Below, one piece after another: positions 1 through 60,782 of a stretch of 60,782 nucleotides of DNA. Positions within the stretch are counted from its first letter, which is position 1. Each line of letters begins with the position of its first letter. The position numbers were made by a program, and so were the translations under genes. The notes beneath the pieces are model-generated. The model was not told the DNA's origin. It did not search any database and saw only the letters and a list, made by a program, of their open reading frames with translations. This DNA comes from Cyanophyceae cyanobacterium (lineage in GTDB: Bacteria; Cyanobacteriota; Cyanobacteriia; Cyanobacteriales; JBHJGN01): contig JBHJGN010000056.1 of NCBI GenBank assembly GCA_050331735.1, forward strand, positions 1-60,782, in the 5' to 3' direction.

Positions 1-885
1 GTATAGGGCAGCCAGATTATTAAGACTGAGGGCAATATCAGGATGGTCGCCTTCAAAGAGCCGCTGCCGCATGGCTAGAGCTTCGGTGAGCAGAGGTTGA
101 GCTTGACTGTACTGGCTTTGGGATTGGTACAAAGAGGCTAGGTTATTGAGACTGAGGGCAACATCGGCATGGTCGCCCTCATAGAGTCGTCGCCGCATGG
201 CCAAGGCTTCAGTATACAGCGGTTCGGCTTCGCCGGATCTGCCCTGAGATTGATATAGAAAGGCGAGAGTGTTGAGACTAGTGGCAATCTCCGGGCGATC
301 ACCTGACTGGATGGTTTTTCTCAGCGTTAATAGCTGCTCAGCCAGAGCGATCGCTTCTGGGTAGTTTCCCTGAGCGGAAAGTTCCGCTATCTGTTGAGAG
401 AGCTTCCCGGCTTCTGCTAAGGGGGCCTCCTCTGATGAGGCGGCTTGCCAACTGAGAGTATAGCGACCCGTCGCTGCGGCGGCCTGAGAACTAGCCACCA
501 AGGTATAGGTTCCCTCCTTGAGCAAGGTGGTCACAATGCGAGCCTGATTGGTGGCTCCGCCATCACCCGCTTCAGCAATTTTGTGGCCCTCTGGATCGAG
601 CACAACGAGGTAAGGAGCAAACTCATGACTCGTCAGTTTAATTGTCACTTGTTGCTCTGCTTGACCCTCTAGAACGTGAACTTGGTAGTGGCGGCCATCG
701 TTCAGCGTGTCGCCGTCGCTGGCGAGTTGGCCCTCGACAGAGCCAGGTTGAAAGCTGGCTGAGGCGGCTGACTGTGACGTTCTAGGGGGAATCTCACCTG
801 CTAGCGTCGGCGTTATCAACGCAAGCGCGATCGCCCCACAGCCTCCCCACAAAGTTGTTTTCCACCCCTTCACAAATCTCAGCAT
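1..885 (-). CDS. Secreted PPC + tetratricopeptide-repeat protein (probably TPR-CHAT), runs off the left window edge
   Basis: Not in the ORF track. Hand translation from ATG at 885: MLRFVKGWKTTLWGGCGAIALALITPTLA (signal-like)...DGRHYQVHVLEGQAEQQVTIKLTS (PPC)...GRYTLSW...IATSLNTLAFLYQSQG...HADVALSLNNLASLYQ...HPDIALSLNNLAALY. Open to base 1; colinear with 6521..10390. Confidence 0.9.
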   Translation of the reverse strand, partial: MLRFVKGWKTTLWGGCGAIALALITPTLAGEIPPRTSQSAASASFQPGSVEGQLASDGDTLNDGRHYQVHVLEGQAEQQVTIKLTSHEFAPYLVVLDPEGHKIAEAGDGGATNQARIVTTLLKEGTYTLVASSQAAAATGRYTLSWQAASSEEAPLAEAGKLSQQIAELSAQGNYPEAIALAEQLLTLRKTIQSGDRPEIATSLNTLAFLYQSQGRSGEAEPLYTEALAMRRRLYEGDHADVALSLNNLASLYQSQSQYSQAQPLLTEALAMRQRLFEGDHPDIALSLNNLAALY

Positions 886-1045
886 GTCCTTTCTGACCTT
901 TTTTCCAACAGTAAATTTACAATTAATCTCTAAGCGAAACTGCTAACAACGTCATTAAATGAGTCTGAAGCTAGCAGGCGATCGCCCTTTTGTCCTCGAA
1001 ATCTTTTGCCCTTAAAATGGGTGTGTCCTAAACCTTGCTTTGGTT

Positions 1046-1834
1046 ATGAGTTGGCTTGCTTCTGCGCCATTGTTAGCGGGAGTTCTCACCTCCCTCTCGT
1101 CTAGCCTATTCCCTTTATCTCAATCGTGGCCACTGTTGCCTACACCGAAGTCAGAAACTTACATCAGCGTTGAATTTCCCTCGCTTCCAGACGAAGAGGC
1201 CGCGGAAAACACGGCAGGAGGCGGCAGGCGCGGTGACTGTACCGGAGACCGGGTTCCGCTCACCGTGTTGATGCCCCCAGACGGGGTTGTGACCACCCTA
1301 GCGTCTAATCCAACAATTTACTGGTTCATCCCGGAATCGACGGCGACCACCGCAGAATTTATCATCGTTGATGCCGAAGGCAATGACGTTTACACCAACA
1401 CCATTGAGCCTCCCGCCTCATCCGGCTTGGTCAAGCTTCAGCTACCAGAGTCAGTGGCTTTAAACTATGGGGAAAGCTACGAGTGGCAGCTCACCCTATT
1501 TTGCTCAACTCAAACGGCTGAGCGTGAATTAATTACCGGCAGTGAATCGATTACTGGTAAGTTACAGCGGATTCAGCTCACGGAGGAACAGCAGGCGGAA
1601 CTAGCGGCGATCGCCAACCAGTCGGAATCCGCTCCTCAACTGATTGCAGCCGCCGAACGCTACGCAGAGTATGGGCTGTGGCAAGAAGCGCTTACCACCC
1701 TGGAGCAATTACGCCAGTCCGACCCCGATCTCGGGATGCAGGAATGGACTGAATTGCTCAACTCAGTCGGGATTGAAGCCCCAGAAATTGTGGAAGCGAC
1801 TGTAGTTGGCGCTGTCGAACCAGGAACTCCTTAA
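1046..1834 (+). CDS. DUF928 family protein, exported
   Basis: Hydrophobic N-terminus, AGGGRRGDC motif, TTLASNPTIYWFIP, YEWQL, YAEYGLWQEALTTL, WTELLNSVG. ATG 1046 preferred over TTG 1040. Confidence 0.85.
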   Translation: MSWLASAPLLAGVLTSLSSSLFPLSQSWPLLPTPKSETYISVEFPSLPDEEAAENTAGGGRRGDCTGDRVPLTVLMPPDGVVTTLASNPTIYWFIPESTATTAEFIIVDAEGNDVYTNTIEPPASSGLVKLQLPESVALNYGESYEWQLTLFCSTQTAERELITGSESITGKLQRIQLTEEQQAELAAIANQSESAPQLIAAAERYAEYGLWQEALTTLEQLRQSDPDLGMQEWTELLNSVGIEAPEIVEATVVGAVEPGTP

Positions 1835-1842
1835 AGCGAGCT

Positions 1843-4086
1843 ATGTCACCGAAACTGAAGCAGTTCCTTTGGCAATGGCGTAGCGTTCGGTTCGCTGTCC
1901 CTCTAGCCGGGATTGTGATGGTGGTGCGGTTGGCTGGATGGTTGCAGAATTCGGAGTTAGCCGTCTTCGACCTCTACAAACGCTGGCGTCCGAGTGACCC
2001 CACCGATAGCCGCATTGCCATCGTGGGAATCGACGAAGACGATTTTCGTCATCTCAACCAGGGCGTGATTTCTGATCGCGTTTTGGCTCAGCTCATCGAA
2101 AAACTCAAGGCGATGGAGCCCCGGGCCATAGGGCTGGATATCTATCGAGATCTACCCGTCGAACCCGGTCATCAAGAGTTAATCCGAGTTTACGAATCGA
2201 CTCCAAACCTCATCGGCATCCAAAAACTCGTTGGAGACCCCAGAACAGAAGCCGTGGCTCCACCGCCGCAGCTCAAAGCCAGCGGGCAGGTGGGCGCGAA
2301 CGATATGAAGTTCGACCGAGACAACGTGGTGCGGCGGGGGTACTTAAGAATTGGCAGCAAGGACGAAAGCCTAGAAAGCTTTGCTCTTTACCTAGCGGCG
2401 GCGTACTTAGAAGCAGAGGGGATTGCCCCCCAGGTTCCCGCCGGAACGACGATTTTTCAGTTTGGAGACAGCCTGTTTCCGCGCTTTGCTAGGAATGACG
2501 GTAGCTATGTGAGAACAGACGATAAGAGTTATCAAACGCTGCTCAACTACCGAGGTCCGGCGGGCCATTTTCCCACCGCCTCTTTGATCGATATCTTGCA
2601 GGGGCGGGTCGCGCCAGAGTGGGGACGCGATCGCCTGATTCTAATCGGCTACGTTGGCGAAAGTTTTCAAGATCTCCACGCCACTCCTCATACGACGAAT
2701 CCTTCGGAACGCATGGCGGGGGTAGAAATCCACGCTCACCTCGCCAGTCAAATTATCAGCCAGGTTCTCGACGGTCGTTCTCCTATCAACACCCTTTCAG
2801 AACCGCTGGAGTATCTTTGGATCTTCTCCTGGCTAGGCGTTGGCCTGGGTATTGTGTGGGCTGCCCGACCCCTTAAGCCTAAATTCTTGCTGTGGCTGCT
2901 GGTGGTGGGAGCCGGAACCCTGCTAGCAGCGGGGGGAGCGATCGCGATGACCTCCGTTGCTTTCCTAGAGAGTTGGTGGCTGCCTGTCGTCCCGCCTCTC
3001 CTGGTGCTGGTTGGTTCTCCGGTAGCGATGATGATGAACGAATCCTACCGCGCCATCCGCATTCGCCACACCTTCGGACGCTACCTTAGTGATGAAATTG
3101 TGGCGACTCTGCTGGAACACCCCGAAGGATTAAGGCTGGGGGGAGAGAAACGGAAAATTACGCTCCTCGTCTCCGATTTACGGGGATTTACCACTATCTC
3201 CGAAAGCCTTTCCCCGGATGCCGTTGTCAAAATCCTCAACTTTTACCTGGAGCAGATGGCGAACGTGATTACTGAGTACCAGGGAACCATCGACGAATTT
3301 ATGGGAGACGGTATTTTAGTGCTGTTTGGCGCTCCTGTCTCGCGCCAGGATGATGCCGAACGGGCGGTAGCGGCGGCGATCGCCATGCAGCTTGCGATGG
3401 AATCGGTCAATACTCAAATGCAGCAGTGGGGCTTTCCCGAGCTAGCAATGGGCATCGGCATCAATACCGGAGAAGTAGTGGTCGGCAATTTGGGGTCAGA
3501 AAAACGCACCAAGTATGGAGTTGTCGGTCATGAAGTCAACTTGACGTATCGGATCGAATCCTACACGGTGGGCGGGCAAATTTTGATTGCAGAAACCGCC
3601 CTTCAAGCCGCCGGAAACTCCGTTCAGGTTGGTGACTCCCGGCAGGTGTCCCCCAAAGGCGTGAAAGAGCCGCTCACCGTTTATGAAGTCAGGGGCATCG
3701 AGGGCAAGGACTCTCTCTGTTTACCCCAAGAAAATGAACTGTTTGTTTCCTTGCCTATCCCCATCGCGATTCAATACGTTCGCCTCCAGGGAAAAGATCT
3801 GGGTCACCAAGAGGAGTCAGGCAGCATCGTCCGGCTATCCTTGAAGGGAGTAGAAATTTGCGGTGATCGCTCAGAACAAACTCGGCTCTCCTCTCTAGAT
3901 AATCTCAGACTGCGCCTGCACCAGTCCGGGGAAGAAAATTATTTCTATGCCAAGGTGTTACAGGTTGAGCAAGCTTCCCAGCGGTTTCAGGCGCGGTTAA
4001 CCACGGTTCCGGCTGAAATTAAAGCTAAATTGGATGCTCTATACTACAAGCAACGGCCAAGCGGCTTGGGGAAAGAAACATCGTGA
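1843..4086 (+). CDS. CHASE2-domain membrane class III nucleotidyl cyclase (Cya2-like, probably guanylyl cyclase)
   Basis: CHASE2 (IAIVGIDE, AIGLDIYRD, MAGVEIHA), 3 TM helices, cyclase motifs SDLRGFT, DEFMGDG, GIGINTG, KYGVVGHEVNLTYRIES. Confidence 0.9.
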   Translation: MSPKLKQFLWQWRSVRFAVPLAGIVMVVRLAGWLQNSELAVFDLYKRWRPSDPTDSRIAIVGIDEDDFRHLNQGVISDRVLAQLIEKLKAMEPRAIGLDIYRDLPVEPGHQELIRVYESTPNLIGIQKLVGDPRTEAVAPPPQLKASGQVGANDMKFDRDNVVRRGYLRIGSKDESLESFALYLAAAYLEAEGIAPQVPAGTTIFQFGDSLFPRFARNDGSYVRTDDKSYQTLLNYRGPAGHFPTASLIDILQGRVAPEWGRDRLILIGYVGESFQDLHATPHTTNPSERMAGVEIHAHLASQIISQVLDGRSPINTLSEPLEYLWIFSWLGVGLGIVWAARPLKPKFLLWLLVVGAGTLLAAGGAIAMTSVAFLESWWLPVVPPLLVLVGSPVAMMMNESYRAIRIRHTFGRYLSDEIVATLLEHPEGLRLGGEKRKITLLVSDLRGFTTISESLSPDAVVKILNFYLEQMANVITEYQGTIDEFMGDGILVLFGAPVSRQDDAERAVAAAIAMQLAMESVNTQMQQWGFPELAMGIGINTGEVVVGNLGSEKRTKYGVVGHEVNLTYRIESYTVGGQILIAETALQAAGNSVQVGDSRQVSPKGVKEPLTVYEVRGIEGKDSLCLPQENELFVSLPIPIAIQYVRLQGKDLGHQEESGSIVRLSLKGVEICGDRSEQTRLSSLDNLRLRLHQSGEENYFYAKVLQVEQASQRFQARLTTVPAEIKAKLDALYYKQRPSGLGKETS

Positions 4087-4874
4087 CTCAATTACTCTTT
4101 CTCGGTTCTGGTTCTGCCTTTACTGTGGGAGCCGATAATTTCCAGTCCAATTTGTTGCTAACCAGCGCTCGGGGCAATCGTCTGCTGATTGACTGCGGCT
4201 CGGATATTCGTTTCTCGCTGCACTCCCAGGGCTACTCCTACCTAGATATTACCGACATCTATATTAGTCATCTGCACGCCGACCATATTGGCGGTTTGGA
4301 GTACATCGGCTTTAGTACCAAGTTCGATCCGCGCTGCCCAAAACCGAATCTGTATCTGAGTAAAGAGCTAGAGAGCGAACTGTGGGAACGGAGTTTAGCG
4401 GGGGGCATGCGCTCTGTTCAAGGAGATCTCGTCAGCTTAGATTTTTTCTTCAACGTTTGTCCGGTAGAAGCGACACGCTCTTTTGAGTGGGAGGACATTC
4501 AGTTTAATTTGGTTAAAGTTGTGCATGTAGACAACGGATATTTCGTGGTTCCCAGCTACGGTTTAGGCTTTGAGGTCAACAGAATGCAGGTCTTTCTAAC
4601 AACGGATACTCAACTGCATCGGTGCCTTGAGGATTATGCTCGCGCCGACCTGATCTTTCAAGATTGTGAAATTTCCTTCTCTCCTTCGGGAGTGCATTCC
4701 CACTATCAAGAACTCGTGCAGCTCCCCCTAGAGATCAAAAGCAAGATGTGGCTGTATGGCTATCAGCCGGGAGAACTTCCTCACGCCACTCAGGATGGTT
4801 TTAAAGGGTTCGTCAAACGAGGGCAGCTCTTCGATTTTGACCGTTTACCCTTACAATCGAGCTTGAGAGCTTAG
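4083..4874 (+). CDS. MBL-fold metallo-hydrolase, putative cyclic-nucleotide phosphodiesterase
   Basis: FLGSGSAF, LLIDCG, SHLHADH, TTDT, FQDC, VHSHY. GTGA overlap with the cyclase stop suggests translational coupling. Confidence 0.85.
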   Translation: MTQLLFLGSGSAFTVGADNFQSNLLLTSARGNRLLIDCGSDIRFSLHSQGYSYLDITDIYISHLHADHIGGLEYIGFSTKFDPRCPKPNLYLSKELESELWERSLAGGMRSVQGDLVSLDFFFNVCPVEATRSFEWEDIQFNLVKVVHVDNGYFVVPSYGLGFEVNRMQVFLTTDTQLHRCLEDYARADLIFQDCEISFSPSGVHSHYQELVQLPLEIKSKMWLYGYQPGELPHATQDGFKGFVKRGQLFDFDRLPLQSSLRA

Positions 4875-5001
4875 AAGGTAATCTTTTAAGTAAACAGATG
4901 GAATTACAAAGAAACGTCCAAGTCTTTCCTTTACCCAGCAAGCTTAAACGATTGGTGAACTTTTCTCCTGCCACTGAACTAATTGAAGCAGCCAATACGT
5001 G

Positions 5002-6477
5002 ATGAGTTCCTCTTGGTCAGAACCGTTGAGAAATATCTTCTCGTTCTTTCAATCCATTCGCTTTCCGATTGGCGAAGCGGAGCTTTCGCTATTGGCGATC
5101 GCCCAGCTCATTGCCTATCTGGTTGTTGTCTTTGTGCTGGTGCGGCTGCTCAAAAATTTCTTGCAGCAGCGGGTGTTAGTTAAACTCGGCATCGATGGCG
5201 GCAACCGGGCGGCGATCGCCACGATAATTAGCTATGCTGGCGGTGCTTTAATTTACTTTGTGATTTTGCAATCTAGTGGCTTCAATCTGGCTTCCTTGGC
5301 AGTTTTAGCCGGGGGGTTAGGAGTCGGGATCGGTTTTGGTCTGCAAGATCTTACTAAAAATTTTGTCAGCGGTCTGACGCTGCTGATCGAGCGCAACGTT
5401 AAGGTGGGGGATTTTGTCGAAATAGACGATTTGGAGGGATACGTCGAAGAGGTAACCACTCGCTCCACCATTATCCGGACCCGAGACGGCGCTCATATTG
5501 TTGTTCCCAACAGCCAGCTTGTGGAGAATCGGCTCGTCAACTGGACCTACGAAAATCAGACAGGTCGGATCAGCATCGATATTGAGGTCGATGAAGACAG
5601 CGATCCGCTCCTTGTTACTGAAGCGCTGCTCAAATCGGCCTATCAGGAAAAGCATGTACTCTCCGACCCCTCTCCCCAAGTCGTTCTGCGCGGATTTGGA
5701 GACACTTCTTTGATTTTTGCTCTCTGGGTTTGGGTCAATGCCATTGATAAAAAGCCCCTCATTATTAGCAATCTGCATTACTCGATTCGGTACAGCTTAC
5801 GCGCCTATCAGGTGGAGTTGCCCACTCCGCAACGGAATTTTTGGATTAACAATCTCAACGATCTTCGACTTCCGTCTCAGCAAAATGGTCTTGCTGAACG
5901 AGAATCAGCAGAACAATCGGCGCTGCCAACGTCAGCAGTACCGCCTTCAATGCTGCTGATTAGAGATTTGCTCAAACAAGTCCCGTACTTCCAGAGTTTC
6001 AGTGACCTGGAACTAAGAAGAGTGATCGAAAGCGGCTACCATCAGCGCTTGAAAACAGCAGAAATTTTATTTCAGGAGAACGATCCCGGAGATACCTTTT
6101 ACATCGTACTGGCAGGCTCGGTGGAAATTTGGATAGAAAAGCTCCATCGATGCCTCAGTACCCTGGAAGCGGGACAGTTTTTTGGCGAACTAGCCCTCCT
6201 GTTAGGCATCCCCAGAACCGCTACCGTCAAAGCGGCTGAAGAAACAATTTTGTTTGCCATCAATCAAAAGAATTTTCAGAAGATTTTGCAGGAGTCTCCC
6301 GAACTCGAAGAAGTGATTTTCAAAGAGTTGAGTAAGCATCAAGAGGAACTCGCTAAGCGACAGCAGGAGTTAAAGAAACTGGGATGGGACGAAGGAGAGA
6401 GCAATCCGTTAGTTTGGGTGCGGCAAAGACTGAAAAAGATCTTCAATCTCGATTTTGAAGGAAGCGGCAATGTGTGA
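5002..6477 (+). CDS. MscS-family channel with C-terminal cyclic-nucleotide-binding domain
   Basis: GGLGVGIGFGLQDLTKNFVSG, VKVGDFVEI, IVVPNS; CNB domain LFQENDPGDTFYIVLAGSVEI...FFGELALLLGIPRTATV. Confidence 0.92.
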   Translation: MSSSWSEPLRNIFSFFQSIRFPIGEAELSLLAIAQLIAYLVVVFVLVRLLKNFLQQRVLVKLGIDGGNRAAIATIISYAGGALIYFVILQSSGFNLASLAVLAGGLGVGIGFGLQDLTKNFVSGLTLLIERNVKVGDFVEIDDLEGYVEEVTTRSTIIRTRDGAHIVVPNSQLVENRLVNWTYENQTGRISIDIEVDEDSDPLLVTEALLKSAYQEKHVLSDPSPQVVLRGFGDTSLIFALWVWVNAIDKKPLIISNLHYSIRYSLRAYQVELPTPQRNFWINNLNDLRLPSQQNGLAERESAEQSALPTSAVPPSMLLIRDLLKQVPYFQSFSDLELRRVIESGYHQRLKTAEILFQENDPGDTFYIVLAGSVEIWIEKLHRCLSTLEAGQFFGELALLLGIPRTATVKAAEETILFAINQKNFQKILQESPELEEVIFKELSKHQEELAKRQQELKKLGWDEGESNPLVWVRQRLKKIFNLDFEGSGNV

Positions 6478-6520
6478 GAGGAGAGGAACTGACTCTAATG
6501 TTTTGGGTTTTGATAGTTAA

Positions 6521-9500
6521 TTGGGGATGATGCCCGCAATGGTAGCGAGATGGATGTTGGGTACAGCGTTGTGTCTGAGTTTAGGAGCGATCGCTCCTGG
6601 CGCAGAACAGGCGGAGGCAAAGGCAGTATCTTCAGCAGAAGCTAACGTGTCTCCTGCTAATATCGACGGCATTCTGAATAGCAATAGCCAGACGTTCGAT
6701 GACGGTCGCTACTACAGCGCTCACCGATTTGAGGGACAGGCCGGACAGCACGTAACCATAACAGTTACTAGCCAGCAATTCGACCCGTTTTTAGGGTTGT
6801 TCGACGCTCGCGATCAGCTCATTGCCAGCCAGAGCGGTGCTGACCGAGTCAGCCTGACCGTGACTCTACCCGATATCGGTCCCTACACCGTTTTTGTCGT
6901 TGCTTCTCAAGCCGGAGAAACGGGCCGCTACACTCTCAGTTGGCGAGAAGCATCCGCAACAGAACGAGAGTTAGCAGAAGCCTACCAGCTCAACCAACAG
7001 GTATTAGCCCTGCTCGAACAGGGGGAATATGCCCAAGCGATTCCTCTGGCAGAACGGGCCTTGGCAATTCGCGAACGAGTACTGGGAGAGGAACATGCTG
7101 ATGTGGCAACAAGCGTCAACAATTTAGCCTCACTCTATTACGACCAGGGAAACTACGCTAAAGCCGAACCGCTCTTCCGGCGTGCTCTCCGCATTTCTGA
7201 GGAAGCTCTGGGTTCAAATCATCCCGATGTAGCCACTAGCCTTGATAACTTAGCCAGTCTCTATCAGGCTCAGGGCAACTACGCTGAAGCTGAACCGCTG
7301 TCGCAACGCGCCCTGGCGATTCGAGAGAACAATTTCGGCGCTGAGCATCTCGATGTAGCGACGAGTCTGAGTAATTTAGCCAGTCTCTATCAGGCTCAGG
7401 GTAGGTATGCGGAAGCCGAACCGCTTCTACAGCGCTCCCTCGCTATTTCTGAAAAGCTCCTGGAACCAGACCATCCCGACGTGACTAACAAGCTGAGTAA
7501 CCTAGCAACGCTGTACCAGGCTCAGGGGAACTATGCTGAAGCCGAACCGTTATTACAGAGAGTGCTGGCTATTCGAGAGAAAATCTTTGAGCCAACGCAC
7601 CCCGCAGTGGCTAATAGTCTTAACAATTTAGCCGCGCTCTACCACGAGCAGGGCAACTACGCGGAAGCCGCGTCCTTGTTCCAACGCGCCCTGGCGATTC
7701 GAGAACAGGTTTTTGGCTCCGAGCATCCTGACGTGGCCGTTAGCTTGAGTAACTTAGCGACTCTCTATCAAGCTCAGGGCAAGTACGCTGAAGCCGACCC
7801 CCTCTTTCAGCGAGCTTTGGCGATCGCCCAAGAGGTTTTAGGACCAGACCACCCCGACGTGAGCAATAAGCTGAATAATCTAGCTAACCTGTCTCAAGAC
7901 CGGGGGAACTACTCTGAAGCCGAGTCTCTTTATCAACGCGCGCTAGAGATTCGGGAGCAGGCGTTCGGACTAGAGCATCCTGATGTGGCCGTTAGCCTCA
8001 ATAATCTAGCCTTACTGTTCAAAGTCCAGGGCAACTACGCCAAAGCCGAGCAGCTTTATCAACAGGCTCTAAAAGTTTTAGAGCAGGTGCTAGGACCAGA
8101 GCATCCGGATGTGGCGACGAACCTCGATAACCTAGCGGTGCTCTACCAAACCCAGGGGAGCTACAGCAAAGCTCAGCCTTTCTATCAACGGGCGCTGAAG
8201 ATTCGGGAGCAGGCGTTCGGAAACGCCCATCCTGACGTAGCCCTGAGCCTCAATAACCTTGCTGGTCTATCCCAAATTCAGGAGAACTACGCTCGCGCCG
8301 AGACTCTTCATCAACGCGCTTTGAAGATTCGGGAGCAGGTCTTAGGAGCCGAGCATCCCTGGGTGGCAGCGAGTCTGAATAACTTAGCGGATCTGCATCA
8401 AGCGCAGGGAGACTATGTTCGCGCCAAAACGCTTCATCAGCGCGCTCTTGGTATTTTTGAGCAGTCTTTGGGAGCTGAGCATCCTTGGGTGGCAGCGAGT
8501 TTGAATAACTTAGCAGAACTGCACCAAGGGCAAGGGAACTACGCTCGCGCCGAGACTCTTCATCAACGCGCCCTTAATATCTCCGAGCAAACCTTTGGCT
8601 CCGAGCACCCGGATGTCGCCTTGAGCCTCAATAACCTCTCGTCGCTCTACCAAGCTCAAGGTAATTTTAACCGCGCCCTGGAATTTCTGACCCGTGGCAC
8701 TGATATCGAAGAAACGAATCTGGCGCTCAACCTAATAGCAGGCTCAGAAGCTCAGAAACGCGCCTACCTGGCTACTTTTTCTGAGTCCACCGACAGGGCG
8801 GTTTCTCTCCATCTCCAGCAAATACCGGATCACCTGGAGGCCGCACGTTTAGCCTTGACCACTCTGCTCCGGCGTAAAGGACGAGTCCTAGATGTAGTGG
8901 CCAATACGTTGCCCTCTTTGCGTCAGCGTCTGGACCCGGAAGACCAAGCTCTGCTGGATGAACTGGCCGCTATTCGTTCCCAGCTTGCCGCTCTCACGTT
9001 TGAAGGAGCCGGAACTTCTCCCGATCTCTATCGCGAACAGCTCAATACTCTTAAAGCCGAAGCGGAGCGCTTAGAAGCGACCCTCTCCCGCCGCAGCGCC
9101 GCCTTTTCGCAAAACACTCAAGTGGTGACGATCGCCGCTGTCCAGCAGCAGATTCCAGAAGAGGCGGCCTTAGTAGAACTAATCCGCTATGACCCCTTCA
9201 ATGCTAAAGCCGCCACGCCCAGTAAAAAATGGTTACCGCCGCGCTACGCTGCCTACATCCTCTACTCCCAGGGCGATCCCCGGTGGGTAGACTTGGGGGA
9301 AGCAGCCGTCATCGATCGGACCGTCACTGAATTTCGCCGCTCCCTGGCTAATCTTCCCGCCTCACCAGCAGCCAGTCCCGCTCTGATGAAACGCGCAACT
9401 CGTCAGGTGAAGCAGCAGGCTCGTCGCCTCGACGAACAGGTGATGCAGCCCGTGCGCACACTCTTAGGCGATACCCGCACCCTCCTCCTCGCTCCCGATA

Positions 9501-10390
9501 GCCACCTCAATCTGATTCCTTTCGGCGCCCTGGTAGATGAAAATGATGCTTATCTAGTCGAAAACTACACTATTACCTATCTCACCAGCGGACGAGATTT
9601 GCTGAGACTGACAACAACTGCTGAGCCGCAGCAGCCTCCTGTTGTCGTGGCCAATCCTGCCTACGGGGCAGAAACGCTAGTAGTTCGCCCAACTGAGCGC
9701 CGTTCGGCAGATTTAGAGCAGCTCAGTGGCTGCTGCCTAGCTTTGGCAGGTACGGCAGCAGAAGCAGCGGCCATCGTCCCTTTACTACCAGAAGTGACCG
9801 TATTCACGGAAACAGCAGCGACTAAAGAAGCGCTCCAAAAAGTTAACGCGCCGAGTATTTTACACATTGCTTCTCACGGTTTCTTTCTCTCGGCTCAGGA
9901 GGTCAAACCGCAGCCCACCAGAGGTTTTGGGGCAGAGAGTCTTGCGGAACCTCTGGTGACGGGAGAAAATCCCCTACTGCGTTCGGGCTTAGCGCTAGCT
10001 GGATTTAATCCGGCTCAGGGCAAACTGTCAGGAGCGCTGACGGCGCTAGAGGTTTCTGGGCTAGACCTGTGGGGAACGAAGCTAGTGGTACTTTCTGCCT
10101 GCTCCACGGGAGTGGGAGACGTTGTTGATGGCGAGGGAGTCTACGGTCTGCGTCGCGCTTTAGTGATTGCGGGAGCTGAGAGTCAGCTTATTAGCCTGTG
10201 GAACGTAGCGGATCAAGGAACTAAAGAGCTGATGATTGCTTACTACCAGAGGTTACTGGATGGAGCTGGGAGAAGCGAAGCCCTACGGCAAACTCAGCTA
10301 GCATTGCTTGAGAGCGAGCAATACAGCCATCCGTTTTACTGGGCGGCTTTTATTCCTTCGGGAGATTGGACAGACCTAGAATCAAATTAA
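6521..10390 (+). CDS. Secreted PPC + TPR + CHAT (caspase-like) domain protein
   Basis: Signal-like N-terminus (true start may be ATG 6527-6551), PPC domain, 13 HPDVAxSLNNLA-type 42-aa repeats, CHAT dyad ILHIASHG and VVLSACSTG, terminal HPFYWAAF. Confidence 0.93.
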   Translation: MGMMPAMVARWMLGTALCLSLGAIAPGAEQAEAKAVSSAEANVSPANIDGILNSNSQTFDDGRYYSAHRFEGQAGQHVTITVTSQQFDPFLGLFDARDQLIASQSGADRVSLTVTLPDIGPYTVFVVASQAGETGRYTLSWREASATERELAEAYQLNQQVLALLEQGEYAQAIPLAERALAIRERVLGEEHADVATSVNNLASLYYDQGNYAKAEPLFRRALRISEEALGSNHPDVATSLDNLASLYQAQGNYAEAEPLSQRALAIRENNFGAEHLDVATSLSNLASLYQAQGRYAEAEPLLQRSLAISEKLLEPDHPDVTNKLSNLATLYQAQGNYAEAEPLLQRVLAIREKIFEPTHPAVANSLNNLAALYHEQGNYAEAASLFQRALAIREQVFGSEHPDVAVSLSNLATLYQAQGKYAEADPLFQRALAIAQEVLGPDHPDVSNKLNNLANLSQDRGNYSEAESLYQRALEIREQAFGLEHPDVAVSLNNLALLFKVQGNYAKAEQLYQQALKVLEQVLGPEHPDVATNLDNLAVLYQTQGSYSKAQPFYQRALKIREQAFGNAHPDVALSLNNLAGLSQIQENYARAETLHQRALKIREQVLGAEHPWVAASLNNLADLHQAQGDYVRAKTLHQRALGIFEQSLGAEHPWVAASLNNLAELHQGQGNYARAETLHQRALNISEQTFGSEHPDVALSLNNLSSLYQAQGNFNRALEFLTRGTDIEETNLALNLIAGSEAQKRAYLATFSESTDRAVSLHLQQIPDHLEAARLALTTLLRRKGRVLDVVANTLPSLRQRLDPEDQALLDELAAIRSQLAALTFEGAGTSPDLYREQLNTLKAEAERLEATLSRRSAAFSQNTQVVTIAAVQQQIPEEAALVELIRYDPFNAKAATPSKKWLPPRYAAYILYSQGDPRWVDLGEAAVIDRTVTEFRRSLANLPASPAASPALMKRATRQVKQQARRLDEQVMQPVRTLLGDTRTLLLAPDSHLNLIPFGALVDENDAYLVENYTITYLTSGRDLLRLTTTAEPQQPPVVVANPAYGAETLVVRPTERRSADLEQLSGCCLALAGTAAEAAAIVPLLPEVTVFTETAATKEALQKVNAPSILHIASHGFFLSAQEVKPQPTRGFGAESLAEPLVTGENPLLRSGLALAGFNPAQGKLSGALTALEVSGLDLWGTKLVVLSACSTGVGDVVDGEGVYGLRRALVIAGAESQLISLWNVADQGTKELMIAYYQRLLDGAGRSEALRQTQLALLESEQYSHPFYWAAFIPSGDWTDLESN
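7090..8700 (+). repeat. Intragenic tandem array of about 126-nt TPR (kinesin-light-chain type) units
   Basis: Recurring catcc(c/t)ga(c/t)gt... and aataa(c/t)(c/t)tagc motifs at 126-nt spacing. Boundaries approximate. Confidence 0.85.
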
Positions 10391-10615
10391 TGTGCCCCCA
10401 GGGCTTGTTTGTGGCCACTTGTTGAGGGTGGGCGATCGCTGACAAGCATCCCATGCTAGTCAAGACGCTTCTGTTGCTGTGCTCGCTTGCTTAATCTTTC
10501 CCTAGTAAAATCTTGGTTTTCTCTTTACCTCCTTTTGCTATGTTCCTACATGGTGGTTCAGGTCTTGAACACTCCCAAAATCTGAAGCCGCTGCCACCCA
10601 TCTCCAGTCAGGTCA

Positions 10616-10876
10616 ATGACTACTAACTCTTCTGTTGACTCGAACGAGCTTGTCTACCGAGCGGACAAGCTCTTGCAGGCTGCTTCTAATCGCTACCAGA
10701 TTGTTGTTCACGTCGCCCATCGCTCCAAGTTTCACCGCTATGAGGATGGAGAGTATCTGACCGGAAAGATGAAACCAGTGCTGCGAGCCGTGCTAGAAAT
10801 GTCTGATGAGCTCACTGAACTGGAAGTGATTAGCGATGAAATTGCCTTTCCTGTCGGCGAGGAAAGAGCTGAGTAG
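10616..10876 (+). CDS. rpoZ: RNA polymerase omega subunit-like protein (cyanobacterial RpoZ/Ycf61 family, divergent)
   Basis: RADKLLQAASNRYQIVVHVAHR...RYED...MKPVLRAVLEMSDEL matches the cyanobacterial omega pattern. Confidence 0.8.
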   Translation: MTTNSSVDSNELVYRADKLLQAASNRYQIVVHVAHRSKFHRYEDGEYLTGKMKPVLRAVLEMSDELTELEVISDEIAFPVGEERAE

Positions 10877-10907
10877 GCGGGCACGATTGGCTTTTTGGTA
10901 AGCTCGC

Positions 10908-12155
10908 TCAATCGTCCTTCATTAAGGTAAAGTAATCTCCTACCTCGCCGCTAGCATCGACAAAAGTAACGTCTAAATGCTTGCCCTGTACGTCGAGCAC
11001 TAGCGAACCGGGTACGCTCAGCGACGCATACATAGCAGGATGAGGAAACACCGGGTCGGCGAGGGCGGAAGTGCCCGCCACAATATAGACAGTACCGCTA
11101 CCGCTGTCATACGCTCCTGATTCGTCTTGTCTGCCGCTGCCGCCATCCTGCTTCATTGATTCCGTAAATGAGACCGACAAACCGTAATGTCCCTTAAGAA
11201 GATAGGAACGCTCGTAGGAGTGACTGTGACCGGAGAGGACAAGATCGACATTGGCGGCTTCGAGTATGGGCAGCACTTGTTCTCTCATTTCGATGAGCTC
11301 AACTTCCCAGTCAGAATCGTGTGACCCCTTTGTATAGGGAGGATGGTGCCAAAACGCAATCTGCCAGTCTTGAGTCGTTGCCGCTAAATCTTGAGCGAGC
11401 CAGGTGAGCATGGCTCCTGGGGTCGAGCGATCGCTCCCATAGGAATCGAGGCAGATAAAGTGAACGTTGCCGTAATCGAAGGAATAGTACGCTGCCGTTC
11501 CCGAAGGGACTCCACCGGCCTCTCCCTGAGTTGGAAGGGAAAACAGCTCATAGTAGGGACCGCTTTGCTCCTCAGAACTAGCGCTACCGGCATCGTGGTT
11601 GCCGATCGCCGTCCAGAGGACGCTCGTGCGCAAAAGCTGCGGATACATCTCAAATACCCCGCGCTGATACTCCGCTAACGTCCCGGTATCGTAGGCATTA
11701 TCGCCCAACATCAGCCAGAGATCGGTATGGCGATCGCCCGTGAATTGGCGGTAGCCATCGCGGACCTGAGCGGCAATGTCGTTACCTCGTCCGGCATCTC
11801 CTAAAACCAAGACGCGCAGGGGTCGCATGGGGGAGGATTGCGGAATAGGAGCCGTGACAAAATACTGCTCCGGATCGCCTGCTGCTACCTCTGTAGCCGC
11901 TCCGATTGAGTAGTAATAGCGGCGGTTGGACTGAAGTCCGCTGAGGGGCACAAAATGATTGCAGGTGGGAACCGTTTCCGTTGAAGTGACCGTCAGTTGA
12001 CGGTAATCTGTTCCGTATCTCACGCTGCCGCGCACAGGAGCTTGAGTCGCCCACCGAATGATGATGCTTGAATCGGTCCCCACTTGGAGATAAGGTCCGC
12101 GAATAATATGCGTTTTTGGAGAGTTAGTTTTTCGATCGAGAGTGTTGACTATCAT
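10908..12155 (-). CDS. Purple-acid-phosphatase-like metallophosphoesterase (FN3-like + Metallophos)
   Basis: RGPYLQ, GDAG, GDNAY, GNHD, WHHPPY, SGHSHSYER. Confidence 0.9.
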   Translation of the reverse strand: MIVNTLDRKTNSPKTHIIRGPYLQVGTDSSIIIRWATQAPVRGSVRYGTDYRQLTVTSTETVPTCNHFVPLSGLQSNRRYYYSIGAATEVAAGDPEQYFVTAPIPQSSPMRPLRVLVLGDAGRGNDIAAQVRDGYRQFTGDRHTDLWLMLGDNAYDTGTLAEYQRGVFEMYPQLLRTSVLWTAIGNHDAGSASSEEQSGPYYELFSLPTQGEAGGVPSGTAAYYSFDYGNVHFICLDSYGSDRSTPGAMLTWLAQDLAATTQDWQIAFWHHPPYTKGSHDSDWEVELIEMREQVLPILEAANVDLVLSGHSHSYERSYLLKGHYGLSVSFTESMKQDGGSGRQDESGAYDSGSGTVYIVAGTSALADPVFPHPAMYASLSVPGSLVLDVQGKHLDVTFVDASGEVGDYFTLMKDD

Positions 12156-12239
12156 CAGCTCTGAGCTAGTTTTTTGCGTCGCTGTCCTTCCCCAGAATAA
12201 ACGAGGATTCCCTGGGGAGGAACGGGCTTGTGCTCGCTA

Positions 12240-12848
12240 TCAAACTTGAGCAACGGAGACTGGCTGCCACTGATATTCCATCTCCTGCGCCGTAGCGATC
12301 GCCTCGGCTTCGCCCAACCGCTTCGCCACCACATACAAAGACATATCGATTCCGGCTGAAATGCCAGCCGAGAGAATGATCCGTCCGTTATCAACCACTC
12401 GGGCATCCTCTCGAACGTCCGTGTTAGGAGCGAGTTTTCGCAGCAGGGCGATCGCGCTGTGGTGGGTTGTGGCCGCTAATCCATGCAGTAGACCAGCTTT
12501 GGCCAGCAGTAAAGCCCCGGTACAAACCGACAGCACCAGCTCCGCTGCCTGAGACTGCTGTTGAATCCAGTCGATGACCGTCTGGTTGCGGATTTCTCGG
12601 CGCGTTCCCCAGCCACCAGGAACCAAAAGAATATCGGGCTGGGGGCAATCAGCCAAGCGATAGGCGGGGTTAACGCTTAGGTGGTTGCGAGCTATAATCG
12701 GTCTGTTCTCTTGAGCGACCGTGTATACCTCAAAGGGTTTCGATTCGTTAAGATCGCCGCCCGTAACGCCAAATACTTCGTAGGGACCGCAGAAATCGAG
12801 GATTTCTACATCGTCGAAAATGAGAATTGCTACTTTAGTCTGCTTCAC
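12240..12848 (-). CDS. DJ-1/PfpI family protein
   Basis: VEILDFCGPYEVF, LVPGG, SVCTGA, ATTHH, SAGISAGID. Confidence 0.92.
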   Translation of the reverse strand: MKQTKVAILIFDDVEILDFCGPYEVFGVTGGDLNESKPFEVYTVAQENRPIIARNHLSVNPAYRLADCPQPDILLVPGGWGTRREIRNQTVIDWIQQQSQAAELVLSVCTGALLLAKAGLLHGLAATTHHSAIALLRKLAPNTDVREDARVVDNGRIILSAGISAGIDMSLYVVAKRLGEAEAIATAQEMEYQWQPVSVAQV

Positions 12849-12863
12849 CGTTTTTTCCTTGCA

Positions 12864-13898
12864 CTAACTCGAATTGGCCTTGGCGTAAGCTTTGACAAAG
12901 CGATCGTCCAAAATAGCCTTTAAATCGGGCTTCTCTTCAATAAATTCCACATTTAGCATAAACTCTGTCATTCTTTCAGCAGCAAACGGCATGTGCTTCA
13001 TGCTGTTGCCGGGGCTAAAAGCCTCTAGATTCTCCTCGATCGTGAAAAAATCCGTTCCTTCTTTAAATAGCTGCATGTCATCAGGACTAATCCCGACTCG
13101 TTCTGCCATAATGGCATCGGCTTGGTCAGGGTGTTCAATCATAAACTCACGGATGTCCCACCAGGTATCGACCAGCGCCTGAACCTGTTGGGGCTGCTCG
13201 TCGATGAGCTTTTGACTGACTACCAGCAGATCAGGAATCGCGCCGGGGTAATCAGCCGACGAGGCTAATTCGTGGGCTCCTTCTCTTTCTAAGGCCACTT
13301 GCCAGAATGGCGGAAAGGCTCCCACGGCATCGACGAGTCCGGCGGCAAACGCCTGGGCGGCGGCTCCTGTTTCGGCGTTGACAATTTCTACCGCTGAGCG
13401 CGACATGCCAGCATCTTCTAGCACCAGGGAAAGCAGAAAGTCATCAACAAGTCCTGCTTCCACTGCCACTGCTTTTCCTTTAAGATCCGGAACCGTTTTG
13501 ATCTCGGCTGCCGCAATAATTTTGTCATTGCCTGCTGAGTTGTCATTGACAAGCACAGCAACCTCTCCATGCACCGCATCTTTAGCAAAGGAAATGGTGT
13601 CGTTGAGGGTTTGACAGTTCCCGTCGATTTGTCCAGCGGCCAGGGCTTCCATCGATTCTAGGTAGCTGTCGTACCACTTGAGCTGCACGTTGGCATCGTG
13701 CTTGGCAAATAATCCTTCTCGTTCGGCGATCGCCCAAGGCCACCACCCCGCCCACGAACTGTAGCCGAGAATAATAGGAGTTTTACTGGCGCTATTAACC
13801 ACAGATTGAGAAGAGGGCTGTCGAGTACAGCTCACGGCTAGGGCTAAGGAAACGAGAAAAATAGCGATAATTTTTCGGATGTTGATAGATGTAAGCAT
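12864..13898 (-). CDS. ABC transporter substrate-binding lipoprotein (SsuA/THI5-like)
   Basis: Lipobox LAVSC; GYSSWAGWWPW, QTLNDTI, VNDNSAGNDKII, PGAIPDLL. Confidence 0.88.
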   Translation of the reverse strand: MLTSINIRKIIAIFLVSLALAVSCTRQPSSQSVVNSASKTPIILGYSSWAGWWPWAIAEREGLFAKHDANVQLKWYDSYLESMEALAAGQIDGNCQTLNDTISFAKDAVHGEVAVLVNDNSAGNDKIIAAAEIKTVPDLKGKAVAVEAGLVDDFLLSLVLEDAGMSRSAVEIVNAETGAAAQAFAAGLVDAVGAFPPFWQVALEREGAHELASSADYPGAIPDLLVVSQKLIDEQPQQVQALVDTWWDIREFMIEHPDQADAIMAERVGISPDDMQLFKEGTDFFTIEENLEAFSPGNSMKHMPFAAERMTEFMLNVEFIEEKPDLKAILDDRFVKAYAKANSS

Positions 13899-13965
13899 GA
13901 AACTTATCTAACTTTCTGTCGTTAAAGACCACACCAGCTTTTGTCACCTACTATTTTGCGATCGC

Positions 13966-15135
13966 CTACTCATCGCTCGGCACTAACGGCACAAAGCCCG
14001 CATTTTGCACAATTTCTTGTCCTTCTTTAGACAGAAGCATCTGAGTATAAGCCCTGCCTGCCTCTTCATCGAGCGTACCGTCTTCTCGGTAGAGGATAAA
14101 CAACTTGTTGGTGAGGGGATAGTCCCCGGTTTGGAAACTGTCGAGATTGACCATTCCTTCCTCTGTTAGAGGACTAACAAAGTCTCTGGTGATGGGGTTT
14201 TCAACGTTAAGGACGTTGAGCAGTCCCTGCTGAGAGGCCAGAGCCGCACTGACAAAACCGATCGCTCCCGGAGTCCCAATAACCTCTCGAAAGGCCAGCG
14301 TTGGGCTACGAACAATTTCGACGTTGTTTCCCAGTGTTCCTTCTCCCAAGCCAATTTCTTCTAGCGTTTCGATTTCGATGCCGACAGGGTGAATTGGCAA
14401 ATCTGGTCCTCCCACCTGCTTCCAGTTCGTTACCGTTCCGGTAAAGATGCCTCGAAGCTGGTCTATAGTCAGACCCGCAAGCTCAACTTCTCGGTTGGTA
14501 TAGAAAACTGTTCCGCCAATGCCAATGGCTTCTTGAGCGAGCGTAAAATCTCTGAGCGTTTGTTGAGTAATTGCTGCCTGCGATTCGGTATCGGTGAGAG
14601 GCCGACTGGTCGTTGCCAAGCTGAGCGTTCCCTTGATAACTCCCTCGATTCCGTCACTGGAGCTAGCGTTGCGGTCTCCTGGCTCTAGATAAATCAACTC
14701 AAACTCTGGATGAGCATCGGCAATGATCTGACTTAACCCTTTTCTGTTCAAGGCCGCAAAAAAGGCATCTCCGCTGAAGGTCAATCGCATATCGGGGGTA
14801 GGAACCTCGGCAATCGTTCGGTAACGAGTCGTAGAGGGTTCGAGCAGTCTAAATGGCTGTCTCAGTATGACACTGACCGCTACGATAGCTAATCCCGCTA
14901 CTAAAGCACCGATAACAGCACCAATAACCATTGCTCCAGGTCGTACTGGTTTGGGACGAGTCTCTCCGGGTGAGGGAGCTGCTGGCGCTAGATCAGGAGT
15001 CGGAGGAAACTTAAAAACATTTGTTTTGGTTCTTGAATGCAGAGTATGCCCACAAGCCCGGCACTGATTAGCCGCGTCGGAATTCATGGTATATCCACAG
15101 CGGGGACAGGGGGTAGAATCTTTGCTTGACAGCAT
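13966..15135 (-). CDS. PstS-like periplasmic binding domain protein with N-terminal zinc ribbon and one TM helix
   Basis: CPRC...CRAC, hydrophobic segment, SSDGI, TSRPL, GLTIDQLRGIFTGTVTNWKQVGGPDLPI, YPLT. Confidence 0.85.
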   Translation of the reverse strand: MLSSKDSTPCPRCGYTMNSDAANQCRACGHTLHSRTKTNVFKFPPTPDLAPAAPSPGETRPKPVRPGAMVIGAVIGALVAGLAIVAVSVILRQPFRLLEPSTTRYRTIAEVPTPDMRLTFSGDAFFAALNRKGLSQIIADAHPEFELIYLEPGDRNASSSDGIEGVIKGTLSLATTSRPLTDTESQAAITQQTLRDFTLAQEAIGIGGTVFYTNREVELAGLTIDQLRGIFTGTVTNWKQVGGPDLPIHPVGIEIETLEEIGLGEGTLGNNVEIVRSPTLAFREVIGTPGAIGFVSAALASQQGLLNVLNVENPITRDFVSPLTEEGMVNLDSFQTGDYPLTNKLFILYREDGTLDEEAGRAYTQMLLSKEGQEIVQNAGFVPLVPSDE

Positions 15136-16003
15136 GCCTAGTTCTCCAAGTTCATGAGTGAGAGGAAAATACTCGCTTTGAAAAAGCTTAAGTCTTTAAC
15201 GACACAATTTTTGTAAAATTTTTTTCTTGAAATTCATCCGACAAGTTTCTTTAAAGATAACCAGGACAACTAACTGTTAAGAAGTAAACCTCCCGAGCTT
15301 TTTTGCTGAGCAACAGCTAAAGACATCAGCGGTTAATGAATGTTCTGCTCTAATCGTAGCCTAAAGTTGAATTGGCTTACGGCGGCAGAGCATCGCTTTG
15401 CTTTAAGAAGGTTAACTCTGAACCGAATTTAATCAGCTGTTGTTACTTTTTTTCTAAAAAGCTCGGCTGACTTGGTTTCGCTAACAGAACAAGTTGTTAA
15501 TGTGCCCGTTAAATTCTATCGACTACTATTAAATATTTTAGAATAATTTTGTTCGAGCAGGGAGGCAAAATAGCTGGGGCTTTAAGTAACTACTTTAGTA
15601 ATGTTTTGAACGGGGATTACTTGGGCTTTCCATTTTTATAAATTACAGCAATGTATTAAATTAAATTGATTTAAAATGACAACGAAAAGATCGTCTAATC
15701 GCCAATAGCTAAACAATCTTTTTATCTGCGCCAACACCTGAGAGCAGCAGTTTTTCCCCTTGATGTCTCGCGACCAGATTCAGATCGAGGGAGAATTTGC
15801 TCCCGAAACCGCGAGCGCTCATCAAAGTCGGGCTCGCTTTCCCCTCAGTACCAACAGACAACTGACAACATTCCCCAGGGCAGATCTGTAAACCGCTGAA
15901 ACGGACTAACCTTATTCAAGAGGCTATAGTTGACTTAACCATCCGAGTCGAGCCGGATGTGCGGAAAGGCTGCCTATAGAGCAGGATTGTTGAAAGTTGA
16001 AAA

Positions 16004-17644
16004 ATGACTAGCTCAATAGAATTTCAATTATTTGCTCCCTACAACCAAGAGGCAGCGCTGATCGGCTGCTTTTCTAACTGGGAAGCCGTGCCTATGGAAA
16101 AAGACGAGCGAGGCATTTTTCGGACTGCCGTTGAGCTAGCGGATGGCGTTTATCAGTATAAGTTTCGCGTCCGCTCCAAAAGCTGGTTTTTGGAAAGCGA
16201 TCAGTGGGTAGATATCAGCGATCCCTACGCAACAGCCATTGATGATGCTACCCAAAATACCGTTATTCGCATTAAAGAAGGGCAGCCCGTTGTGGATACC
16301 TACGTTTGGCAACACGACGACACCCCCCTGCCCAATAACGAGGAGCTCGTCATTTATGAGCTTTACGTCGCTGGATTTTCTGGTGGGGAAGGAGACAACA
16401 AAGAACGCGGTGATTTTCAAGATGTCATCGACAAGCTAGACTATCTCTGCGAACTCGGCGTTAATGCCGTTGAACTCCTGCCGGTGCAGGAATATCCCGG
16501 GGATGACAATTGGGGCTATACGCCTCGTTACTTTCTGGCAACGGAATCGAGCTATGGTTCTACTGAAGACCTCAAGCGCCTCATCGATGAATGTCACGGC
16601 AAAGGACTACGCGTGATCATGGACGGGATCTTCAATCACTCCGATGCCGAAAGCCCGTTAACGCAAATTGACCACGACTACTGGTATCATCATTCGCCCC
16701 GCGATCCAGACAACAGTTGGGGACCAGAATTCAACTACGAACACTACGACGAACAGTTAGATGTGAAACCAGCCTGGCAGTTCATTGGCGATGTTGTGCG
16801 GTTTTGGATTGAGGAGTATCACATCGACGGGATTCGCTACGATGCCGCCAGACAAATTGCAAATTATGACTTCATGCACTGGATTACCGCCCAAACCAGA
16901 CAAGTTGCTTCGATGAAGTCGTTTTTTAATATTGCTGAGCATATTCCTGAAACCGCAGCGATTGTGGGGCTAGAGGGACCGATGGATAGCTGCTGGCACG
17001 AAAGCTTTCGGCAGCGAGTTACTGACCAGATTTGCGGCGATACGTTCGACCTCGAGGCTCTCAAAGAGGTCATCGACGGTAAGCGCCAGGGCTTTCTCGG
17101 AGCCACAGATATGATCAATTATCTCGCCTCCCACGACCGCAGCAACCTGATGGACAGATTAGGCGAGCACAACATCTTCGACGCAGCCGCTTTTCAAAGA
17201 CTTAAGCTGGGAGCCGTGCTGCTCATGACCGCCGTGGGCATCCCGATGATTTGGATGGGCAGCGAAACAGGAGAATGCGAGACGGTAGAATCAGCGAAGC
17301 TGGACTGGACGCTGCTGGAAAATGATTTAAATCGCAGCTTATTTGACACCTATCGAGGTTTGATTAGTCTTCGTAAAAATCAGGCTCTCCATACTGCCAA
17401 TATTGACTTTTTCTACGAAGATGCGGAGGCAAAAGTGCTGGCGTACAATCGCTGGAACGACGAAGGCTCTCGTGTTGTGGTGGTCGCTAATTTCTCAGAC
17501 CGCTTTTTAGGCGATTATTTAGTGACTCACTTTCCGGAGTCTGGGACTTGGCATGAGTGGACGCGGAACTATGATATTGAAGTGGCAGACGAGATACTTA
17601 CCCTGAGCTTAGGGGGATACGAAGCCCAGGTATTTGTCAAGTAG
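16004..17644 (+). CDS. GH13 alpha-amylase family glycoside hydrolase with N-terminal CBM48-like domain
   Basis: FQLFAP, VIYELYV, LGVNAVELLP, WGY, DGIFNH, DGIRYDA, AEH, SHD. Confidence 0.93.
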   Translation: MTSSIEFQLFAPYNQEAALIGCFSNWEAVPMEKDERGIFRTAVELADGVYQYKFRVRSKSWFLESDQWVDISDPYATAIDDATQNTVIRIKEGQPVVDTYVWQHDDTPLPNNEELVIYELYVAGFSGGEGDNKERGDFQDVIDKLDYLCELGVNAVELLPVQEYPGDDNWGYTPRYFLATESSYGSTEDLKRLIDECHGKGLRVIMDGIFNHSDAESPLTQIDHDYWYHHSPRDPDNSWGPEFNYEHYDEQLDVKPAWQFIGDVVRFWIEEYHIDGIRYDAARQIANYDFMHWITAQTRQVASMKSFFNIAEHIPETAAIVGLEGPMDSCWHESFRQRVTDQICGDTFDLEALKEVIDGKRQGFLGATDMINYLASHDRSNLMDRLGEHNIFDAAAFQRLKLGAVLLMTAVGIPMIWMGSETGECETVESAKLDWTLLENDLNRSLFDTYRGLISLRKNQALHTANIDFFYEDAEAKVLAYNRWNDEGSRVVVVANFSDRFLGDYLVTHFPESGTWHEWTRNYDIEVADEILTLSLGGYEAQVFVK

Positions 17645-17817
17645 TCGGACACGAAAGCGCAGTGGCGGCGATCGCCTTGCCGATTAACCCGGTCTTGACT
17701 TTTGTCTGCTGCTGACGCTTCATTCGCTGAGGCCAAGCTTAAAGATTCTTAATACTTCCTCGGAGGCTAAACGCGACGAATGAGGTTATAAATAAGCCGT
17801 GTGAGGAGGAATTGAAG

Positions 17818-18006
17818 ATGAAACCCCGGAAACTGAGTCAACATACTCAGCTTGAAATTGCCTGTAGCGATTTTGTGCATATTTCTCAAAGAATCCATCC
17901 CAGAGGACATTTCGATCGCTATATCAAAGTAGACCGAGAAGAAGCCAAGCAACTGGTGAGGCATCTCCTCGATTGGGTGCTAGCAGAGGAGAACGCAAAC
18001 GTTTGA
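17818..18006 (+). CDS. Small hypothetical protein (62 aa)
   Basis: Strong SD GAGGAGG at 17803-17809 upstream of ATG 17818; protein-like composition. Confidence 0.5.
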   Translation: MKPRKLSQHTQLEIACSDFVHISQRIHPRGHFDRYIKVDREEAKQLVRHLLDWVLAEENANV

Positions 18007-18470
18007 GGAGGCGATCAGGACTTCAGATGAGCAATGCTTGAAAAAGCCCAAGCACGCTATCGGTCAGGACTGGCATCAGTAGATTGAACTTCTTTGATTT
18101 TATTACCTATCTTCCCTCTGCTGTGGGCGATATTTTCCTGGGAATGCGCTGCTTAATGATACACTGACCGTTTATTGGTTTTGACAGTCAAATTGCTCGA
18201 TAAATTCGCAATAAAGCTAATTGTGTACTCGTGAAACACCCATTAATCTACAAAACATTCAGAATCCTAAATACTTGCGTTGTTTTTCCTATCAACAGTT
18301 AAGTGAGATATGTGTTCAACAGGAAATAACCATGCAGGTCACCAGATCTAGAAATTTGTTCCTTCTTCTCGTGGTTCATCCTATCAAGGGTGAAACTGTT
18401 ACGGTTACCGAAATATCTCCTCCGGACTTGACCATGAAATAAGTTATCAAAGCTGGAACATTGGCGTGTC

Positions 18471-18510
18471 AATGGCGAGTTGAGGAGTCATTCCTCCTCA
18501 ACTCGCCATT
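18471..18510. terminator. Perfect 17-bp inverted repeat (hairpin or terminator)
   Basis: aatggcgagttgaggag-tcattc-ctcctcaactcgccatt followed by actttatt. Confidence 0.65.
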
Positions 18511-19415
18511 ACTTTATTCGCTCTGAATTACCGCTACTGAGTTCATGTTATTAGGTAGCGTCTCGATTGCCACTTGTTGATGCCCTTACAACTGATGCGG
18601 CTCATCGGTATGAATTTTCTAGCCTGTTCTGCATCCTTAGTGCAGCATTCGAGTATTAATGGTGCTGTTCACTCTGACACTGACTTCATGTCGCTGCGTT
18701 CGCAGCATCCTTTTTAAAATGTCTCAGCGCGTTTATCCTCACTTGCTTGGTATCATGCGCATGCAGGTCCATTTCCTCTCCTGCCACTCTACAGCCCACA
18801 TTCCACAGGCAATTTTAGATGAGTAAGTAATGATGAGAAAAAGAGGAACAGGAAAAGCATATTCGGAGAGAATGAGCAGCATTTGAGAACTCAATTTTAT
18901 TCAATATATTTGCTGGTGTCTACGTTTGACCGAATATACTTTATGCAACAAAAATGCAATCATGGCAATAGTATAGACTATAGACAACGTAAAGAAGCTA
19001 ATAATTTTATTGCCAGTTATTAATATAACTTGCCTAAACAATTTTCTTGTAAAAGAATGGAAGATAGTTAATTTAAAAGTAAGCAGCAAGCAAGCCTTAT
19101 CTTTGTTGACAAAGTTCTCCGTTTCTCTAGCAGCTTTATTTGTAATCTACCCGGCATTCCAATCAAGCAGGTAATCGCTGTTGGTAATTAAGCAGCTTAA
19201 TAAGTTGCGTCTTTTAAAGTTAAGTCGAATCTATTCGCTTTGCCCGAAATAATTCTACTATAAGAATAGTACTTTTTAGATTCTGAAAAAAAATGATTGT
19301 GAGCTTTTTTACTGAGTATCTTGGGAAAATATTCAGTCAGCTCATAGTGATTTAACAAATTTGGGCTTAAAAGCTTCTCGAATCATCTTTAAGTACCTAA
19401 ATATTGGAGTAAATC

Positions 19416-19970
19416 ATGAATATTAATGGAAACGAATTGGATAAAGATATCAAGTCATTTCTTTCGTATGCGCTTGCTATCGAACCTAAGGTATCTATAG
19501 GAGGAGTTGAGTTTCATTTTAATGAAACAGAAAAACTTTCAGACCGCGAATTTGCGTCAATTGATGAATTAATGAGGAAGTATGAAAAAGTAAAAAGATT
19601 ACTTCCAGATGAATCTTCGCTTGATTCGCTACAGATAACTAAAGAGAAACCAATCGTCCAATTTGAGCCAAATACCAACTATCAAATTGTGACGGTAAAC
19701 GCAGAACAGCTTGACCTGACAAAAGACATATATCAGCGCATTGCGCAAATTCATCAATCTTATACCGAGGAGAATCATTCGCAGGCTAGAAACAAATTTG
19801 ACGATCTACAGTCTTTTCTCAATGAAAAGCGGAGGTCGTTTCTTGGTGATTTTCAAAGGATTTCTGCAATAGATGATACAGTTGGAATGCATGCCGTCGG
19901 AGCTGGCGGAGACCCTCAGACTCAAGTCGTAGTTATCTTTATTATCATTGAGATCTACGTAGAATACTAA
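19416..19970 (+). CDS. Hypothetical protein with hydrophobic beta-rich C-terminal tail (precursor-peptide-like)
   Basis: SD GGAG before ATG; 184-aa open frame in AT-rich DNA; ends GAGG-DPQTQVVVIFIIIEIYVEY. Confidence 0.75.
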   Translation: MNINGNELDKDIKSFLSYALAIEPKVSIGGVEFHFNETEKLSDREFASIDELMRKYEKVKRLLPDESSLDSLQITKEKPIVQFEPNTNYQIVTVNAEQLDLTKDIYQRIAQIHQSYTEENHSQARNKFDDLQSFLNEKRRSFLGDFQRISAIDDTVGMHAVGAGGDPQTQVVVIFIIIEIYVEY

Positions 19971-20000
19971 AATCAGTACAGCATTCTTCGGTTTATTAAC

Positions 20001-20070
20001 ATCAGGACTTACGCAGCTAAGTAAATATGGCCCCCTACCCCTCCCGAAAATTAGGGAAAGGGGTAGGGAG
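20001..20070. repeat. Cyanobacterial dispersed repeat or MITE-like remnant with GC-rich hairpin
   Basis: atcaggacttacgca followed by ccctacccctccc-gaaaatta-gggaaaggggtaggg hairpin. Confidence 0.5.
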
Positions 20071-20579
20071 GAGTGAAGGATTTAGAGAGCAAATATATAG
20101 CTCCTGTACATTTTAATAAGAGGCGTTCTTTCTTTGTGATTTGTAAAGTACTCATGCTTGAGATAATGTAATTGAAGCTCGTGAGAACTTTACAAAATAG
20201 TGAAGTGAGTTTTGAACATTTATTTACATAAATGCTTGGCCTTGCTTACTGCGCTTCTCCCATCGTTGTTTTTGGTATTTTTCGAATTCAAAAGCTATTT
20301 TTTGAACAAAAAGTTAATAACAATTTTTTTGCAATATGTAGCTTTCTAAACAATCCTGATCAATAATATTTGGCCATTAAATTTTATTTAAATGCAAAAA
20401 CAATTGCTTTGGTTAGCTAATTCAAGCACTAACTTTACATTGTTTTGCATTCTCCATATGGCAAGCCTCAAAAAATTGATCGATATAGCTTGGTTTTCTA
20501 AGGGCTAGAAATAAGCTATTAAATCTGCAAACTAATTATTTTATCCTGTCGTCGTTAATAAATAAACTAAATAGAACAT

Positions 20580-21410
20580 ATGTTTTCAATTGCTCAAACT
20601 CCCGAAGTTAAAGCTCTTTCTAAAAGCCTAGATTCTTTGCAAAATAGCTATGATAAGCTGCAAATGTGTTTTATAGAACACGTTCAAAGCAGCTTTTTTG
20701 AAAACTTTGTTAAAAGAGAAATTGAAAAAATTGCAGTTGACTCCTACCATAATGTTCGATGTAACGTAGGTCAGCTAAATTTCACGGTAATTAATAATGA
20801 AAAGTTTGACTATACCATACGTCTTTCTCCTCGCATGGTTCGATGTCCTCATCCTATTAAATGGCTTGGCAACAAACAAATTATTGCTATTGAAGGGCCA
20901 GGAACTGCAACTGTGAAAAGAATGATGGTTCCAAACTACACATGCTTAAATAATTTTGTCCAAGGAATCGAGATTGTAGAAACATCCGAAGGAATTCTTA
21001 AAAAAGGAGAATTCATTTCAAGTAATAAAATTCATGAGGTTTTAGATGTTTGTGAAATTAAATCTACTGTGATTCTTCATTCACTTATAGTTAAAAATTT
21101 AGAGGCGGAGCTTTACTGGACCTTTAATCAAAAAAATATTTCAGCTTTTTCAGAATCATCTCGTGTGGTAAATTCGCGCCTTAGAAATATTCTTGATATT
21201 GCTTATAAGTTTAATGTTGATATTTCTGATAATATTTATGATTTAATATTTACGTATGGCGATGCTCAGCTTAAGCTTTCTGCAATACAAATTATGCTGA
21301 CTTCAAAAAAAGTTGAAGGATTTAGGGAGCTGCAAAAAGCTATAGATTCAAATAATACAATGCTGAGTGGCGGCGGACAAGCCATATTAAATAGACTGTT
21401 TTCTTCTTAA
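20580..21410 (+). CDS. Hypothetical protein, degenerate cupin-like core + C-terminal HEAT-like helices
   Basis: Beta-rich core (YTIRL, IIAIEGPGTATV, LKKGEFI, VILHSL) and DAQLKLSAIQIML...ELQKAIDS helices; no HxH motif. Confidence 0.7.
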   Translation: MFSIAQTPEVKALSKSLDSLQNSYDKLQMCFIEHVQSSFFENFVKREIEKIAVDSYHNVRCNVGQLNFTVINNEKFDYTIRLSPRMVRCPHPIKWLGNKQIIAIEGPGTATVKRMMVPNYTCLNNFVQGIEIVETSEGILKKGEFISSNKIHEVLDVCEIKSTVILHSLIVKNLEAELYWTFNQKNISAFSESSRVVNSRLRNILDIAYKFNVDISDNIYDLIFTYGDAQLKLSAIQIMLTSKKVEGFRELQKAIDSNNTMLSGGGQAILNRLFSS

Positions 21411-21561
21411 AATAGTGGTACATGGCGGCACAAATAGCTGACTATTTTTAGTTCATTTCTTCAGGCTTTTTTATCAAAATTTATATACGGCAAAACTTTA
21501 CATTCTCCGTATGTCCGTGTGATTTAAAAGAATATAGCATTATATTTGGAGAGTATTAATC

Positions 21562-22458
21562 ATGCCCTTGAAAATCGAGTTACCAAACGATGATGTCAAG
21601 ATAAGCCTTGATGAATTTTTATCTATTGTAGATAGTAAAAATTGCAATTTTGACAATCAAGAATCAATTCTTGAGATTGCACCGCACTTAAAGCACCTTA
21701 GTCATAACAAAAGATTTTTAATAGAGAAGAACTTAGAAGATCTGAAAGATCTAGCAAATTTCCAACTCTTGAATTACTATGGCCCACAAGTTTTTATGCT
21801 GCATACGTGCGACAAGTATTTCGTCCGGGCCAATGTCTGGAGAACTGTATCTCAGCTAGAAAATTCTATCGATGAATTTAAGTATGATATCTGTCATGAT
21901 CATAATTTCGATATTCTTACGGTCGGATACTTAGGTCCTGGCTATCGTGCGCGTACTTATACATATGACATAACAAAAGTCGAGGGATTATTGGGAGAGA
22001 AGGTGCCGATGGAAGCGGAAGGCATCCTTACTCTTGAAGAAGGATGTGTACTCCTTTATCGGGCTAAAAAAGATATACATATACAAATGCCACCGGATGA
22101 TCTATCTGTATCTCTAAACTTTATTCCGAGAAATAGAAAAATTGATCTTCCTCAATTTCAGTTTAACGAGGAAAACAGTACTATTTGTCGGTATCTCCAT
22201 TCGTCAGGTAAAGAATTAGTCGTTAGACTAGCGGGCTTGTTGGGAGATGAAAATACATTTGATGTTCTCGATACTATTGCTCAACGTCATCATAGTCCCC
22301 ATCTACGAGCGCTGGCTGCCTTATCTCAAATTCAAATTGCACCCGATAAAGAGGAAAGTGTTTATGAACGCCTTATTAAACAAGGAACTGTTGTTGAACG
22401 ATTTATTGTTGATGTAGAAAAGGAAAACTATGGACGGTGCTTGACATTATGGGATTAG
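21562..22458 (+). CDS. Cupin-fold putative non-heme-iron oxygenase (HDH...H) + HEAT-like C-terminus
   Basis: YGPQVFML, FVRANVW, CHDHNFDILTVGYLGPGY, LYRAKKDIHIQ, SVSLN, SPHLRALAA; SD GGAG. Confidence 0.8.
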   Translation: MPLKIELPNDDVKISLDEFLSIVDSKNCNFDNQESILEIAPHLKHLSHNKRFLIEKNLEDLKDLANFQLLNYYGPQVFMLHTCDKYFVRANVWRTVSQLENSIDEFKYDICHDHNFDILTVGYLGPGYRARTYTYDITKVEGLLGEKVPMEAEGILTLEEGCVLLYRAKKDIHIQMPPDDLSVSLNFIPRNRKIDLPQFQFNEENSTICRYLHSSGKELVVRLAGLLGDENTFDVLDTIAQRHHSPHLRALAALSQIQIAPDKEESVYERLIKQGTVVERFIVDVEKENYGRCLTLWD

Positions 22459-22746
22459 TTGCAGAATTAGCGAGAGCGTCATCAAGGGCAACTATAAGAA
22501 AAATTGCAGCTTTTAATACTTGAGTTAGGACATAGATATTCTCAGAGTCACGAGGTACAATAACAGTGAGCAAAACTGAGCTTCTTGAGGAAATACTTTA
22601 AATCTCTTGGAGGAGTGAGATAAAGCACATCAATACGCTCCTAAAATTGTGGGAACTGTTTATGGATAGCTCAAGCGGCGGAACCACTTCCGCCCCTGTG
22701 TCCTTTGATGAATCGCCCCAGAAAATGTGGCTTTAGCGATTTAATA

Positions 22747-24399
22747 TTAATCCCAAATGGTGCAGCGTAAGTCTCCAGATTTTTGGGAGAGACGCAAGTT
22801 TTCGCCGTAGTCTACAGGACAGTCGATAATGGTCGGAACGTTTTGAGCAAGAGCCGTTTTAAGAGTGGGCAGAAAGTCGCTTGCCGACTCAATTCGGTAG
22901 CCTTTTAGTCCCATGCTTTCGGCGAATTTGACAAAATCAGGATTCTTAAAGTGAACAAAGGCCGATTCTCCAAACTGGTCGAGCTGTTTCCATTCAATCA
23001 ACCCGTAGCCGTTATCGTTGAAGATCAGCACCACAAACGGATGGCCAACTCGTAAAGCCGTTTCTAATTCCTGGCAGTTCATCATAAAGCCACCGTCTCC
23101 CGTCACCGCCACCACTCGGCGGTCTGGGCGAACGAGCTTGGCGGCGATCGCTCCTGGAATGGCAATGCCCATTGAGGCAAATCCGTTGGAGATAATGCAG
23201 GTGTTGGGGCGATCGCTGTGGTAGTGTCGCGCCATCCACATCTTGTGCGCCCCCACATCAGAAATGACGATATCTTCGGCCTCCATGACCTGCCGCAGAT
23301 CGTAAATTAATTTTTGGGGCTTAATCGGAAACCCAGCGTCATCGGTGTAGCGCTCGTATTCTGAGCGCAGTTCGGCGCGAAGATTGGCAACGGCTGGCGT
23401 GGGTTGACCCTCGCGGTCGGCCCGTTTGATGAGCTCTAGCAAAGAGTCGGAAATGTCGCCAACCACCTCTACTAAGGGGATGTAGCTGCTGTCTATTTCT
23501 GCTGAGATAGTGCCGATATGAACGATGGGAGTCTCGCCTGTGGGGTTCCATTTCTTTGGAGAATATTCGATTAAGTCGTACCCCACGGCAATCACTAAAT
23601 CGCTTTCTTCAAAGGCGCAGCTAATCAAATCTCGCTGCTGCAAGCCGACAGTCCAGAGAGAGAGGGGATGGGTATAGGGAATGGCCCCTTTGCCCATAAA
23701 CGTATTCACCACCGGAATGTTGAGGCGAGTGGCAAATTCAGTGAGCGCTTCGCTGGCACTCGCCCGGATCGCCCCATTCCCCGCTAAGATGAGGGGCTTT
23801 TTGGCCTTGGCAATGGCGATCGCGGCACTGTTGAGGCTGCGGAAGGAGGCATAGGTTTTCTCGCGCGTATCTTGATTCAGCGGCTGACCTGGGGCTGACA
23901 TGGCCGCGATATTTTCCGGCAGGTTAATATGCACCGCTCCTGGTTTCTCGCTTTGAGAAAGCTTGAAGGCTTTCCGCACAATTTCTGGAGTGTTACTCGG
24001 GCGCACAATCTGAGTACTCCACTTGGTCACGGGAGCAAACATCGCCACCAGATCCAAATATTGATGAGCTTCTATATGCATCTGGTCGGTGCCGACCTGT
24101 CCGGTAATCGCCACCAGCGGTGCCCCGTCTAGGTTTGCATCAGCGACGCCCGTCATCAAATTCGTCGCTCCCGGCCCGAGGGTAGACAAACACACGCCTG
24201 CTTTCCCGGTTAAGCGTCCGTAAACGTCTGCCATAAATGCTGCCCCCTGTTCGTGACGGGTGGTAATAAACTGAATCGAAGAATGCCGAAGCGCTTCTAA
24301 AACGTGAAGGTTTTCTTCTCCTGGCAACCCGAAAACGTATTCGACCCCTTCGTTTTCTAGGCACTGCACCAGTAGCTCGGCTGTATTAAGTTCCCCCAT
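22747..24399 (-). CDS. ThDP-dependent acetolactate-synthase-like enzyme, probably cyanobacterial 2-oxoglutarate decarboxylase
   Basis: Start re-assigned to MGELNTAELLV (ATG 24399). FGLPGEENL, TRHEQGAAFMAD, GDGGF...ND motif. Confidence 0.88.
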   Translation of the reverse strand: MGELNTAELLVQCLENEGVEYVFGLPGEENLHVLEALRHSSIQFITTRHEQGAAFMADVYGRLTGKAGVCLSTLGPGATNLMTGVADANLDGAPLVAITGQVGTDQMHIEAHQYLDLVAMFAPVTKWSTQIVRPSNTPEIVRKAFKLSQSEKPGAVHINLPENIAAMSAPGQPLNQDTREKTYASFRSLNSAAIAIAKAKKPLILAGNGAIRASASEALTEFATRLNIPVVNTFMGKGAIPYTHPLSLWTVGLQQRDLISCAFEESDLVIAVGYDLIEYSPKKWNPTGETPIVHIGTISAEIDSSYIPLVEVVGDISDSLLELIKRADREGQPTPAVANLRAELRSEYERYTDDAGFPIKPQKLIYDLRQVMEAEDIVISDVGAHKMWMARHYHSDRPNTCIISNGFASMGIAIPGAIAAKLVRPDRRVVAVTGDGGFMMNCQELETALRVGHPFVVLIFNDNGYGLIEWKQLDQFGESAFVHFKNPDFVKFAESMGLKGYRIESASDFLPTLKTALAQNVPTIIDCPVDYGENLRLSQKSGDLRCTIWD

Positions 24400-24713
24400 G
24401 ATGGTGTGTTGCTCGGTACTTAAGATGAAATTGTGTTTTGCAAAAAGAATGACACCCACAGTATGGGTGTCCTGACTCCGGTTTATCACATATAGAGGAG
24501 AACTGCTACCGCTATTTTGTTGAGGATGCCTAGTCAATGTTTAGTTCTTAAACTAGCCTGAACCAGAATACTGATTTTTGCTACTTTGCGTCAAACTCAA
24601 TTCTGAAGAAAACCTTACCCTGTTCGCACTCCGTCCAGCAACAGAGACAGAGGACGAACTCGATTTAGCGGATGCGGACATTAATGGACTGAATTCGAGC
24701 GAACTTTCTCTCT

Positions 24714-27017
24714 TCAGCTTATCTCTGCCATGAGCGTCTCCACAACCTCGGCAAAAACTGCTTCCCACTGTTGCGGTTGTCTCTGTCGAAATAGTCGCAT
24801 CGTTGGATACCAAGGGCTATCCTCTCGGTACAGCATCCAGCGCCAGTCCGGACAAAAAGAGAGCAGTGTCCATACAGGCTTACCAAGCCCGCCTGCTAAG
24901 TGGACTACGGCGGTGTCAACGCTAATCACTAAATCTAAAGACAAAATGATTCGAGCGGTAGCGGCAAAATTAGTCAGGTGAGGACTTAAATCAACCAGGC
25001 TGACTTGGGGCGATAGGTGCGTTAACTCCTCGGTGCGCGGACCCTTTTGCAAGCTATAAAAAGTACAATTGGTCAGCTTCAGAACGGGCAAAAACTGCTT
25101 TAGGGAGCAGGAACGGTGGCGATCATTTTTGTGAGTCGGACTTCCTGACCAGACAATCCCAATCTTTTTCCCCTCAGCAGGCGGTAAAGGAAATTGATTG
25201 AGTCCTTCCCCAACATAAGGAACCGTCGCCGGGATGCTATTTAATGTTGTTCCGAGGAGATGCGGTAAGCTCATCAGCGGAGCATAGGTATGGAACTCAG
25301 ACAGAGGAATCTCTCCAGGAGTATAGATAGTATCAATTGCTGTGATAGTTGCAAACAGAGATACCAAATTTTCCGGACAGCAGAGCAGCAGACGACGACA
25401 GCGCGATCGCACCAAGGGCAGGTAGCGAATAAACTGAATCGCATCTCCGGCTCCCTGTTCTGTGTGAATCAGAATCGTTTGCTTTTCAATATTGCTCCCA
25501 TCCCAGCGAGGATGGCGACAAACAAAGGGAGTAAACTGTTGAGTTTGCCAGCGCCACTCGCTCTCAGCAAAGCCTTCCTTGAGTTCTCCTTGCAGCAGCA
25601 GCGTCATCCCCAGGTTGAAGTGGGCATCGGGAAAACGTTCTCGTCGTTGAATGGCTTGACGGAAGTGAGCGATCGCTTCTTCTAAATAGAGCTGTCGATG
25701 AGCAATAATTCCTAAATTATTGTAGGCATCGGCATGATGCGGTTCTAAGTTAACCACCTGATGCAGGAATTCCCTGGCGGCTGACCACCGTTCCTGCTCT
25801 AGACAGATGACTCCTAGGTTATAGCGAGCCACGGTGAAACTCGGGTCCAGCTCTAAGCAGTGCTGGTAGTGCTGGAGAGCTTCTTGCCAGTTGCCTTTGT
25901 GGTAGGCGTGGTTGCCCAAGCTGAGGTAGACATTTGGTTCTCGTGGTTGCGTTAGAGGCGGCACCACCTCTTGCAAGGCTTCATCCGGCAGCACAAACGA
26001 ACTGCCCAAGAGCGACTCGTCCCAATCAATGATTTCTGGAAAGCGAGTATTGGGAATCACCTGCACTGCAAAGATTTCCTGTACGCCCTCCTCAAAGCGC
26101 AGAAAAGCCACAATTTGACCGCTACGGAGATTAATGACCCAGACGCCGCAAATTCGCTCCTCCGTTTCAGTAATGGGAATCCCGCTAAACACTGCCGTTT
26201 CCCGGACCTGCGATAGCCCAACAAACCCCCACTCTCCCCAAAAATCGAGTCCCCGAGTGAAGCTGGGTAGGTGGGTGACCACCTCCCGCTTACCCGTCAC
26301 CGCATCGACTCTTGATAAACTCCCCACTCCCGACTCGAGAACCCAAAGCTGATTCGCGTACCAGCGGGGTGAATGGGGCATCGACAAACCCTGGCAGAGA
26401 ATCTGATTGGTTTCTATATCCATCAGAATGCCGCCGTAGGCTTTATGGTCGCGCCAGCCTGCGGGGGTATCTGTCGTGCCTAACGCCGTTACATATTTCG
26501 GTTGCCCGTCCCTTATGCCCAAGCCGTTGAGGTGACAGCGGTCTGTTAAATCGTAACCACTAATAAATGGCGGTCGCCAGCGCGGGACAAAGCTATGACG
26601 AGCATCGAGGGTACACAGGCAGGAAAAGCGGGTGTTGACGAACCAGAGTTCATCTTGGGCAAAGGCCATTTCATGGATGTCAATATCGCCAGTGGTATGA
26701 ATTTTGTGGGGCAGGTAGCAGGCATCGTGCTTGCCCGGGGGGTCTATTCTTTGAGCAACAGCGGGAACGTTGCGCAACTCCCAAATTTGGTAAGCTGTTC
26801 CGAGCGCGATCTTTTCTCGACTGACGGCTAACCCCATCGGTTTATTAAAGGTACGAAAATGGGTGTTAATGACGCTGCCATCGGAGCGCAGCACAATTAG
26901 TTTACCTGCCTGATAGGTAGAGACGACGAGGGAAATATCGAGGTGGTCGAGTAGGAAAGGAAAATTGGTGGTGTGGACGCTGCGCAGGGGACTTTGAGCC
27001 GCAGAATTATCGTTCAT
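24714..27017 (-). CDS. TIGR03032 (DUF4915) domain + TPR + glycosyltransferase-like (GT9-type) fusion protein
   Basis: STYQAGKL, DIDIHEM, VNTRFSCL, DRCHLNG, SMPHSPRW; TPRs; EQGAGDAIQFIRY, ISVDTAVVHLAG, DWRW...SPWYP. Confidence 0.88.
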   Translation of the reverse strand: MNDNSAAQSPLRSVHTTNFPFLLDHLDISLVVSTYQAGKLIVLRSDGSVINTHFRTFNKPMGLAVSREKIALGTAYQIWELRNVPAVAQRIDPPGKHDACYLPHKIHTTGDIDIHEMAFAQDELWFVNTRFSCLCTLDARHSFVPRWRPPFISGYDLTDRCHLNGLGIRDGQPKYVTALGTTDTPAGWRDHKAYGGILMDIETNQILCQGLSMPHSPRWYANQLWVLESGVGSLSRVDAVTGKREVVTHLPSFTRGLDFWGEWGFVGLSQVRETAVFSGIPITETEERICGVWVINLRSGQIVAFLRFEEGVQEIFAVQVIPNTRFPEIIDWDESLLGSSFVLPDEALQEVVPPLTQPREPNVYLSLGNHAYHKGNWQEALQHYQHCLELDPSFTVARYNLGVICLEQERWSAAREFLHQVVNLEPHHADAYNNLGIIAHRQLYLEEAIAHFRQAIQRRERFPDAHFNLGMTLLLQGELKEGFAESEWRWQTQQFTPFVCRHPRWDGSNIEKQTILIHTEQGAGDAIQFIRYLPLVRSRCRRLLLCCPENLVSLFATITAIDTIYTPGEIPLSEFHTYAPLMSLPHLLGTTLNSIPATVPYVGEGLNQFPLPPAEGKKIGIVWSGSPTHKNDRHRSCSLKQFLPVLKLTNCTFYSLQKGPRTEELTHLSPQVSLVDLSPHLTNFAATARIILSLDLVISVDTAVVHLAGGLGKPVWTLLSFCPDWRWMLYREDSPWYPTMRLFRQRQPQQWEAVFAEVVETLMAEIS

Positions 27018-27034
27018 TTCTTAGTCTTGAATTT

Positions 27035-28168
27035 TTAATTCCTCAGCGGTTTTCGAGAAGATGAGCGATAAAACGGCTTTTTAACTACTATTGCCGGGTG
27101 AGCTTTGCCGCGAATTTCTACCGCTAACTCTTGTCCCACTTTTCCTAAAGAGGTTGGGACATAGGCTAGAGCGATCGCTTTACCAAGAGTAGGTGATAAC
27201 GTCCCGCTCGTGACTTCCCCAACGGTTTCCCCTTCAAACACCACCGGATAGCCATGACGAGCAATATAGCGTCCCTGCATTTGTAAGCCTACTAGCCGTC
27301 GCTCCACACCTGTCTCTTTTTGTTTTTCTAATCCCGAGCGCCCAATAAAGTCTCCTTTACTCTCTAGGTGAACGAGCCATTTCAATCCCGCCTCTAGTGG
27401 GGTGGTTGTTTCATCAATATCCTGACCGTACAGCGCCATCGCTGCTTCTAGCCGCAGCGTATCCCTAGCTCCCAGTCCGCAGGGAACGACTCCTGCTGAG
27501 AGCAGCGCTTTCCACAGCTTTACTCCCACTTCTGGCGTGACCATGACTTCAAATCCATCTTCTCCGGTATATCCAGTTCTGGCGATGAAGGCGGGTTTTC
27601 CGAGGAGCGTTCCTTGAAGGTGGTCAAAGGCGTTGAGCGCCGTGATGTCTTCTGTCACAAATGGACTCAAAACGGTAACGGCTTGGGGCCCCTGCACCGC
27701 CAACAGCACGAACTGACGAGAAAGATCTTGCAATTCTACGGCCTTGGCATCTAAATTTGCCAACAGCCATGCTTGATCTTTGTTGCTGGTTGCCGCATTG
27801 ACGATGATTGTCGCTTGGTCTATTCCAGCGCGATCGCCTTGGTAGTAGATAATAATATCGTCAACAATGCCGCCATCGGGAGTCAGTAACACCGTATATT
27901 GTGCCTGCCCCGGCTGCAATCTGGCTAAATCTGAGGGGACGAGAAACTGAAGCTGGTGAAGCACCTCTTTTCCTGTCAACACAAATTTTCCCATATGAGA
28001 AATATCAAACATCCCGGCCTTTGTTCGTACTGCCTGGTGTTCCTGCTTGAGACCGACGTACTGCACCGGCATTTCCCACCCAGAAAAGGCGGTCAGACGC
28101 GCCTTCTGCTCTACTGCTAGCTCGAATAGGGGAGTACGCTCCAAAGCTATGTTTTTTAATTCAGCCAC
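27035..28168 (-). CDS. gcvT: Glycine cleavage system aminomethyltransferase T
   Basis: FSGWEMPVQY, FDISHMG, ARTGYTGEDGFE, GLGARDTLRLEA. Confidence 0.97.
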   Translation of the reverse strand: MAELKNIALERTPLFELAVEQKARLTAFSGWEMPVQYVGLKQEHQAVRTKAGMFDISHMGKFVLTGKEVLHQLQFLVPSDLARLQPGQAQYTVLLTPDGGIVDDIIIYYQGDRAGIDQATIIVNAATSNKDQAWLLANLDAKAVELQDLSRQFVLLAVQGPQAVTVLSPFVTEDITALNAFDHLQGTLLGKPAFIARTGYTGEDGFEVMVTPEVGVKLWKALLSAGVVPCGLGARDTLRLEAAMALYGQDIDETTTPLEAGLKWLVHLESKGDFIGRSGLEKQKETGVERRLVGLQMQGRYIARHGYPVVFEGETVGEVTSGTLSPTLGKAIALAYVPTSLGKVGQELAVEIRGKAHPAIVVKKPFYRSSSRKPLRN

Positions 28169-28319
28169 AGTATTAATATTCGGTTAACAGCTCCATGTCA
28201 CAAAGAATTTAGCGATTGATTTGCTCTTAGCTCCATTGAGCTAATCGCTAACAGCTTTCTTCTGCACTAGCAAAAGGTTAAGATTTTTTTAGATATTTTT
28301 CAAGAACTGTTAACGCTTC

Positions 28320-29075
28320 ATGGTTGAAGATGAGATTTTAAGAATCTGTTGGCTGTCGTTAGCAAGTGCTGCTGGATGGTTCCTTAGTACACTAGCCGGG
28401 GGAGGCAGTCCTCTCGTTTTAATTCCGGCCCTGAGCGTTTTCTTGTCACCAGCAGCCGTACCGCCAGTGTTGACGGTCGGAATGCTGTTTGGAAATGCTC
28501 AGCGAGTCTTCATTTACTGGCGAGCGATTGACTGGCAGGTGACGGGGTGGTATCTACCAGGAGCCACTATCGGAGCGGTTGTTGGCGCTTTTACTCTGAC
28601 TCAGATTCAGCTCAACTGGTTGCCGCTACTGCTCGGGTTCTTTCTAATTTTGTCTTCGGCTAGCTTTTCCAAAGAATCTCCTGCTTGGCTGAAGGTGCGG
28701 GTTTGGTACTTTCTCCCGGCGGGTCTAGTTTATGCTTTTTTATCAGGGCTGATCGGCAGCACTGGTCCGCTCTTGAATCCATTTTACCTCAACTATGGTT
28801 TGCTCAAAGAACGCATGATTGCGACAAAATCTGTCAACGTTCTCGTGGTTCACATCATTAAAATTGCTGCCTATGGGGTATTTGGAGCCTTTACAGGGTC
28901 ACACCTTGGCTACGGGCTGATTATTGGCATGGCTGCTTTTCCGGGAAATTGGCTCGGTCAAATGCTTCTCAACAAAATGAGCGAACAGCAGTTTCGTCAA
29001 GCGGTCGCTGTTTTTGTCGCTCTTAGCGGTATGCTCATTTTGTGGAATCAACGTCAGCTTCTGGCTTTTTGGTAA
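28320..29075 (+). CDS. Sulfite exporter TauE/SafE family membrane protein
   Basis: STLAGGG, LSGLIGSTGP, multiple TM helices. Confidence 0.85.
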   Translation: MVEDEILRICWLSLASAAGWFLSTLAGGGSPLVLIPALSVFLSPAAVPPVLTVGMLFGNAQRVFIYWRAIDWQVTGWYLPGATIGAVVGAFTLTQIQLNWLPLLLGFFLILSSASFSKESPAWLKVRVWYFLPAGLVYAFLSGLIGSTGPLLNPFYLNYGLLKERMIATKSVNVLVVHIIKIAAYGVFGAFTGSHLGYGLIIGMAAFPGNWLGQMLLNKMSEQQFRQAVAVFVALSGMLILWNQRQLLAFW

Positions 29076-29318
29076 CTAATCGGGACTTGATATTGATGGC
29101 AAGTTAGGTCAAAGGGGTCGGAAGTTAACTATCACATCTAGAGTTTGTCAGATTAGCTCTGCTTCAGAAGCGCTCGCACTCTAGAAAAAAACATCAAAGG
29201 CTAACTAAATCCTCAGCTTGACTCGATCTCTCCCTCAAGGCTTAAAATTAAAGCAGTTCAAGAAAACACAAGCTCGCCTAAAGGCGATCGCGCGATTCAG
29301 TTACCGGAGATCTATCGT

Positions 29319-29435
29319 ATGCTGACCCTTAAAATTGCCGTTTACATTGTTGTTGGTTTTTTCATTGCTCTGTTCGTGTTCGGGTTCCTCTCTAGCGATC
29401 CGTCTCGGAACCCGGGACGCAAAGACCTAGAATAG
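29319..29435 (+). CDS. psbI: Photosystem II reaction centre protein I
   Basis: Hand-translated: [44 protein letters not shown] upstream. Confidence 0.97.
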
Positions 29436-29473
29436 AATCCACCCTGTCACAAGCTGTCAGATTAGGTTGGATT

Positions 29474-29498
29474 AAGGGCGAGCTGAGTCTCGCCCTTT
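29474..29498 (+). terminator. Hairpin downstream of psbI
   Basis: aagggcgag-ctgagt-ctcgccctt-t. Confidence 0.65.
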
Positions 29499-29563
29499 GC
29501 TGTACTGGTTCTGCTAAACTAAGGTTCGATTGACCGAGCGGCAATCTCTTGCGCCAGTAACCA

Positions 29564-31906
29564 ATGTCCCAATATATTCCGCCACCCGAACTGCCGAATT
29601 TTACTCACGTTCAGCGCGAGCAGACTGTAACTGGACCGCTACTTCCCCCTCAAGAGGATTGGGCGGTGATCGCTCCCTCGGCATCAACAAAACCTGTGGA
29701 GGAGCCGCCTCGGGCCCATTCTCTGTCCTCTGATGCCGCGACCGTTTCCCCAGACGAGTCTCCATCAAGTACCACCGCTCAAAAAACTGCCGGAGGAGGC
29801 TCCGGTAGCCGCTTTGAGCAAGCTCAAAGAACGGCTCGCAGCCTGGACTCTCTGTTTGTGGGTCTGACTCCTCCCTTTTCAGCCCCGATCAAAGTGCTGC
29901 GCCTGGTGGCTCAAGAGCGCAACGGCAATCAGAACTTTGAATTTTCCATCCCCGATGCCGATGCTACGCCTGCTCCTACAGAAGAGTCTCCGGCCAATGT
30001 ACCAACGGTTGAACCCCTCAGCGTTGTGGAAGTGATGGCAGACCAACAGGAGTACGACGAGCAGCAGGAAGTCATTACTGCCCAGGGAAATGTCGAAATT
30101 CGCTTTGCTAGAGCCGTACTGACGGCAGACCGACTTCAGGTTAACATCCCCAATCGCGTGGCCGTTGCTCAGGGGAACGTCACGCTGCGACGCGGAGAGC
30201 AGGTGCTGCGCGGAGAAAGATTCGAGTATTTGTTTTTTCAAAATACTGGCAGCATTACCAATGCTGGCGGCGAGGTCTATCTGCCCGTTCTCGGACGGGA
30301 TACAGCTCCGATTACCACCAATGCCGGCAATATTATTCCCGAACAGCCCTTGAGCGATCGCCTCTCGGCTGAGCAGCCGCTTCAGCGCATCACCACCGAG
30401 GAGGGCTATAAGTTCGTGCTCGGCAGTATTCGAGACTTAACCATTATCGAGCGCGAAGGACTTGGATTACCGACGGTAGAAGCGGGAGGACAGGTGAATC
30501 GGCTGCGCTTTCAGGCCGAAAAAATTGAGTTTGACGACGAGACCTGGCAGGCGACGAACCTGAGTATTACCAACGATCCCTTCTCCCCGCCAGAGCTAGA
30601 GGTACGAGCAGATACGGCCACCTTTAGAAGCGTAGAGCCTCAAGTTGATGAGCTGGTGACTACTAACTCCCGCGTTGTCTTTGACGGGGGCTTGACCTTA
30701 CCCCTATTTCAAGAGCGACTCGTTTTCGACCGCCGCCCTCGCCAGCCCGGAATTGTCTCCTTTAAGTTCGATGGCGAGGAACGGGGCGGTCTGTTTGTAG
30801 AGCGGACGTTTAACTTAATCAACACCGAGCAAGTCAACTGGACCGTCAGTCCGCAGTATTTAGCGCAAAGAGCGCTGTTTCCCGACATTCTCAATGAGGA
30901 GGGTGGCGATGTCATCGGTCCCTCGGCTTTTGGATTAGAAACCATTCTCGACGTTGGTATTTCCCCTAGAACAACGTTTAGGGGCCTTGGCTCCTTGACC
31001 AGTTTGGAGCTAGATGAACTAGACGACGAGCTGCGAGCAAACCTCCGGCTTCAGCATCGACTAGGCGAGCTGGAAAATCCCTACATTGCCAGTTTGGAAT
31101 ACAACTACCGCGAACGGCTGTTTAATGGCTCATTAGGATTTCAGCGGGTGCAAAGCAGCGTTGGAGCCGTGATTGCCTCGCCAGAAATTTCTCTCGGAGA
31201 CACTGGCGTGACCCTAGCCTACCAAGCCAGCATCCAAAACATCAACGCTCGCTCAGACCGCGCCAGCTTGCTCGGAGAAGGCGACGACGAAGGCATTGTC
31301 AATCTCACCCGCTATCAAGGAGCCGCTTCGGTGGAAAAAGATTTTTTACTGTGGGAAGGAGAAGCACTGCCCCCGACCGCTGAAGCCGGACTCCGCTACA
31401 CTCCTGCGCCCGTTCTGCCGTTTATTGAGCTGAAAACGGGCCTGACTGGCGTTGCTAGCTTCTACAGCAATGGCGATACGCAGCCATCGCTGCGGGGAAG
31501 CATTGGTCTGGAGGGGCAATTTGGTCATTTTTCGCGTTCGTTCCTCGACTACACCGGATTCAATATCACCTATACCCAAGGCATTCGCGGCGATGAATCT
31601 CCGTTTCGATTCGACCGCTTTGTTGATCAAAGTACCGTTTCCCTGGGCATCACGCAGCAGGTTTACGGGCCTTTTCGCGCTGGATTCCAGACTTCCTTCA
31701 GCCTCGATGAAGGGGATGATATTAGCACCGACTACTTTTTGGAGTACAGTCGCCGGACTTATAACGTCCTGCTGCGCTACAACCCTGTTTTGGAAATCGG
31801 TTCAATTAACTTTAGAGTGAACGACTTCAACTGGGTAGGCGACCCAGAACCCTATTCCGGCAGCGGCATTCGCCCGGTTATTCAAGGGGTTGAACGGGAT
31901 GAATAG
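29564..31906 (+). CDS. DUF3769 / LptD(OstA)-like outer-membrane assembly protein
   Basis: ADQQEYD, AQGNV repeats (OstA-like), TNDPFSPPEL, QQVYGPFR, YSRRTY, LRYNP, NDFNW. Confidence 0.85.
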   Translation: MSQYIPPPELPNFTHVQREQTVTGPLLPPQEDWAVIAPSASTKPVEEPPRAHSLSSDAATVSPDESPSSTTAQKTAGGGSGSRFEQAQRTARSLDSLFVGLTPPFSAPIKVLRLVAQERNGNQNFEFSIPDADATPAPTEESPANVPTVEPLSVVEVMADQQEYDEQQEVITAQGNVEIRFARAVLTADRLQVNIPNRVAVAQGNVTLRRGEQVLRGERFEYLFFQNTGSITNAGGEVYLPVLGRDTAPITTNAGNIIPEQPLSDRLSAEQPLQRITTEEGYKFVLGSIRDLTIIEREGLGLPTVEAGGQVNRLRFQAEKIEFDDETWQATNLSITNDPFSPPELEVRADTATFRSVEPQVDELVTTNSRVVFDGGLTLPLFQERLVFDRRPRQPGIVSFKFDGEERGGLFVERTFNLINTEQVNWTVSPQYLAQRALFPDILNEEGGDVIGPSAFGLETILDVGISPRTTFRGLGSLTSLELDELDDELRANLRLQHRLGELENPYIASLEYNYRERLFNGSLGFQRVQSSVGAVIASPEISLGDTGVTLAYQASIQNINARSDRASLLGEGDDEGIVNLTRYQGAASVEKDFLLWEGEALPPTAEAGLRYTPAPVLPFIELKTGLTGVASFYSNGDTQPSLRGSIGLEGQFGHFSRSFLDYTGFNITYTQGIRGDESPFRFDRFVDQSTVSLGITQQVYGPFRAGFQTSFSLDEGDDISTDYFLEYSRRTYNVLLRYNPVLEIGSINFRVNDFNWVGDPEPYSGSGIRPVIQGVERDE

Positions 31907-32013
31907 GATTAAGGATGAAGAGGGTTAAGATAGCAAGTTAATCAACTCTAAACTTGTATTCTCTTGTTCTTCACGTTTATCAAGTACATTAAATAATTGA
32001 TTGAGCCTCGCTC

Positions 32014-32045
32014 CTCCCAGGTTTGTGCTGCCTGGGAGCTTTTTT
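32014..32045 (+). terminator. Rho-independent terminator
   Basis: ctcccagg-N9-cctgggag followed by cttttttg. Confidence 0.7.
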
Positions 32046-32183
32046 GTTGAACTCCACTGAGCTAGAGGACAACGAACCTCAATCAGTCCCGGTATCCGCA
32101 CTGCCCCAAATAATTGTATCGAGACCCAGTAAGCTTGATAGCACTAAGTTGGCAACAGTGACCAATTGATGTATCAATCATCA

Positions 32184-32256
32184 CGAGCACGGAGGGATTT
32201 GAACCCCCGACACCTAGAACCGGAATCTAGTGCTCTATCCACTGAGCTACGCGCCC
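32184..32256 (-). tRNA. trnR: tRNA-Arg(CCG)
   Basis: Reverse complement GGGCGCGTAGCTCAGTGGATAGAGCACTAGATTCCGGTTCTAGGTGTCGGGGGTTCAAATCCCTCCGTGCTCG; anticodon arm CTAGA-TT CCG GT-TCTAG; no encoded CCA. Confidence 0.97.
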
Positions 32257-32340
32257 TCACGTTTATTCAGAATAGCATTTCTGCTTTCAATTTGCGGTGA
32301 AAATCATCTCGGTTGCCCCTCTTCTGTCGGGGGCTGCCGT

Positions 32341-33069
32341 TCATCTCACAGACCCGCGATAAATGCGCTCTTCCTGTTCAGGGGGAAGCCAGCCAATGGG
32401 CCGACGATGATAGGTCGTTAACAATTCTTCAGGATCGACGGCATGCAGAGGACTCGCGGGAGAGACGTATTCTTGAGTAATGGCATCGTAGGCAAAGACG
32501 GCTCCCGTTTCAATTTGATAGACCCAGGCATTCAGAAACAGTCTACCCTGGCGGATCTTAGAGTGAATGATTGGATAGGTGCGCAGGTTCTCAATTTGAG
32601 TCAGCACGTTTTCGGCGATCGCAATTTCTAGCAGGGACTCTCCTGACAGATGAGCATAGTTCTCTTTCAATAGCCTCCGAGTGGCTTCAGCCTGCTTGAG
32701 CCAGTCGTAAACCAACGGCATTTCTTCTTCTAGCTGTTCGAGCTTGAGCATGCCTTTCATGGCCCCGCAGTGGGAATGTCCGCAAACGATAATTTGCTCA
32801 ATCCCTAAAGCCTGGACCGCATACTCAACGGCTGCGCCTTCCCCGCCGTTAGCGGCTCCAAACGGAGGAATAATATTGCCAGCATTGCGAATCACAAACA
32901 GTTCGCCAACTTGAGCATTCGTAATCAAGTTGGGATCGACGCGCGAATCGGAACAGGTAATAAACAGCACTCTAGGCTTTTGACCGTGAGCAAGCTGCTC
33001 AAATAGCTCCTGATGCTGACTAAAATAAGTAGATTGAAATTTTCTTAACCCTTTAACGATTTTTTCCAT
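32341..33069 (-). CDS. ccaA: Carboxysomal beta-carbonic anhydrase
   Basis: Start at MEKIVKGL (33069). CSDSR, RNAGN, HSHCG, C-terminal GWLPPEQEERIYRG tail typical of CcaA/IcfA. Confidence 0.92.
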   Translation of the reverse strand: MEKIVKGLRKFQSTYFSQHQELFEQLAHGQKPRVLFITCSDSRVDPNLITNAQVGELFVIRNAGNIIPPFGAANGGEGAAVEYAVQALGIEQIIVCGHSHCGAMKGMLKLEQLEEEMPLVYDWLKQAEATRRLLKENYAHLSGESLLEIAIAENVLTQIENLRTYPIIHSKIRQGRLFLNAWVYQIETGAVFAYDAITQEYVSPASPLHAVDPEELLTTYHRRPIGWLPPEQEERIYRGSVR

Positions 33070-33428
33070 AAAGCCACAAGAATATGAGCACTTCGATCTT
33101 AAAGTTTGATCTTTAAAATCTACTGTAGCAGGATTTGGGGGCAAGCTAGTTCTCTTTGGCTCAGTACCCAAATGAAGCTTGCTTGCAGTCCCTAAACCTC
33201 AAGTGCTGATTACCTATTTTTATTTAGCTTATCTGTTCATAAAAACCGTTTCTTAGCCATTAGCTTAAATTTGCTTCTTCTTGGTCAAGATTAAGGTTTG
33301 TCAATTTATTTTGATTTTCACAACTTTTTCACAGTAAAAACATAGGCTTTACTTAAGCTTTAGAAAAAGCTGCTTAATTCTAACAACTCTTTTTCTGAAG
33401 CTTAAATATTTTGTTCAGACTAGTAAAC

Positions 33429-33779
33429 ATGAGTAGCAGAAGCCAAAATTTTAAAGTTGCTAATGCGATCCTTCCGCTTGTTAAGGAAGAAATTGCCACG
33501 ATTTTAGCAGCTTATCCACGATACCCTTATCAGCAGGCTTTTGAGGAGGAAAACCGACAGCTTAAGCTACTCGCTTACGTTCTAAATAGAGTGCCGGGTC
33601 TTTATGTTGTTGTTGAGACTGAGGAAGAGCTTAATTGCTATCCCGTCGCATCGCAGCGAGTACTCGATATCGAAATCGCGATTCATCAGGGCATTCAGAA
33701 CTTAGTGCCGGCAGTAGAAATTAAACAGTCTAGTTTACGTGAACGCTACGAGCGTCAGCAATTTATTAAAGTCATTTAG
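33429..33779 (+). CDS. ComFB-like (late competence development family) small protein
   Basis: YPYQQAF...LLAYVLNRVPGLYVV. Confidence 0.6.
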   Translation: MSSRSQNFKVANAILPLVKEEIATILAAYPRYPYQQAFEEENRQLKLLAYVLNRVPGLYVVVETEEELNCYPVASQRVLDIEIAIHQGIQNLVPAVEIKQSSLRERYERQQFIKVI

Positions 33780-33942
33780 TCACTGGTTGGGACTTGACCG
33801 ACCCTCAAACAGCACTTCTCAGATAGAAGCTAAAAGCAAACGATTGCTCTTAAGCAATTACTTGAACTATCAAGATCAGCTCGTTCTCAATAAGGAAGAT
33901 AATTATCCCGCTCTCTTTAGTCATTTAAGTATCATCAGAACT

Positions 33943-34134
33943 ATGTCTAAATGCCCCTGTTGTTCTAGATCTTTACTTCGCTATGTTCGCCGCAACGAAG
34001 TTTATTGGTTTTGCCCCCACTGCTGGCAAGAAATGCCAGATTTGAGCGCAATTGTGTCCGCTCAGGAGCCTTGTCGCCAGCCTTCCACAAGCACGTTAGC
34101 GACACGAGAGACGGCTCGCTCACTGGGTCGCTAG
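33943..34134 (+). CDS. Small cyanobacterial zinc-ribbon protein
   Basis: MSKCPCCSRSLLRYVRRNEVYWFCPHCWQEMP; start re-assigned to ATG 33943. Confidence 0.8.
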   Translation: MSKCPCCSRSLLRYVRRNEVYWFCPHCWQEMPDLSAIVSAQEPCRQPSTSTLATRETARSLGR

Positions 34135-34168
34135 ATAAATTAGAAATGATGGTGAACAAAAACGATAC

Positions 34169-34220
34169 TGCTTGCCAACAAAAAGGTCACGTTGAGACGT
34201 GACCTTTTTGTTGGCAAGCA
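34169..34220. repeat. Perfect 24-bp inverted repeat
   Basis: tgcttgccaacaaaaaggtcacgt-tgag-acgtgacctttttgttggcaagca. Confidence 0.9.
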
Positions 34221-34321
34221 AATTTGACTGAAACCTCTGGGCGTTTTTCTGCGCTGAATTAGCCTACAGCCAAATGGATAGGGATGTAGTAACGTTTGAA
34301 AAGTAAAAAACAAAGACAGCT

Positions 34322-34651
34322 ATGCTCACCCTTCCCGAAAAATCAGTACAGGTTCAACGGTTGTTAGAAGAAAAGCGCCTTGAAGAGGAGCGCATGCACG
34401 ACGTACTCGTTCTGATCCAGAATTTAGTCGAGCGAGAAGAAACGACAGTCAAAATGATTTTAGATTGTCTCTACGATATTGGGTCCGTCAATTTGATTAA
34501 CAACCGCTTTCGCTTTCGACCGCTCAATAAAACGATGAAAACGATTGCTCGTTTCTCGAAGCCAGCTTTTCGGGTTGTGGCACTGCAATGGTTTAAACGA
34601 AACTGTCCCCAGCTCATTGCTAACTGGCTGCGATCGCAAGTCACCTTTTAA
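34322..34651 (+). CDS. Conserved cyanobacterial hypothetical protein
   Basis: REETTVKMILDCLYDIGSVNLIN...SKPAFR...WFKRNCPQLIANWL. Confidence 0.75.
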   Translation: MLTLPEKSVQVQRLLEEKRLEEERMHDVLVLIQNLVEREETTVKMILDCLYDIGSVNLINNRFRFRPLNKTMKTIARFSKPAFRVVALQWFKRNCPQLIANWLRSQVTF

Positions 34652-34958
34652 AGGCGGAGTCCCAATCTACAGGGGCAGCTCAAACAGGCCATCAATGTTC
34701 CTCTGGAGGCGGTTTCGGGACTGCATTCAGCAAGCTACAAGCGTCAGGTCTCAGAGGAGAGGCAATCACCTCTCTGCTGCTTTTTAGCTGCCAATCTGCC
34801 CTCTTTGCCTATATTCAGTGTCGTTGCTGTGTTTGGCCGTTTTTCTAGGGTGGCTCCTCCTGAATGAAAACGGCCAGCCTCAGCGGCAGCAACAAACATT
34901 TAAATATGCTTAATTAGTAGATACCAGAAGATACTGCTCGTAACCAGGACTCGACTCT

Positions 34959-36053
34959 ATGTTTCCCGACTTACCCGAAACGATTAGGATTGACACGCCA
35001 GTACTAGTAGGTCTTGTTGGTTTGTTGTTGGGGACAGTCGGCTTTGGTATTTTAGTCCCTAAGCTCCTTCAGTTGTTATTGGTTCGGCTATCAACTCCTC
35101 AAGTTAAAACAATCTACAAATCTATATTTGCTCCTTTTCAGGGTTGGCTCATTCTCATTTTGAGCATGGTGGTTGCCGATCTCTTGCTGTTACTCGCCCC
35201 TGTAGCAGCTTGGCTCAAATACTTGGAAATTTTCCTCGGCTTATCGGTGGCGATCGCTATTAGCTGGCTCGGCGCTCAACTATTCCGCCAGTTTTTTGAC
35301 ATTTACTTGCTAGATGCCGCGCTACAAAGCCGTCGTAAAATCAATAGCGAATTTTTGATAATTGCTAAATTTTTAGCTAATTCTCTTATTATTTTAATTG
35401 TTGTTTTTGTTTTTGCTCAAGCTCATCAAATCAACGTTTTTGGTTTAATTGCTAGTTTGGGAATTGGCGGTTTAGCGGTTGCTTTTGCGGCTCAGAAAAC
35501 TTTAGAACAGCTTCTCGGGGGAATTGTATTATATATTGACCGTCCCTTTGTTGTGGATGATTATATTGGGCTACCGGATGGCACTTTTGGCAGAGTAGAA
35601 TCGATCGGTTTAAGATCGACCAAAATTAGAACGTCTGGAAAGGGAACTGTAGTCATTGTTCCGAATAGCGCTATTACCCAGGTAAACATCGAGAACTTTA
35701 CTGGAGCTAAAAAGGTTATCTCGATTATCTATCTTACCTTTTATCGAGTCATTCCAGAAGAAGAAAAAGCTTTTATTACTCAAGTTATTTTAGAGAGTAC
35801 TAGCGATATTTTCGGCATCGATTCGCGCAGTACGGAAGTAAGCTTTAACAACGTTAATATTGATAGTAAAACAACTCTGACTAAAGCTCAGATAAACTTC
35901 TTTATTCTAGGATCAGGAGAAGTTTCAATGGATTTGCGCCGCCAGCTACTTGATATTGCCAATCAAAATATCACTAAACAGTTAAAGGAATATGGAATCG
36001 CTTTTGATATTGAAGACAAAATGCTAGATGTCGATTCACCTATTACCGTATAA
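34959..36053 (+). CDS. MscS-family mechanosensitive channel
   Basis: LGIGGLAVAFAAQKTL, DRPF, VESIGLRSTKIRT, VPNS. Confidence 0.92.
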   Translation: MFPDLPETIRIDTPVLVGLVGLLLGTVGFGILVPKLLQLLLVRLSTPQVKTIYKSIFAPFQGWLILILSMVVADLLLLLAPVAAWLKYLEIFLGLSVAIAISWLGAQLFRQFFDIYLLDAALQSRRKINSEFLIIAKFLANSLIILIVVFVFAQAHQINVFGLIASLGIGGLAVAFAAQKTLEQLLGGIVLYIDRPFVVDDYIGLPDGTFGRVESIGLRSTKIRTSGKGTVVIVPNSAITQVNIENFTGAKKVISIIYLTFYRVIPEEEKAFITQVILESTSDIFGIDSRSTEVSFNNVNIDSKTTLTKAQINFFILGSGEVSMDLRRQLLDIANQNITKQLKEYGIAFDIEDKMLDVDSPITV

Positions 36054-36056
36054 GTC

Positions 36057-37205
36057 ATGGAAAATGTTAGTAATGTCGTTCAAATATTAAAAGATTTTAT
36101 CAATTTTAATAAAGAAACCCAGAGATACTTAATTGCTCTGGGTTTACGGTTAGGACTATTTATTTTGTTTATTCTCGTCTCTATTATTGTCGGACGCTAC
36201 ACTCCTTCCCTCGTTACGTTATTTGTACGGCGTTTTTTTCCTCAGCAAGTTTCAGAAATTTATATAAATTTAATCGAACCGATAGAAAAACTGTTTAAAG
36301 TAACAGGAACGCTAATTCTGATTGCGATTACGCTGAACATTATTCGCGAATACGAAGGCTTTTACAATTTTCTCGAGTTCTTTGTCGATCTCGCGGTGAT
36401 TGTCAGCGTTGCCTGGCTAATTTCTCGGCTGCTGCGTCAGGCAGTAAGAGTGTATGGCATCGATCTCTTTCGCCGCCTGGGTAGAGAAGTGGATGAATTA
36501 CTGCTGGTGTTCGAGACAATTGCCAACCTGACCATTGGTTTTATAGCCACCATCGTGTTTGCCCAAAGTCGGGACGTTGATTTGGTGGGGTTGCTGGCGG
36601 GTTTAGGAATTGGTGGTTTAGCCATTGCCTTTGCCGCTCAAAAAACCCTAGAACAGATTATCGGGACTATCGTGCTCTATCTAGATCGTCCCTACATTCC
36701 GGGCGAGTATATTCGCGTGAGTCTTAATCCCCATGCTGAGGATGTTTACGCCAGAGTTGAATCGATTGGCTTGCGCTCAACCAAACTGCGCACTGCGGCC
36801 AAAAGCACTTTAGTCATTGTGCCTAATTCGACGATGGCAAACTTGGATGTTGAGAATATTACCAGAGGCAAAAAGGTCATGGTGCTGCTCTACCTCGACT
36901 TTTTTCAAGATTTAGAAGCTCCAGAACAAGCGCTCATCGAGCAGGTGGTTAAAGAAAGTACCGATTCCCTGTTTGGAATCGATCCGGGCAGTACCAGAAT
37001 CGCCCTTCAGCCCCAAGAAGGCAAGCCAGGAACGCGCGCCCGAGTAACGTTTTTTATCCTTGGCTCTAGCGAGAACTCGATTCAGCTTCGTAAGCGGCTG
37101 CTAGAGCTTGCTAACGAGAAAATTTCCAAAAGGCTCAGCGAACGCGGCATTGAATTTGTTATGCAGGAACCCACAGTCTACGTTGAGTCGCCAATCACGA
37201 TTTAA
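36057..37205 (+). CDS. MscS-family mechanosensitive channel (paralog of the upstream gene)
   Basis: LGIGGLAIAFAAQKTL, VESIGLRSTKLRT, VPNS; same C-terminal SPIT end. Confidence 0.92.
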   Translation: MENVSNVVQILKDFINFNKETQRYLIALGLRLGLFILFILVSIIVGRYTPSLVTLFVRRFFPQQVSEIYINLIEPIEKLFKVTGTLILIAITLNIIREYEGFYNFLEFFVDLAVIVSVAWLISRLLRQAVRVYGIDLFRRLGREVDELLLVFETIANLTIGFIATIVFAQSRDVDLVGLLAGLGIGGLAIAFAAQKTLEQIIGTIVLYLDRPYIPGEYIRVSLNPHAEDVYARVESIGLRSTKLRTAAKSTLVIVPNSTMANLDVENITRGKKVMVLLYLDFFQDLEAPEQALIEQVVKESTDSLFGIDPGSTRIALQPQEGKPGTRARVTFFILGSSENSIQLRKRLLELANEKISKRLSERGIEFVMQEPTVYVESPITI

Positions 37206-37228
37206 TCGAAAGCAGCAGCCACGGCTTA

Positions 37229-37246
37229 GTTACAATTCATTACATT
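37229..37246 (+). promoter_or_regulatory. HLR1-like (RpaB) direct repeat upstream of kaiA
   Basis: GTTACAAT-TC-ATTACATT versus consensus (G/T)TTACA(T/A)(T/A)-N2-(G/T)TTACA(T/A)(T/A); one mismatch. Confidence 0.55.
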
Positions 37247-37373
37247 ATCTAGGGGTTGAACGATTAATGTTAACTTTTTAAAAGGGACTTTTTAATTAAA
37301 GAGACCAAATTTTTTGACGGTTAACCTCTCAAAAAAGAGGCAACCTGCTATTGTTGGCTACTCGCTGAAACTT

Positions 37374-38267
37374 TTGTCTTCTCTTCTGTCTGTCACTATT
37401 TTCTCACCGGTGCTTGTTGAGACGATTCAAAAACTACTCAACAAAGAGCGCTATCGGCTGTATTCGGTTCATTCAGTAGATGAGCTCGTTGCCAAGTGTG
37501 CGAACTTCAGCGAAAACATCGATTGCTTAATCGTTTGTCGGCGGGCAGCGATCTTGGCAGTGTTTAACCAGCTTTATGAACAGGGAATTTTACTGCCAGT
37601 TGTCATCATTCAGTCAGATTCAAGCCCGGAAGATGATGGGAAGCCAAACTATCAGGCGGCTACTCCCACTTATTTATACCACAGTAGCGAAGTTCATTTG
37701 GCCGCGACGGAAATTGCGTCGATTGCTGCCGCTCTCGACCGGGCGATCGCTCAATTTTTGCGTCTAGGAACGAGCTGTGCTCTGGACTCTAAGCAGGAGG
37801 TTGAGCCAGCTTCGCCACCGTCTGCTGACCAACCAACGACGCTTCAGCAGCGCTTAGCGCAGAAGCTGAGAGAAAGACTGGGCTATTTGGGTGTGTACTA
37901 TCAACGAAATCCTGAAAAATTTTACTGTAATCTATCTCCGCAAGCCAAACAAGAATTTTTACGAACTCTGCGATCGCAGTATCAAGAGATTATCCTCAAT
38001 TACTTTGTCCAAGACCAACCAACCGAGCCGCTCATCGACCAGTTCGTTAATCAGGCGTTTTTGAGCGATCTTTCGGTTTCGCAGGTTTTAGAAATTCATA
38101 TGGAGTTAATGCAGCAGTTCTCTCAACAGCTTAAGCTCGAAGGGAGAAGTGAGGAAATTCTGCTGGACTATCGACTTACCTTAATTGATGTCATTGCTCA
38201 TTTAGGTGAAATGTACCGCCGTTCCGTTCCCAGAGAATCTCTGCTACAGCTAATTTCTGAAACCTAA
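37374..38267 (+). CDS. kaiA: Circadian clock protein KaiA
   Basis: [56 protein letters not shown]. Start uncertain (TTG 37374 or TTG 37314). Confidence 0.95.
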
Positions 38268-38313
38268 ATGGATGTTGCGAAATGCCATACACGCCAAGCA
38301 GCAACGGAGTCCG

Positions 38314-38619
38314 ATGAATAAAATAAAAAAGACCTATATTCTCAAGCTGTACGTTTCCGGCAATACTCCCAATTCTGTGCGGGCTTTAAAAACCCTGAGA
38401 AATATTTTAGATCAAGAGTTTCAAGGAGTTTATACTCTCAAAGTGATCGACGTGCAGCAAAATCCCCAGCTAGCGGAGGAAGATAAAATTATGGCAACGC
38501 CAACCTTGTCCAAAGTATTACCGCCTCCCGTTCGCAAAATTATTGGCGATCTTTCCGATCGGGAAAGAGTGTTAATTGGTTTAGATCTTCTCCACAAAGA
38601 GCTAGTTGGAGAAGGTTAA
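38314..38619 (+). CDS. kaiB: Circadian clock protein KaiB
   Basis: [42 protein letters not shown] 38314 with GGAG. Confidence 0.96.
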
Positions 38620-38660
38620 AGCCATATTTTTGCCAATCGCTAATAAAGGAGGATGAGCTA

Positions 38661-40226
38661 GTGGCCGTCGATGAGATCATGAATCAAAATACCAGTAGCC
38701 AAAAACGAGAAATCAGGGGCATCCGCAAAAGTCGCACCATGATTGAAGGGTTTGATGAAATTACCCACGGTGGATTACCGTTGGGAAGAACTACCCTCGT
38801 CAGCGGCACCTCTGGAACTGGAAAAACGCTACTAGCTATTCAATTCCTCTATAATGGCATTCGCCATTTCGACTCTCCAGGTTTGTTCGTCACGTTTGAA
38901 GAGTCTCCAGAAGATATCTTAGAAAATGCCTATAGCTTTGGCTGGGACTTGCAGCAGTTGATCGATGCCGGAAAGCTATTCATTCTTGATGCTTCCCCCG
39001 ACCCGGAAGGACAAGAAGTTGTCGGCCATTTCGATCTTTCAGCGCTGATTGAGCGCATTCAGTATGCGATTCGCAAGTACCAGGCGAAGTTAGTTTCTCT
39101 TGACTCGATCACGGCCATTTTTCAACAGTACGATACTTCGTCGGTCGTCCGCCGAGAAATTTTTCGGCTGGTCGTTCGGCTCAAGCAGCTAGGCGTGACG
39201 GCGATTCTCACCACTGAAAGAACCGAAGATTACGGCTCGATTGCCCGTTACGGAGTCGAAGAGTTTGTCTCCGATAACGTTGTCATTCTGCGTAATGTCC
39301 TAGAAGGAGAACGCCGTCGCCGCACCATCGAAATTATGAAGCTGCGGGGAACCTCTCACATGAAAGGAGAATATCCGTTCACCATTACCGAAGACGGCAT
39401 CAATATCTTTCCCCTTGGAGCAATGCGTCTCACGCAGCGCTCCTCCAACGTGCGGATTTCTTCAGGCATTGCGACTCTCGATGGAATGTGCGGTGGTGGC
39501 TTTTTCAAAGATTCTATTATTCTCGCGACAGGAGCAACGGGAACCGGAAAAACTCTTCTGGTCAGTAAGTTTCTGCATGAAGGCTGCCGCAACGGCGAAA
39601 AAACGATTCTGTTTGCCTATGAAGAGTCGAGAGCACAGCTATCGCGCAATGCCTCTTCTTGGGGCATTGACTTTGAAGAAATGGAAAAGCAAGGTTTACT
39701 CAAGCTGATTTGTTCTTACCCTGAATCCGCTGGGTTAGAAGATCACTTGCAGAGTATCAAATCAGAAATCACGCACTTCAAGCCCACTCGGATTGCCATT
39801 GATTCTCTCTCGGCGCTGGCTAGAGGAGTGACAAATAATGCGTTTCGCCAGTTTGTCATTGGCGTAACGGGCTATGCTAAACAGGAGGAAATTACTGGCT
39901 TTTTCACCAATACCACCGACCAGTTTATGGGGTCTCACTCAATCACCGAATCCCATATCTCGACCATTACCGACACGATCATCATGCTTCAGTACGTCGA
40001 GATTCGCGGAGAAATGGCCAGAGCCATAAATGTGTTTAAAATGCGAGGTTCCTGGCACGACACGGGCATTCGCGAATACACCATCAGCCAGCAGGGACCG
40101 CAGATCAAAGATTCGTTCCGCAACTACGAAAGAATCATTAGCGGTTCCCCGACTCGCATTAGTATCGATGAGAAAAGCCAGCTTTCCCGCATTGTTGAGG
40201 GAGTGAAAGGCAAAGATGGGCTTTAG
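38661..40226 (+). CDS. kaiC: Circadian clock protein KaiC
   Basis: Two Walker A motifs (GTSGTGKT, GATGTGKT), phosphosite motif SHISTITD; SD AAGGAGG before GTG 38661 (ATG 38679 is the alternative start). Confidence 0.98.
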   Translation: MAVDEIMNQNTSSQKREIRGIRKSRTMIEGFDEITHGGLPLGRTTLVSGTSGTGKTLLAIQFLYNGIRHFDSPGLFVTFEESPEDILENAYSFGWDLQQLIDAGKLFILDASPDPEGQEVVGHFDLSALIERIQYAIRKYQAKLVSLDSITAIFQQYDTSSVVRREIFRLVVRLKQLGVTAILTTERTEDYGSIARYGVEEFVSDNVVILRNVLEGERRRRTIEIMKLRGTSHMKGEYPFTITEDGINIFPLGAMRLTQRSSNVRISSGIATLDGMCGGGFFKDSIILATGATGTGKTLLVSKFLHEGCRNGEKTILFAYEESRAQLSRNASSWGIDFEEMEKQGLLKLICSYPESAGLEDHLQSIKSEITHFKPTRIAIDSLSALARGVTNNAFRQFVIGVTGYAKQEEITGFFTNTTDQFMGSHSITESHISTITDTIIMLQYVEIRGEMARAINVFKMRGSWHDTGIREYTISQQGPQIKDSFRNYERIISGSPTRISIDEKSQLSRIVEGVKGKDGL

Positions 40227-40326
40227 GTAACAGTCCAGATGCTGTCTTAGGACGACTCATTCCAGCGATACACTCGGGATCCCCTTTGCCAGTTCAGAGG
40301 CTAGACGGGCAGAGAATCCTGCTAAC

Positions 40327-40356
40327 TTTTCCCCTTCCCCTTGACCCTTTTCCCTG
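40327..40356. repeat. Pyrimidine-rich short tandem repeat (STRR-like)
   Basis: ttttccccttccccttgaccctttt-type units; the reverse complement resembles 49153-49177. Confidence 0.55.
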
Positions 40357-40392
40357 ACTATACATCTGTAGCTTCACTGTCTAGACTTGGTA

Positions 40393-41472
40393 TTACTGCC
40401 CTGAGTTGGGTAAATAGCGCTCGATGGTGTCTTGCCAGTCCGGTTCATTGAGTTCTTGCAGTACTTGGTGGTTCAGTTGCTCTAGTAATTCACTATTTTC
40501 TGGAAGCGCAAAGGCAAACTGGCGTGTCCTAACGTCGGTTGATTTCACCTGGAGAGTATTTTGTAAAGCGTCCTGATTGAGATACTGAAGCGAAGCAGCG
40601 CTATAAACAAACGCATCAATGTCGCCATCTCTAACAGCCTGAAGACCTTCTAAAGGAGTAGAAAACGACTGAAATTGAATTTGCTTCTGCTGTAAATACT
40701 GGGCGCTGCTAGAGTTGGCGATGCTGCCTACTTGCTGGTTATTTAAGTCTTGTAGCTGAACTTGTTGAACTTGACTCAGCACCGATGAAGTCAGGTAGGC
40801 CGTGAGGCTGGCCGTAATTCCCATCGCCATTAACATCCAGAGAAGGGCCAAGATTTTTCCGGCAACTGTTGTGGGGGCTTTATCCCCATAGCCAACGGTC
40901 GTCATTGTTACCCCTGCCCACCAGAAGCCTGCCCAGATACCGCGGACAGGATGACCATGAAACATTTCTTCGTTTGTTTGTCGTTCAAACAGCCACGCCA
41001 ACACGCCGATGAAGGCCAGGAGAACTGCCAGCCCCAGACAGACTCTTAGAAACTGAGGCGAGACAACGGCTCTGGCAATGGCTAGCAGAGCGCCCTGCTT
41101 CCGTCTCGCAATGCCAAGGGATGACCGGAAGTAGCTTTGGGCAAAATCGATCTGCTGTTCTGCTGAGGCCGTGGCTGTGACGGCGATCGCTACATCAACG
41201 GTGCCATCTTGCAGCCGATTGGTCACGTCCCTAGGCTGAAGTTCACGCCACTCGTAGTCTAAATCTAGTTCCTGCGCCACCTCTCGCCAGAGATGAACGC
41301 CGATTCCATCCCAGTCGTTGCCAGTTTTGATCGCAAACGGCGGGAGATTGCTCACGCCAACAACAAGAGGACCATCGCCGGATTCTTGAGAATTAGGCTG
41401 AGGAGACTGAGCGAGGTTAGGGAGCTGACTAGAAAACAAAAATAGGCAGGTTAATAACGTCCGCAGCATCAT
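40393..41472 (-). CDS. GluR0-like ligand-gated K+ channel (split SBP domain + pore)
   Basis: Signal peptide, VGVSNLPPF SBP lobe, TM1, pore WWAGVTMTTVGYGDKAP, TM2, second SBP lobe. Confidence 0.9.
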   Translation of the reverse strand: MMLRTLLTCLFLFSSQLPNLAQSPQPNSQESGDGPLVVGVSNLPPFAIKTGNDWDGIGVHLWREVAQELDLDYEWRELQPRDVTNRLQDGTVDVAIAVTATASAEQQIDFAQSYFRSSLGIARRKQGALLAIARAVVSPQFLRVCLGLAVLLAFIGVLAWLFERQTNEEMFHGHPVRGIWAGFWWAGVTMTTVGYGDKAPTTVAGKILALLWMLMAMGITASLTAYLTSSVLSQVQQVQLQDLNNQQVGSIANSSSAQYLQQKQIQFQSFSTPLEGLQAVRDGDIDAFVYSAASLQYLNQDALQNTLQVKSTDVRTRQFAFALPENSELLEQLNHQVLQELNEPDWQDTIERYLPNSGQ

Positions 41473-41647
41473 AGTTTAAAGAGGTGGCGTTGCTGAATAA
41501 TGAGATGAAAAGTAAACAGTTGCTAATTTCCTCGACCACGCTAAATGAGCTAGAGGCTAAGAGCTAATAGCTATTAGCTGACATACTAGCAACTTCATCG
41601 TCTTTCATCAGCAATGCCAAAGAGGTGATGGTTCGTCCGTAGATTCC

Positions 41648-42859
41648 CTACCTTGTTTGACTCTGTAGCTGAGCGGTTCTGACCGTTACCTCCATCGTGC
41701 GATCGCGCCGCACAATCGTCAAGCGGAGGTTTTGATTAACGCCGCTATTTTCTACAAGAGACTGGAGTTCTCCACTGTCGGTCACGGGCTTGTTATTAAC
41801 CTTCGTCACCACGTCGGCGCGGCGGATTCCGGCTCTTTCTGCGGGCGTATCCGGTAAGACGCGCACCACCAGCACTCCCTCTACTTCCGGGACGAGAAAC
41901 GGCGAGTTGGGGTCTTGGTTATTTTGTTGAGCGAGATCTGGCGTAAGATTGACCATCTGAATGCCGACGTAGGGGTGAGGCACCTGTCTGCCAGCGGCTA
42001 AGGTATCTTTGATCGCTTTCGCTTTGTTAATCGGAATGGCGAAGCCAATGCCCATCGCGTTGGCGCGAATCGCCGTATTGATGCCGATCACTTCGCCGCG
42101 GTCGTTGAGCAGAGGACCGCCAGAGTTACCGGGGTTAATGGCGGCATCGGTTTGCAGAAAGTCTACCCGCTTGTCGGGAATACCGACTTTAGCCGAGGAG
42201 CGATCTAAGGTACTGATAATGCCTAGAGTCACTGTATTGTCTAATCCCACCGGGTTGCCTACGGCGATCGCCCAATCTCCCACCTCGACCAGAGCTGAGT
42301 CTCCCAACGGCGCCACGGGCAGGTCTTCTCCTTGAGCCTCAATTTTAACCACCGCCAAGTCCGTCACCTCATCGGTGCCTCGCACTTCTCCATCGAAAGT
42401 ACGACCATCCTTAAGCGTCACGGTGACGCGGTCAGCTTTGCTGATCACGTGGGCATTCGTGAGAATGATGCCGCTTTTATCTACGATAAAGCCCGAGCCT
42501 TGACCGCGAAGCTGTCTTTCTGCCGGCATTTGCGGACGCAGGCGATCACCGAAAAAGTCTCGAAAGAAGGGATCGTCAAAGAACGGCTCAACCCGCCGGG
42601 TCACGGTTCTTTCGGTATCTAATCGCACCACTGCCGGTCCCGTTTGCGCAACAGCGGCGGACACAAACCGACGCGGACTGTCTACCGGGGCTGCTTGGGC
42701 TACGGTTAACTCAGCATTAGCACTCATCAACCTCGATTCACCCGTCACTGGTTCTGCCTGGGAAGACAACATCTGTATGCTGCTAAAGGCCAGCGCGATG
42801 CCAAGCAGCAACGCCACTGCATGAGTCCCGATTCGATGCCACAACTTCGACTTCATCAT
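41648..42859 (-). CDS. hhoA: HtrA/DegP-family serine protease (HhoA-like) with PDZ domain
   Basis: GSGFI, TNAHV, TDLAV, TDAAINPGNSGGPL; PDZ domain. Confidence 0.9.
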   Translation of the reverse strand: MMKSKLWHRIGTHAVALLLGIALAFSSIQMLSSQAEPVTGESRLMSANAELTVAQAAPVDSPRRFVSAAVAQTGPAVVRLDTERTVTRRVEPFFDDPFFRDFFGDRLRPQMPAERQLRGQGSGFIVDKSGIILTNAHVISKADRVTVTLKDGRTFDGEVRGTDEVTDLAVVKIEAQGEDLPVAPLGDSALVEVGDWAIAVGNPVGLDNTVTLGIISTLDRSSAKVGIPDKRVDFLQTDAAINPGNSGGPLLNDRGEVIGINTAIRANAMGIGFAIPINKAKAIKDTLAAGRQVPHPYVGIQMVNLTPDLAQQNNQDPNSPFLVPEVEGVLVVRVLPDTPAERAGIRRADVVTKVNNKPVTDSGELQSLVENSGVNQNLRLTIVRRDRTMEVTVRTAQLQSQTR

Positions 42860-43122
42860 TTTATTTACAGCACTAACGTTGAGCGATGTCTGCGCTCTAT
42901 AAAGTTTTCACCAAAAATTAACGGTTATTGCTTTATAGTAGCAACCTTGCCGTTTATTCGTCTCGTTCAGTTTTCTAGGTGACTAAACGCTGTAGGCTGA
43001 TAGCATGACTGTAGTGTTTTGATGCCTCATCCCGTCGCCAAAAATGCTCGGTTGATTCTACCTTGGGTGACCGGACAATTACGACAGCAGTTCCTTTCAG
43101 GTACACCCCTCAACAGCGATTC

Positions 43123-43512
43123 ATGAATGACAAAGCGACAGTCATCGCCGTTAATGAAGCTTTCTACCGCGCCTTCGAGAAGAAAGATATCCAGGCCATG
43201 AGCTTGGTGTGGTCCCAAGGAACAGGCGCTTTGTGTATTCATCCCGGAGGAGACGCACTGCAAGGTTGGCAGCAAATTCGTCGTTCCTGGGAGCAGATCT
43301 TTCAGAACACAAACTACCTGGAGATTGACACAGAAATTATCTCTACCGAAATTGGCGCTCACGTTGCCTATGTGGTGCTTGCAGAAAATGTGCTGCAAGT
43401 TGTTCGCGGGAGAAGATTACAGGCACAGTCAATGGCGACGAATGTTTTCCAAAAGATGGCCCAAAAATGGTATCTCGTTCATCATCATGGCAGTCCAGTA
43501 ATACGCTCATAA
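43123..43512 (+). CDS. NTF2/SnoaL-like domain protein
   Basis: VNEAFYRAFE, CIHPG, ATNVF, WYLVHHHGSP; ATG 43123. Confidence 0.88.
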   Translation: MNDKATVIAVNEAFYRAFEKKDIQAMSLVWSQGTGALCIHPGGDALQGWQQIRRSWEQIFQNTNYLEIDTEIISTEIGAHVAYVVLAENVLQVVRGRRLQAQSMATNVFQKMAQKWYLVHHHGSPVIRS

Positions 43513-43520
43513 ATTTGGCC

Positions 43521-43538
43521 AATGTAAACTTTTGTATT
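43521..43538 (-). promoter_or_regulatory. Possible HLR1-like (RpaB) site upstream of psb34
   Basis: Reverse complement AATACAAA-AG-TTTACATT; one perfect half-site and one with two mismatches. Confidence 0.35.
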
Positions 43539-43626
43539 ATTCTATTAAGAATAGTAATGTTGTCTCGGCAATATCATTTGCAAGATAGTCGTTATCTATA
43601 TGATGTTTGAAAAAAGGATTTGATTT

Positions 43627-43797
43627 ATGCCTTATACAGAAGAAGAAGGTGGAAGACTAAATAACTTTGCGGCAGAGCCGAAAGTTTATCAAGCTAACGA
43701 ACCGACCAAAACAGAGAAGCGTAACTTTGTTATTTTAGGGGTAGTTGCCCTGCTTATCGTTGGGGGATTGCTGTTCGTGGCCTCTTCTGTCTCTTAG
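43627..43797 (+). CDS. psb34: Photosystem II assembly factor Psb34 (Ssl1498 family)
   Basis: Hand-translated: MPYTEEEGGRLNNFAAEPKVYQANEPTKTEKRNFVILGVVALLIVGGLLFVASSVS*. Confidence 0.92.
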   Translation: MPYTEEEGGRLNNFAAEPKVYQANEPTKTEKRNFVILGVVALLIVGGLLFVASSVS

Positions 43798-43871
43798 CTT
43801 TTTCTAACCACCGTAGCTCGCTCTGGAATGACTAGAAAAATCCAGTTCACCCAGTCAGAGGAAGCTCCGTT

Positions 43872-44717
43872 TTACGGCACGTTTTCTCTGACCCCGGATG
43901 TCCCATTTTCTGAAATCACCCTGAGCGCTTCCGTTACTTGCTGAGTTTGTTCGTCTTTTCCCTGAGCCGCAAAAATTTCCGCCGCTCGCTCCAAATCGGC
44001 GATCGCCTGGTCCTGATTCTCTAGCTTAAAGTAGGTTAAGCCTCGATTGTAATAAGCTTCGGCAAACTCTTCGTTAAGCTGAACGCTCTGCGTATAGTCC
44101 TCAACAGCCTGCTCGTAGTCTTCTAAGCGAGAATAAACGAGCGCCCGATTGTAATAAGCTCTGGCATTCTCGCTATCGAGGCGAATGGCTTCATCATAGT
44201 CAGCGAGGGCTTCTTCTGGAGAACCAGAGTCATCTTGAGCGTTTCCTCGGCTGATAAAAAAGGTGGCGTTACTCGGATCGAGGGCAATCGCCTCGGTACA
44301 GTCTTCAATCGCCGCTGCGTATTCCTGAATTTGGTAGTAAGCGTAGCAGCGGTTACCGTAAGCATTGGTAAATTCAGAATCTCGGTCAATCGCTTCGCTA
44401 TAGTCTGCGATGGCCCGGTTGTAATTCCCTAAAATATGGTGAGCAAAAGCGCGATTATAGTAAGCATCAACATCTTCCTCAAGCTGAATAGAGCGATCAA
44501 AGTCGGCGATCGCTCCCTCATAGTCTCCCGTCGATAGCTTATCAACCCCACGATTGTATAGCTCAACAGCACTTAATTCAGCGGGTTCGTCCTCAGCCGG
44601 TTGTTCCAACTCTAGGGGGTCTATATTAAGCTGTGGTTCTGTTTGAGCATGGATAGCCAAGGGAAGCGAGAGCGCGGTAACGACGCCTAAACTAAGAATG
44701 CTGTTCATGTTACTCAC
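43872..44717 (-). CDS. Exported tetratricopeptide repeat protein
   Basis: Signal peptide, repeated AYYNRG/A...AIAD units. Confidence 0.9.
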   Translation of the reverse strand: MSNMNSILSLGVVTALSLPLAIHAQTEPQLNIDPLELEQPAEDEPAELSAVELYNRGVDKLSTGDYEGAIADFDRSIQLEEDVDAYYNRAFAHHILGNYNRAIADYSEAIDRDSEFTNAYGNRCYAYYQIQEYAAAIEDCTEAIALDPSNATFFISRGNAQDDSGSPEEALADYDEAIRLDSENARAYYNRALVYSRLEDYEQAVEDYTQSVQLNEEFAEAYYNRGLTYFKLENQDQAIADLERAAEIFAAQGKDEQTQQVTEALRVISENGTSGVRENVP

Positions 44718-44909
44718 TACGGAGTTTCGATAGTCCGCCTTTAATTTTAGAAAAATTTTCTCAAATTGGTGGAGCGCTCAGAGAAAGCACGATTGCTCAG
44801 TTCTTAAACCGCATGGCTACGTGTTTATCCTTCAAAGGATCCCGCTAGTCAAACATTGGACAGCACAAAAGATGAGAAGATAGAGTAGACAGGGTTAGCA
44901 AACAAAAAT

Positions 44910-45461
44910 ATGTTTAAAAAAATTATTGCCGCTCTGCTGTTAATGCTTAGTATCAATTTAAGCAGTTGTATCAGCAGCGTTGCTGGTTTACAAAGCTATG
45001 TCAATAGTTTGAAGGGCTACGAATTTCTGTATCCCAACGGCTGGGTTCCTGTCGATGTTAAACAAGCATCCGAGGGAGTTGATGTTGTCTTTCGAGATAT
45101 TGTTGAACGCACAGAAAATCTCAGCGTAATTATCAGTAGCGTTCCTGAAGAAAAAACGGTGGCAGAATTGGGAACCCCTTCAGAAGTAGGCTATCGATTT
45201 TTACAAATCGCCAACAGCAACGCTAATGCCAATCGTCAAGCAGAATTTCTCAGTGCTGAATCTCATGAGAAAGACGGCAAAACCTATTACACCCTAGAAT
45301 ATCAGGTAAAATTACCCGATGACCAAGAGCGTCATAATTTAGCCAGCGTTGCCGTTAGCCGAGGTAAATTGTTTACTTTCAACCTCTCTACGCGACAAGG
45401 ACGCTGGCCAAAAGTTTCAGATTCCTTCCGCACAATCGTTGATTCCTTCTCCGTTTACTAA
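44910..45461 (+). CDS. psbP: Photosystem II PsbP-like lipoprotein (CyanoP)
   Basis: Lipobox LSSC, GYEFLYPNGW, ENLSVII, LGTPSEVG, RHNLASV, RGKLFT. Confidence 0.93.
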   Translation: MFKKIIAALLLMLSINLSSCISSVAGLQSYVNSLKGYEFLYPNGWVPVDVKQASEGVDVVFRDIVERTENLSVIISSVPEEKTVAELGTPSEVGYRFLQIANSNANANRQAEFLSAESHEKDGKTYYTLEYQVKLPDDQERHNLASVAVSRGKLFTFNLSTRQGRWPKVSDSFRTIVDSFSVY

Positions 45462-45462
45462 C

Positions 45463-45541
45463 AACAGTGACCAGTGAGCAATCGACTCAACAACCGCTTC
45501 CCAATCACTAAATCATTGGTAACTGATAGCTGTCACTGCTT
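45463..45541. repeat. Degenerate heptamer repeats (STRR-like) with partial self-complementarity
   Basis: cagtgac cagtgag ... taactga tagctgt cactgct. Confidence 0.4.
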
Positions 45542-45544
45542 CCT

Positions 45545-46132
45545 ATGTTTCCCCCATTCGTGCTGGCCTCCGCTTCTCCTGCCCGTCGCAAGCTGTTGAA
45601 AATGGCAGGAATTGCGCCCTTTGTTTGCCAAAGCAACTTTGATGAATCTCAGGTTCAGGAGCGCGATCCGGTAAAGCTGGTAGAAACGTTGGCCCAGTGT
45701 AAGGCGGAAGTAGTTCAAAGTCAGTTTACTGATGCCCTAATTTTGGGCTGCGACTCGGTGTTAGCTTTGGATGGCGAGATTTACGGCAAGCCAGACTCGA
45801 CCGCAGCGGCGATCGCTCGCTGGCAGGAAATGCGGGGTCACTTCGGCTATCTTTACACCGGTCATGCTCTCATCGACCAAACCCAAAGTAAACAATTGCT
45901 CCGCTGCGGTATAACTAAAGTCTACTTCGCCCCCGTCAGCGATGAGGCCATCCTCGCCTATGTCAACAGTGGTGAGCCCCTCAAATGCGCAGGTAGCTTT
46001 GCTTTAGAGGGTCAGGGCGGGATGTTTATAGAAAAAATTGAAGGCTGCCCCAGCAACGTCATTGGCTTGAGTCTGCCATTACTGCGAGAGATGCTAGAGG
46101 AGTTGGGCTACAGCGTTACTGATTTTTGGTGA
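45545..46132 (+). CDS. maf: Maf-family nucleoside triphosphate pyrophosphatase
   Basis: [24 protein letters not shown]. Confidence 0.93.
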
Positions 46133-46616
46133 GGCGGCCAATATCCTTGACGTAAACTCGATCGCAGCGTCGCGTTTCCACGCCAGAAGCCGGACGGTAG
46201 CCGCAGTTTTCGTATAGCTGCACGGCCTCTCTCAGGATAGAAGCGGTTTCTAGCCAAATTTGCTCAAACCCTCTAGCAGCGATCGCCTGCTCTAAGGCTT
46301 GCAGCAACACCTGACCTAATCCTTTCCCTCTGGCACTGGGAAGTAAATACATCTTGCGTATTTCCACAGCGTTTTGTCCGCGCTCAATTGGATAGTAGGC
46401 AGCCGTGCCGACAATGTTGCCTTGCTCTTCAACCACCCAAAATTCCCCACCAGAAGCCAAGTAAGAGTTTTCAACGTCTAAAACATCTCGGTCGGCTGCT
46501 GCGGGTTCCCAAGGCAAACCGTACTCTTGCAAAACCTGCTGAATGACCGCAGCGGCGGCAGCGCGGTCAAGCCTTTGCCAGTCGCGGATTAAGTACGATT
46601 GATAATAATCTTCCAC
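46116..46616 (-). CDS. GNAT N-acetyltransferase
   Basis: [27 protein letters not shown]. Confidence 0.9.
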
Positions 46617-46657
46617 TAATTCTTAACGCGATCGCTGTTGAATCAATTTTCAATCAA

Positions 46658-47500
46658 CTATCTCTTCTGCGCGACGTGAGCCGCCGAAAGATAGCAAAGA
46701 TCGAGAGTACTCCCACAGTTTATCTCTAGAGCTGCTCTTAAGTCTGTAAACAAACGATGTCGTTTCTGCGAGTTTAGTGCTATGTAGGGAGACAGAGTGC
46801 TCAACAGTGCCAGATAGTCATCAATGCTGTAGGTCACTGCGCACTCCATTTGTTCAAACACTAAATTTTTAAACAATTTTGAATTAACTATCGCTTCCCC
46901 CACCTGGTTGAGATTCGTCAGGTGAGTTTGTCGCGCATGATAGCGAACATACTGCGGTAGAGCGGGTGCCTGAGCCTGATAAATGTCGTGCAGCACCTGG
47001 TAAACTTCGTAATTCGGATGAGGAGGCGTATTCCACAGCAGAATAAGCGAACCGCCATCTATTAAAGCTTGAGCCGATTTTGAATATCTAGTTTCGGGGG
47101 AAACCCAATGAAAAGCACTCGCAGCCAGAACCGCATCAAATTTCGTCTCTAGTCGCCACTCTTCAAAGGTGGTGTTGATAATCTCTACTGTTGCATAGTC
47201 CCGACAGTTCTGTTGTGCTAGCTGGCAGGCTTCCGGACTAGGTTCTAAACAAACTAGTGAAAAGCCTAACTCGGCAAAAGTTTGAGTTGCTGTTCCAGGA
47301 CCACAGCCAATCTCTAATAGGTGCGCCTGCCTTGGCAGTTGAGCCATCGCTATTATCTGCTCAATCAGACGCCGAGGATAGCGCGGTCTGACTCGATTGT
47401 AGGTATCAGCTACTCGGCTATACCAGCGTTTGCGCTCTTCCAAGGAATAGGCAGTAGCAAACTGGTTAAACCAAGCTTCTTGCGGTTCTAAATCTGCCAT
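46658..47500 (-). CDS. Class I SAM-dependent methyltransferase
   Basis: RPRYP, LEIGCGPG, LEPS, AFHW; ATG 47500. Confidence 0.9.
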   Translation of the reverse strand: MADLEPQEAWFNQFATAYSLEERKRWYSRVADTYNRVRPRYPRRLIEQIIAMAQLPRQAHLLEIGCGPGTATQTFAELGFSLVCLEPSPEACQLAQQNCRDYATVEIINTTFEEWRLETKFDAVLAASAFHWVSPETRYSKSAQALIDGGSLILLWNTPPHPNYEVYQVLHDIYQAQAPALPQYVRYHARQTHLTNLNQVGEAIVNSKLFKNLVFEQMECAVTYSIDDYLALLSTLSPYIALNSQKRHRLFTDLRAALEINCGSTLDLCYLSAAHVAQKR

Positions 47501-47552
47501 CAAACCTTTTGCAGTCAATCCAAGAGTTATTAATGATTCTCTACCAGCTTAA

Positions 47553-47663
47553 GACCCTTTCCCCTTTTCCCATCGCGCAGCGATATTCCCTTTCCCCGTG
47601 CCGTGCTTCCTGCGGAAGAACTGCGTAAACGCGTTAGCGTCTCCGCAGGAGAAGGCGCTTCCC
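47553..47663. repeat. STRR-like tract with nested small dispersed repeat(s)
   Basis: ccctttccccttttccc...ttccctttcccc flanking tcgcgcagcga, cttcctgcggaag and gcgtctccgcaggagaaggcgc mini-hairpins. Confidence 0.6.
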
Positions 47664-47664
47664 G

Positions 47665-48276
47665 TCAACTGTGTATTCTTGGATACGGATGCAGCGTTGA
47701 CAATATTTCACTTTCGGCCACCGCTAGTTCATCCGAGCGTTGGTTCACGCTACTTCGTTCAAAGTAGGTGTCTGCTAACACCCAATACACTCCGTAGTGA
47801 CGCGCTTCCGATGCCATCAAGCCACGATAAAACTTAGCTAACTCCGGTTCAGGACAGTGTTGCGCCAGTAACCCTAAGCGTTCGTGGGAGCGAGCCTCAA
47901 TTAAAGCCGCTACGAGGAGAGAATCGAGCAGTCTTTGCGGTTCGCTGCGGCAAATCTGTTGCTTGAGGAATGCCCCATAGGGAGCCGGTTTTAAGGGTCC
48001 AAGCGGAATGCCCCTGCGGTCTAACCACTGGTTCACCTGCTCAAAATGCTCTAATTCTTCTTGGGCGATCGCCGTTAGCTGTCGCACCAGACGCTCATTA
48101 GATGGATAGCGAAAGATCAAATTCAGCGCACATCCGGCCGCTTTGCGTTCGCAACTGGAGTGATCGAGCAAAATTATGTCTAGATGAGCGATCGCCTGCT
48201 CTATCCAAGCGGTGCTGGTAGGCTGTTTTAAAAGACGAATCGCTTGGGGTGATGAAAGCACGCTGTCTCTACTCAA
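47665..48276 (-). CDS. miaE: tRNA-(ms2io6A37) hydroxylase
   Basis: LLDHSSCERKAA, EELEHF, LIEARSHER, SEARHY, terminal RIHS. Start uncertain. Confidence 0.92.
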   Translation of the reverse strand: MSRDSVLSSPQAIRLLKQPTSTAWIEQAIAHLDIILLDHSSCERKAAGCALNLIFRYPSNERLVRQLTAIAQEELEHFEQVNQWLDRRGIPLGPLKPAPYGAFLKQQICRSEPQRLLDSLLVAALIEARSHERLGLLAQHCPEPELAKFYRGLMASEARHYGVYWVLADTYFERSSVNQRSDELAVAESEILSTLHPYPRIHS

Positions 48277-48369
48277 AATAGATTTGGTATTATATCTAAT
48301 AATAGAAGGCTAAATTTATAAATCACCATAAAGTTTTATTGTAGAGTCCCCTCTCTTTTAGCACTGCCC

Positions 48370-49140
48370 TTGATATTTAAATTCAACCAAGCAAAGACTT
48401 CTCCTCGGCAAATTATTATCGGTGACGTACACGGTCATTACGATGCTCTCATTAGTTTGCTCAAGGAAATTGCTCTCAAAGAGGATGACGACGTTTATTT
48501 TCTCGGAGATTTGATCGATCGAGGTCCGAAAAGCGCTCAGGTTGTCCAGTTTGTGATGGATAACAACTATCAATGTCTGCGGGGAAACCATGAGGAAATG
48601 CTGCTTGACGCTTTAGGGAATGGTCAGATTTGCCCGGAAGTGTTTCAAGCTTGGCTCTATAGTGGCGGTAGTGCAACCATCGCTAGCTACGGCAAGCATA
48701 TTCCCCAAGAACACATTGACTGGATCGCTGCTTTACCTACCTATCTTGACCTGGGGACGGTCTGGTTAGCCCATGCTGGCGTTCATCCCCACATTCCTCT
48801 GGCAGAACAGACCTCAGAACAGTTCTGCTGGGTCAGAGACGACTTTCACGGCATGACTCAGCCCTATTTTGCCGATAAACTGATTGTGACTGGGCACACG
48901 ATTACCTTCACGCTGCCGGGAGTCAAACCGGGTCAAATTGCGGCTGGCCCGGGTTGGCTCGATATCGAAACCGGAGCCTATCATCGCCGCAGCGGTTGGC
49001 TGACGGCCTTAGACGTGACCACAGAAACGGTTTATCAAGTCAATACCTTAGCCGGAACCTTTCGGAAACTTCCCCTCAAAAAAGCGATCGCCCAAGTAGA
49101 ACCAGCGTCGATTTCATCGCGGCGCTCGCGGGAACGATAG
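48370..49140 (+). CDS. PPP-family metallophosphoesterase (Ser/Thr protein phosphatase-like)
   Basis: GDVHG, GDLIDRGP, GNHE, HAG, GHT. Confidence 0.92.
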   Translation: MIFKFNQAKTSPRQIIIGDVHGHYDALISLLKEIALKEDDDVYFLGDLIDRGPKSAQVVQFVMDNNYQCLRGNHEEMLLDALGNGQICPEVFQAWLYSGGSATIASYGKHIPQEHIDWIAALPTYLDLGTVWLAHAGVHPHIPLAEQTSEQFCWVRDDFHGMTQPYFADKLIVTGHTITFTLPGVKPGQIAAGPGWLDIETGAYHRRSGWLTALDVTTETVYQVNTLAGTFRKLPLKKAIAQVEPASISSRRSRER

Positions 49141-49152
49141 CGCCTTCGGCGC

Positions 49153-49271
49153 GGGGGAAAGGGAAAAGGGTCAGGGGTAAAGGAAGGGAGCGATCAGCCT
49201 TGTCTTCTTTCCCTTTCCCTGTCCCGGAGGGACATTTTCCCCTTTCCCCTTTTCCCGTCCCAAAGGGACAT
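49153..49271. repeat. Purine/pyrimidine STRR-like inverted tract with two embedded GTCCC-NNN-GGGAC hairpins
   Basis: gggggaaagggaaaagggtcagggg... then ttccctttccc-tgtcccggagggaca-ttttcccctttccccttttccc-gtcccaaagggac; lies between convergent genes. Confidence 0.65.
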
Positions 49272-49275
49272 AATT

Positions 49276-50130
49276 TTAGATCAGCGGATCGACCCGATTC
49301 GCGTAGGCTTGATTGTCTAGTCCATCGCCGACGTTGGCAGATTGGGGATCGATGGCTTGTTCTAGGGCCGCAATGCGGTCTGAGGTCGCTGGATGAGTAC
49401 TTAAAAAACTCGGAGGAGAGCCGCCTTGCTGAAGCAGTTTTCTCATAAAGCTAACCATTCCTGATGGGGCATAACCAGCCTGTCGGAGAGTCTCTAAACC
49501 GAGCTGGTCGGCTTGAAATTCGTCATCGCGGCTGTTGGGGCGATTAACGGCTAAATCAACGCCAATCTGAACCGCCGTACTGGTGTCTAGTCCCGCTGCC
49601 GACAGCACACCTTGAGCGATCGCCTGCTGTCGCATTTGCTCAACGGCATGACGACTGGCAATATGACCGATTTCATGAGCCACCACGCTCGCCAGTTCCG
49701 CTTCGTTATCGGCTTTTTCAATCAACCCTGTATGAACGTAGACGTAACCGCCCATGGTGGCAAAGGCATTAACACTCTTATCTTCAACGACTTGGAAGGT
49801 GTAAGGAAGATCGCGACGAGAACTTGCTTGAGCAAGACGCTGGCCAATGCTGTTGATGTAGCGATTCAGCGGAGGATTTTGATTAAGCTTAATCCGGCCT
49901 CCTTGAATTAGCTGTTGATTGATTTGCTTGCCTAACTGTACTTCCCGCTCTGCAGACAGATTAGACAACTGCACCACCTGAATTCCCCGTAGGAGCAAAT
50001 CGAACAAGGAAAAACTATAGCTCGCCGTTGGCGCTGCTAGAGTAATGCTGACAGCGACAAGAGCAGAGAGCAGACCGTAAAACCAGCGTCTTCGAGAACG
50101 CCGCAAAACTAAAGAAAAATGCCTCAACAT
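49276..50130 (-). CDS. M48 family zinc metallopeptidase
   Basis: VNAFATMGG, ELASVVAHEIGH, EFQAD, FLSTHP. Confidence 0.93.
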   Translation of the reverse strand: MLRHFSLVLRRSRRRWFYGLLSALVAVSITLAAPTASYSFSLFDLLLRGIQVVQLSNLSAEREVQLGKQINQQLIQGGRIKLNQNPPLNRYINSIGQRLAQASSRRDLPYTFQVVEDKSVNAFATMGGYVYVHTGLIEKADNEAELASVVAHEIGHIASRHAVEQMRQQAIAQGVLSAAGLDTSTAVQIGVDLAVNRPNSRDDEFQADQLGLETLRQAGYAPSGMVSFMRKLLQQGGSPPSFLSTHPATSDRIAALEQAIDPQSANVGDGLDNQAYANRVDPLI

Positions 50131-50567
50131 AGTAAGAATTGAAGTAATATAGAGATGCTCAGTAGCTTTATAGCTGTAGACGCAGCCCAGGGCGATTAAG
50201 TTGCTATATCAAGCAACATCACTTCTCTGCGCCTAACAACACTATCAAGTAACCCCAAGAATTTCTTTCTTTAGAAAGCTGAATTTTGTGGCCACTCGTG
50301 ACACAATTGGTGTATAAATACTAACAATTTGAAGCGATGAAAGACAAAAACTATTCTTGGAAAGGCAGCCCCAATGCTGGTCTTGTGCTGTCCATCCTAG
50401 CTCTTGTTGGAGCGATCGGAATTTTCCTGGTTGGATTTTCCGGATAAAACTCAGTTGATCCAGGCCTGAAGTGGTAGAGCAGCACGAAGCTTCTACCACT
50501 TTTCATTGTTTAGAAAGTCTGCTGTAAAACGGGCTGTCGCTACCAGGTTCGAAACGGGAAGCGATCA

Positions 50568-50858
50568 TTATCCTTTCAAATTTTGGTAACAGTAGAAATT
50601 AAACAGGTCAAACAGTAGCCCAACCGAACTGCACGTTAAGCCGATTGTCATCATCCCCTCAACGGAATTTCCGCTACCAAATACGCTTAGAAAATCGAGA
50701 ATTTGATTGGCTCCAGCCTGTCCTGAGGCGGTAAAGCCAGGAACGCAGCTAACCAGAGAAAGAGTTGCCAAGGCTCCTCCTACTAAAATCGTTGGTGCTG
50801 CAAAGCTCAGGAGAGCGGTGAGCAGTAAAGAACGAAGGAGATTGGGCCAAATACTCAT
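50568..50858 (-). CDS. Conserved cyanobacterial small membrane protein
   Basis: LSFAAP...FLSVFGSG...IGLTCSSVGLLFD; start at MSIWPN. Confidence 0.7.
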   Translation of the reverse strand: MSIWPNLLRSLLLTALLSFAAPTILVGGALATLSLVSCVPGFTASGQAGANQILDFLSVFGSGNSVEGMMTIGLTCSSVGLLFDLFNFYCYQNLKG

Positions 50859-51210
50859 AGTCAATTTAAGAAAGTCCAAGTTAGCATCATCGCGACTGTA
50901 GCCAGCGATTGCTTTTTTCTAGAATAGGAGCTATTTTCGTTCTCTCGCGAAAATGACAAGAATCTTAAATCTTGCTTAAAAATCTTGGTTAACAAGCGTA
51001 AACAGTTTTAAGAAGAGCGATTAATCTACTCCCAGGACGAGGGCCAAAAATCTCAGGAAGCATGAAGAAAATTGCCTCGGACAAACGCTGGCTCTTCTTT
51101 CCTAAAGTTAGAGCATTCAGTTCCGGTTGAATCCGGGGCATCAATTAGCTGGCAATATCGCCACGAAGATCCCCAGACAGTGATAATCTAAGGAAGGGCA
51201 AATCCTTTAA

Positions 51211-52710
<1,500 letters not shown>

Positions 52711-52814
52711 CTTAAGGTTCGTTGATGGCGATTGAAGAATGACGAGAGCCGCAAAAATCGTTTTGCTCTTGAGAAGACTCAATCGCCGATTGTTCACTCA
52801 CTACTTATTTCCCT

Positions 52815-53225
52815 ATGGCATTAACGGTACGAGTCATTACCCCCGACCGAACGGTTTGGGACGATGATGCTGAAGAAATTATTTTGCCTAGCACCACAGG
52901 TCAGCTCGGAATTCTATCGGGTCACGCTCCTCTGTTAACGGCGTTAGATGTAGGCGTGATGAGAGTCCGTCCCGGTAAGGAATGGAAAGCGATCGCCCTG
53001 ATGGGAGGATTTGCCGAAATTGAAAACGATGAAGTCAAAGTCCTCGTTAACGGCGCTCAGCTAGGAGACAATATCAATAAAGAAGAGGCCCAGTCTCAGT
53101 TTGAAGAGGCTCAGAAGCGCGTCAGCGAGGCTCAAAGCAGCGACAATCGTCAACAGCAAATTCAAGCAGCCCAAGCGCTCAAGCGAGCTCGGGCTCATCT
53201 GCAAGCAGCAGGCGGAATGGTTTAG
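52815..53225 (+). CDS. atpC: F1Fo ATP synthase subunit epsilon
   Basis: [29 protein letters not shown]. Confidence 0.97.
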
Positions 53226-53252
53226 GCACTGGTCCTAATTGACCCAACAAGA

Positions 53253-53280
53253 TTAGGGCAGAATTCCTGCCCTAAATTTT
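53253..53280. terminator. Terminator hairpin between convergent atpC and PSRP-3 genes
   Basis: ttagggcag-aattc-ctgccctaa-atttt. Confidence 0.75.
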
Positions 53281-53298
53281 GCGGGATTGCTTGCTGCC

Positions 53299-53601
53299 CT
53301 AATTGGTGCCTGTAAAGACCACATCTGGAAACTTGTCTTGAGCTTGAGCCATTGTTGTCTCTCGTTTATGTTCTTGCCAAAAGTTAATTACTTCTGTTGC
53401 TTTGTTGAGAATCATAATGCGCTCAGTCTCAGAAATCCAGTGCTTGGCTTCTAACTCTTGTTTTAGCTGATTCCACGCTTCGTTACGCGGCCAGAAAAAA
53501 TAAGCCGTCAGCGGGCTTGTTCCCTTGCCCACTACCTGATCGACCGCGATCGCTACATCTTTATCTAACCAAAGAACTTTGAGAATAAATCTTGAATCCA
53601 A
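53299..53601 (-). CDS. ycf65: 30S ribosomal protein PSRP-3/Ycf65
   Basis: [34 protein letters not shown] start with GGAGG upstream. Confidence 0.93.
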
Positions 53602-53745
53602 TTGCCCCTCCGATTGTAGTCGGCTACTAGAACGTCAATATTACAGGAGTATATTCTAGCCTATTAAAGTGCCCGGTTCTCCGCCCTCCATCCCGGAGTC
53701 TGCTGGCACGGCCTCAGTCAGTTTGTGATGGTTTTAAGAGCGCGT

Positions 53746-54537
53746 ATGAGCAATATTGTTGTATTTGACATAGATGGCGTAGTCCGCGATGTGGCAGGCT
53801 CCTATCGACGAGCACTCGCCGACACGGTAGAAAATTTTACGGCAGGCCGGTATCGTCCTACCCAAGAAGAGATTGACCAGCTTAAAGCTGAAGGAATCTG
53901 GAACAACGATTGGCAGGCCTCTCAAGAACTCATCCACCGATATTTTCGGCAACAAGGTCAGCACGCTCAGCATCTCGACTATCACGATATTGTCGCCTTT
54001 TTTCAATCTCGCTATCTCGGCACTGACCCCAAGGAGTTTGACGGCTACATCACTTCGGAGCCGCTGCTGTTGAAGCCTCAATATCTCGCTCAGCTCGACC
54101 AGAGCGGCATTCGATGGGGCTTTTTTAGCGGGGCGACGCGCGGTTCTGCTGACTATATTTTGCGCCGGCGTTTAAAGCTAGAAGCTCCCGTCTTAATAGC
54201 TATGGAGGATGCCCCAGGAAAGCCCGATCCTACCGGTCTGCTGACCGCTGTCCGTTTACTAGAATTGAGCAGTATAGAGCTGAGTCCGGTTTTCTACGTT
54301 GGCGATACGGTCGCAGATATGTACACCGTAGCCAAAGCCAAAGCCGTTGAACCCCATCGTCTTTGGATTGGAGTTGGCATTTTACCGCCTCACGTTCAGT
54401 CTTCACCTCAGCGTCAGGATGCCTATCGTGCTGGACTCACAGAAGCTGGTGCTGCCGTGGTTTATCACAACGTGCAGCAACTGACACCGACTCAGATTGA
54501 GCAGCTTCAGGTACAAGCACAAAGCGAAGGAATCTGA
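53746..54537 (+). CDS. HAD-superfamily hydrolase (TIGR01548-like)
   Basis: FDIDGVVRDV, WNNDW, GKPDP, YVGDTVADM. Confidence 0.88.
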   Translation: MSNIVVFDIDGVVRDVAGSYRRALADTVENFTAGRYRPTQEEIDQLKAEGIWNNDWQASQELIHRYFRQQGQHAQHLDYHDIVAFFQSRYLGTDPKEFDGYITSEPLLLKPQYLAQLDQSGIRWGFFSGATRGSADYILRRRLKLEAPVLIAMEDAPGKPDPTGLLTAVRLLELSSIELSPVFYVGDTVADMYTVAKAKAVEPHRLWIGVGILPPHVQSSPQRQDAYRAGLTEAGAAVVYHNVQQLTPTQIEQLQVQAQSEGI

Positions 54538-54549
54538 AGCGCGGTGCTA

Positions 54550-55173
54550 ATGTCTTCCGACCCTCACTATGGTCTTGCTTTACACACAACTAGCCCCCAA
54601 TTGGGACTGGCCCTCAGCAACTTTGCTGGCGATACTCGTGCTCAAACTTGGGAGGTCGGACGAGAGCTATCCACCTGTTTACACCTTCATCTCAAGGAGT
54701 TTCTGGCCCCCCAGACCTGGCGGCATCTTAAGTTTGTCGCGGTTGCTAAAGGCCCCGGAGGCTTTACTAGTACGCGGATTGGCATTGTCACCGCCCGAAC
54801 CTTAGCCCAGCAGCTCAACGTTCCTCTCTTTGCAATTTCCTCTCTAGCGGTGATCGCCTGGTCCCCTGCTTCAACCACACCCACCGCTATCGAAATGACT
54901 GCCCGTCGCGGTCAGCTATTTGTCGGCATTTACCAAACTTCCCCGGATGGAACGGGTTTAGTAGAGTGCTTATCTGACCGTACGCTTAATCCCGATGCTT
55001 GGCAGCAAACGCTTGACACTTTACCAAACTACCGCCTGATTAAGGCTCCGGTCGGCTTGGGAAATACGGCCCCTAGCCTATTGGAACTAGCTCACTGGCA
55101 ATGGCACCAAGGACAGCGCCCTCACTGGTCTCACGCCCTGCCATTCTATGGTTTTCAACCAGTTGACAACTAA
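54550..55173 (+). CDS. tsaB: tRNA threonylcarbamoyladenosine biosynthesis protein TsaB
   Basis: LALHTT, VAKGPGGFTSTRIG, terminal ALPFYG. Confidence 0.9.
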   Translation: MSSDPHYGLALHTTSPQLGLALSNFAGDTRAQTWEVGRELSTCLHLHLKEFLAPQTWRHLKFVAVAKGPGGFTSTRIGIVTARTLAQQLNVPLFAISSLAVIAWSPASTTPTAIEMTARRGQLFVGIYQTSPDGTGLVECLSDRTLNPDAWQQTLDTLPNYRLIKAPVGLGNTAPSLLELAHWQWHQGQRPHWSHALPFYGFQPVDN

Positions 55174-55290
55174 ACTTGCTCCTCTCAATTCTTTTGCTCT
55201 CTACCCTTAGGAATATGAGCGACTGAAGGATTGATCAGTATATTAATGTCAATCAGTACGACAAACCACATTAGTAAAAGAATATAATGT

Positions 55291-55890
55291 ATGCAGGCTT
55301 ATCAAATCCCTCTTTCGTCGTCTCCTCCGAGAAAGAAACCCCGAATTTCTCCTGCTAGCCAAGAGAAACTGAGCGCGGATGTACTGCCCAGATTTAGTCC
55401 TTATAACCGCGGTCGCATTGCTGTATTTGTCGATGGTCAAAACCTCTTTCATGCCGCTATGCAGCTTGGCATTGAAATTGACTACATTAAGCTGTTACGT
55501 TGTTTAACGGCTGATTCTCGTCTTCTCCGGTCATTCTTCTATACTGGGTATGATACTGGCCACAATAAGCAACAGAATTTTTTGCATTGGCTGCGTCGCC
55601 ACGGCTATCGGGTAGTTGCCAAGGAACTCACTCAATTTTCCGATGGCTCTAAGAAAGCAGACATGACTGTAGAAATAGCTATCGATATGATGACGTTGGT
55701 GAGTCGTTATAATACGGCAGTTTTGGTAAGCGGGGATGGTGACTTAGCCTACGCGGTTGATGCTGTTTGCTATCAAGGAGTGCGAGTTGAGGTAGTAGGA
55801 CTGCGTTCGATGACGAGCGATCGCCTGATCAATTTTGCTGATTCTTATATTGACCTAGCAGAAATCGGTCACCAAATTCACAAAAGCTAA
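55291..55890 (+). CDS. LabA/LalA-like NYN domain protein
   Basis: VFVDGQNL, GIEIDY, GYRV, LVSGDGDL, GVRVEV, ADSYIDL. Confidence 0.9.
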   Translation: MQAYQIPLSSSPPRKKPRISPASQEKLSADVLPRFSPYNRGRIAVFVDGQNLFHAAMQLGIEIDYIKLLRCLTADSRLLRSFFYTGYDTGHNKQQNFLHWLRRHGYRVVAKELTQFSDGSKKADMTVEIAIDMMTLVSRYNTAVLVSGDGDLAYAVDAVCYQGVRVEVVGLRSMTSDRLINFADSYIDLAEIGHQIHKS

Positions 55891-55949
55891 TTATGATTAC
55901 AGATGTTGTTGGATTTGACTTATTTAATAGTCTCCCTGCTACCGCTTAT

Positions 55950-56888
55950 TTACAAATAGAAGTCTAGGGAGAGAGTGAGCAAGAAAGTGAGTAAAATAAA
56001 CAAAATAATCAGATAAAGTAGCGGTTTAAAGCGGAAAACAAGCAATAGTAAACTGACCGATTTCAAATCAACAACCGCTCCTGCTAACCCAAATGACAGG
56101 AGCGCTCCATTAGTAACGGGAAGAGAACCGATAGCAAAGGGAATAGCTGTTGAACCAGTAGACAATATCATCCCCATCGACATGGAAGCTAGAATTTGAG
56201 TCGGGCTGTTGTGTCCTAGGAAAAGGCGGTGGGGAACAAACAAATTGACAATAGCGGCGAGCGCACTCCCGACAGCTAAAGCCGGCGCTAGCTGGAGCAG
56301 TTCTTGGCGGATGTTGTTTAAAAGCCTCAACGGAATATCAGTTTGAGGCTGCTTTTGCCTAGAACTGGATAGCTCAGTAAGGCTGTTTCTGTGGCTTGGC
56401 ACCAAGAAAGTTCCAGACAAAAGAAGAGAAGATTTTAAGACTGAGTTCTGCCGACGATTTTTGTAGGCTCCAAAAATCAAGCCTAAAACGATTGCCGTTA
56501 GTAAAGCAAACGCAACTTGAAAAACGAGGTGGGATTCTGGAATGTAAGTGCCAGGGGCTTGCAAGGCTTGCCAACTCAACCAGATTGTCATCGGGTTAAC
56601 GATTGGTGCCGCCACCAGAAAACTAATGGCGACTGGCAGGGGGACTCCTTGCAAAATTAAGCGTCTGGCAACAGGAACGTTGCCGTATTGACCCACGGGT
56701 ATGACTACCCCTAGGCAACTCCCCATCACTGCACAAAACAGCGGATTTTTGGGAAAGCGATCGCTAAGCCACTGTTTTTTAATAAACACCAGCAGGAAAC
56801 TAGAAACAACAATTCCGAACAGCAGAAAAGGAAGGGCAGTCACAAATAAACTGAAAAATAGCGTCAAGGCTTGAGTAAGCTGAGTCAT
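55950..56888 (-). CDS. DUF318/ArsP-like permease (divergent)
   Basis: ALPFLLFG, GNVPVARRL, FLVAAPIVNP, VDLK. Confidence 0.82.
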   Translation of the reverse strand: MTQLTQALTLFFSLFVTALPFLLFGIVVSSFLLVFIKKQWLSDRFPKNPLFCAVMGSCLGVVIPVGQYGNVPVARRLILQGVPLPVAISFLVAAPIVNPMTIWLSWQALQAPGTYIPESHLVFQVAFALLTAIVLGLIFGAYKNRRQNSVLKSSLLLSGTFLVPSHRNSLTELSSSRQKQPQTDIPLRLLNNIRQELLQLAPALAVGSALAAIVNLFVPHRLFLGHNSPTQILASMSMGMILSTGSTAIPFAIGSLPVTNGALLSFGLAGAVVDLKSVSLLLLVFRFKPLLYLIILFILLTFLLTLSLDFYL

Positions 56889-57018
56889 GCCTAGGGGAAG
56901 CAGCGCAAATAGTCGTTAGCAATTGTAGGAGATTTTATTGCTATTGAGAATCAGCAGAGCGCCGTGGAGTGGCAGTGGTGTCGAACGACGTAAATTGTTG
57001 ATTTCTATTGATAAAGAA

Positions 57019-57046
57019 AAAGACAGTGCATCAAACACTGTCCTTT
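57019..57046 (-). terminator. Terminator downstream of ndhD1
   Basis: aaaaa-gacagtg-catcaaa-cactgtc-cttt; T-tract on the minus strand. Confidence 0.6.
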
Positions 57047-57070
57047 AATTAAACTGTGGTTTTAACCACT

Positions 57071-58648
57071 TTACTGAATCGCAGGGGCTCTCCAAACCGA
57101 TGCTGGTTCACTCTGAGCCACTGCTCCTGAACCCGCTAGCGTCGGGACAGAATCCCTCGCTACAGCGGTCAGTTGAGAAATGCTGGCATCGTAAATCTGG
57201 GTTACCAGCTTCGGATACAAACCAATACCGATAATCGGAATCAGCAAGCAGGCAATAATGAATACTTCTCGTGGTTCTGCATCGACCAGCTCTTGATGAC
57301 TGACCAATTCCTGATTCTCCGGTCCATAGAGCATCTCCCGCAGCATCGACAGTAGATAGATCGGAGTCAGAATGACGCCCACAGCAGCAAGGAAGACGAC
57401 TAGCACCTTGAAAGTGGAGTTGTAGGCATCGCTAGTGGCAAAACCAACGAAGACCATCAATTCAGCCACAAAGCCGCTCATCCCCGGTAGTGCCAGCGAA
57501 GCTAACGAACAAGTTGTCCACATGGCAAACACCTTCTTCATCCTCTGACCGACACCACCCATCTCGTCGAGCATCAGGGTATGGGTACGGTCGTAGGTAG
57601 CTCCCACCATAAAGAACAGGCTAGCTCCGATTAAGCCGTGGGAAATCATTTGCAGCATCGCGCCGCTGGTGCCTAGTCCAGTGAACGAGGAGATGCCAAT
57701 CAGGACAAAACCCATGTGAGAGATGGAGGAGTAGGCAATTTTGCGCTTCAGGTTCCGTTGAGCAAAAGAGGTCAGCGCGGCATAGATGATATTGACAACC
57801 CCTAGAATTACCAGGACGGGGGCAAATACGGCATGGGCATCGGGCAGCATTCCTACGTTCATCCGCAGCAGGGCGTAGCCCCCCATCTTGAGCAGGATAC
57901 CCGCCAGCAGCATGTGGGCAGGGGCGGTGGCTTCTCCGTGGGCATCAGGAAGCCAAGTATGCAGCGGGAAGATCGGCAGCTTCACGCCGTAGGCAATTAA
58001 AAAGCCCCCGTAGAGCAGAAGCTGAAGATTGAACCCAATATCTTTAGCGGCGATCGCACTCATATCAAAGGTGACGGTATCTCCGTAAAACGCCATTGTC
58101 AGCGCTGCCAGTAAAATAAACAGCGAGCCGCCAGCAGTATAGAGAATGAACTTTGTTGCCGCATAGAGTCGCCGCTTCCCGCCCCAAATTGACAGAATGA
58201 GATATACCGGAACGAGTTCTAGTTCCCACACCAGGAAGAATAGCAGCATGTCCTGCACCGCAAACACGGCAATCTGACCGCCGTACATCGCCAGCATGAG
58301 AAAATAGAACAGTTTTGGCTTGAAGGTCACTGGCCAAGCCGCCATCGTTGCCAAAGTTGTGATAAACCCGGTGAGGATAATCAGCGGCATCGATAGCCCA
58401 TCTGCCCCCACTGACCAGTTGAGGTCAAGCGGTCCTACCCAGGTATAGCGTTCGACTAACTGAAGTTCTGGGTTAGAGAGGTCGTACTGGGTATAAAAAG
58501 CGTAGACGATCAGCGCAAAGTCGAGCAGCCCGACGATCAGAGCATACCACCGCACCGTTTTGCCGTCCTTGTCGGGAATTAAAGGAATCAGCAATGAGGC
58601 AGCGATGGGGAAGAGAATAATTGTTGTTAGCCAGGGAAAGTTGGTCAT
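57071..58648 (-). CDS. ndhD1: NAD(P)H-quinone oxidoreductase subunit 4 (NdhD1)
   Basis: [38 protein letters not shown]; directly downstream of ndhF1. Confidence 0.96.
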
Positions 58649-58699
58649 AGTGATGAAGGTATCGGGGAGCTAGGGTAACTGCCCTTTACTCCCGTTGTT

Positions 58700-60751
58700 C
58701 TACGCAATACTAGAGACAATAACAAAGCTCAAAACCGCCGCAAACACGATCAGCGCATAAAATTGAGCGCGACCGTTTTCGAGGTACTTCAAGCCTTCTC
58801 CACTGACGATTGCTGCTAAACCCGTGAGGTTAACGGCTCCGTCCACAACTTTATAGTCCACTTCCATGATCTGGCGAGCCAGACGGCGCATTCCTTTAAC
58901 AAAGAGAAAGTCGTAAACTTCGTCAAAGTACCACTTCTGGGAAAACAGCCGATCGAGCGCTGGAAAACGCTGGGCGATCGCCGCCGCATCGATTTTGCCC
59001 TGGAGGTACATCAGCGACGCAACGGTGATGCCAATCAGAGCCACGCCGACAGAACTTCCCGCCATAATCAAAAACTCGCTCCAGTCGAAGTGAGACGCTT
59101 CAATGACGGCTTCTCCCGGAGGATGAATAAACTCTTCAAAATAGTTCGCCCAGGGTCGGCCAATCCAGCCAATCGCAAACGACGGTACGGCCAACAGCAG
59201 TAGTGGCAGAGTCATCGTCAGCGGTGATTCGTGAGGGGAATCACTGTGACCGTGAGCCTCTGCTTCATGACCGTGAGCTTCGAGCTCCTTCACATCCATT
59301 GCTCCAGGACCAAAAGCAGGCTGCATCATTGCTGCATCCTCCATTAAGGACTTGCGGATCGAGGTGTCGTTGCCTCGGAAATCCCCCTCGAAGGTCATGA
59401 AGTACATCCGGAACATATAGAATGCCGTTAGACCAGCGGTGAACCAGCCGATGAACCACAGAGCCGGATTGGCCTCAAACGCCAGTCCCAAAATTTCATC
59501 TTTCGACCAGAAGCCAGCAAACGGAGGAATCCCACAAATAGCGAGCGTCCCAATTAGGAACGTGAGCTGGGTAATCGGCATGAATTTCCGCAAATTCCCC
59601 ATCAGGCGCATGTCCTGAGCCAGAGTTGGATTATGACCTACCACCGCTTCCATCCCGTGAATTACCGAGCCAGAACACAGGAACAGCATTGCTTTGAAGT
59701 AAGCGTGAGTCATCAGGTGAAATAGCCCAGCACTGTAAGCTCCAATACCCATCGCCATTACCATATACCCAAGCTGGGAAATGGTGGAGTAGGCTAGGCC
59801 TTTTTTGATGTCATTTTGAGTGAGAGCAATGGTGGCTCCGAGAAAGGCGGTAAAGGCTCCTGTCCAGGCAATGATGCTCATCGCCTCGGGAATTGGTTCA
59901 AACACCGGATACATTCGGGCAATCAGGAAGACCCCTGCCGCTACCATAGTGGCAGCGTGAATCAGGGCCGAAATCGGAGTCGGACCTTCCATCGCGTCCG
60001 GGAGCCATACCTGTAGCGGGAACTGAGCTGATTTCGCCACTGGACCCAAAAAGACCAAAATGGCAAACAGAGCCGCTAGGGCGCCGCTAATGGCTCCGGT
60101 GGCCACTAGATCTTGCAGCCGTTCGCCCATCACGTCAAATTCAAAGCTGCCGGTTGCCCAGTACAGCCCCAACATCCCTAGCAGAAGACCAAAGTCACCG
60201 ACTCGGTTCGTCACAAACGCTTTTTGGCAAGCATCAGCCGCCGCGCGGCGGTCGTACCAAAAGCCGATCAGCAGGTAGGAACACATACCCACCAGTTCCC
60301 AAAAAATGTAAACCTGAACCAGATTGGGGCTGACGACTAAACCCAACATGGAAGCGCTAAACAGGCTCAAGTAGGCATAGAAACGCACGTACCCCGGATC
60401 GTGAGCCATGTAGCCATCGGTATAGATCATCACCAGGAAAGCTACGGTGGTGACAATGACAAGCATTAACGAAGTCAGCGGGTCGATGGTATATCCCATC
60501 GATAAATGAAAATTCCCGGCAGCGGCCCACTCGACGGTGCGAGTGACCGCTTCATGTCCGTGAATTTGGCTCCACAGAAGCGCAAAGGAGAGCGCCATCG
60601 CCCATCCCAAGAGGGAGACGATGAAAGCAGCGTTCACCTGTCGCAGGCGAGCCGTTGCTTTGCCAAAGGAGATTAGCCCTATTCCAACGATTGTGGCTCC
60701 GACCAGGGGCAGAACTGGAATGAGCCAGGCATATTGATAAAGCGGTTCCAT
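58700..60751 (-). CDS. ndhF1: NAD(P)H-quinone oxidoreductase subunit 5 (NdhF1)
   Basis: YAWLIP, WELVG, KSAQFPL, WLPDAMEGPTP, HAYFKAMLF, GRAQFY. Confidence 0.97.
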   Translation of the reverse strand: MEPLYQYAWLIPVLPLVGATIVGIGLISFGKATARLRQVNAAFIVSLLGWAMALSFALLWSQIHGHEAVTRTVEWAAAGNFHLSMGYTIDPLTSLMLVIVTTVAFLVMIYTDGYMAHDPGYVRFYAYLSLFSASMLGLVVSPNLVQVYIFWELVGMCSYLLIGFWYDRRAAADACQKAFVTNRVGDFGLLLGMLGLYWATGSFEFDVMGERLQDLVATGAISGALAALFAILVFLGPVAKSAQFPLQVWLPDAMEGPTPISALIHAATMVAAGVFLIARMYPVFEPIPEAMSIIAWTGAFTAFLGATIALTQNDIKKGLAYSTISQLGYMVMAMGIGAYSAGLFHLMTHAYFKAMLFLCSGSVIHGMEAVVGHNPTLAQDMRLMGNLRKFMPITQLTFLIGTLAICGIPPFAGFWSKDEILGLAFEANPALWFIGWFTAGLTAFYMFRMYFMTFEGDFRGNDTSIRKSLMEDAAMMQPAFGPGAMDVKELEAHGHEAEAHGHSDSPHESPLTMTLPLLLLAVPSFAIGWIGRPWANYFEEFIHPPGEAVIEASHFDWSEFLIMAGSSVGVALIGITVASLMYLQGKIDAAAIAQRFPALDRLFSQKWYFDEVYDFLFVKGMRRLARQIMEVDYKVVDGAVNLTGLAAIVSGEGLKYLENGRAQFYALIVFAAVLSFVIVSSIA

Positions 60752-60782
60752 TACAAATGCCTACTTTATATTTCTTCACTAT

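Follow-up and report, generated by a model that had tools for sequence, protein, structure and literature searches.

Cya2 of Synechocystis sp. PCC 6803 (sll0646; PDB 2W01), the best-studied bacterial guanylyl cyclase, shares with the cyclase described here an architecture of CHASE2 domain, transmembrane segment, class III cyclase domain and C-terminal tail, as well as the E-G-Y specificity residues. The cya2 gene lies between sll0645 (DUF928) and sll0647 (hydrolase), the same order as in our locus. The Synechocystis locus (L170) ends with no channel gene adjacent, whereas the cassette described here runs on into a bCNG channel gene and holds the only class III cyclase of its genome. The parts of two reviews that treat Cya2 name no input, receptor or target for it (PMC10117731, PMC4284465), and the CHASE2 ligand has been called unknown (PMC10581220).

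The other components also have described counterparts. Known bCNG channels (Caldwell 2010 and Malcolm 2012, cited in PMC13591265) include cyanobacterial MscS-like proteins with a C-terminal CNB domain, as here. The section of this 2026 review that concerns them calls their role in physiology and their structure unknown and names no cognate cyclase, whereas the channel gene of our locus has a cyclase of cGMP type and an eraser as neighbors. Bacterial Apyc1 homologs, in the portions of PMC9117128 and PMC11724313 devoted to them, are chromosomal MBL-fold enzymes with an HxHxDH motif encoded next to a cyclase, as here, and are proposed as housekeeping cNMP regulators; some are weak or inactive (PMC11724313, section 20). 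In the NsrA–CyaD1/D2/CyaK–Clr system of Sinorhizobium meliloti, an envelope signal reaches CHASE2 cyclases and the cyclic nucleotide is read inside the cell, as here, but that system, in the relevant part of PMC13001267, uses cAMP, an outer-membrane barrel as input and a transcription factor as output, without DUF928 or a channel. Pycsar likewise pairs a cyclase of the class III fold with an adjacent CNB-bearing effector, but uses cCMP or cUMP (PMC11724313, in part), whereas our locus has a purine signature, an extracytoplasmic sensor, an eraser and an MscS effector. No paper linking Cya2 to bCNG was found among the passages that our literature search covered.

The locus (Table 1) belongs to a window of 60,782 nt, the whole stretch of DNA analyzed, the remainder of which carries clock and other core genes. 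All six ORFs and the junctions claimed in the preliminary description were found in place. Between the end of the DUF928 gene and the ATG of the cyclase (1843) lie 8 nt, the cyclase and hydrolase genes overlap by GTGA (4083–4086), and gaps of 124 nt and 43 nt separate the hydrolase from the channel and the channel from the earliest TPR-CHAT start. The DUF928, CHASE2, Guanylate_cyc, Apyc1/MBL, MscS, cNMP_binding, TPR_12 and CHAT domains each exceeded their Pfam cut-offs. The PPC label of the two TPR proteins is weak, their matches to PF04151 being under the cut-off (17.8 and 16.1 bits vs 25.9; E 0.006 and 0.022). A promoter and terminator scan of the locus gave counts at chance level.

Table 1. 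Genes of the locus, with positions in the window
Feature	Position	Strand	Remarks
PPC-like/TPR_12-repeat protein, N-terminal part	1..885	-	Flanking, outside the conserved core; gene cut by contig end
DUF928 protein, predicted exported	1040..1834	+	Pfam 1.5e-41
Cya2-type CHASE2 membrane cyclase	1843..4086	+	Pfam CHASE2 and Guanylate_cyc
Apyc1-like metallo-beta-lactamase-fold hydrolase, Sll0647 ortholog	4083..4874	+	Pfam Apyc1/MBL
bCNG channel, MscS and cNMP_binding domains	4999..6477	+	Pfam
PPC-like/TPR_12-array/CHAT protease, predicted exported	6521..10390	+	Pfam TPR_12 and CHAT; earliest start taken

The cyclase domain had Cya2 (PDB 2W01) as its best match (E 2e-78), with 65% identity to the Synechocystis protein in the catalytic domain and 45% overall, and the CHASE2 domain, transmembrane helices and class III catalytic domain were all present. 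The specificity features tested (a Glu-Gly substrate pair with Tyr, two Asp, and Asn/Arg) were taken from PMC4215837 and PMC5995499, the latter of which describes 2W01 and the E488K form of Cya2. The cyclase carries the guanylyl-cyclase residues D445, E485, D489, G559, N566, Y569 and R570. By sequence it is an ortholog of Cya2, and because of this orthology and these residues cGMP is probably the messenger of the locus, which would narrow the cyclic-nucleotide circuit proposed earlier to a single nucleotide; we reject an adenylate-cyclase reading. No further class III cyclase, and no class I cyclase, was found in the genome (99.98% complete); with no class III cyclase outside the cassette, it makes a clean case.

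The hydrolase scored 76.6 bits against Pfam PF23023 (Apyc1; cut-off 50), matched the PDB structures 7T28, 7U2R and 7U2S, and retains the HxHxDH motif, which is intact in 79 of 81 homologs. At 25.9 bits against a cut-off of 400, it does not belong to the NCBIfam equivalog NF041851. The resemblance to Apyc1 homologs makes it a likely cNMP phosphodiesterase. The Synechocystis entry of Fig. 4 in PMC11724313 (WP_010871596.1) was not among the four accessions retrieved for Sll0647.

The channel combines an MscS core with a C-terminal CNB domain containing an intact phosphate-binding cassette. Sequence comparison gave no binding-pocket residue that separates cyclase-linked from unlinked channels, a Thr after the cassette Arg occurring in both alike, and ligand choice is therefore not readable from sequence. 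Linked channels formed no single clade in a quick tree with weak deep nodes. Judging from synteny, the channel would likely respond to cGMP.

The N-terminus of the DUF928 protein is hydrophobic, and the protein is predicted to be exported. Its model (pLDDT 89) shows an Ig-like and a helical fold, and the single residue invariant among aligned DUF928 proteins is an Arg in a flexible, Gly-rich N-terminal arm. The closest structure was MtxA of magnetotactic bacteria (4Z29; Z 10.9, rmsd 3.6 Å, 145 residues over both domains, 13% identity), leading the next match by 1.2 Z. MtxA is likewise an exported two-domain protein, Ig-like plus TPR-like, whose gene precedes that of a CHASE2 cyclase (PMC4439547), but has an extra N-terminal domain absent from DUF928. 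The likeness is structural: a DUF928 profile found nothing under E 0.1 among PDB sequences, the Pfam MtxA family matched 0 of 61 DUF928 members, and an ESM Atlas search gave only leads under 0.9, with one cluster containing 15% MtxA members. Complex prediction for CHASE2 and DUF928 scored 0.51 (best control 0.00). This reaches a mark that 116 of 157 solved pairs attained, as did 2 of 215 mismatched ones; of these, no more than 18 of the solved pairs, but the two mismatched pairs as well, scored 0.60 or under. Runs shared at least 57% of their contacts, and the partner pLDDT was at least 70. The model thus hints weakly at docking of DUF928 on CHASE2; together with synteny and the MtxA precedent, it suggests that DUF928 is a likely periplasmic partner of CHASE2.

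A gene-neighborhood survey, as proposed in the preliminary description, showed that the channel is syntenic with the cyclase in relatives and that the PPC-TPR-CHAT genes are not. Searching 60 relatives gave 47 matches, of which 40 were fetched; these yielded an unbiased, cyclase-anchored set of 37 CHASE2-cyclase loci, in which the neighbors included DUF928 in 30, the hydrolase in 15, bCNG in nine and all four genes in six. Of 75 hydrolase-anchored loci (fetched of 78 matches), 64 had the cyclase immediately upstream, 22 had bCNG immediately downstream and five had another CNB protein downstream. A channel-anchored search gave only 26 distant MscS loci, which were left out. Cyclase and bCNG genes were adjacent in 29 pooled loci from eight families, in three genomes of one family in another order, and here, a total of ten families and two orders, with or without the hydrolase between them. 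This adjacency may be inherited gene order among kin, and the counts are not independent. Two loci, L189 and L191, show a 4-nt overlap of the cyclase gene with the start of the channel gene. All 29 aligned channel-adjacent cyclases have the D-E-D-G-N-Y-R set, and Lys-type CHASE2 cyclases had a hydrolase or channel alongside in 0 of 5 loci. As a control, nine other neighbor proteins of the locus were compared with 95 cyclase loci; eight were unmatched, and the ninth, an amylase, had one close match about 9 kb from the cyclase. DUF928, Cya2-type cyclase, hydrolase and bCNG thus form a real, conserved four-gene signaling cassette of known parts. The slot for the reader is modular. Often nothing occupies it, the channel gene being located elsewhere or lacking, and a CNB/coiled-coil protein takes it in four genomes that belong to one family.

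Starting from the observed gene order, domains and catalytic motifs, the orthology to Cya2 and Sll0647, and an order kept across families, we consider it reasonably probable that the cassette couples DUF928-controlled, Cya2-type cGMP synthesis to Apyc1-like removal and bCNG readout. Exported DUF928 would likely act on CHASE2 to control the cyclase; the membrane cyclase would make cGMP, judging from Cya2 biochemistry; the hydrolase would likely remove it; and bCNG would likely bind it and so alter the flux of solutes or ions through the membrane. Such a conserved order offers a named partner for each of the questions surrounding Cya2 signal and target, bCNG role, CHASE2 ligand and Apyc1 effector. 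Chromosomal Apyc1 enzymes reportedly occur beside cyclases without an obvious effector. The cassette order in distant relatives is a testable lead on the role of messenger and channel, and in Synechocystis, sll0645–sll0647 make the first three genes accessible to genetics.

A considerably less probable reading limits the cGMP unit to DUF928, Cya2 and the hydrolase; bCNG would be adjacent through inherited order or shared regulation and would answer cAMP or tension, with other CNB/GAF proteins reading cGMP. One bCNG is reported to gate by tension (Malcolm 2012, as cited in PMC13591265). The channel is not adjacent in 28 of the 37 cyclase-anchored loci, linked and unlinked channels are alike in the binding pocket, and 24 cNMP-binding matches, as well as one CYTH gene, were counted in this genome. 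The order-wide survey of 350 genomes, in which thresholds differed by protein and the best four or eight candidates per genome were scored, points the same way: among these candidates, 47 of 150 bCNG genomes had no Cya2-like match. Likewise, 81 of 184 cyclase genomes had no bCNG match, and cyclase, hydrolase and channel occurred together in at least 48 of 350 genomes. The link between cyclase and channel across genomes is loose, and "self-contained", as the circuit was first called, overstates the case for a genome with 24 cNMP-binding matches and a channel often apart from the cyclase. Against the restricted unit stand the adjacency kept in ten families and two orders, with or without an intervening hydrolase, the 4-nt overlap, the failure of other neighbors of the locus to be kept in relatives, and the absence from the genome of a class I cyclase, or of a second class III cyclase, that could supply cAMP.

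The flanking genes were said in the preliminary description to be two secreted TPR(-CHAT) proteins completing a six-gene system. The gene at 6521 bears CHAT (Pfam 1.2e-78), with intact His and Cys motifs (residues 1115 and 1191 onward) and a hydrophobic N-terminus that predicts export; the divergent gene, probably a TPR-CHAT paralog, is cut at the contig end. Its CHAT half is most likely at the right-hand end of contig C24, where an open TPR-CHAT ORF (C24:71919-74753) shares 66% identity with the CHAT region of the 6521 gene and has repeats 72% identical to those of the cut gene and 57% to those of the 6521 gene; no exact end overlap between the two contigs was found. The PPC-TPR-CHAT class was beside the cyclase in 0 of 95 CHASE2-cyclase loci, and all 21 matches to it, spread over 14 of the 60 relatives, lay on a different contig from the cyclase or megabases away from it. 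The six-gene unit is therefore rejected as a conserved system, since the PPC-TPR-CHAT genes are not syntenic with the cyclase in relatives; writer, eraser and channel travel with DUF928 in many of them, and this core is what remains of the proposed circuit. In this lineage the two genes, a local duplication, flank the cassette, and they may have a role in it.

Such a role would be that of a trigger: a CHAT protease acting outside the cytoplasm after export, in this case the PPC-TPR-CHAT pair, would process DUF928 or a surface protein and thereby switch the CHASE2 cyclase. We regard this as unlikely. In 17 of 95 loci, some CHAT gene is at gene positions -3 to +4 relative to the cyclase, three separate CHAT lineages, that of the locus included, flank the cassette in different families, and CHAT genes are beside or near six of the seven other DUF928 genes of the genome. 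The intact motifs and hydrophobic N-terminus of the CHAT protein and the invariant Arg in the DUF928 arm would also fit. Against it, the class found here is linked to the cyclase in none of the 95 loci or 21 matches above, 78 of 95 loci have no CHAT gene nearby, and the same class shows tandem expansion in another place, with five of its matches inside 33 kb in G011. A specific form, which we hold equally doubtful, has the protease cut DUF928 at the invariant Arg, the freed Gly/Arg-rich arm switch the receptor guanylyl cyclase via CHASE2, and cGMP open a channel of MscS origin, timed by the Apyc1-like enzyme, a complete bacterial counterpart of an animal peptide-hormone pathway. If true, it would supply the CHASE2 ligand, the first Cya2 output and the physiological trigger of bCNG all at once, in a genome without another class III cyclase.

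Pycsar-like abortive defense, in which an attack would be detected by the cyclase and answered by channel-mediated cell death, is very improbable: a cyclase and a CNB-bearing membrane protein do occur together, and PADLOC PycC and PycTIR profiles matched among the six proteins scanned, but only in the shared, generic cyclase and CNB domains (channel residues 340–456 only; PycC E 1e-23 vs Cya2 E 2e-78), and against it stand the purine signature, the dedicated eraser coupled to the cyclase, the vertical conservation of a cyclase family present in at least 184 of 350 genomes of the order, the housekeeping cGMP set by cya2 in Synechocystis (PMC4284465, in part) and the clock and other core genes in the rest of the window. 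With no pyrimidine cyclase by sequence, and MscS-CNB rather than PycTM or PycTIR as effector, membership in Pycsar is rejected, and the parallel drawn earlier is formal only.

The C-terminal tail of the cyclase is degenerate and PilZ-like by Pfam scores. PilZ, a c-di-GMP receptor, is marked by the motifs RxxxR and D/NxSxxG. In a comparison of 55 cyclase tails, RxxxR was not in the consensus, and 19 gave PilZ matches at E values up to 0.05, the best being 1.2e-5.

Re-reading of the ORFs bore out the six genes as ordered in the preliminary description, with both tight junctions, and Pfam agreed with its domain labels: DUF928 in the first core gene, CHASE2 and class III cyclase domains in one protein, an MBL fold with an above-cut-off Apyc1 score in the hydrolase, MscS and cNMP-binding domains in the channel (the bCNG architecture), and a TPR_12 array with CHAT in the 6521 gene. 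The PPC domain scored under the Pfam cut-off in both flanking genes. The divergent flanking gene is truncated by the contig end, and at the right end of another contig, C24, an open TPR-CHAT frame in matching orientation is likewise cut off. No overlap between the two ends was detected. Because the genome contains no further gene of this CHAT class apart from the C24 frame, and the frame's repeats resemble those of the cut gene more closely (72%) than do those of the 6521 gene (57%), the cut gene and the C24 frame are probably one gene.

Features of the window and what was observed at each
Feature	Position	Strand	Observation
Divergent TPR gene	885-1	-	
DUF928	1040-1834	+	
Cya2-type cyclase	1843-4086	+	
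Cyclase C-terminal tail	3712-4083	+	
MBL hydrolase	4083-4874	+	
bCNG channel	4999-6477	+	
TPR-CHAT (6521 gene)	6521-10390	+	
Metallophosphoesterase, purple-acid-phosphatase type	10908-12155	-	Convergent with the 6521 gene; weak match to SpdA; absent beside the cyclase in relatives
Low-GC segment	18000-22500		GC 0.33-0.38 vs about 0.50; three ORFs without Pfam match at E 1e-8; probably acquired DNA
Ordinary-looking gene run	34959-42859		Tandem MscS pair, then kaiA and kaiC, a ligand-gated channel gene (SBP_bac_3/Ion_trans_2) and an HtrA-type protease

The cyclase catalytic domain matched PDB 2W01 (E 2e-78; next unrelated entry 2e-37). The accessible part of PMC5995499 describes 2W01 as Synechocystis Cya2, a guanylyl cyclase under CHASE2 regulation that E488K converts to an adenylyl cyclase, and that of PMC4215837 describes a Glu-Gly pair and a Tyr favoring GTP turnover in Cya2. 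The window cyclase retains all signature residues (D445, E485, D489, G559, N566, Y569 and R570). It is the sole PF00211 match in this genome (completeness 99.98%), and the only match there to eight cyclase domains of relatives, including Lys-type and divergent ones. The genome has no class I cyclase match and one CYTH gene. This 5.6-Mb cyanobacterium has a single class III nucleotide cyclase (cGMP type), yet 24 cNMP-binding matches, so other cNMP readers exist in it.

Among 55 orthologous Cya2 C-terminal tails, 19 gave Pfam PilZ matches at E ≤0.05 (best 1.2e-5). The PilZ motif RxxxR is missing from the tail consensus, and the extension weakly resembles a degenerate PilZ domain. The tail is called structurally uncharacterised in the accessible part of PMC5995499.

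The closest solved relatives of the hydrolase are the Apyc1 proteins 7T28, 7U2R and 7U2S, and HxHxDH is present in 79/81 homologs. The hydrolase shares 60% identity with Sll0647, whose gene follows sll0645 (DUF928) and the Cya2 gene in Synechocystis (locus L170), so that the DUF928-cyclase-hydrolase order is common to both organisms.

A hydrophobic N-terminal stretch was found in 56/57 DUF928 homologs, and the invariant residue across 61 sequences is one Arg, in a Gly-rich arm. The DUF928 model (pLDDT 89) is an Ig-like sandwich with helical hairpins, and is closest to MtxA (Z 10.9, rmsd 3.6 Å, 145 residues), likewise encoded upstream of a CHASE2 cyclase gene according to the accessible part of PMC4439547. 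The predicted CHASE2-DUF928 complex scored 0.51 (best control 0.00; contact agreement at least 57%; partner pLDDT at least 70), against a mark reached by 116/157 solved and 2/215 mismatched pairs, of which only 18 solved but both mismatched pairs scored ≤0.60. The model thus weakly supports contact.

The first sample comprised 60 relatives drawn from other families of the same order; a Cya2-like match was present in 33 of them (47 matches in total). Forty were fetched, and 37 proved to be CHASE2 cyclases, with DUF928 beside 30, the hydrolase beside 15, bCNG beside 9 and all four genes together at 6; a CHAT gene lay within -3 to +4 genes at 6, and PPC-TPR-CHAT at none. Anchoring on the hydrolase (75 loci fetched out of 78 matches, 3 partial matches excluded), the cyclase precedes it in 64 and bCNG comes next in 22. 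Pooling all anchors gave 95 CHASE2-cyclase loci in 89 genomes, a set biased towards linkage and containing non-independent kin, with DUF928 at 84, hydrolase at 66, bCNG at 29, all four at 19 and CHAT at 17. The Cya2 signature is present at all 29 bCNG-linked loci, which span eight families (89/95 loci aligned); neither hydrolase nor channel lies beside any of the five Lys-type cyclases. As a control, nine other neighbors of this locus were compared with the 95 loci, and eight matched nothing there. Of 24 bCNG loci in other orders (1.5 kb flanks only), three, all in a single family, lack the hydrolase but show the order DUF928-Cya2-bCNG. At two loci (L189, L191) the cyclase and channel genes share 4 nt. 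The hydrolase occurs in only 11 of 300 genomes sampled class-wide.

The anatomy, motifs, orthology and synteny are direct observations; all biochemical steps are inferred. The most likely reading, which we consider reasonably probable, is that an envelope cue would act through DUF928 on CHASE2, the cyclase would produce cGMP, the coupled hydrolase would shorten the pulse, and cGMP would bind the channel and change its flux.

An alternative, which seems unlikely, is that the channel is merely adjacent to a cGMP unit. A survey of 350 genomes from the order placed the hydrolase in 75, bCNG in 150 and a Cya2-like cyclase in 184; 47 of the bCNG genomes gave no Cya2-like match and 81 of the cyclase genomes no bCNG match. 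Linked channels are scattered among unlinked ones in a weakly resolved tree, and share their pocket residues. These gaps and scatter fit an old link, often broken, and also an order inherited among kin without tight function.

A six-gene system triggered by CHAT, as the preliminary description had it, is less likely still: the four core genes do recur together, while PPC-TPR-CHAT lies at 0/95 cyclase loci. The window's CHAT class occurs in 14/60 relatives, and none of its 21 matches, some on short contigs, lies at any of the cyclase loci matched in these genomes; CHAT genes near the cassette in relatives belong to two other lineages. A CHAT protease is therefore a recurrent, non-orthologous and optional neighbor, and the bracket is particular to the window's lineage. 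DUF928, CHASE2 and CHAT are a recurring theme in this genome (8, 8 and 10 genes). The proposed parallel to Pycsar is a formal one, and such a defence is very improbable; PADLOC profiles match shared domains only.

The accessible part of PMC13591265 states the role and structure of bCNG as unknown. Our literature searches found DUF928 with CHASE2 in WD40 neighborhoods only, no cyclase named with bCNG/MscS and cyclic nucleotides in the text accessible, nothing combining CHASE2, mechanosensitive and cyclase, and no naming of sll0647 or sll0645. A conserved tie of Cya2 and its eraser to bCNG was not found in the accessible text searched, which included PMC10117731, PMC4284465, PMC10581220 and PMC13001267 and left subscription journals aside. 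The parts of the cassette are already known.

Several variants were observed in relatives. Another CNB protein follows the hydrolase in 5/75 loci; in four, of family f20 (L131:10362-11150, L132, L137, L139), a small CNB and coiled-coil protein, a candidate alternative cGMP reader, takes the channel's place directly 3' of the hydrolase, and a CHAT gene follows. Three genomes of family f38 (L073, L158, L167) have hydrolase and bCNG without cyclase; in L073 the two genes upstream encode a carbon-nitrogen hydrolase and an enzyme of the agmatine-deiminase type, and apparently similar genes occur in L158 and L167. Two or three tandem DUF928 genes precede a single CHASE2 cyclase in L134, L171, L042, L163, L169, L187 and L047. 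In one relative (G011:C1:1389460-1421407) the window's TPR-CHAT class forms a tandem array, with five matches inside 33 kb.

Follow-up and report, generated by a model that had tools for sequence, protein, structure and literature searches.

A widespread three-gene cupin-HEAT module with a proposed role in peptide modification

Organization and genomic setting of the cassette

The window, i.e. the whole stretch of 60,782 nucleotides that was analysed, contains a cassette of three co-oriented open reading frames on the forward strand, g1 (19416-19970), g2 (20580-21410) and g3 (21562-22458), which a preliminary description had picked out as genes of no recognisable function. The list of open reading frames confirms this arrangement, with products of 184, 276 and 298 aa respectively, and none of the three has a Pfam, NCBIfam, significant PADLOC or literature match. 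The features discussed in the text are as follows.

16004-17644, + strand: alpha-amylase-family gene, one border of the cassette island (Pfam match)
18000-22650, no strand: low-GC island with the cassette (GC profile, Pfam matches in the flanks)
19416-19970, + strand: g1, helical domain at the N-terminus (residues 1 to about 140) joined to a precursor-like peptide module (ORF, homologs)
19836-19970, + strand: peptide module of g1, residues 141-184 (hhalign to the small upstream peptides)
20031-20071, + strand: hairpin in the g1-g2 spacer, 60 nt after the g1 stop (RNA fold)
20580-21410, + strand: g2, cupin-HEAT protein lacking the His triad, presumably a non-catalytic subunit that docks the peptide (AF2, Foldseek, hhalign)
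21562-22458, + strand: g3, three-His cupin with a HEAT-like domain, putative catalytic subunit (AF2, Foldseek, VIA-align)
21895-21903, + strand: codons of H112-D113-H114, containing the first two putative metal ligands (invariant in 50/50 homologs)
22078-22080, + strand: codon of H173, third putative metal ligand (invariant in 50/50 homologs)
22747-24537, - strand: TPP-enzyme gene, other border of the cassette island (Pfam match)

In 300-nt windows the GC content is 29-42% across approximately 18.75 to 22.65 kb versus 47-58% in the flanks. A g3 profile found no match in 40 genomes of the same order and showed g3 to be single-copy in its own genome; the cassette was acquired horizontally. An independently built contig from run X1 runs from 17871 past 24000 and shows 0 differences from the window, although it does not constitute independent data because X1 may be the source sample.

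The g1-g2 spacer of the window is unusually long at 609 nt, as compared with about 100 nt or less in loci L001-L006, in two of which (L002 and L006) g1 and g2 overlap. The hairpin within this spacer has a predicted stability of -32.9 kcal/mol (z -4.0; 0 of 200 shuffles equally stable) and its sequence occurs once in the genome; no U-tract lies behind it and it is absent from the terminator scan list.

Fold and conserved histidines of g3

The AF2 model of g3 (pLDDT 90.4) comprises a cupin domain (approximately residues 10-213) and a C-terminal HEAT-like domain (approximately residues 214-289). When the model was compared with 48,161 chains using VIA-align, the top seven matches were all thiol dioxygenases (8vni, Z 13.9; 6xb9, 13.1; 4ubg, 12.8; 4qm8, 11.6; 6s0p, 11.0; 8qfl, 10.5; 7lvz, 10.0), with rmsd values of 3.4-3.7 over 141-169 residues spanning residues 10-213 of the model. 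MDO, CDO, PCO4 and ADO are among these top fold matches, and the remaining cupins scored Z 8.9 or lower. Foldseek and the Atlas structure neighbours agree with a thiol-dioxygenase fold (Foldseek E about 1e-6 for g3 and for g2), while residues 214-289 match YibA (Z 7.8) and alphaRep proteins (Z 7.7-8.3). In its predicted structure, g3 is a thiol-dioxygenase-type cupin with a HEAT-like domain, in line with the cysteine dioxygenase-like cupin and HEAT-like helices originally proposed for it.

Three-His thiol dioxygenases have an H-D-H...H ligand set with no acidic ligand. The three g3 motifs that had prompted the comparison, CHDHNF (residues 110-116), DIH (171-173) and SVSLN (182-186), are present and most of their residues are conserved: a search found 111 g3 homologs, and across 50 homologs H112, D113, H114, N115, F116, D171, H173, Q175, S184 and N186 are invariant. 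The three histidines fall within the two cupin motifs, H173 in what reads as the second, G161-x9-D171-x-H173-x-Q175. Judged by motif position and invariance, H112, H114 and H173 are putative metal ligands, and g3 likewise has H-D-H...H, i.e. three invariant histidines without an acidic ligand.

Despite this likeness, no sequence homology between g3 and the thiol dioxygenases was detectable with Pfam, a PDB profile search or hhalign. Neither g3 nor g2 matched CDO_I (PF05995) or PCO_ADO (PF07847) up to E = 1 (PF05995 had zero matches in the whole genome), the g3 profile had no match in the PDB, and hhalign of g3 against a four-sequence CDO_I alignment was null; the HDH of g3 was the sole segment paired with the CDO_I HDH, in a match that is not significant. 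A Ser-His-Tyr second-sphere triad is described for CDO and MDO (PMC10966181). The four CDO_I proteins have S-x-H-x-Y, whereas g3 has S184-x-N186-x-aliphatic, with S184 and N186 invariant, these sites being equated by motif position only.

Distribution and gene order

Loci of the g3 type number at least 559 in species-representative genomes, and the module occurs in Pseudomonadota, Actinomycetota, Bacteroidota, Acidobacteriota, Cyanobacteriota, Myxococcota and Planctomycetota, with the g1-type cassette in four phyla. Among 81 sampled Sphingomonadales, 10 had the module. Gene order was analysed in the best 80 of the at least 559 loci; counts from this set are not independent because it is dominated by Sphingomonadales, with many MAGs of one genus. 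A g2-like frame lies immediately upstream of g3 and ends no more than 200 nt from its start in 80/80 loci (worst E 2.4e-9), so the partner gene that a neighbourhood analysis had been expected to reveal adjoins g3 throughout. The suggested C39/ABC exporter fared differently: neither a peptidase (C39 or other) nor an ABC exporter is among the conserved neighbours of the module at 14 diverse loci, at the six closest loci or in the window, and the 14 and six loci have no conserved immunity gene either. Transport genes turned up only sporadically (ABC genes at L068, HlyD at L013). At L003 the cassette adjoins a Gp49/HTH_37 pair, with a PIN-domain gene nearby, and one relative sits on a Streptomyces plasmid.

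g2 is a paralog of g3

The best Foldseek matches of the g2 AF2 model (pLDDT 95.8) are also thiol dioxygenases, and AF2 and Foldseek together predict a fold of this type with C-terminal HEAT-like helices, as expected if g2 too is a cupin-HEAT protein. A profile search gave 97 g2 representatives, and profile-profile hhalign of g2 versus g3 returned a probability of 97.7% and an E value of 1.4e-12 over 261 columns. The alignment pairs IIAIEGPG with TVGYLGPG, LKKGE with LEEGC and LKLSA with LRALA, thereby reproducing column for column the equivalences drawn in the preliminary description; it also places HDHNF of g3 opposite GNKQI of g2 and DIHIQ opposite EVLDV, so that g2 indeed has no HxH. An HMM of distant g2 relatives additionally matched g3 frames in 64 of the 80 loci. 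BLASTP of the two proteins and a shallow seven-sequence profile showed nothing, and the kinship is therefore visible only with deep alignments. By profile alignment, g2 is a full-length ancient paralog of g3, from which the putative metal ligands appear to have been lost.

g1 and the small upstream peptides share a module

Ahead of the g2-g3 pair, 64 of the 80 loci have a small ORF in the same orientation (median 46 aa), whose product carries a conserved leader-like motif and ends in a tail rich in Ile and Val. A profile built from 43 of these upstream ORFs was used to search the 18,949 frames of at least 20 aa in the 80 loci. It matched 65 frames in 64 loci, all of them on the + strand and all ending 3-734 nt ahead of the g2 homology, with no other match up to E = 1. 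Across 42 unique peptide DNAs, variable sites by codon position number 13/9/21 and the corresponding entropies are 11.8/9.0/27.0, i.e. third positions vary most; the upstream peptide is present and under coding constraint. The 43 aligned peptides agree in an N-terminal motif and fall into at least five types by their tails; L020 and L068 carry two and three tandem copies, respectively, whose cores differ. No upstream peptide was seen in L007 or L048.

Twenty homologs of g1 reach E values of 3e-45 or lower, and g1-type genes are found immediately ahead of g2 in L001, L002, L003, L005 and L006. Residues S14, A19, L20, Q98, A124, F175 and E179 are invariant in the family. The last 44 or so residues of the family align with the small upstream peptides (hhalign probability 73%, E 3e-5, 36 columns), so that g1 amounts to the same peptide fused to an N-terminal domain of about 140 aa. 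The module consists of a leader-like D-x-V-G-M-H-A-V-G, a GG and an Ile/Val-rich tail with one conserved Glu; the GG and short hydrophobic tail had been noticed at the outset, and the tail residues F175 and E179 prove to be invariant in 22 homologs. Counting both the profile-found small peptides and five g1-type loci, the co-occurrence of the pair with a tail-bearing ORF, which the preliminary description had proposed to check, extends to at least 69 of the 80 loci by profile or BLAST, and to 6-7 more by eye.

A Cys is found at the start of the tail in 44/65 small peptides and 14/20 g1 proteins, and is compatible with thiol-dioxygenase-like chemistry in the peptides that bear it. However, the tail lacks Cys in 21/65 small peptides and 6/20 g1 proteins, including the g1 of the window, and with a third of tails lacking Cys thiol oxidation cannot be the universal reaction.

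Modeled g1-g2-g3 complex

We modeled the three proteins together, as the preliminary description had suggested. The median ipSAE was 0.65 versus 0.02 for the best control, with two of the three runs placing g1 on the HEAT domain of g2 (0.65, 0.00 and 0.71); the ipSAE mark is reached by 116/157 solved complexes and by 2/215 mismatched pairs, a calibration outside which this job falls, having three chains and custom alignments. Across runs, contacts agreed at a level of 0% or more and the partner had a pLDDT of 46 or more; the fold of the partner is uncertain in the model. The predicted contacts bring g1 residues 9-24 and 139-161 onto g2 residues 228-276 in the HEAT domain, also touching g3, and most of the confident contacts with g1 fall on g2 228-276. 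The tail of g1 was left unplaced, with residue 180 the only one listed. The model supports binding of g1 to the HEAT domain of g2.

Proposed function and alternative explanations

Taken as a whole, this widespread and unnamed module looks like an apparently undescribed peptide-modifying system. We put at about one in two the probability that the three genes make up a self-contained unit for peptide modification in which g3 is catalytic, g2 docks the substrate and the tail of g1 is the substrate that is oxidised. The catalytic subunit g3 would be a mononuclear-metal three-His cupin, most likely using Fe(II). Its putative heterodimeric partner g2 would act as the docking subunit, its HEAT domain holding the conserved leader-like segment of the substrate. 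That substrate would be a ribosomally made peptide whose leader motif precedes a short C-terminal core rich in Ile and Val; most lineages would have it as a free peptide of approximately 46 aa encoded just upstream of the pair, and in the clade of the window it would be fused to the C-terminus of the g1 domain of about 140 aa, which would add a second contact with g2. We infer that g3 oxidises the core, at the Cys at its start where there is one and otherwise at another residue, as would be the case in the window. The original interpretation, i.e. a heterodimeric iron oxygenase modifying the tail of g1, is supported in part: its predicted folds, paralogy, gene adjacency and tail-bearing ORF are borne out, the model supports g1 binding, and the exporter named as something to look for is not conserved in the flanks analysed. 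Only tentatively do we extend it to a new RiPP class, in which a heterodimer of a three-His iron enzyme with a thiol-dioxygenase fold and its dead paralog would read the leader through HEAT repeats and oxidise a short, very hydrophobic core at the C-terminus, one branch, to which the cassette of the window belongs, having its precursor fused to a dedicated carrier domain.

The peptide or g1 might instead be an anchor or scaffold, its conserved N-terminal part clamping the g2 HEAT domain and its hydrophobic tail dipping into the membrane, while g3 oxidises a small thiol or lipid-soluble compound. All of the closest solved folds are thiol dioxygenases acting on small molecules or on an N-terminal Cys, in the model it is the conserved part of g1 that sits on g2 while the tail stays free, every peptide type has a hydrophobic terminal tail, and there is no conserved protease or exporter. 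However, the tails have only about 10-14 hydrophobic residues, are rich in beta-branched residues and usually include Glu, Asp or Tyr-Glu, which would be short and odd in a membrane anchor; a tethered oxygenase also leaves the tandem peptide genes with different tails (L068, L020) unexplained, no metabolic gene is regularly linked to the module, and we regard this reading as unlikely, though the likeliest of the alternatives. Less probable again is a redox or O2-sensing switch, in which O2-dependent oxidation of the peptide by g3, at its Cys if it has one, would set the state of a peptide-g2-g3 complex controlling a neighbouring regulator. Oxidation of an N-terminal Cys by PCO/ADO and ChrR, a cupin-bearing anti-sigma factor, are analogues for such a switch. 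PCO4 (Z 11.0) and ADO (Z 10.0) are among the top fold matches, an ECF sigma gene adjoins the module in 24/80 loci (23 upstream, one downstream) and the loci inspected have no separate anti-sigma gene between the sigma and peptide genes, while in 11/80 the module is followed immediately by an OmpR-type winged-helix gene. Against this, the sigma-linked loci come mostly from one genus, neither the cassette of the window nor its five closest relatives has a regulator beside it, a third of the peptides have no Cys, and no anti-sigma domain was found in g2 or g3.

We also considered a conflict module (toxin-antitoxin or anti-phage), with the peptide or g1 tail as a membrane-active toxin restrained or activated by the cupin-HEAT pair. 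The accessory, horizontally spread character of the module would suit it (a low-GC island, 0/40 same-order genomes, 10/81 Sphingomonadales, the g1 type in four phyla, a relative on a plasmid), as would the Gp49/HTH_37 and PIN-domain genes near the L003 cassette. Yet ordinary metabolic genes flank the other loci, PADLOC-DB 2.0.0 (2023) gives no match to g1 or g2 and for g3 only a sub-threshold one to ZorD (E 0.013, 11.2 bits), and an invariant metal triad in a strict enzyme/pseudoenzyme pair is untypical of toxin-antitoxin systems. Known small membrane toxins have a longer hydrophobic stretch than these peptides, and we consider such a role improbable, more so than a sensing switch. The transposase label that some database records give to proteins of the g3 type does exist, as the preliminary description had stated: NCBI applies it to Allosphingosinicella relatives and related Atlas clusters are automatically named 'Transposase'. 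Nothing beyond these names speaks for it. The fold of g3 is cupin plus HEAT, not DDE, HUH or recombinase, no transposase family in Pfam or NCBIfam matches g3 or the so-named relatives P0077 and P0090, and g3 is single-copy in the genome; the label is almost certainly wrong.

Comparison with known systems

The closest solved folds of both g3 and g2 are those of thiol dioxygenases (CDO, the 3-mercaptopropionate, mercaptosuccinate and ergothioneine dioxygenases, PCO and ADO), and the likeness spans the N-terminal helices as well as the barrel. Unlike these enzymes, g3 has a C-terminal HEAT domain, a constant ligand-less paralog and, nearly always, a peptide gene ahead of it. PCO and ADO are reported to act on polypeptides and not on small molecules only (PMC8503633, PMC11406360). 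Their fold class is common to g3 (6s0p, 7lvz), but they need an N-terminal Cys, whereas the candidate site in g1 and the small peptides is near the C-terminus and lacks a Cys in one case out of three.

Some RiPP pathways use two-subunit iron oxidases that pair an MNIO (DUF692) enzyme with a non-catalytic partner, e.g. MbnB/MbnC, TglH/TglI and, for the bufferins, BufB/BufC. The module resembles them in its short precursor directly upstream, its putative iron-type oxidase and a non-catalytic partner proposed to hold the leader, and at some loci in several precursor copies or ECF sigma neighbours. The catalytic folds are unrelated (a TIM barrel in MNIOs versus a cupin in g3), and g2 differs from the MNIO partners in being a paralog of the enzyme and in apparently using HEAT-like recognition, as predicted by the model, instead of a PqqD-like or DUF2063 domain. 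As in RiPP clusters generally, a co-oriented short precursor gene lies beside the enzyme genes and combines a conserved leader with a variable core, occasionally in multiple copies; a leader peptidase or exporter, also typical of RiPP clusters, is not conserved across the 14 diverse loci, the six closest loci and the window.

Neither Pfam nor NCBIfam has a model for the module, whose members carry the labels 'hypothetical', 'HEAT repeat' or, mistakenly, 'transposase'. Should the peptide prove to be the substrate, thiol-dioxygenase-type chemistry would extend to ribosomal peptides, the RiPP repertoire would gain an enzyme/pseudoenzyme pair with HEAT-based leader recognition, and a short leader-motif ORF followed by two cupin-HEAT genes would be a new and readily recognised signature for genome mining. 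Even with the peptide as no more than an anchor or a sensor, a corrected annotation and a defined three-part unit open a large orphan family to experiment.

The cyanobacterial HEAT-repeat lyase and adaptor proteins CpcE/CpcF and NblB, and YibA of E. coli, have the short helical repeat alone in common with g2 and g3; they contain no cupin, and the cassette has no bilin context. The Nostoc homolog of g2 passes the Pfam HEAT_2 cut-off (42.3 bits), and that of g3 falls just below it (27.6 versus 27.7 bits). Weak matches of the Nostoc g2 homolog to NblB (E 3.7e-5) and CpcE (E 2.2e-4) fall far under the respective cut-offs.

Predicted fold and putative metal motif of g3

The three co-oriented ORFs of the cassette lie precisely where the preliminary description had placed them. 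None gave a meaningful match in Pfam, NCBIfam or PADLOC, and these collections hold no model for any of the three parts.

Features of the cassette (window coordinates)
19416-19970, co-oriented with g2 and g3: g1, ORF of 184 aa, tail-bearing protein
20031-20071, start of the g1-g2 spacer: very stable predicted hairpin, RNA fold -32.9 kcal/mol, z -4.0
20580-21410, co-oriented with g1 and g3: g2, ORF of 276 aa, predicted cupin-HEAT protein without the His triad
21562-22458, co-oriented with g1 and g2: g3, ORF of 298 aa, predicted three-His cupin-HEAT protein

The AlphaFold model of g3 is confident (pLDDT 90.4); helices at the N-terminus lead into a beta-barrel, and five further helices make up the C-terminal part. 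When it was used in a Foldseek search, thiol dioxygenases came out on top with E values of about 1e-6 to 1e-4 (4tlf, 8vni, 6xb9, rat and human CDO, PCO4/5 and ergothioneine dioxygenase). A Foldseek-independent aligner run against 48,161 representative chains placed seven thiol dioxygenases at Z 10.0-13.9 over model residues 10-213, with a clear gap to the best cupin of any other kind (Z 8.9), and the Atlas, a collection of protein clusters with structure neighbours, includes CDO, MDO and PCO_ADO clusters among the neighbours of its own g3 model. Residues 214-289 resemble the HEAT-type repeat proteins alphaRep and YibA with Z 7.7-8.3, a range that, by the tool's own warning, is possibly generic for helical repeats; in Nostoc, Pfam HEAT_2 scores above cut-off for the g2 homolog (42.3 bits) and marginally below it for the g3 homolog (27.6 bits, cut-off 27.7 bits). 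Model and fold searches agree with the layout first proposed for g3, i.e. a three-His cupin plus HEAT-like helices, and on this structural basis g3 is predicted to be a cupin of the thiol-dioxygenase fold with a C-terminal HEAT domain.

The motifs on which that proposal had drawn (CHDHNF, DIH and SVSLN) are genuine and most of their residues are invariant among 50 homologs; the invariant positions in this alignment are H112, D113, H114, N115, F116, D171, H173, Q175, S184 and N186, of which H112, H114 and H173 are the putative metal ligands. Where CDO and MDO have a Ser-His-Tyr triad, g3 has S184-x-N186-x-aliphatic, which by motif position only would be its equivalent. The tie between g3 and the thiol dioxygenases is through fold and motif only. 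PF05995 matched neither g3 nor anything else in the genome, and its use on the g3 relatives and on four module-bearing genomes returned nothing that links g3 to thiol dioxygenases; phmmer and g3-family profile searches of the PDB gave no sequence link either, and hhalign of the g3 family against four bona fide CDO_I proteins paired the H-D-H tripeptide alone, not significantly.

g2 and its pairing with g3

The g2 model has a higher pLDDT (95.8) than that of g3, and the same three-part architecture and top fold matches. Profile alignment of g2 (55 sequences) with g3 extended over 261 columns (probability 97.7%, E 1.4e-12) and paired the same columns that had earlier been matched by eye; g3 HDHNF stands opposite g2 GNKQI, and g3 DIHIQ opposite g2 EVLDV. 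The impression that g2 is similar to g3 but has no HxH is therefore borne out by the deep alignments, in which the His positions are replaced, and judged by its sequence g2 is a ligand-less paralog of g3. This paralogy is visible with deeper alignments only, since neither direct BLASTP between g2 and g3 nor a 7-sequence g2 profile against g3 gave a match. A word-indexed homolog search with g2 returned itself alone; the family was recovered through tblastn on the fetched loci and an exhaustive profile search, which gave 97 representatives, the distant members carrying a canonical HEAT motif at their end. Among the proteins found with the g2 profile, P0182 (683 aa) matches over residues 436-677 (E 6.7e-6) and has 430 N-terminal residues besides, so that a fused version of the module may be present here.

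The pairing was followed in 80 fetched loci carrying g3 homologs (numbered with the prefix L), which rank highest among at least 559 matches found in species-representative genomes and are dominated by Sphingomonadales. An HMM of the distant g2 members found a g2-like frame ending within 200 nt of the g3 start in 80/80 loci (worst E 2.4e-9), and in 64 of them it also matched the g3 frame. The g2-g3 pair thus appears from these sequences to be obligate as a pair; in Sphingomonadales it is accessory, being present in 10 of 81 sampled genomes. A g2-g3 fusion in L010 was considered and rejected, as a separate g2 frame lies at 5045-5995; the long ORF seen there arises because the g3 frame extends stop-free in a high-GC genome.

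A small peptide upstream of the pair

At loci without a g1 homolog a short ORF occupies the space directly upstream of g2, and 43 of these peptides align well. Loci with a free peptide include L040 (Sphingomonas echinoides ATCC 14820) and L013 (Nostoc sp. PCC 9305). They share the N-terminal segment I-D-I-x-x-L-P-E-L-x-T-x-V-G-I-H-G-S-x-x-Q-x-E-V-G-G, or close variants of it; next comes an Ile/Val-rich tail, of which there are several kinds, with the C-terminus a few residues on. Counting both strands, the 80 loci contain 18,949 stop-to-stop frames of at least 20 aa, and we searched all of them with a profile of the 43 peptides. The profile matched 65 frames in 64 loci, all on the g2 strand and ending 3-734 nt (median 171) upstream of the g2 homology, and no other frame up to E = 1. 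Counted from the nearest upstream Met, the median peptide length is 46 aa. The 21-codon leader was compared in 42 distinct DNA versions, which have 13, 9 and 21 variable sites at codon positions 1, 2 and 3, with summed entropies of 11.8, 9.0 and 27.0. Because variation concentrates at third codon positions, this signature argues that the peptide ORF is a translated, constrained gene.

Several peptide genes can stand in tandem upstream of the cupin pair: two with near-identical leaders at L020:4488-4957, and three with differing tails at L068:4276-5010. A second leader type (L-E-D-L-E-like) was chosen by eye from L009, L010, L013, L068, L075 and L076; its profile found two more tandem copies in L068, each with its own tail, and 11 of its 14 weak matches were main-type peptides. 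L055 has a likely peptide upstream, contig ends truncate L004 and L073, and L007 and L048 are the only complete loci with no recognisable upstream peptide. In both of the latter a Sulfotransfer_4 gene lies convergent with g3 (L007:6798-7637, E 7.5e-62; L048:6965-7714, E 7.8e-67).

g1 as a probable fused peptide

Among the loci, g1 homologs are confined to the five closest complete ones (Williamsia, Mucilaginibacter, an Acidobacteriaceae MAG, Pseudarthrobacter and Streptomyces paradoxus), where g1, g2 and g3 are tightly packed; a Puia contig ends inside g2. The GG followed by a short hydrophobic tail, noticed at the outset, is present at the end of g1. This tail is Ile/Val-rich, and in 22 homologs F175 and E179 are invariant and V173 and I180 almost so. 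When the 44 C-terminal residues of the g1 family were compared with the small peptides by hhalign, 36 columns were aligned (probability 73%, E 3e-5), motif on motif and tail on tail, and g1 likewise sits upstream of g2. The C-terminus of g1 is likely to be homologous to the small peptides, i.e. g1 would be a peptide fused to a carrier; we stop at likely because the matches of a plain peptide HMM to 20 g1 proteins, all correctly placed, were weak (best E 0.0014). For the N-terminal ~140 residues no relatives outside the family were found in Pfam, NCBIfam, the homolog search or the Atlas, where the search with g1 gave nothing above noise level.

Predicted ternary complex

We modeled g3 and g2 with g1 as partner, each chain having its own alignment. 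The model score was 0.65 (the median of 0.65, 0.00 and 0.71) against 0.02 for the best control, in a three-chain job unlike the tool's calibration and with an uncertain fold of g1 as partner; among reference cases, 116 of 157 solved complexes attain this mark, as do 2 of 215 mismatched pairs. Contacts agreed between runs by at least 0%, and the pLDDT of the partner was at least 46. The confident contacts place g1 9-24, the invariant S14/A19/L20 helix, and g1 139-161, a leader-like segment, on g2 228-276 and 190-202, with a few contacts to g3. Replacing g3 by an unrelated protein lost the complex score, and the hydrophobic tail of g1 had no placement in the model. The prediction supports, short of showing, a ternary complex in which the HEAT domain of g2 would read the leader.

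Proposed function and alternatives

The simplest model that uses all of the parts, and the most likely one, is a peptide-modifying oxygenase. Here g3 would be the metal enzyme and g2 a dead paralog presenting the substrate, which would be a small peptide or the tail of g1; we give a probability of about 0.5 to the peptide (or g1 tail) being the substrate. The L007/L048 type may be a module variant with a different substrate. Features in keeping with RiPP logic are the conserved leader combined with divergent cores, the presence of more than one precursor copy at some loci, and a tail-start Cys in 44/65 small peptides and 14/20 g1 proteins. No protease or exporter, including the C39/ABC type that the preliminary description suggested for a neighbourhood check, is conserved in the flanks of the loci examined (14 diverse loci, the 6 closest ones and the window). 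This result, and the absence of Cys from a third of the tails (the window's included), weaken the simple peptide-oxygenase picture.

Part of the remaining probability goes to a small-molecule oxygenase that has the peptide as its membrane-anchor subunit, which we consider unlikely. A redox/O2 switch feeding neighbouring regulators is rated lower again; candidate regulators do occur, with an ECF-type sigma-70 gene adjoining the module in 24/80 loci (on the upstream side in 23, e.g. L012:4012-4644 and L019:4035-4706, and downstream in one, L010:6952-7554) and an OmpR-type winged-helix gene after g3 in 11 others (e.g. L008:6914-7351 and L017:6944-7549). A conflict module is more doubtful still. 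That g3 is a transposase is scarcely credible, as fold and family searches give it no support; the labels mentioned in the preliminary description do exist at NCBI on the g3 relatives P0077, P0079, P0084, P0085, P0090 and P0096, and Atlas clusters inherit the name, which is probably a propagated misannotation.

For the peptide-modifying oxygenase, the logic of a precursor, an enzyme and a non-catalytic partner is already known from RiPP pathways. Those pathways are not known to have this enzyme family, a paralogous pseudoenzyme, the predicted HEAT-based docking or a variant with a fused carrier, and full-text literature searches outside subscription-only papers found no description of paired cupin-HEAT proteins preceded by a peptide.

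Genomic setting of the cassette

GC content is 29-42% across ~18.75 to 22.65 kb and 47-58% in both flanks, and the cassette sits in this foreign island, which is flanked by a gene of the alpha-amylase family and one for a TPP-dependent enzyme. The g3 profile has a single occurrence in its own genome and was found in none of 40 further genomes from the same order. The island is not an assembly chimera, because a contig built independently from the public sequencing run X1, possibly the source sample and hence not independent data, spans 17871 to beyond 24000 with zero differences and at a depth equal to that of the left flank. A second run, X2, contained a 222-nt piece only and was left out of the evidence. 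The island borders hold no tRNA, integrase or repeat. At 17776-17886, just left of the low-GC island, the X1 contigs give way to a set of short variant pieces (1-3 differences) and a 255-nt loose end; the left border may have a site here that is repeated or varies between strains.

The g1-g2 spacer (19971-20579) is 609 nt long and the g2-g3 gap 151 nt, against gene gaps of at most ~100 nt, or overlaps, in five close relatives. No additional small peptide ORF was found in this spacer, and a repeat or mobile insertion was ruled out by its sequence being unique in the genome. The hairpin near its start, present as one copy in the genome and without a U-tract, could set the g1:g2/g3 expression ratio. 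An Rfam scan of 17000-23500 gave chance-level microRNA and sRNA matches only, and a promoter/terminator scan found site numbers no higher than in shuffles.

On the minus strand, 24714-27017 encodes a 767-aa protein, unrelated to the cassette, in which DUF4915 (E 2.4e-130) is combined with TPR repeats and a C-terminus weakly resembling heptosyltransferases. Also on the minus strand, 13966-15135 encodes a periplasmic-binding-protein-like PBP_like_2 protein (E 4.9e-21) with a CxxC...CxxC segment at its N-terminus and a hydrophobic stretch.
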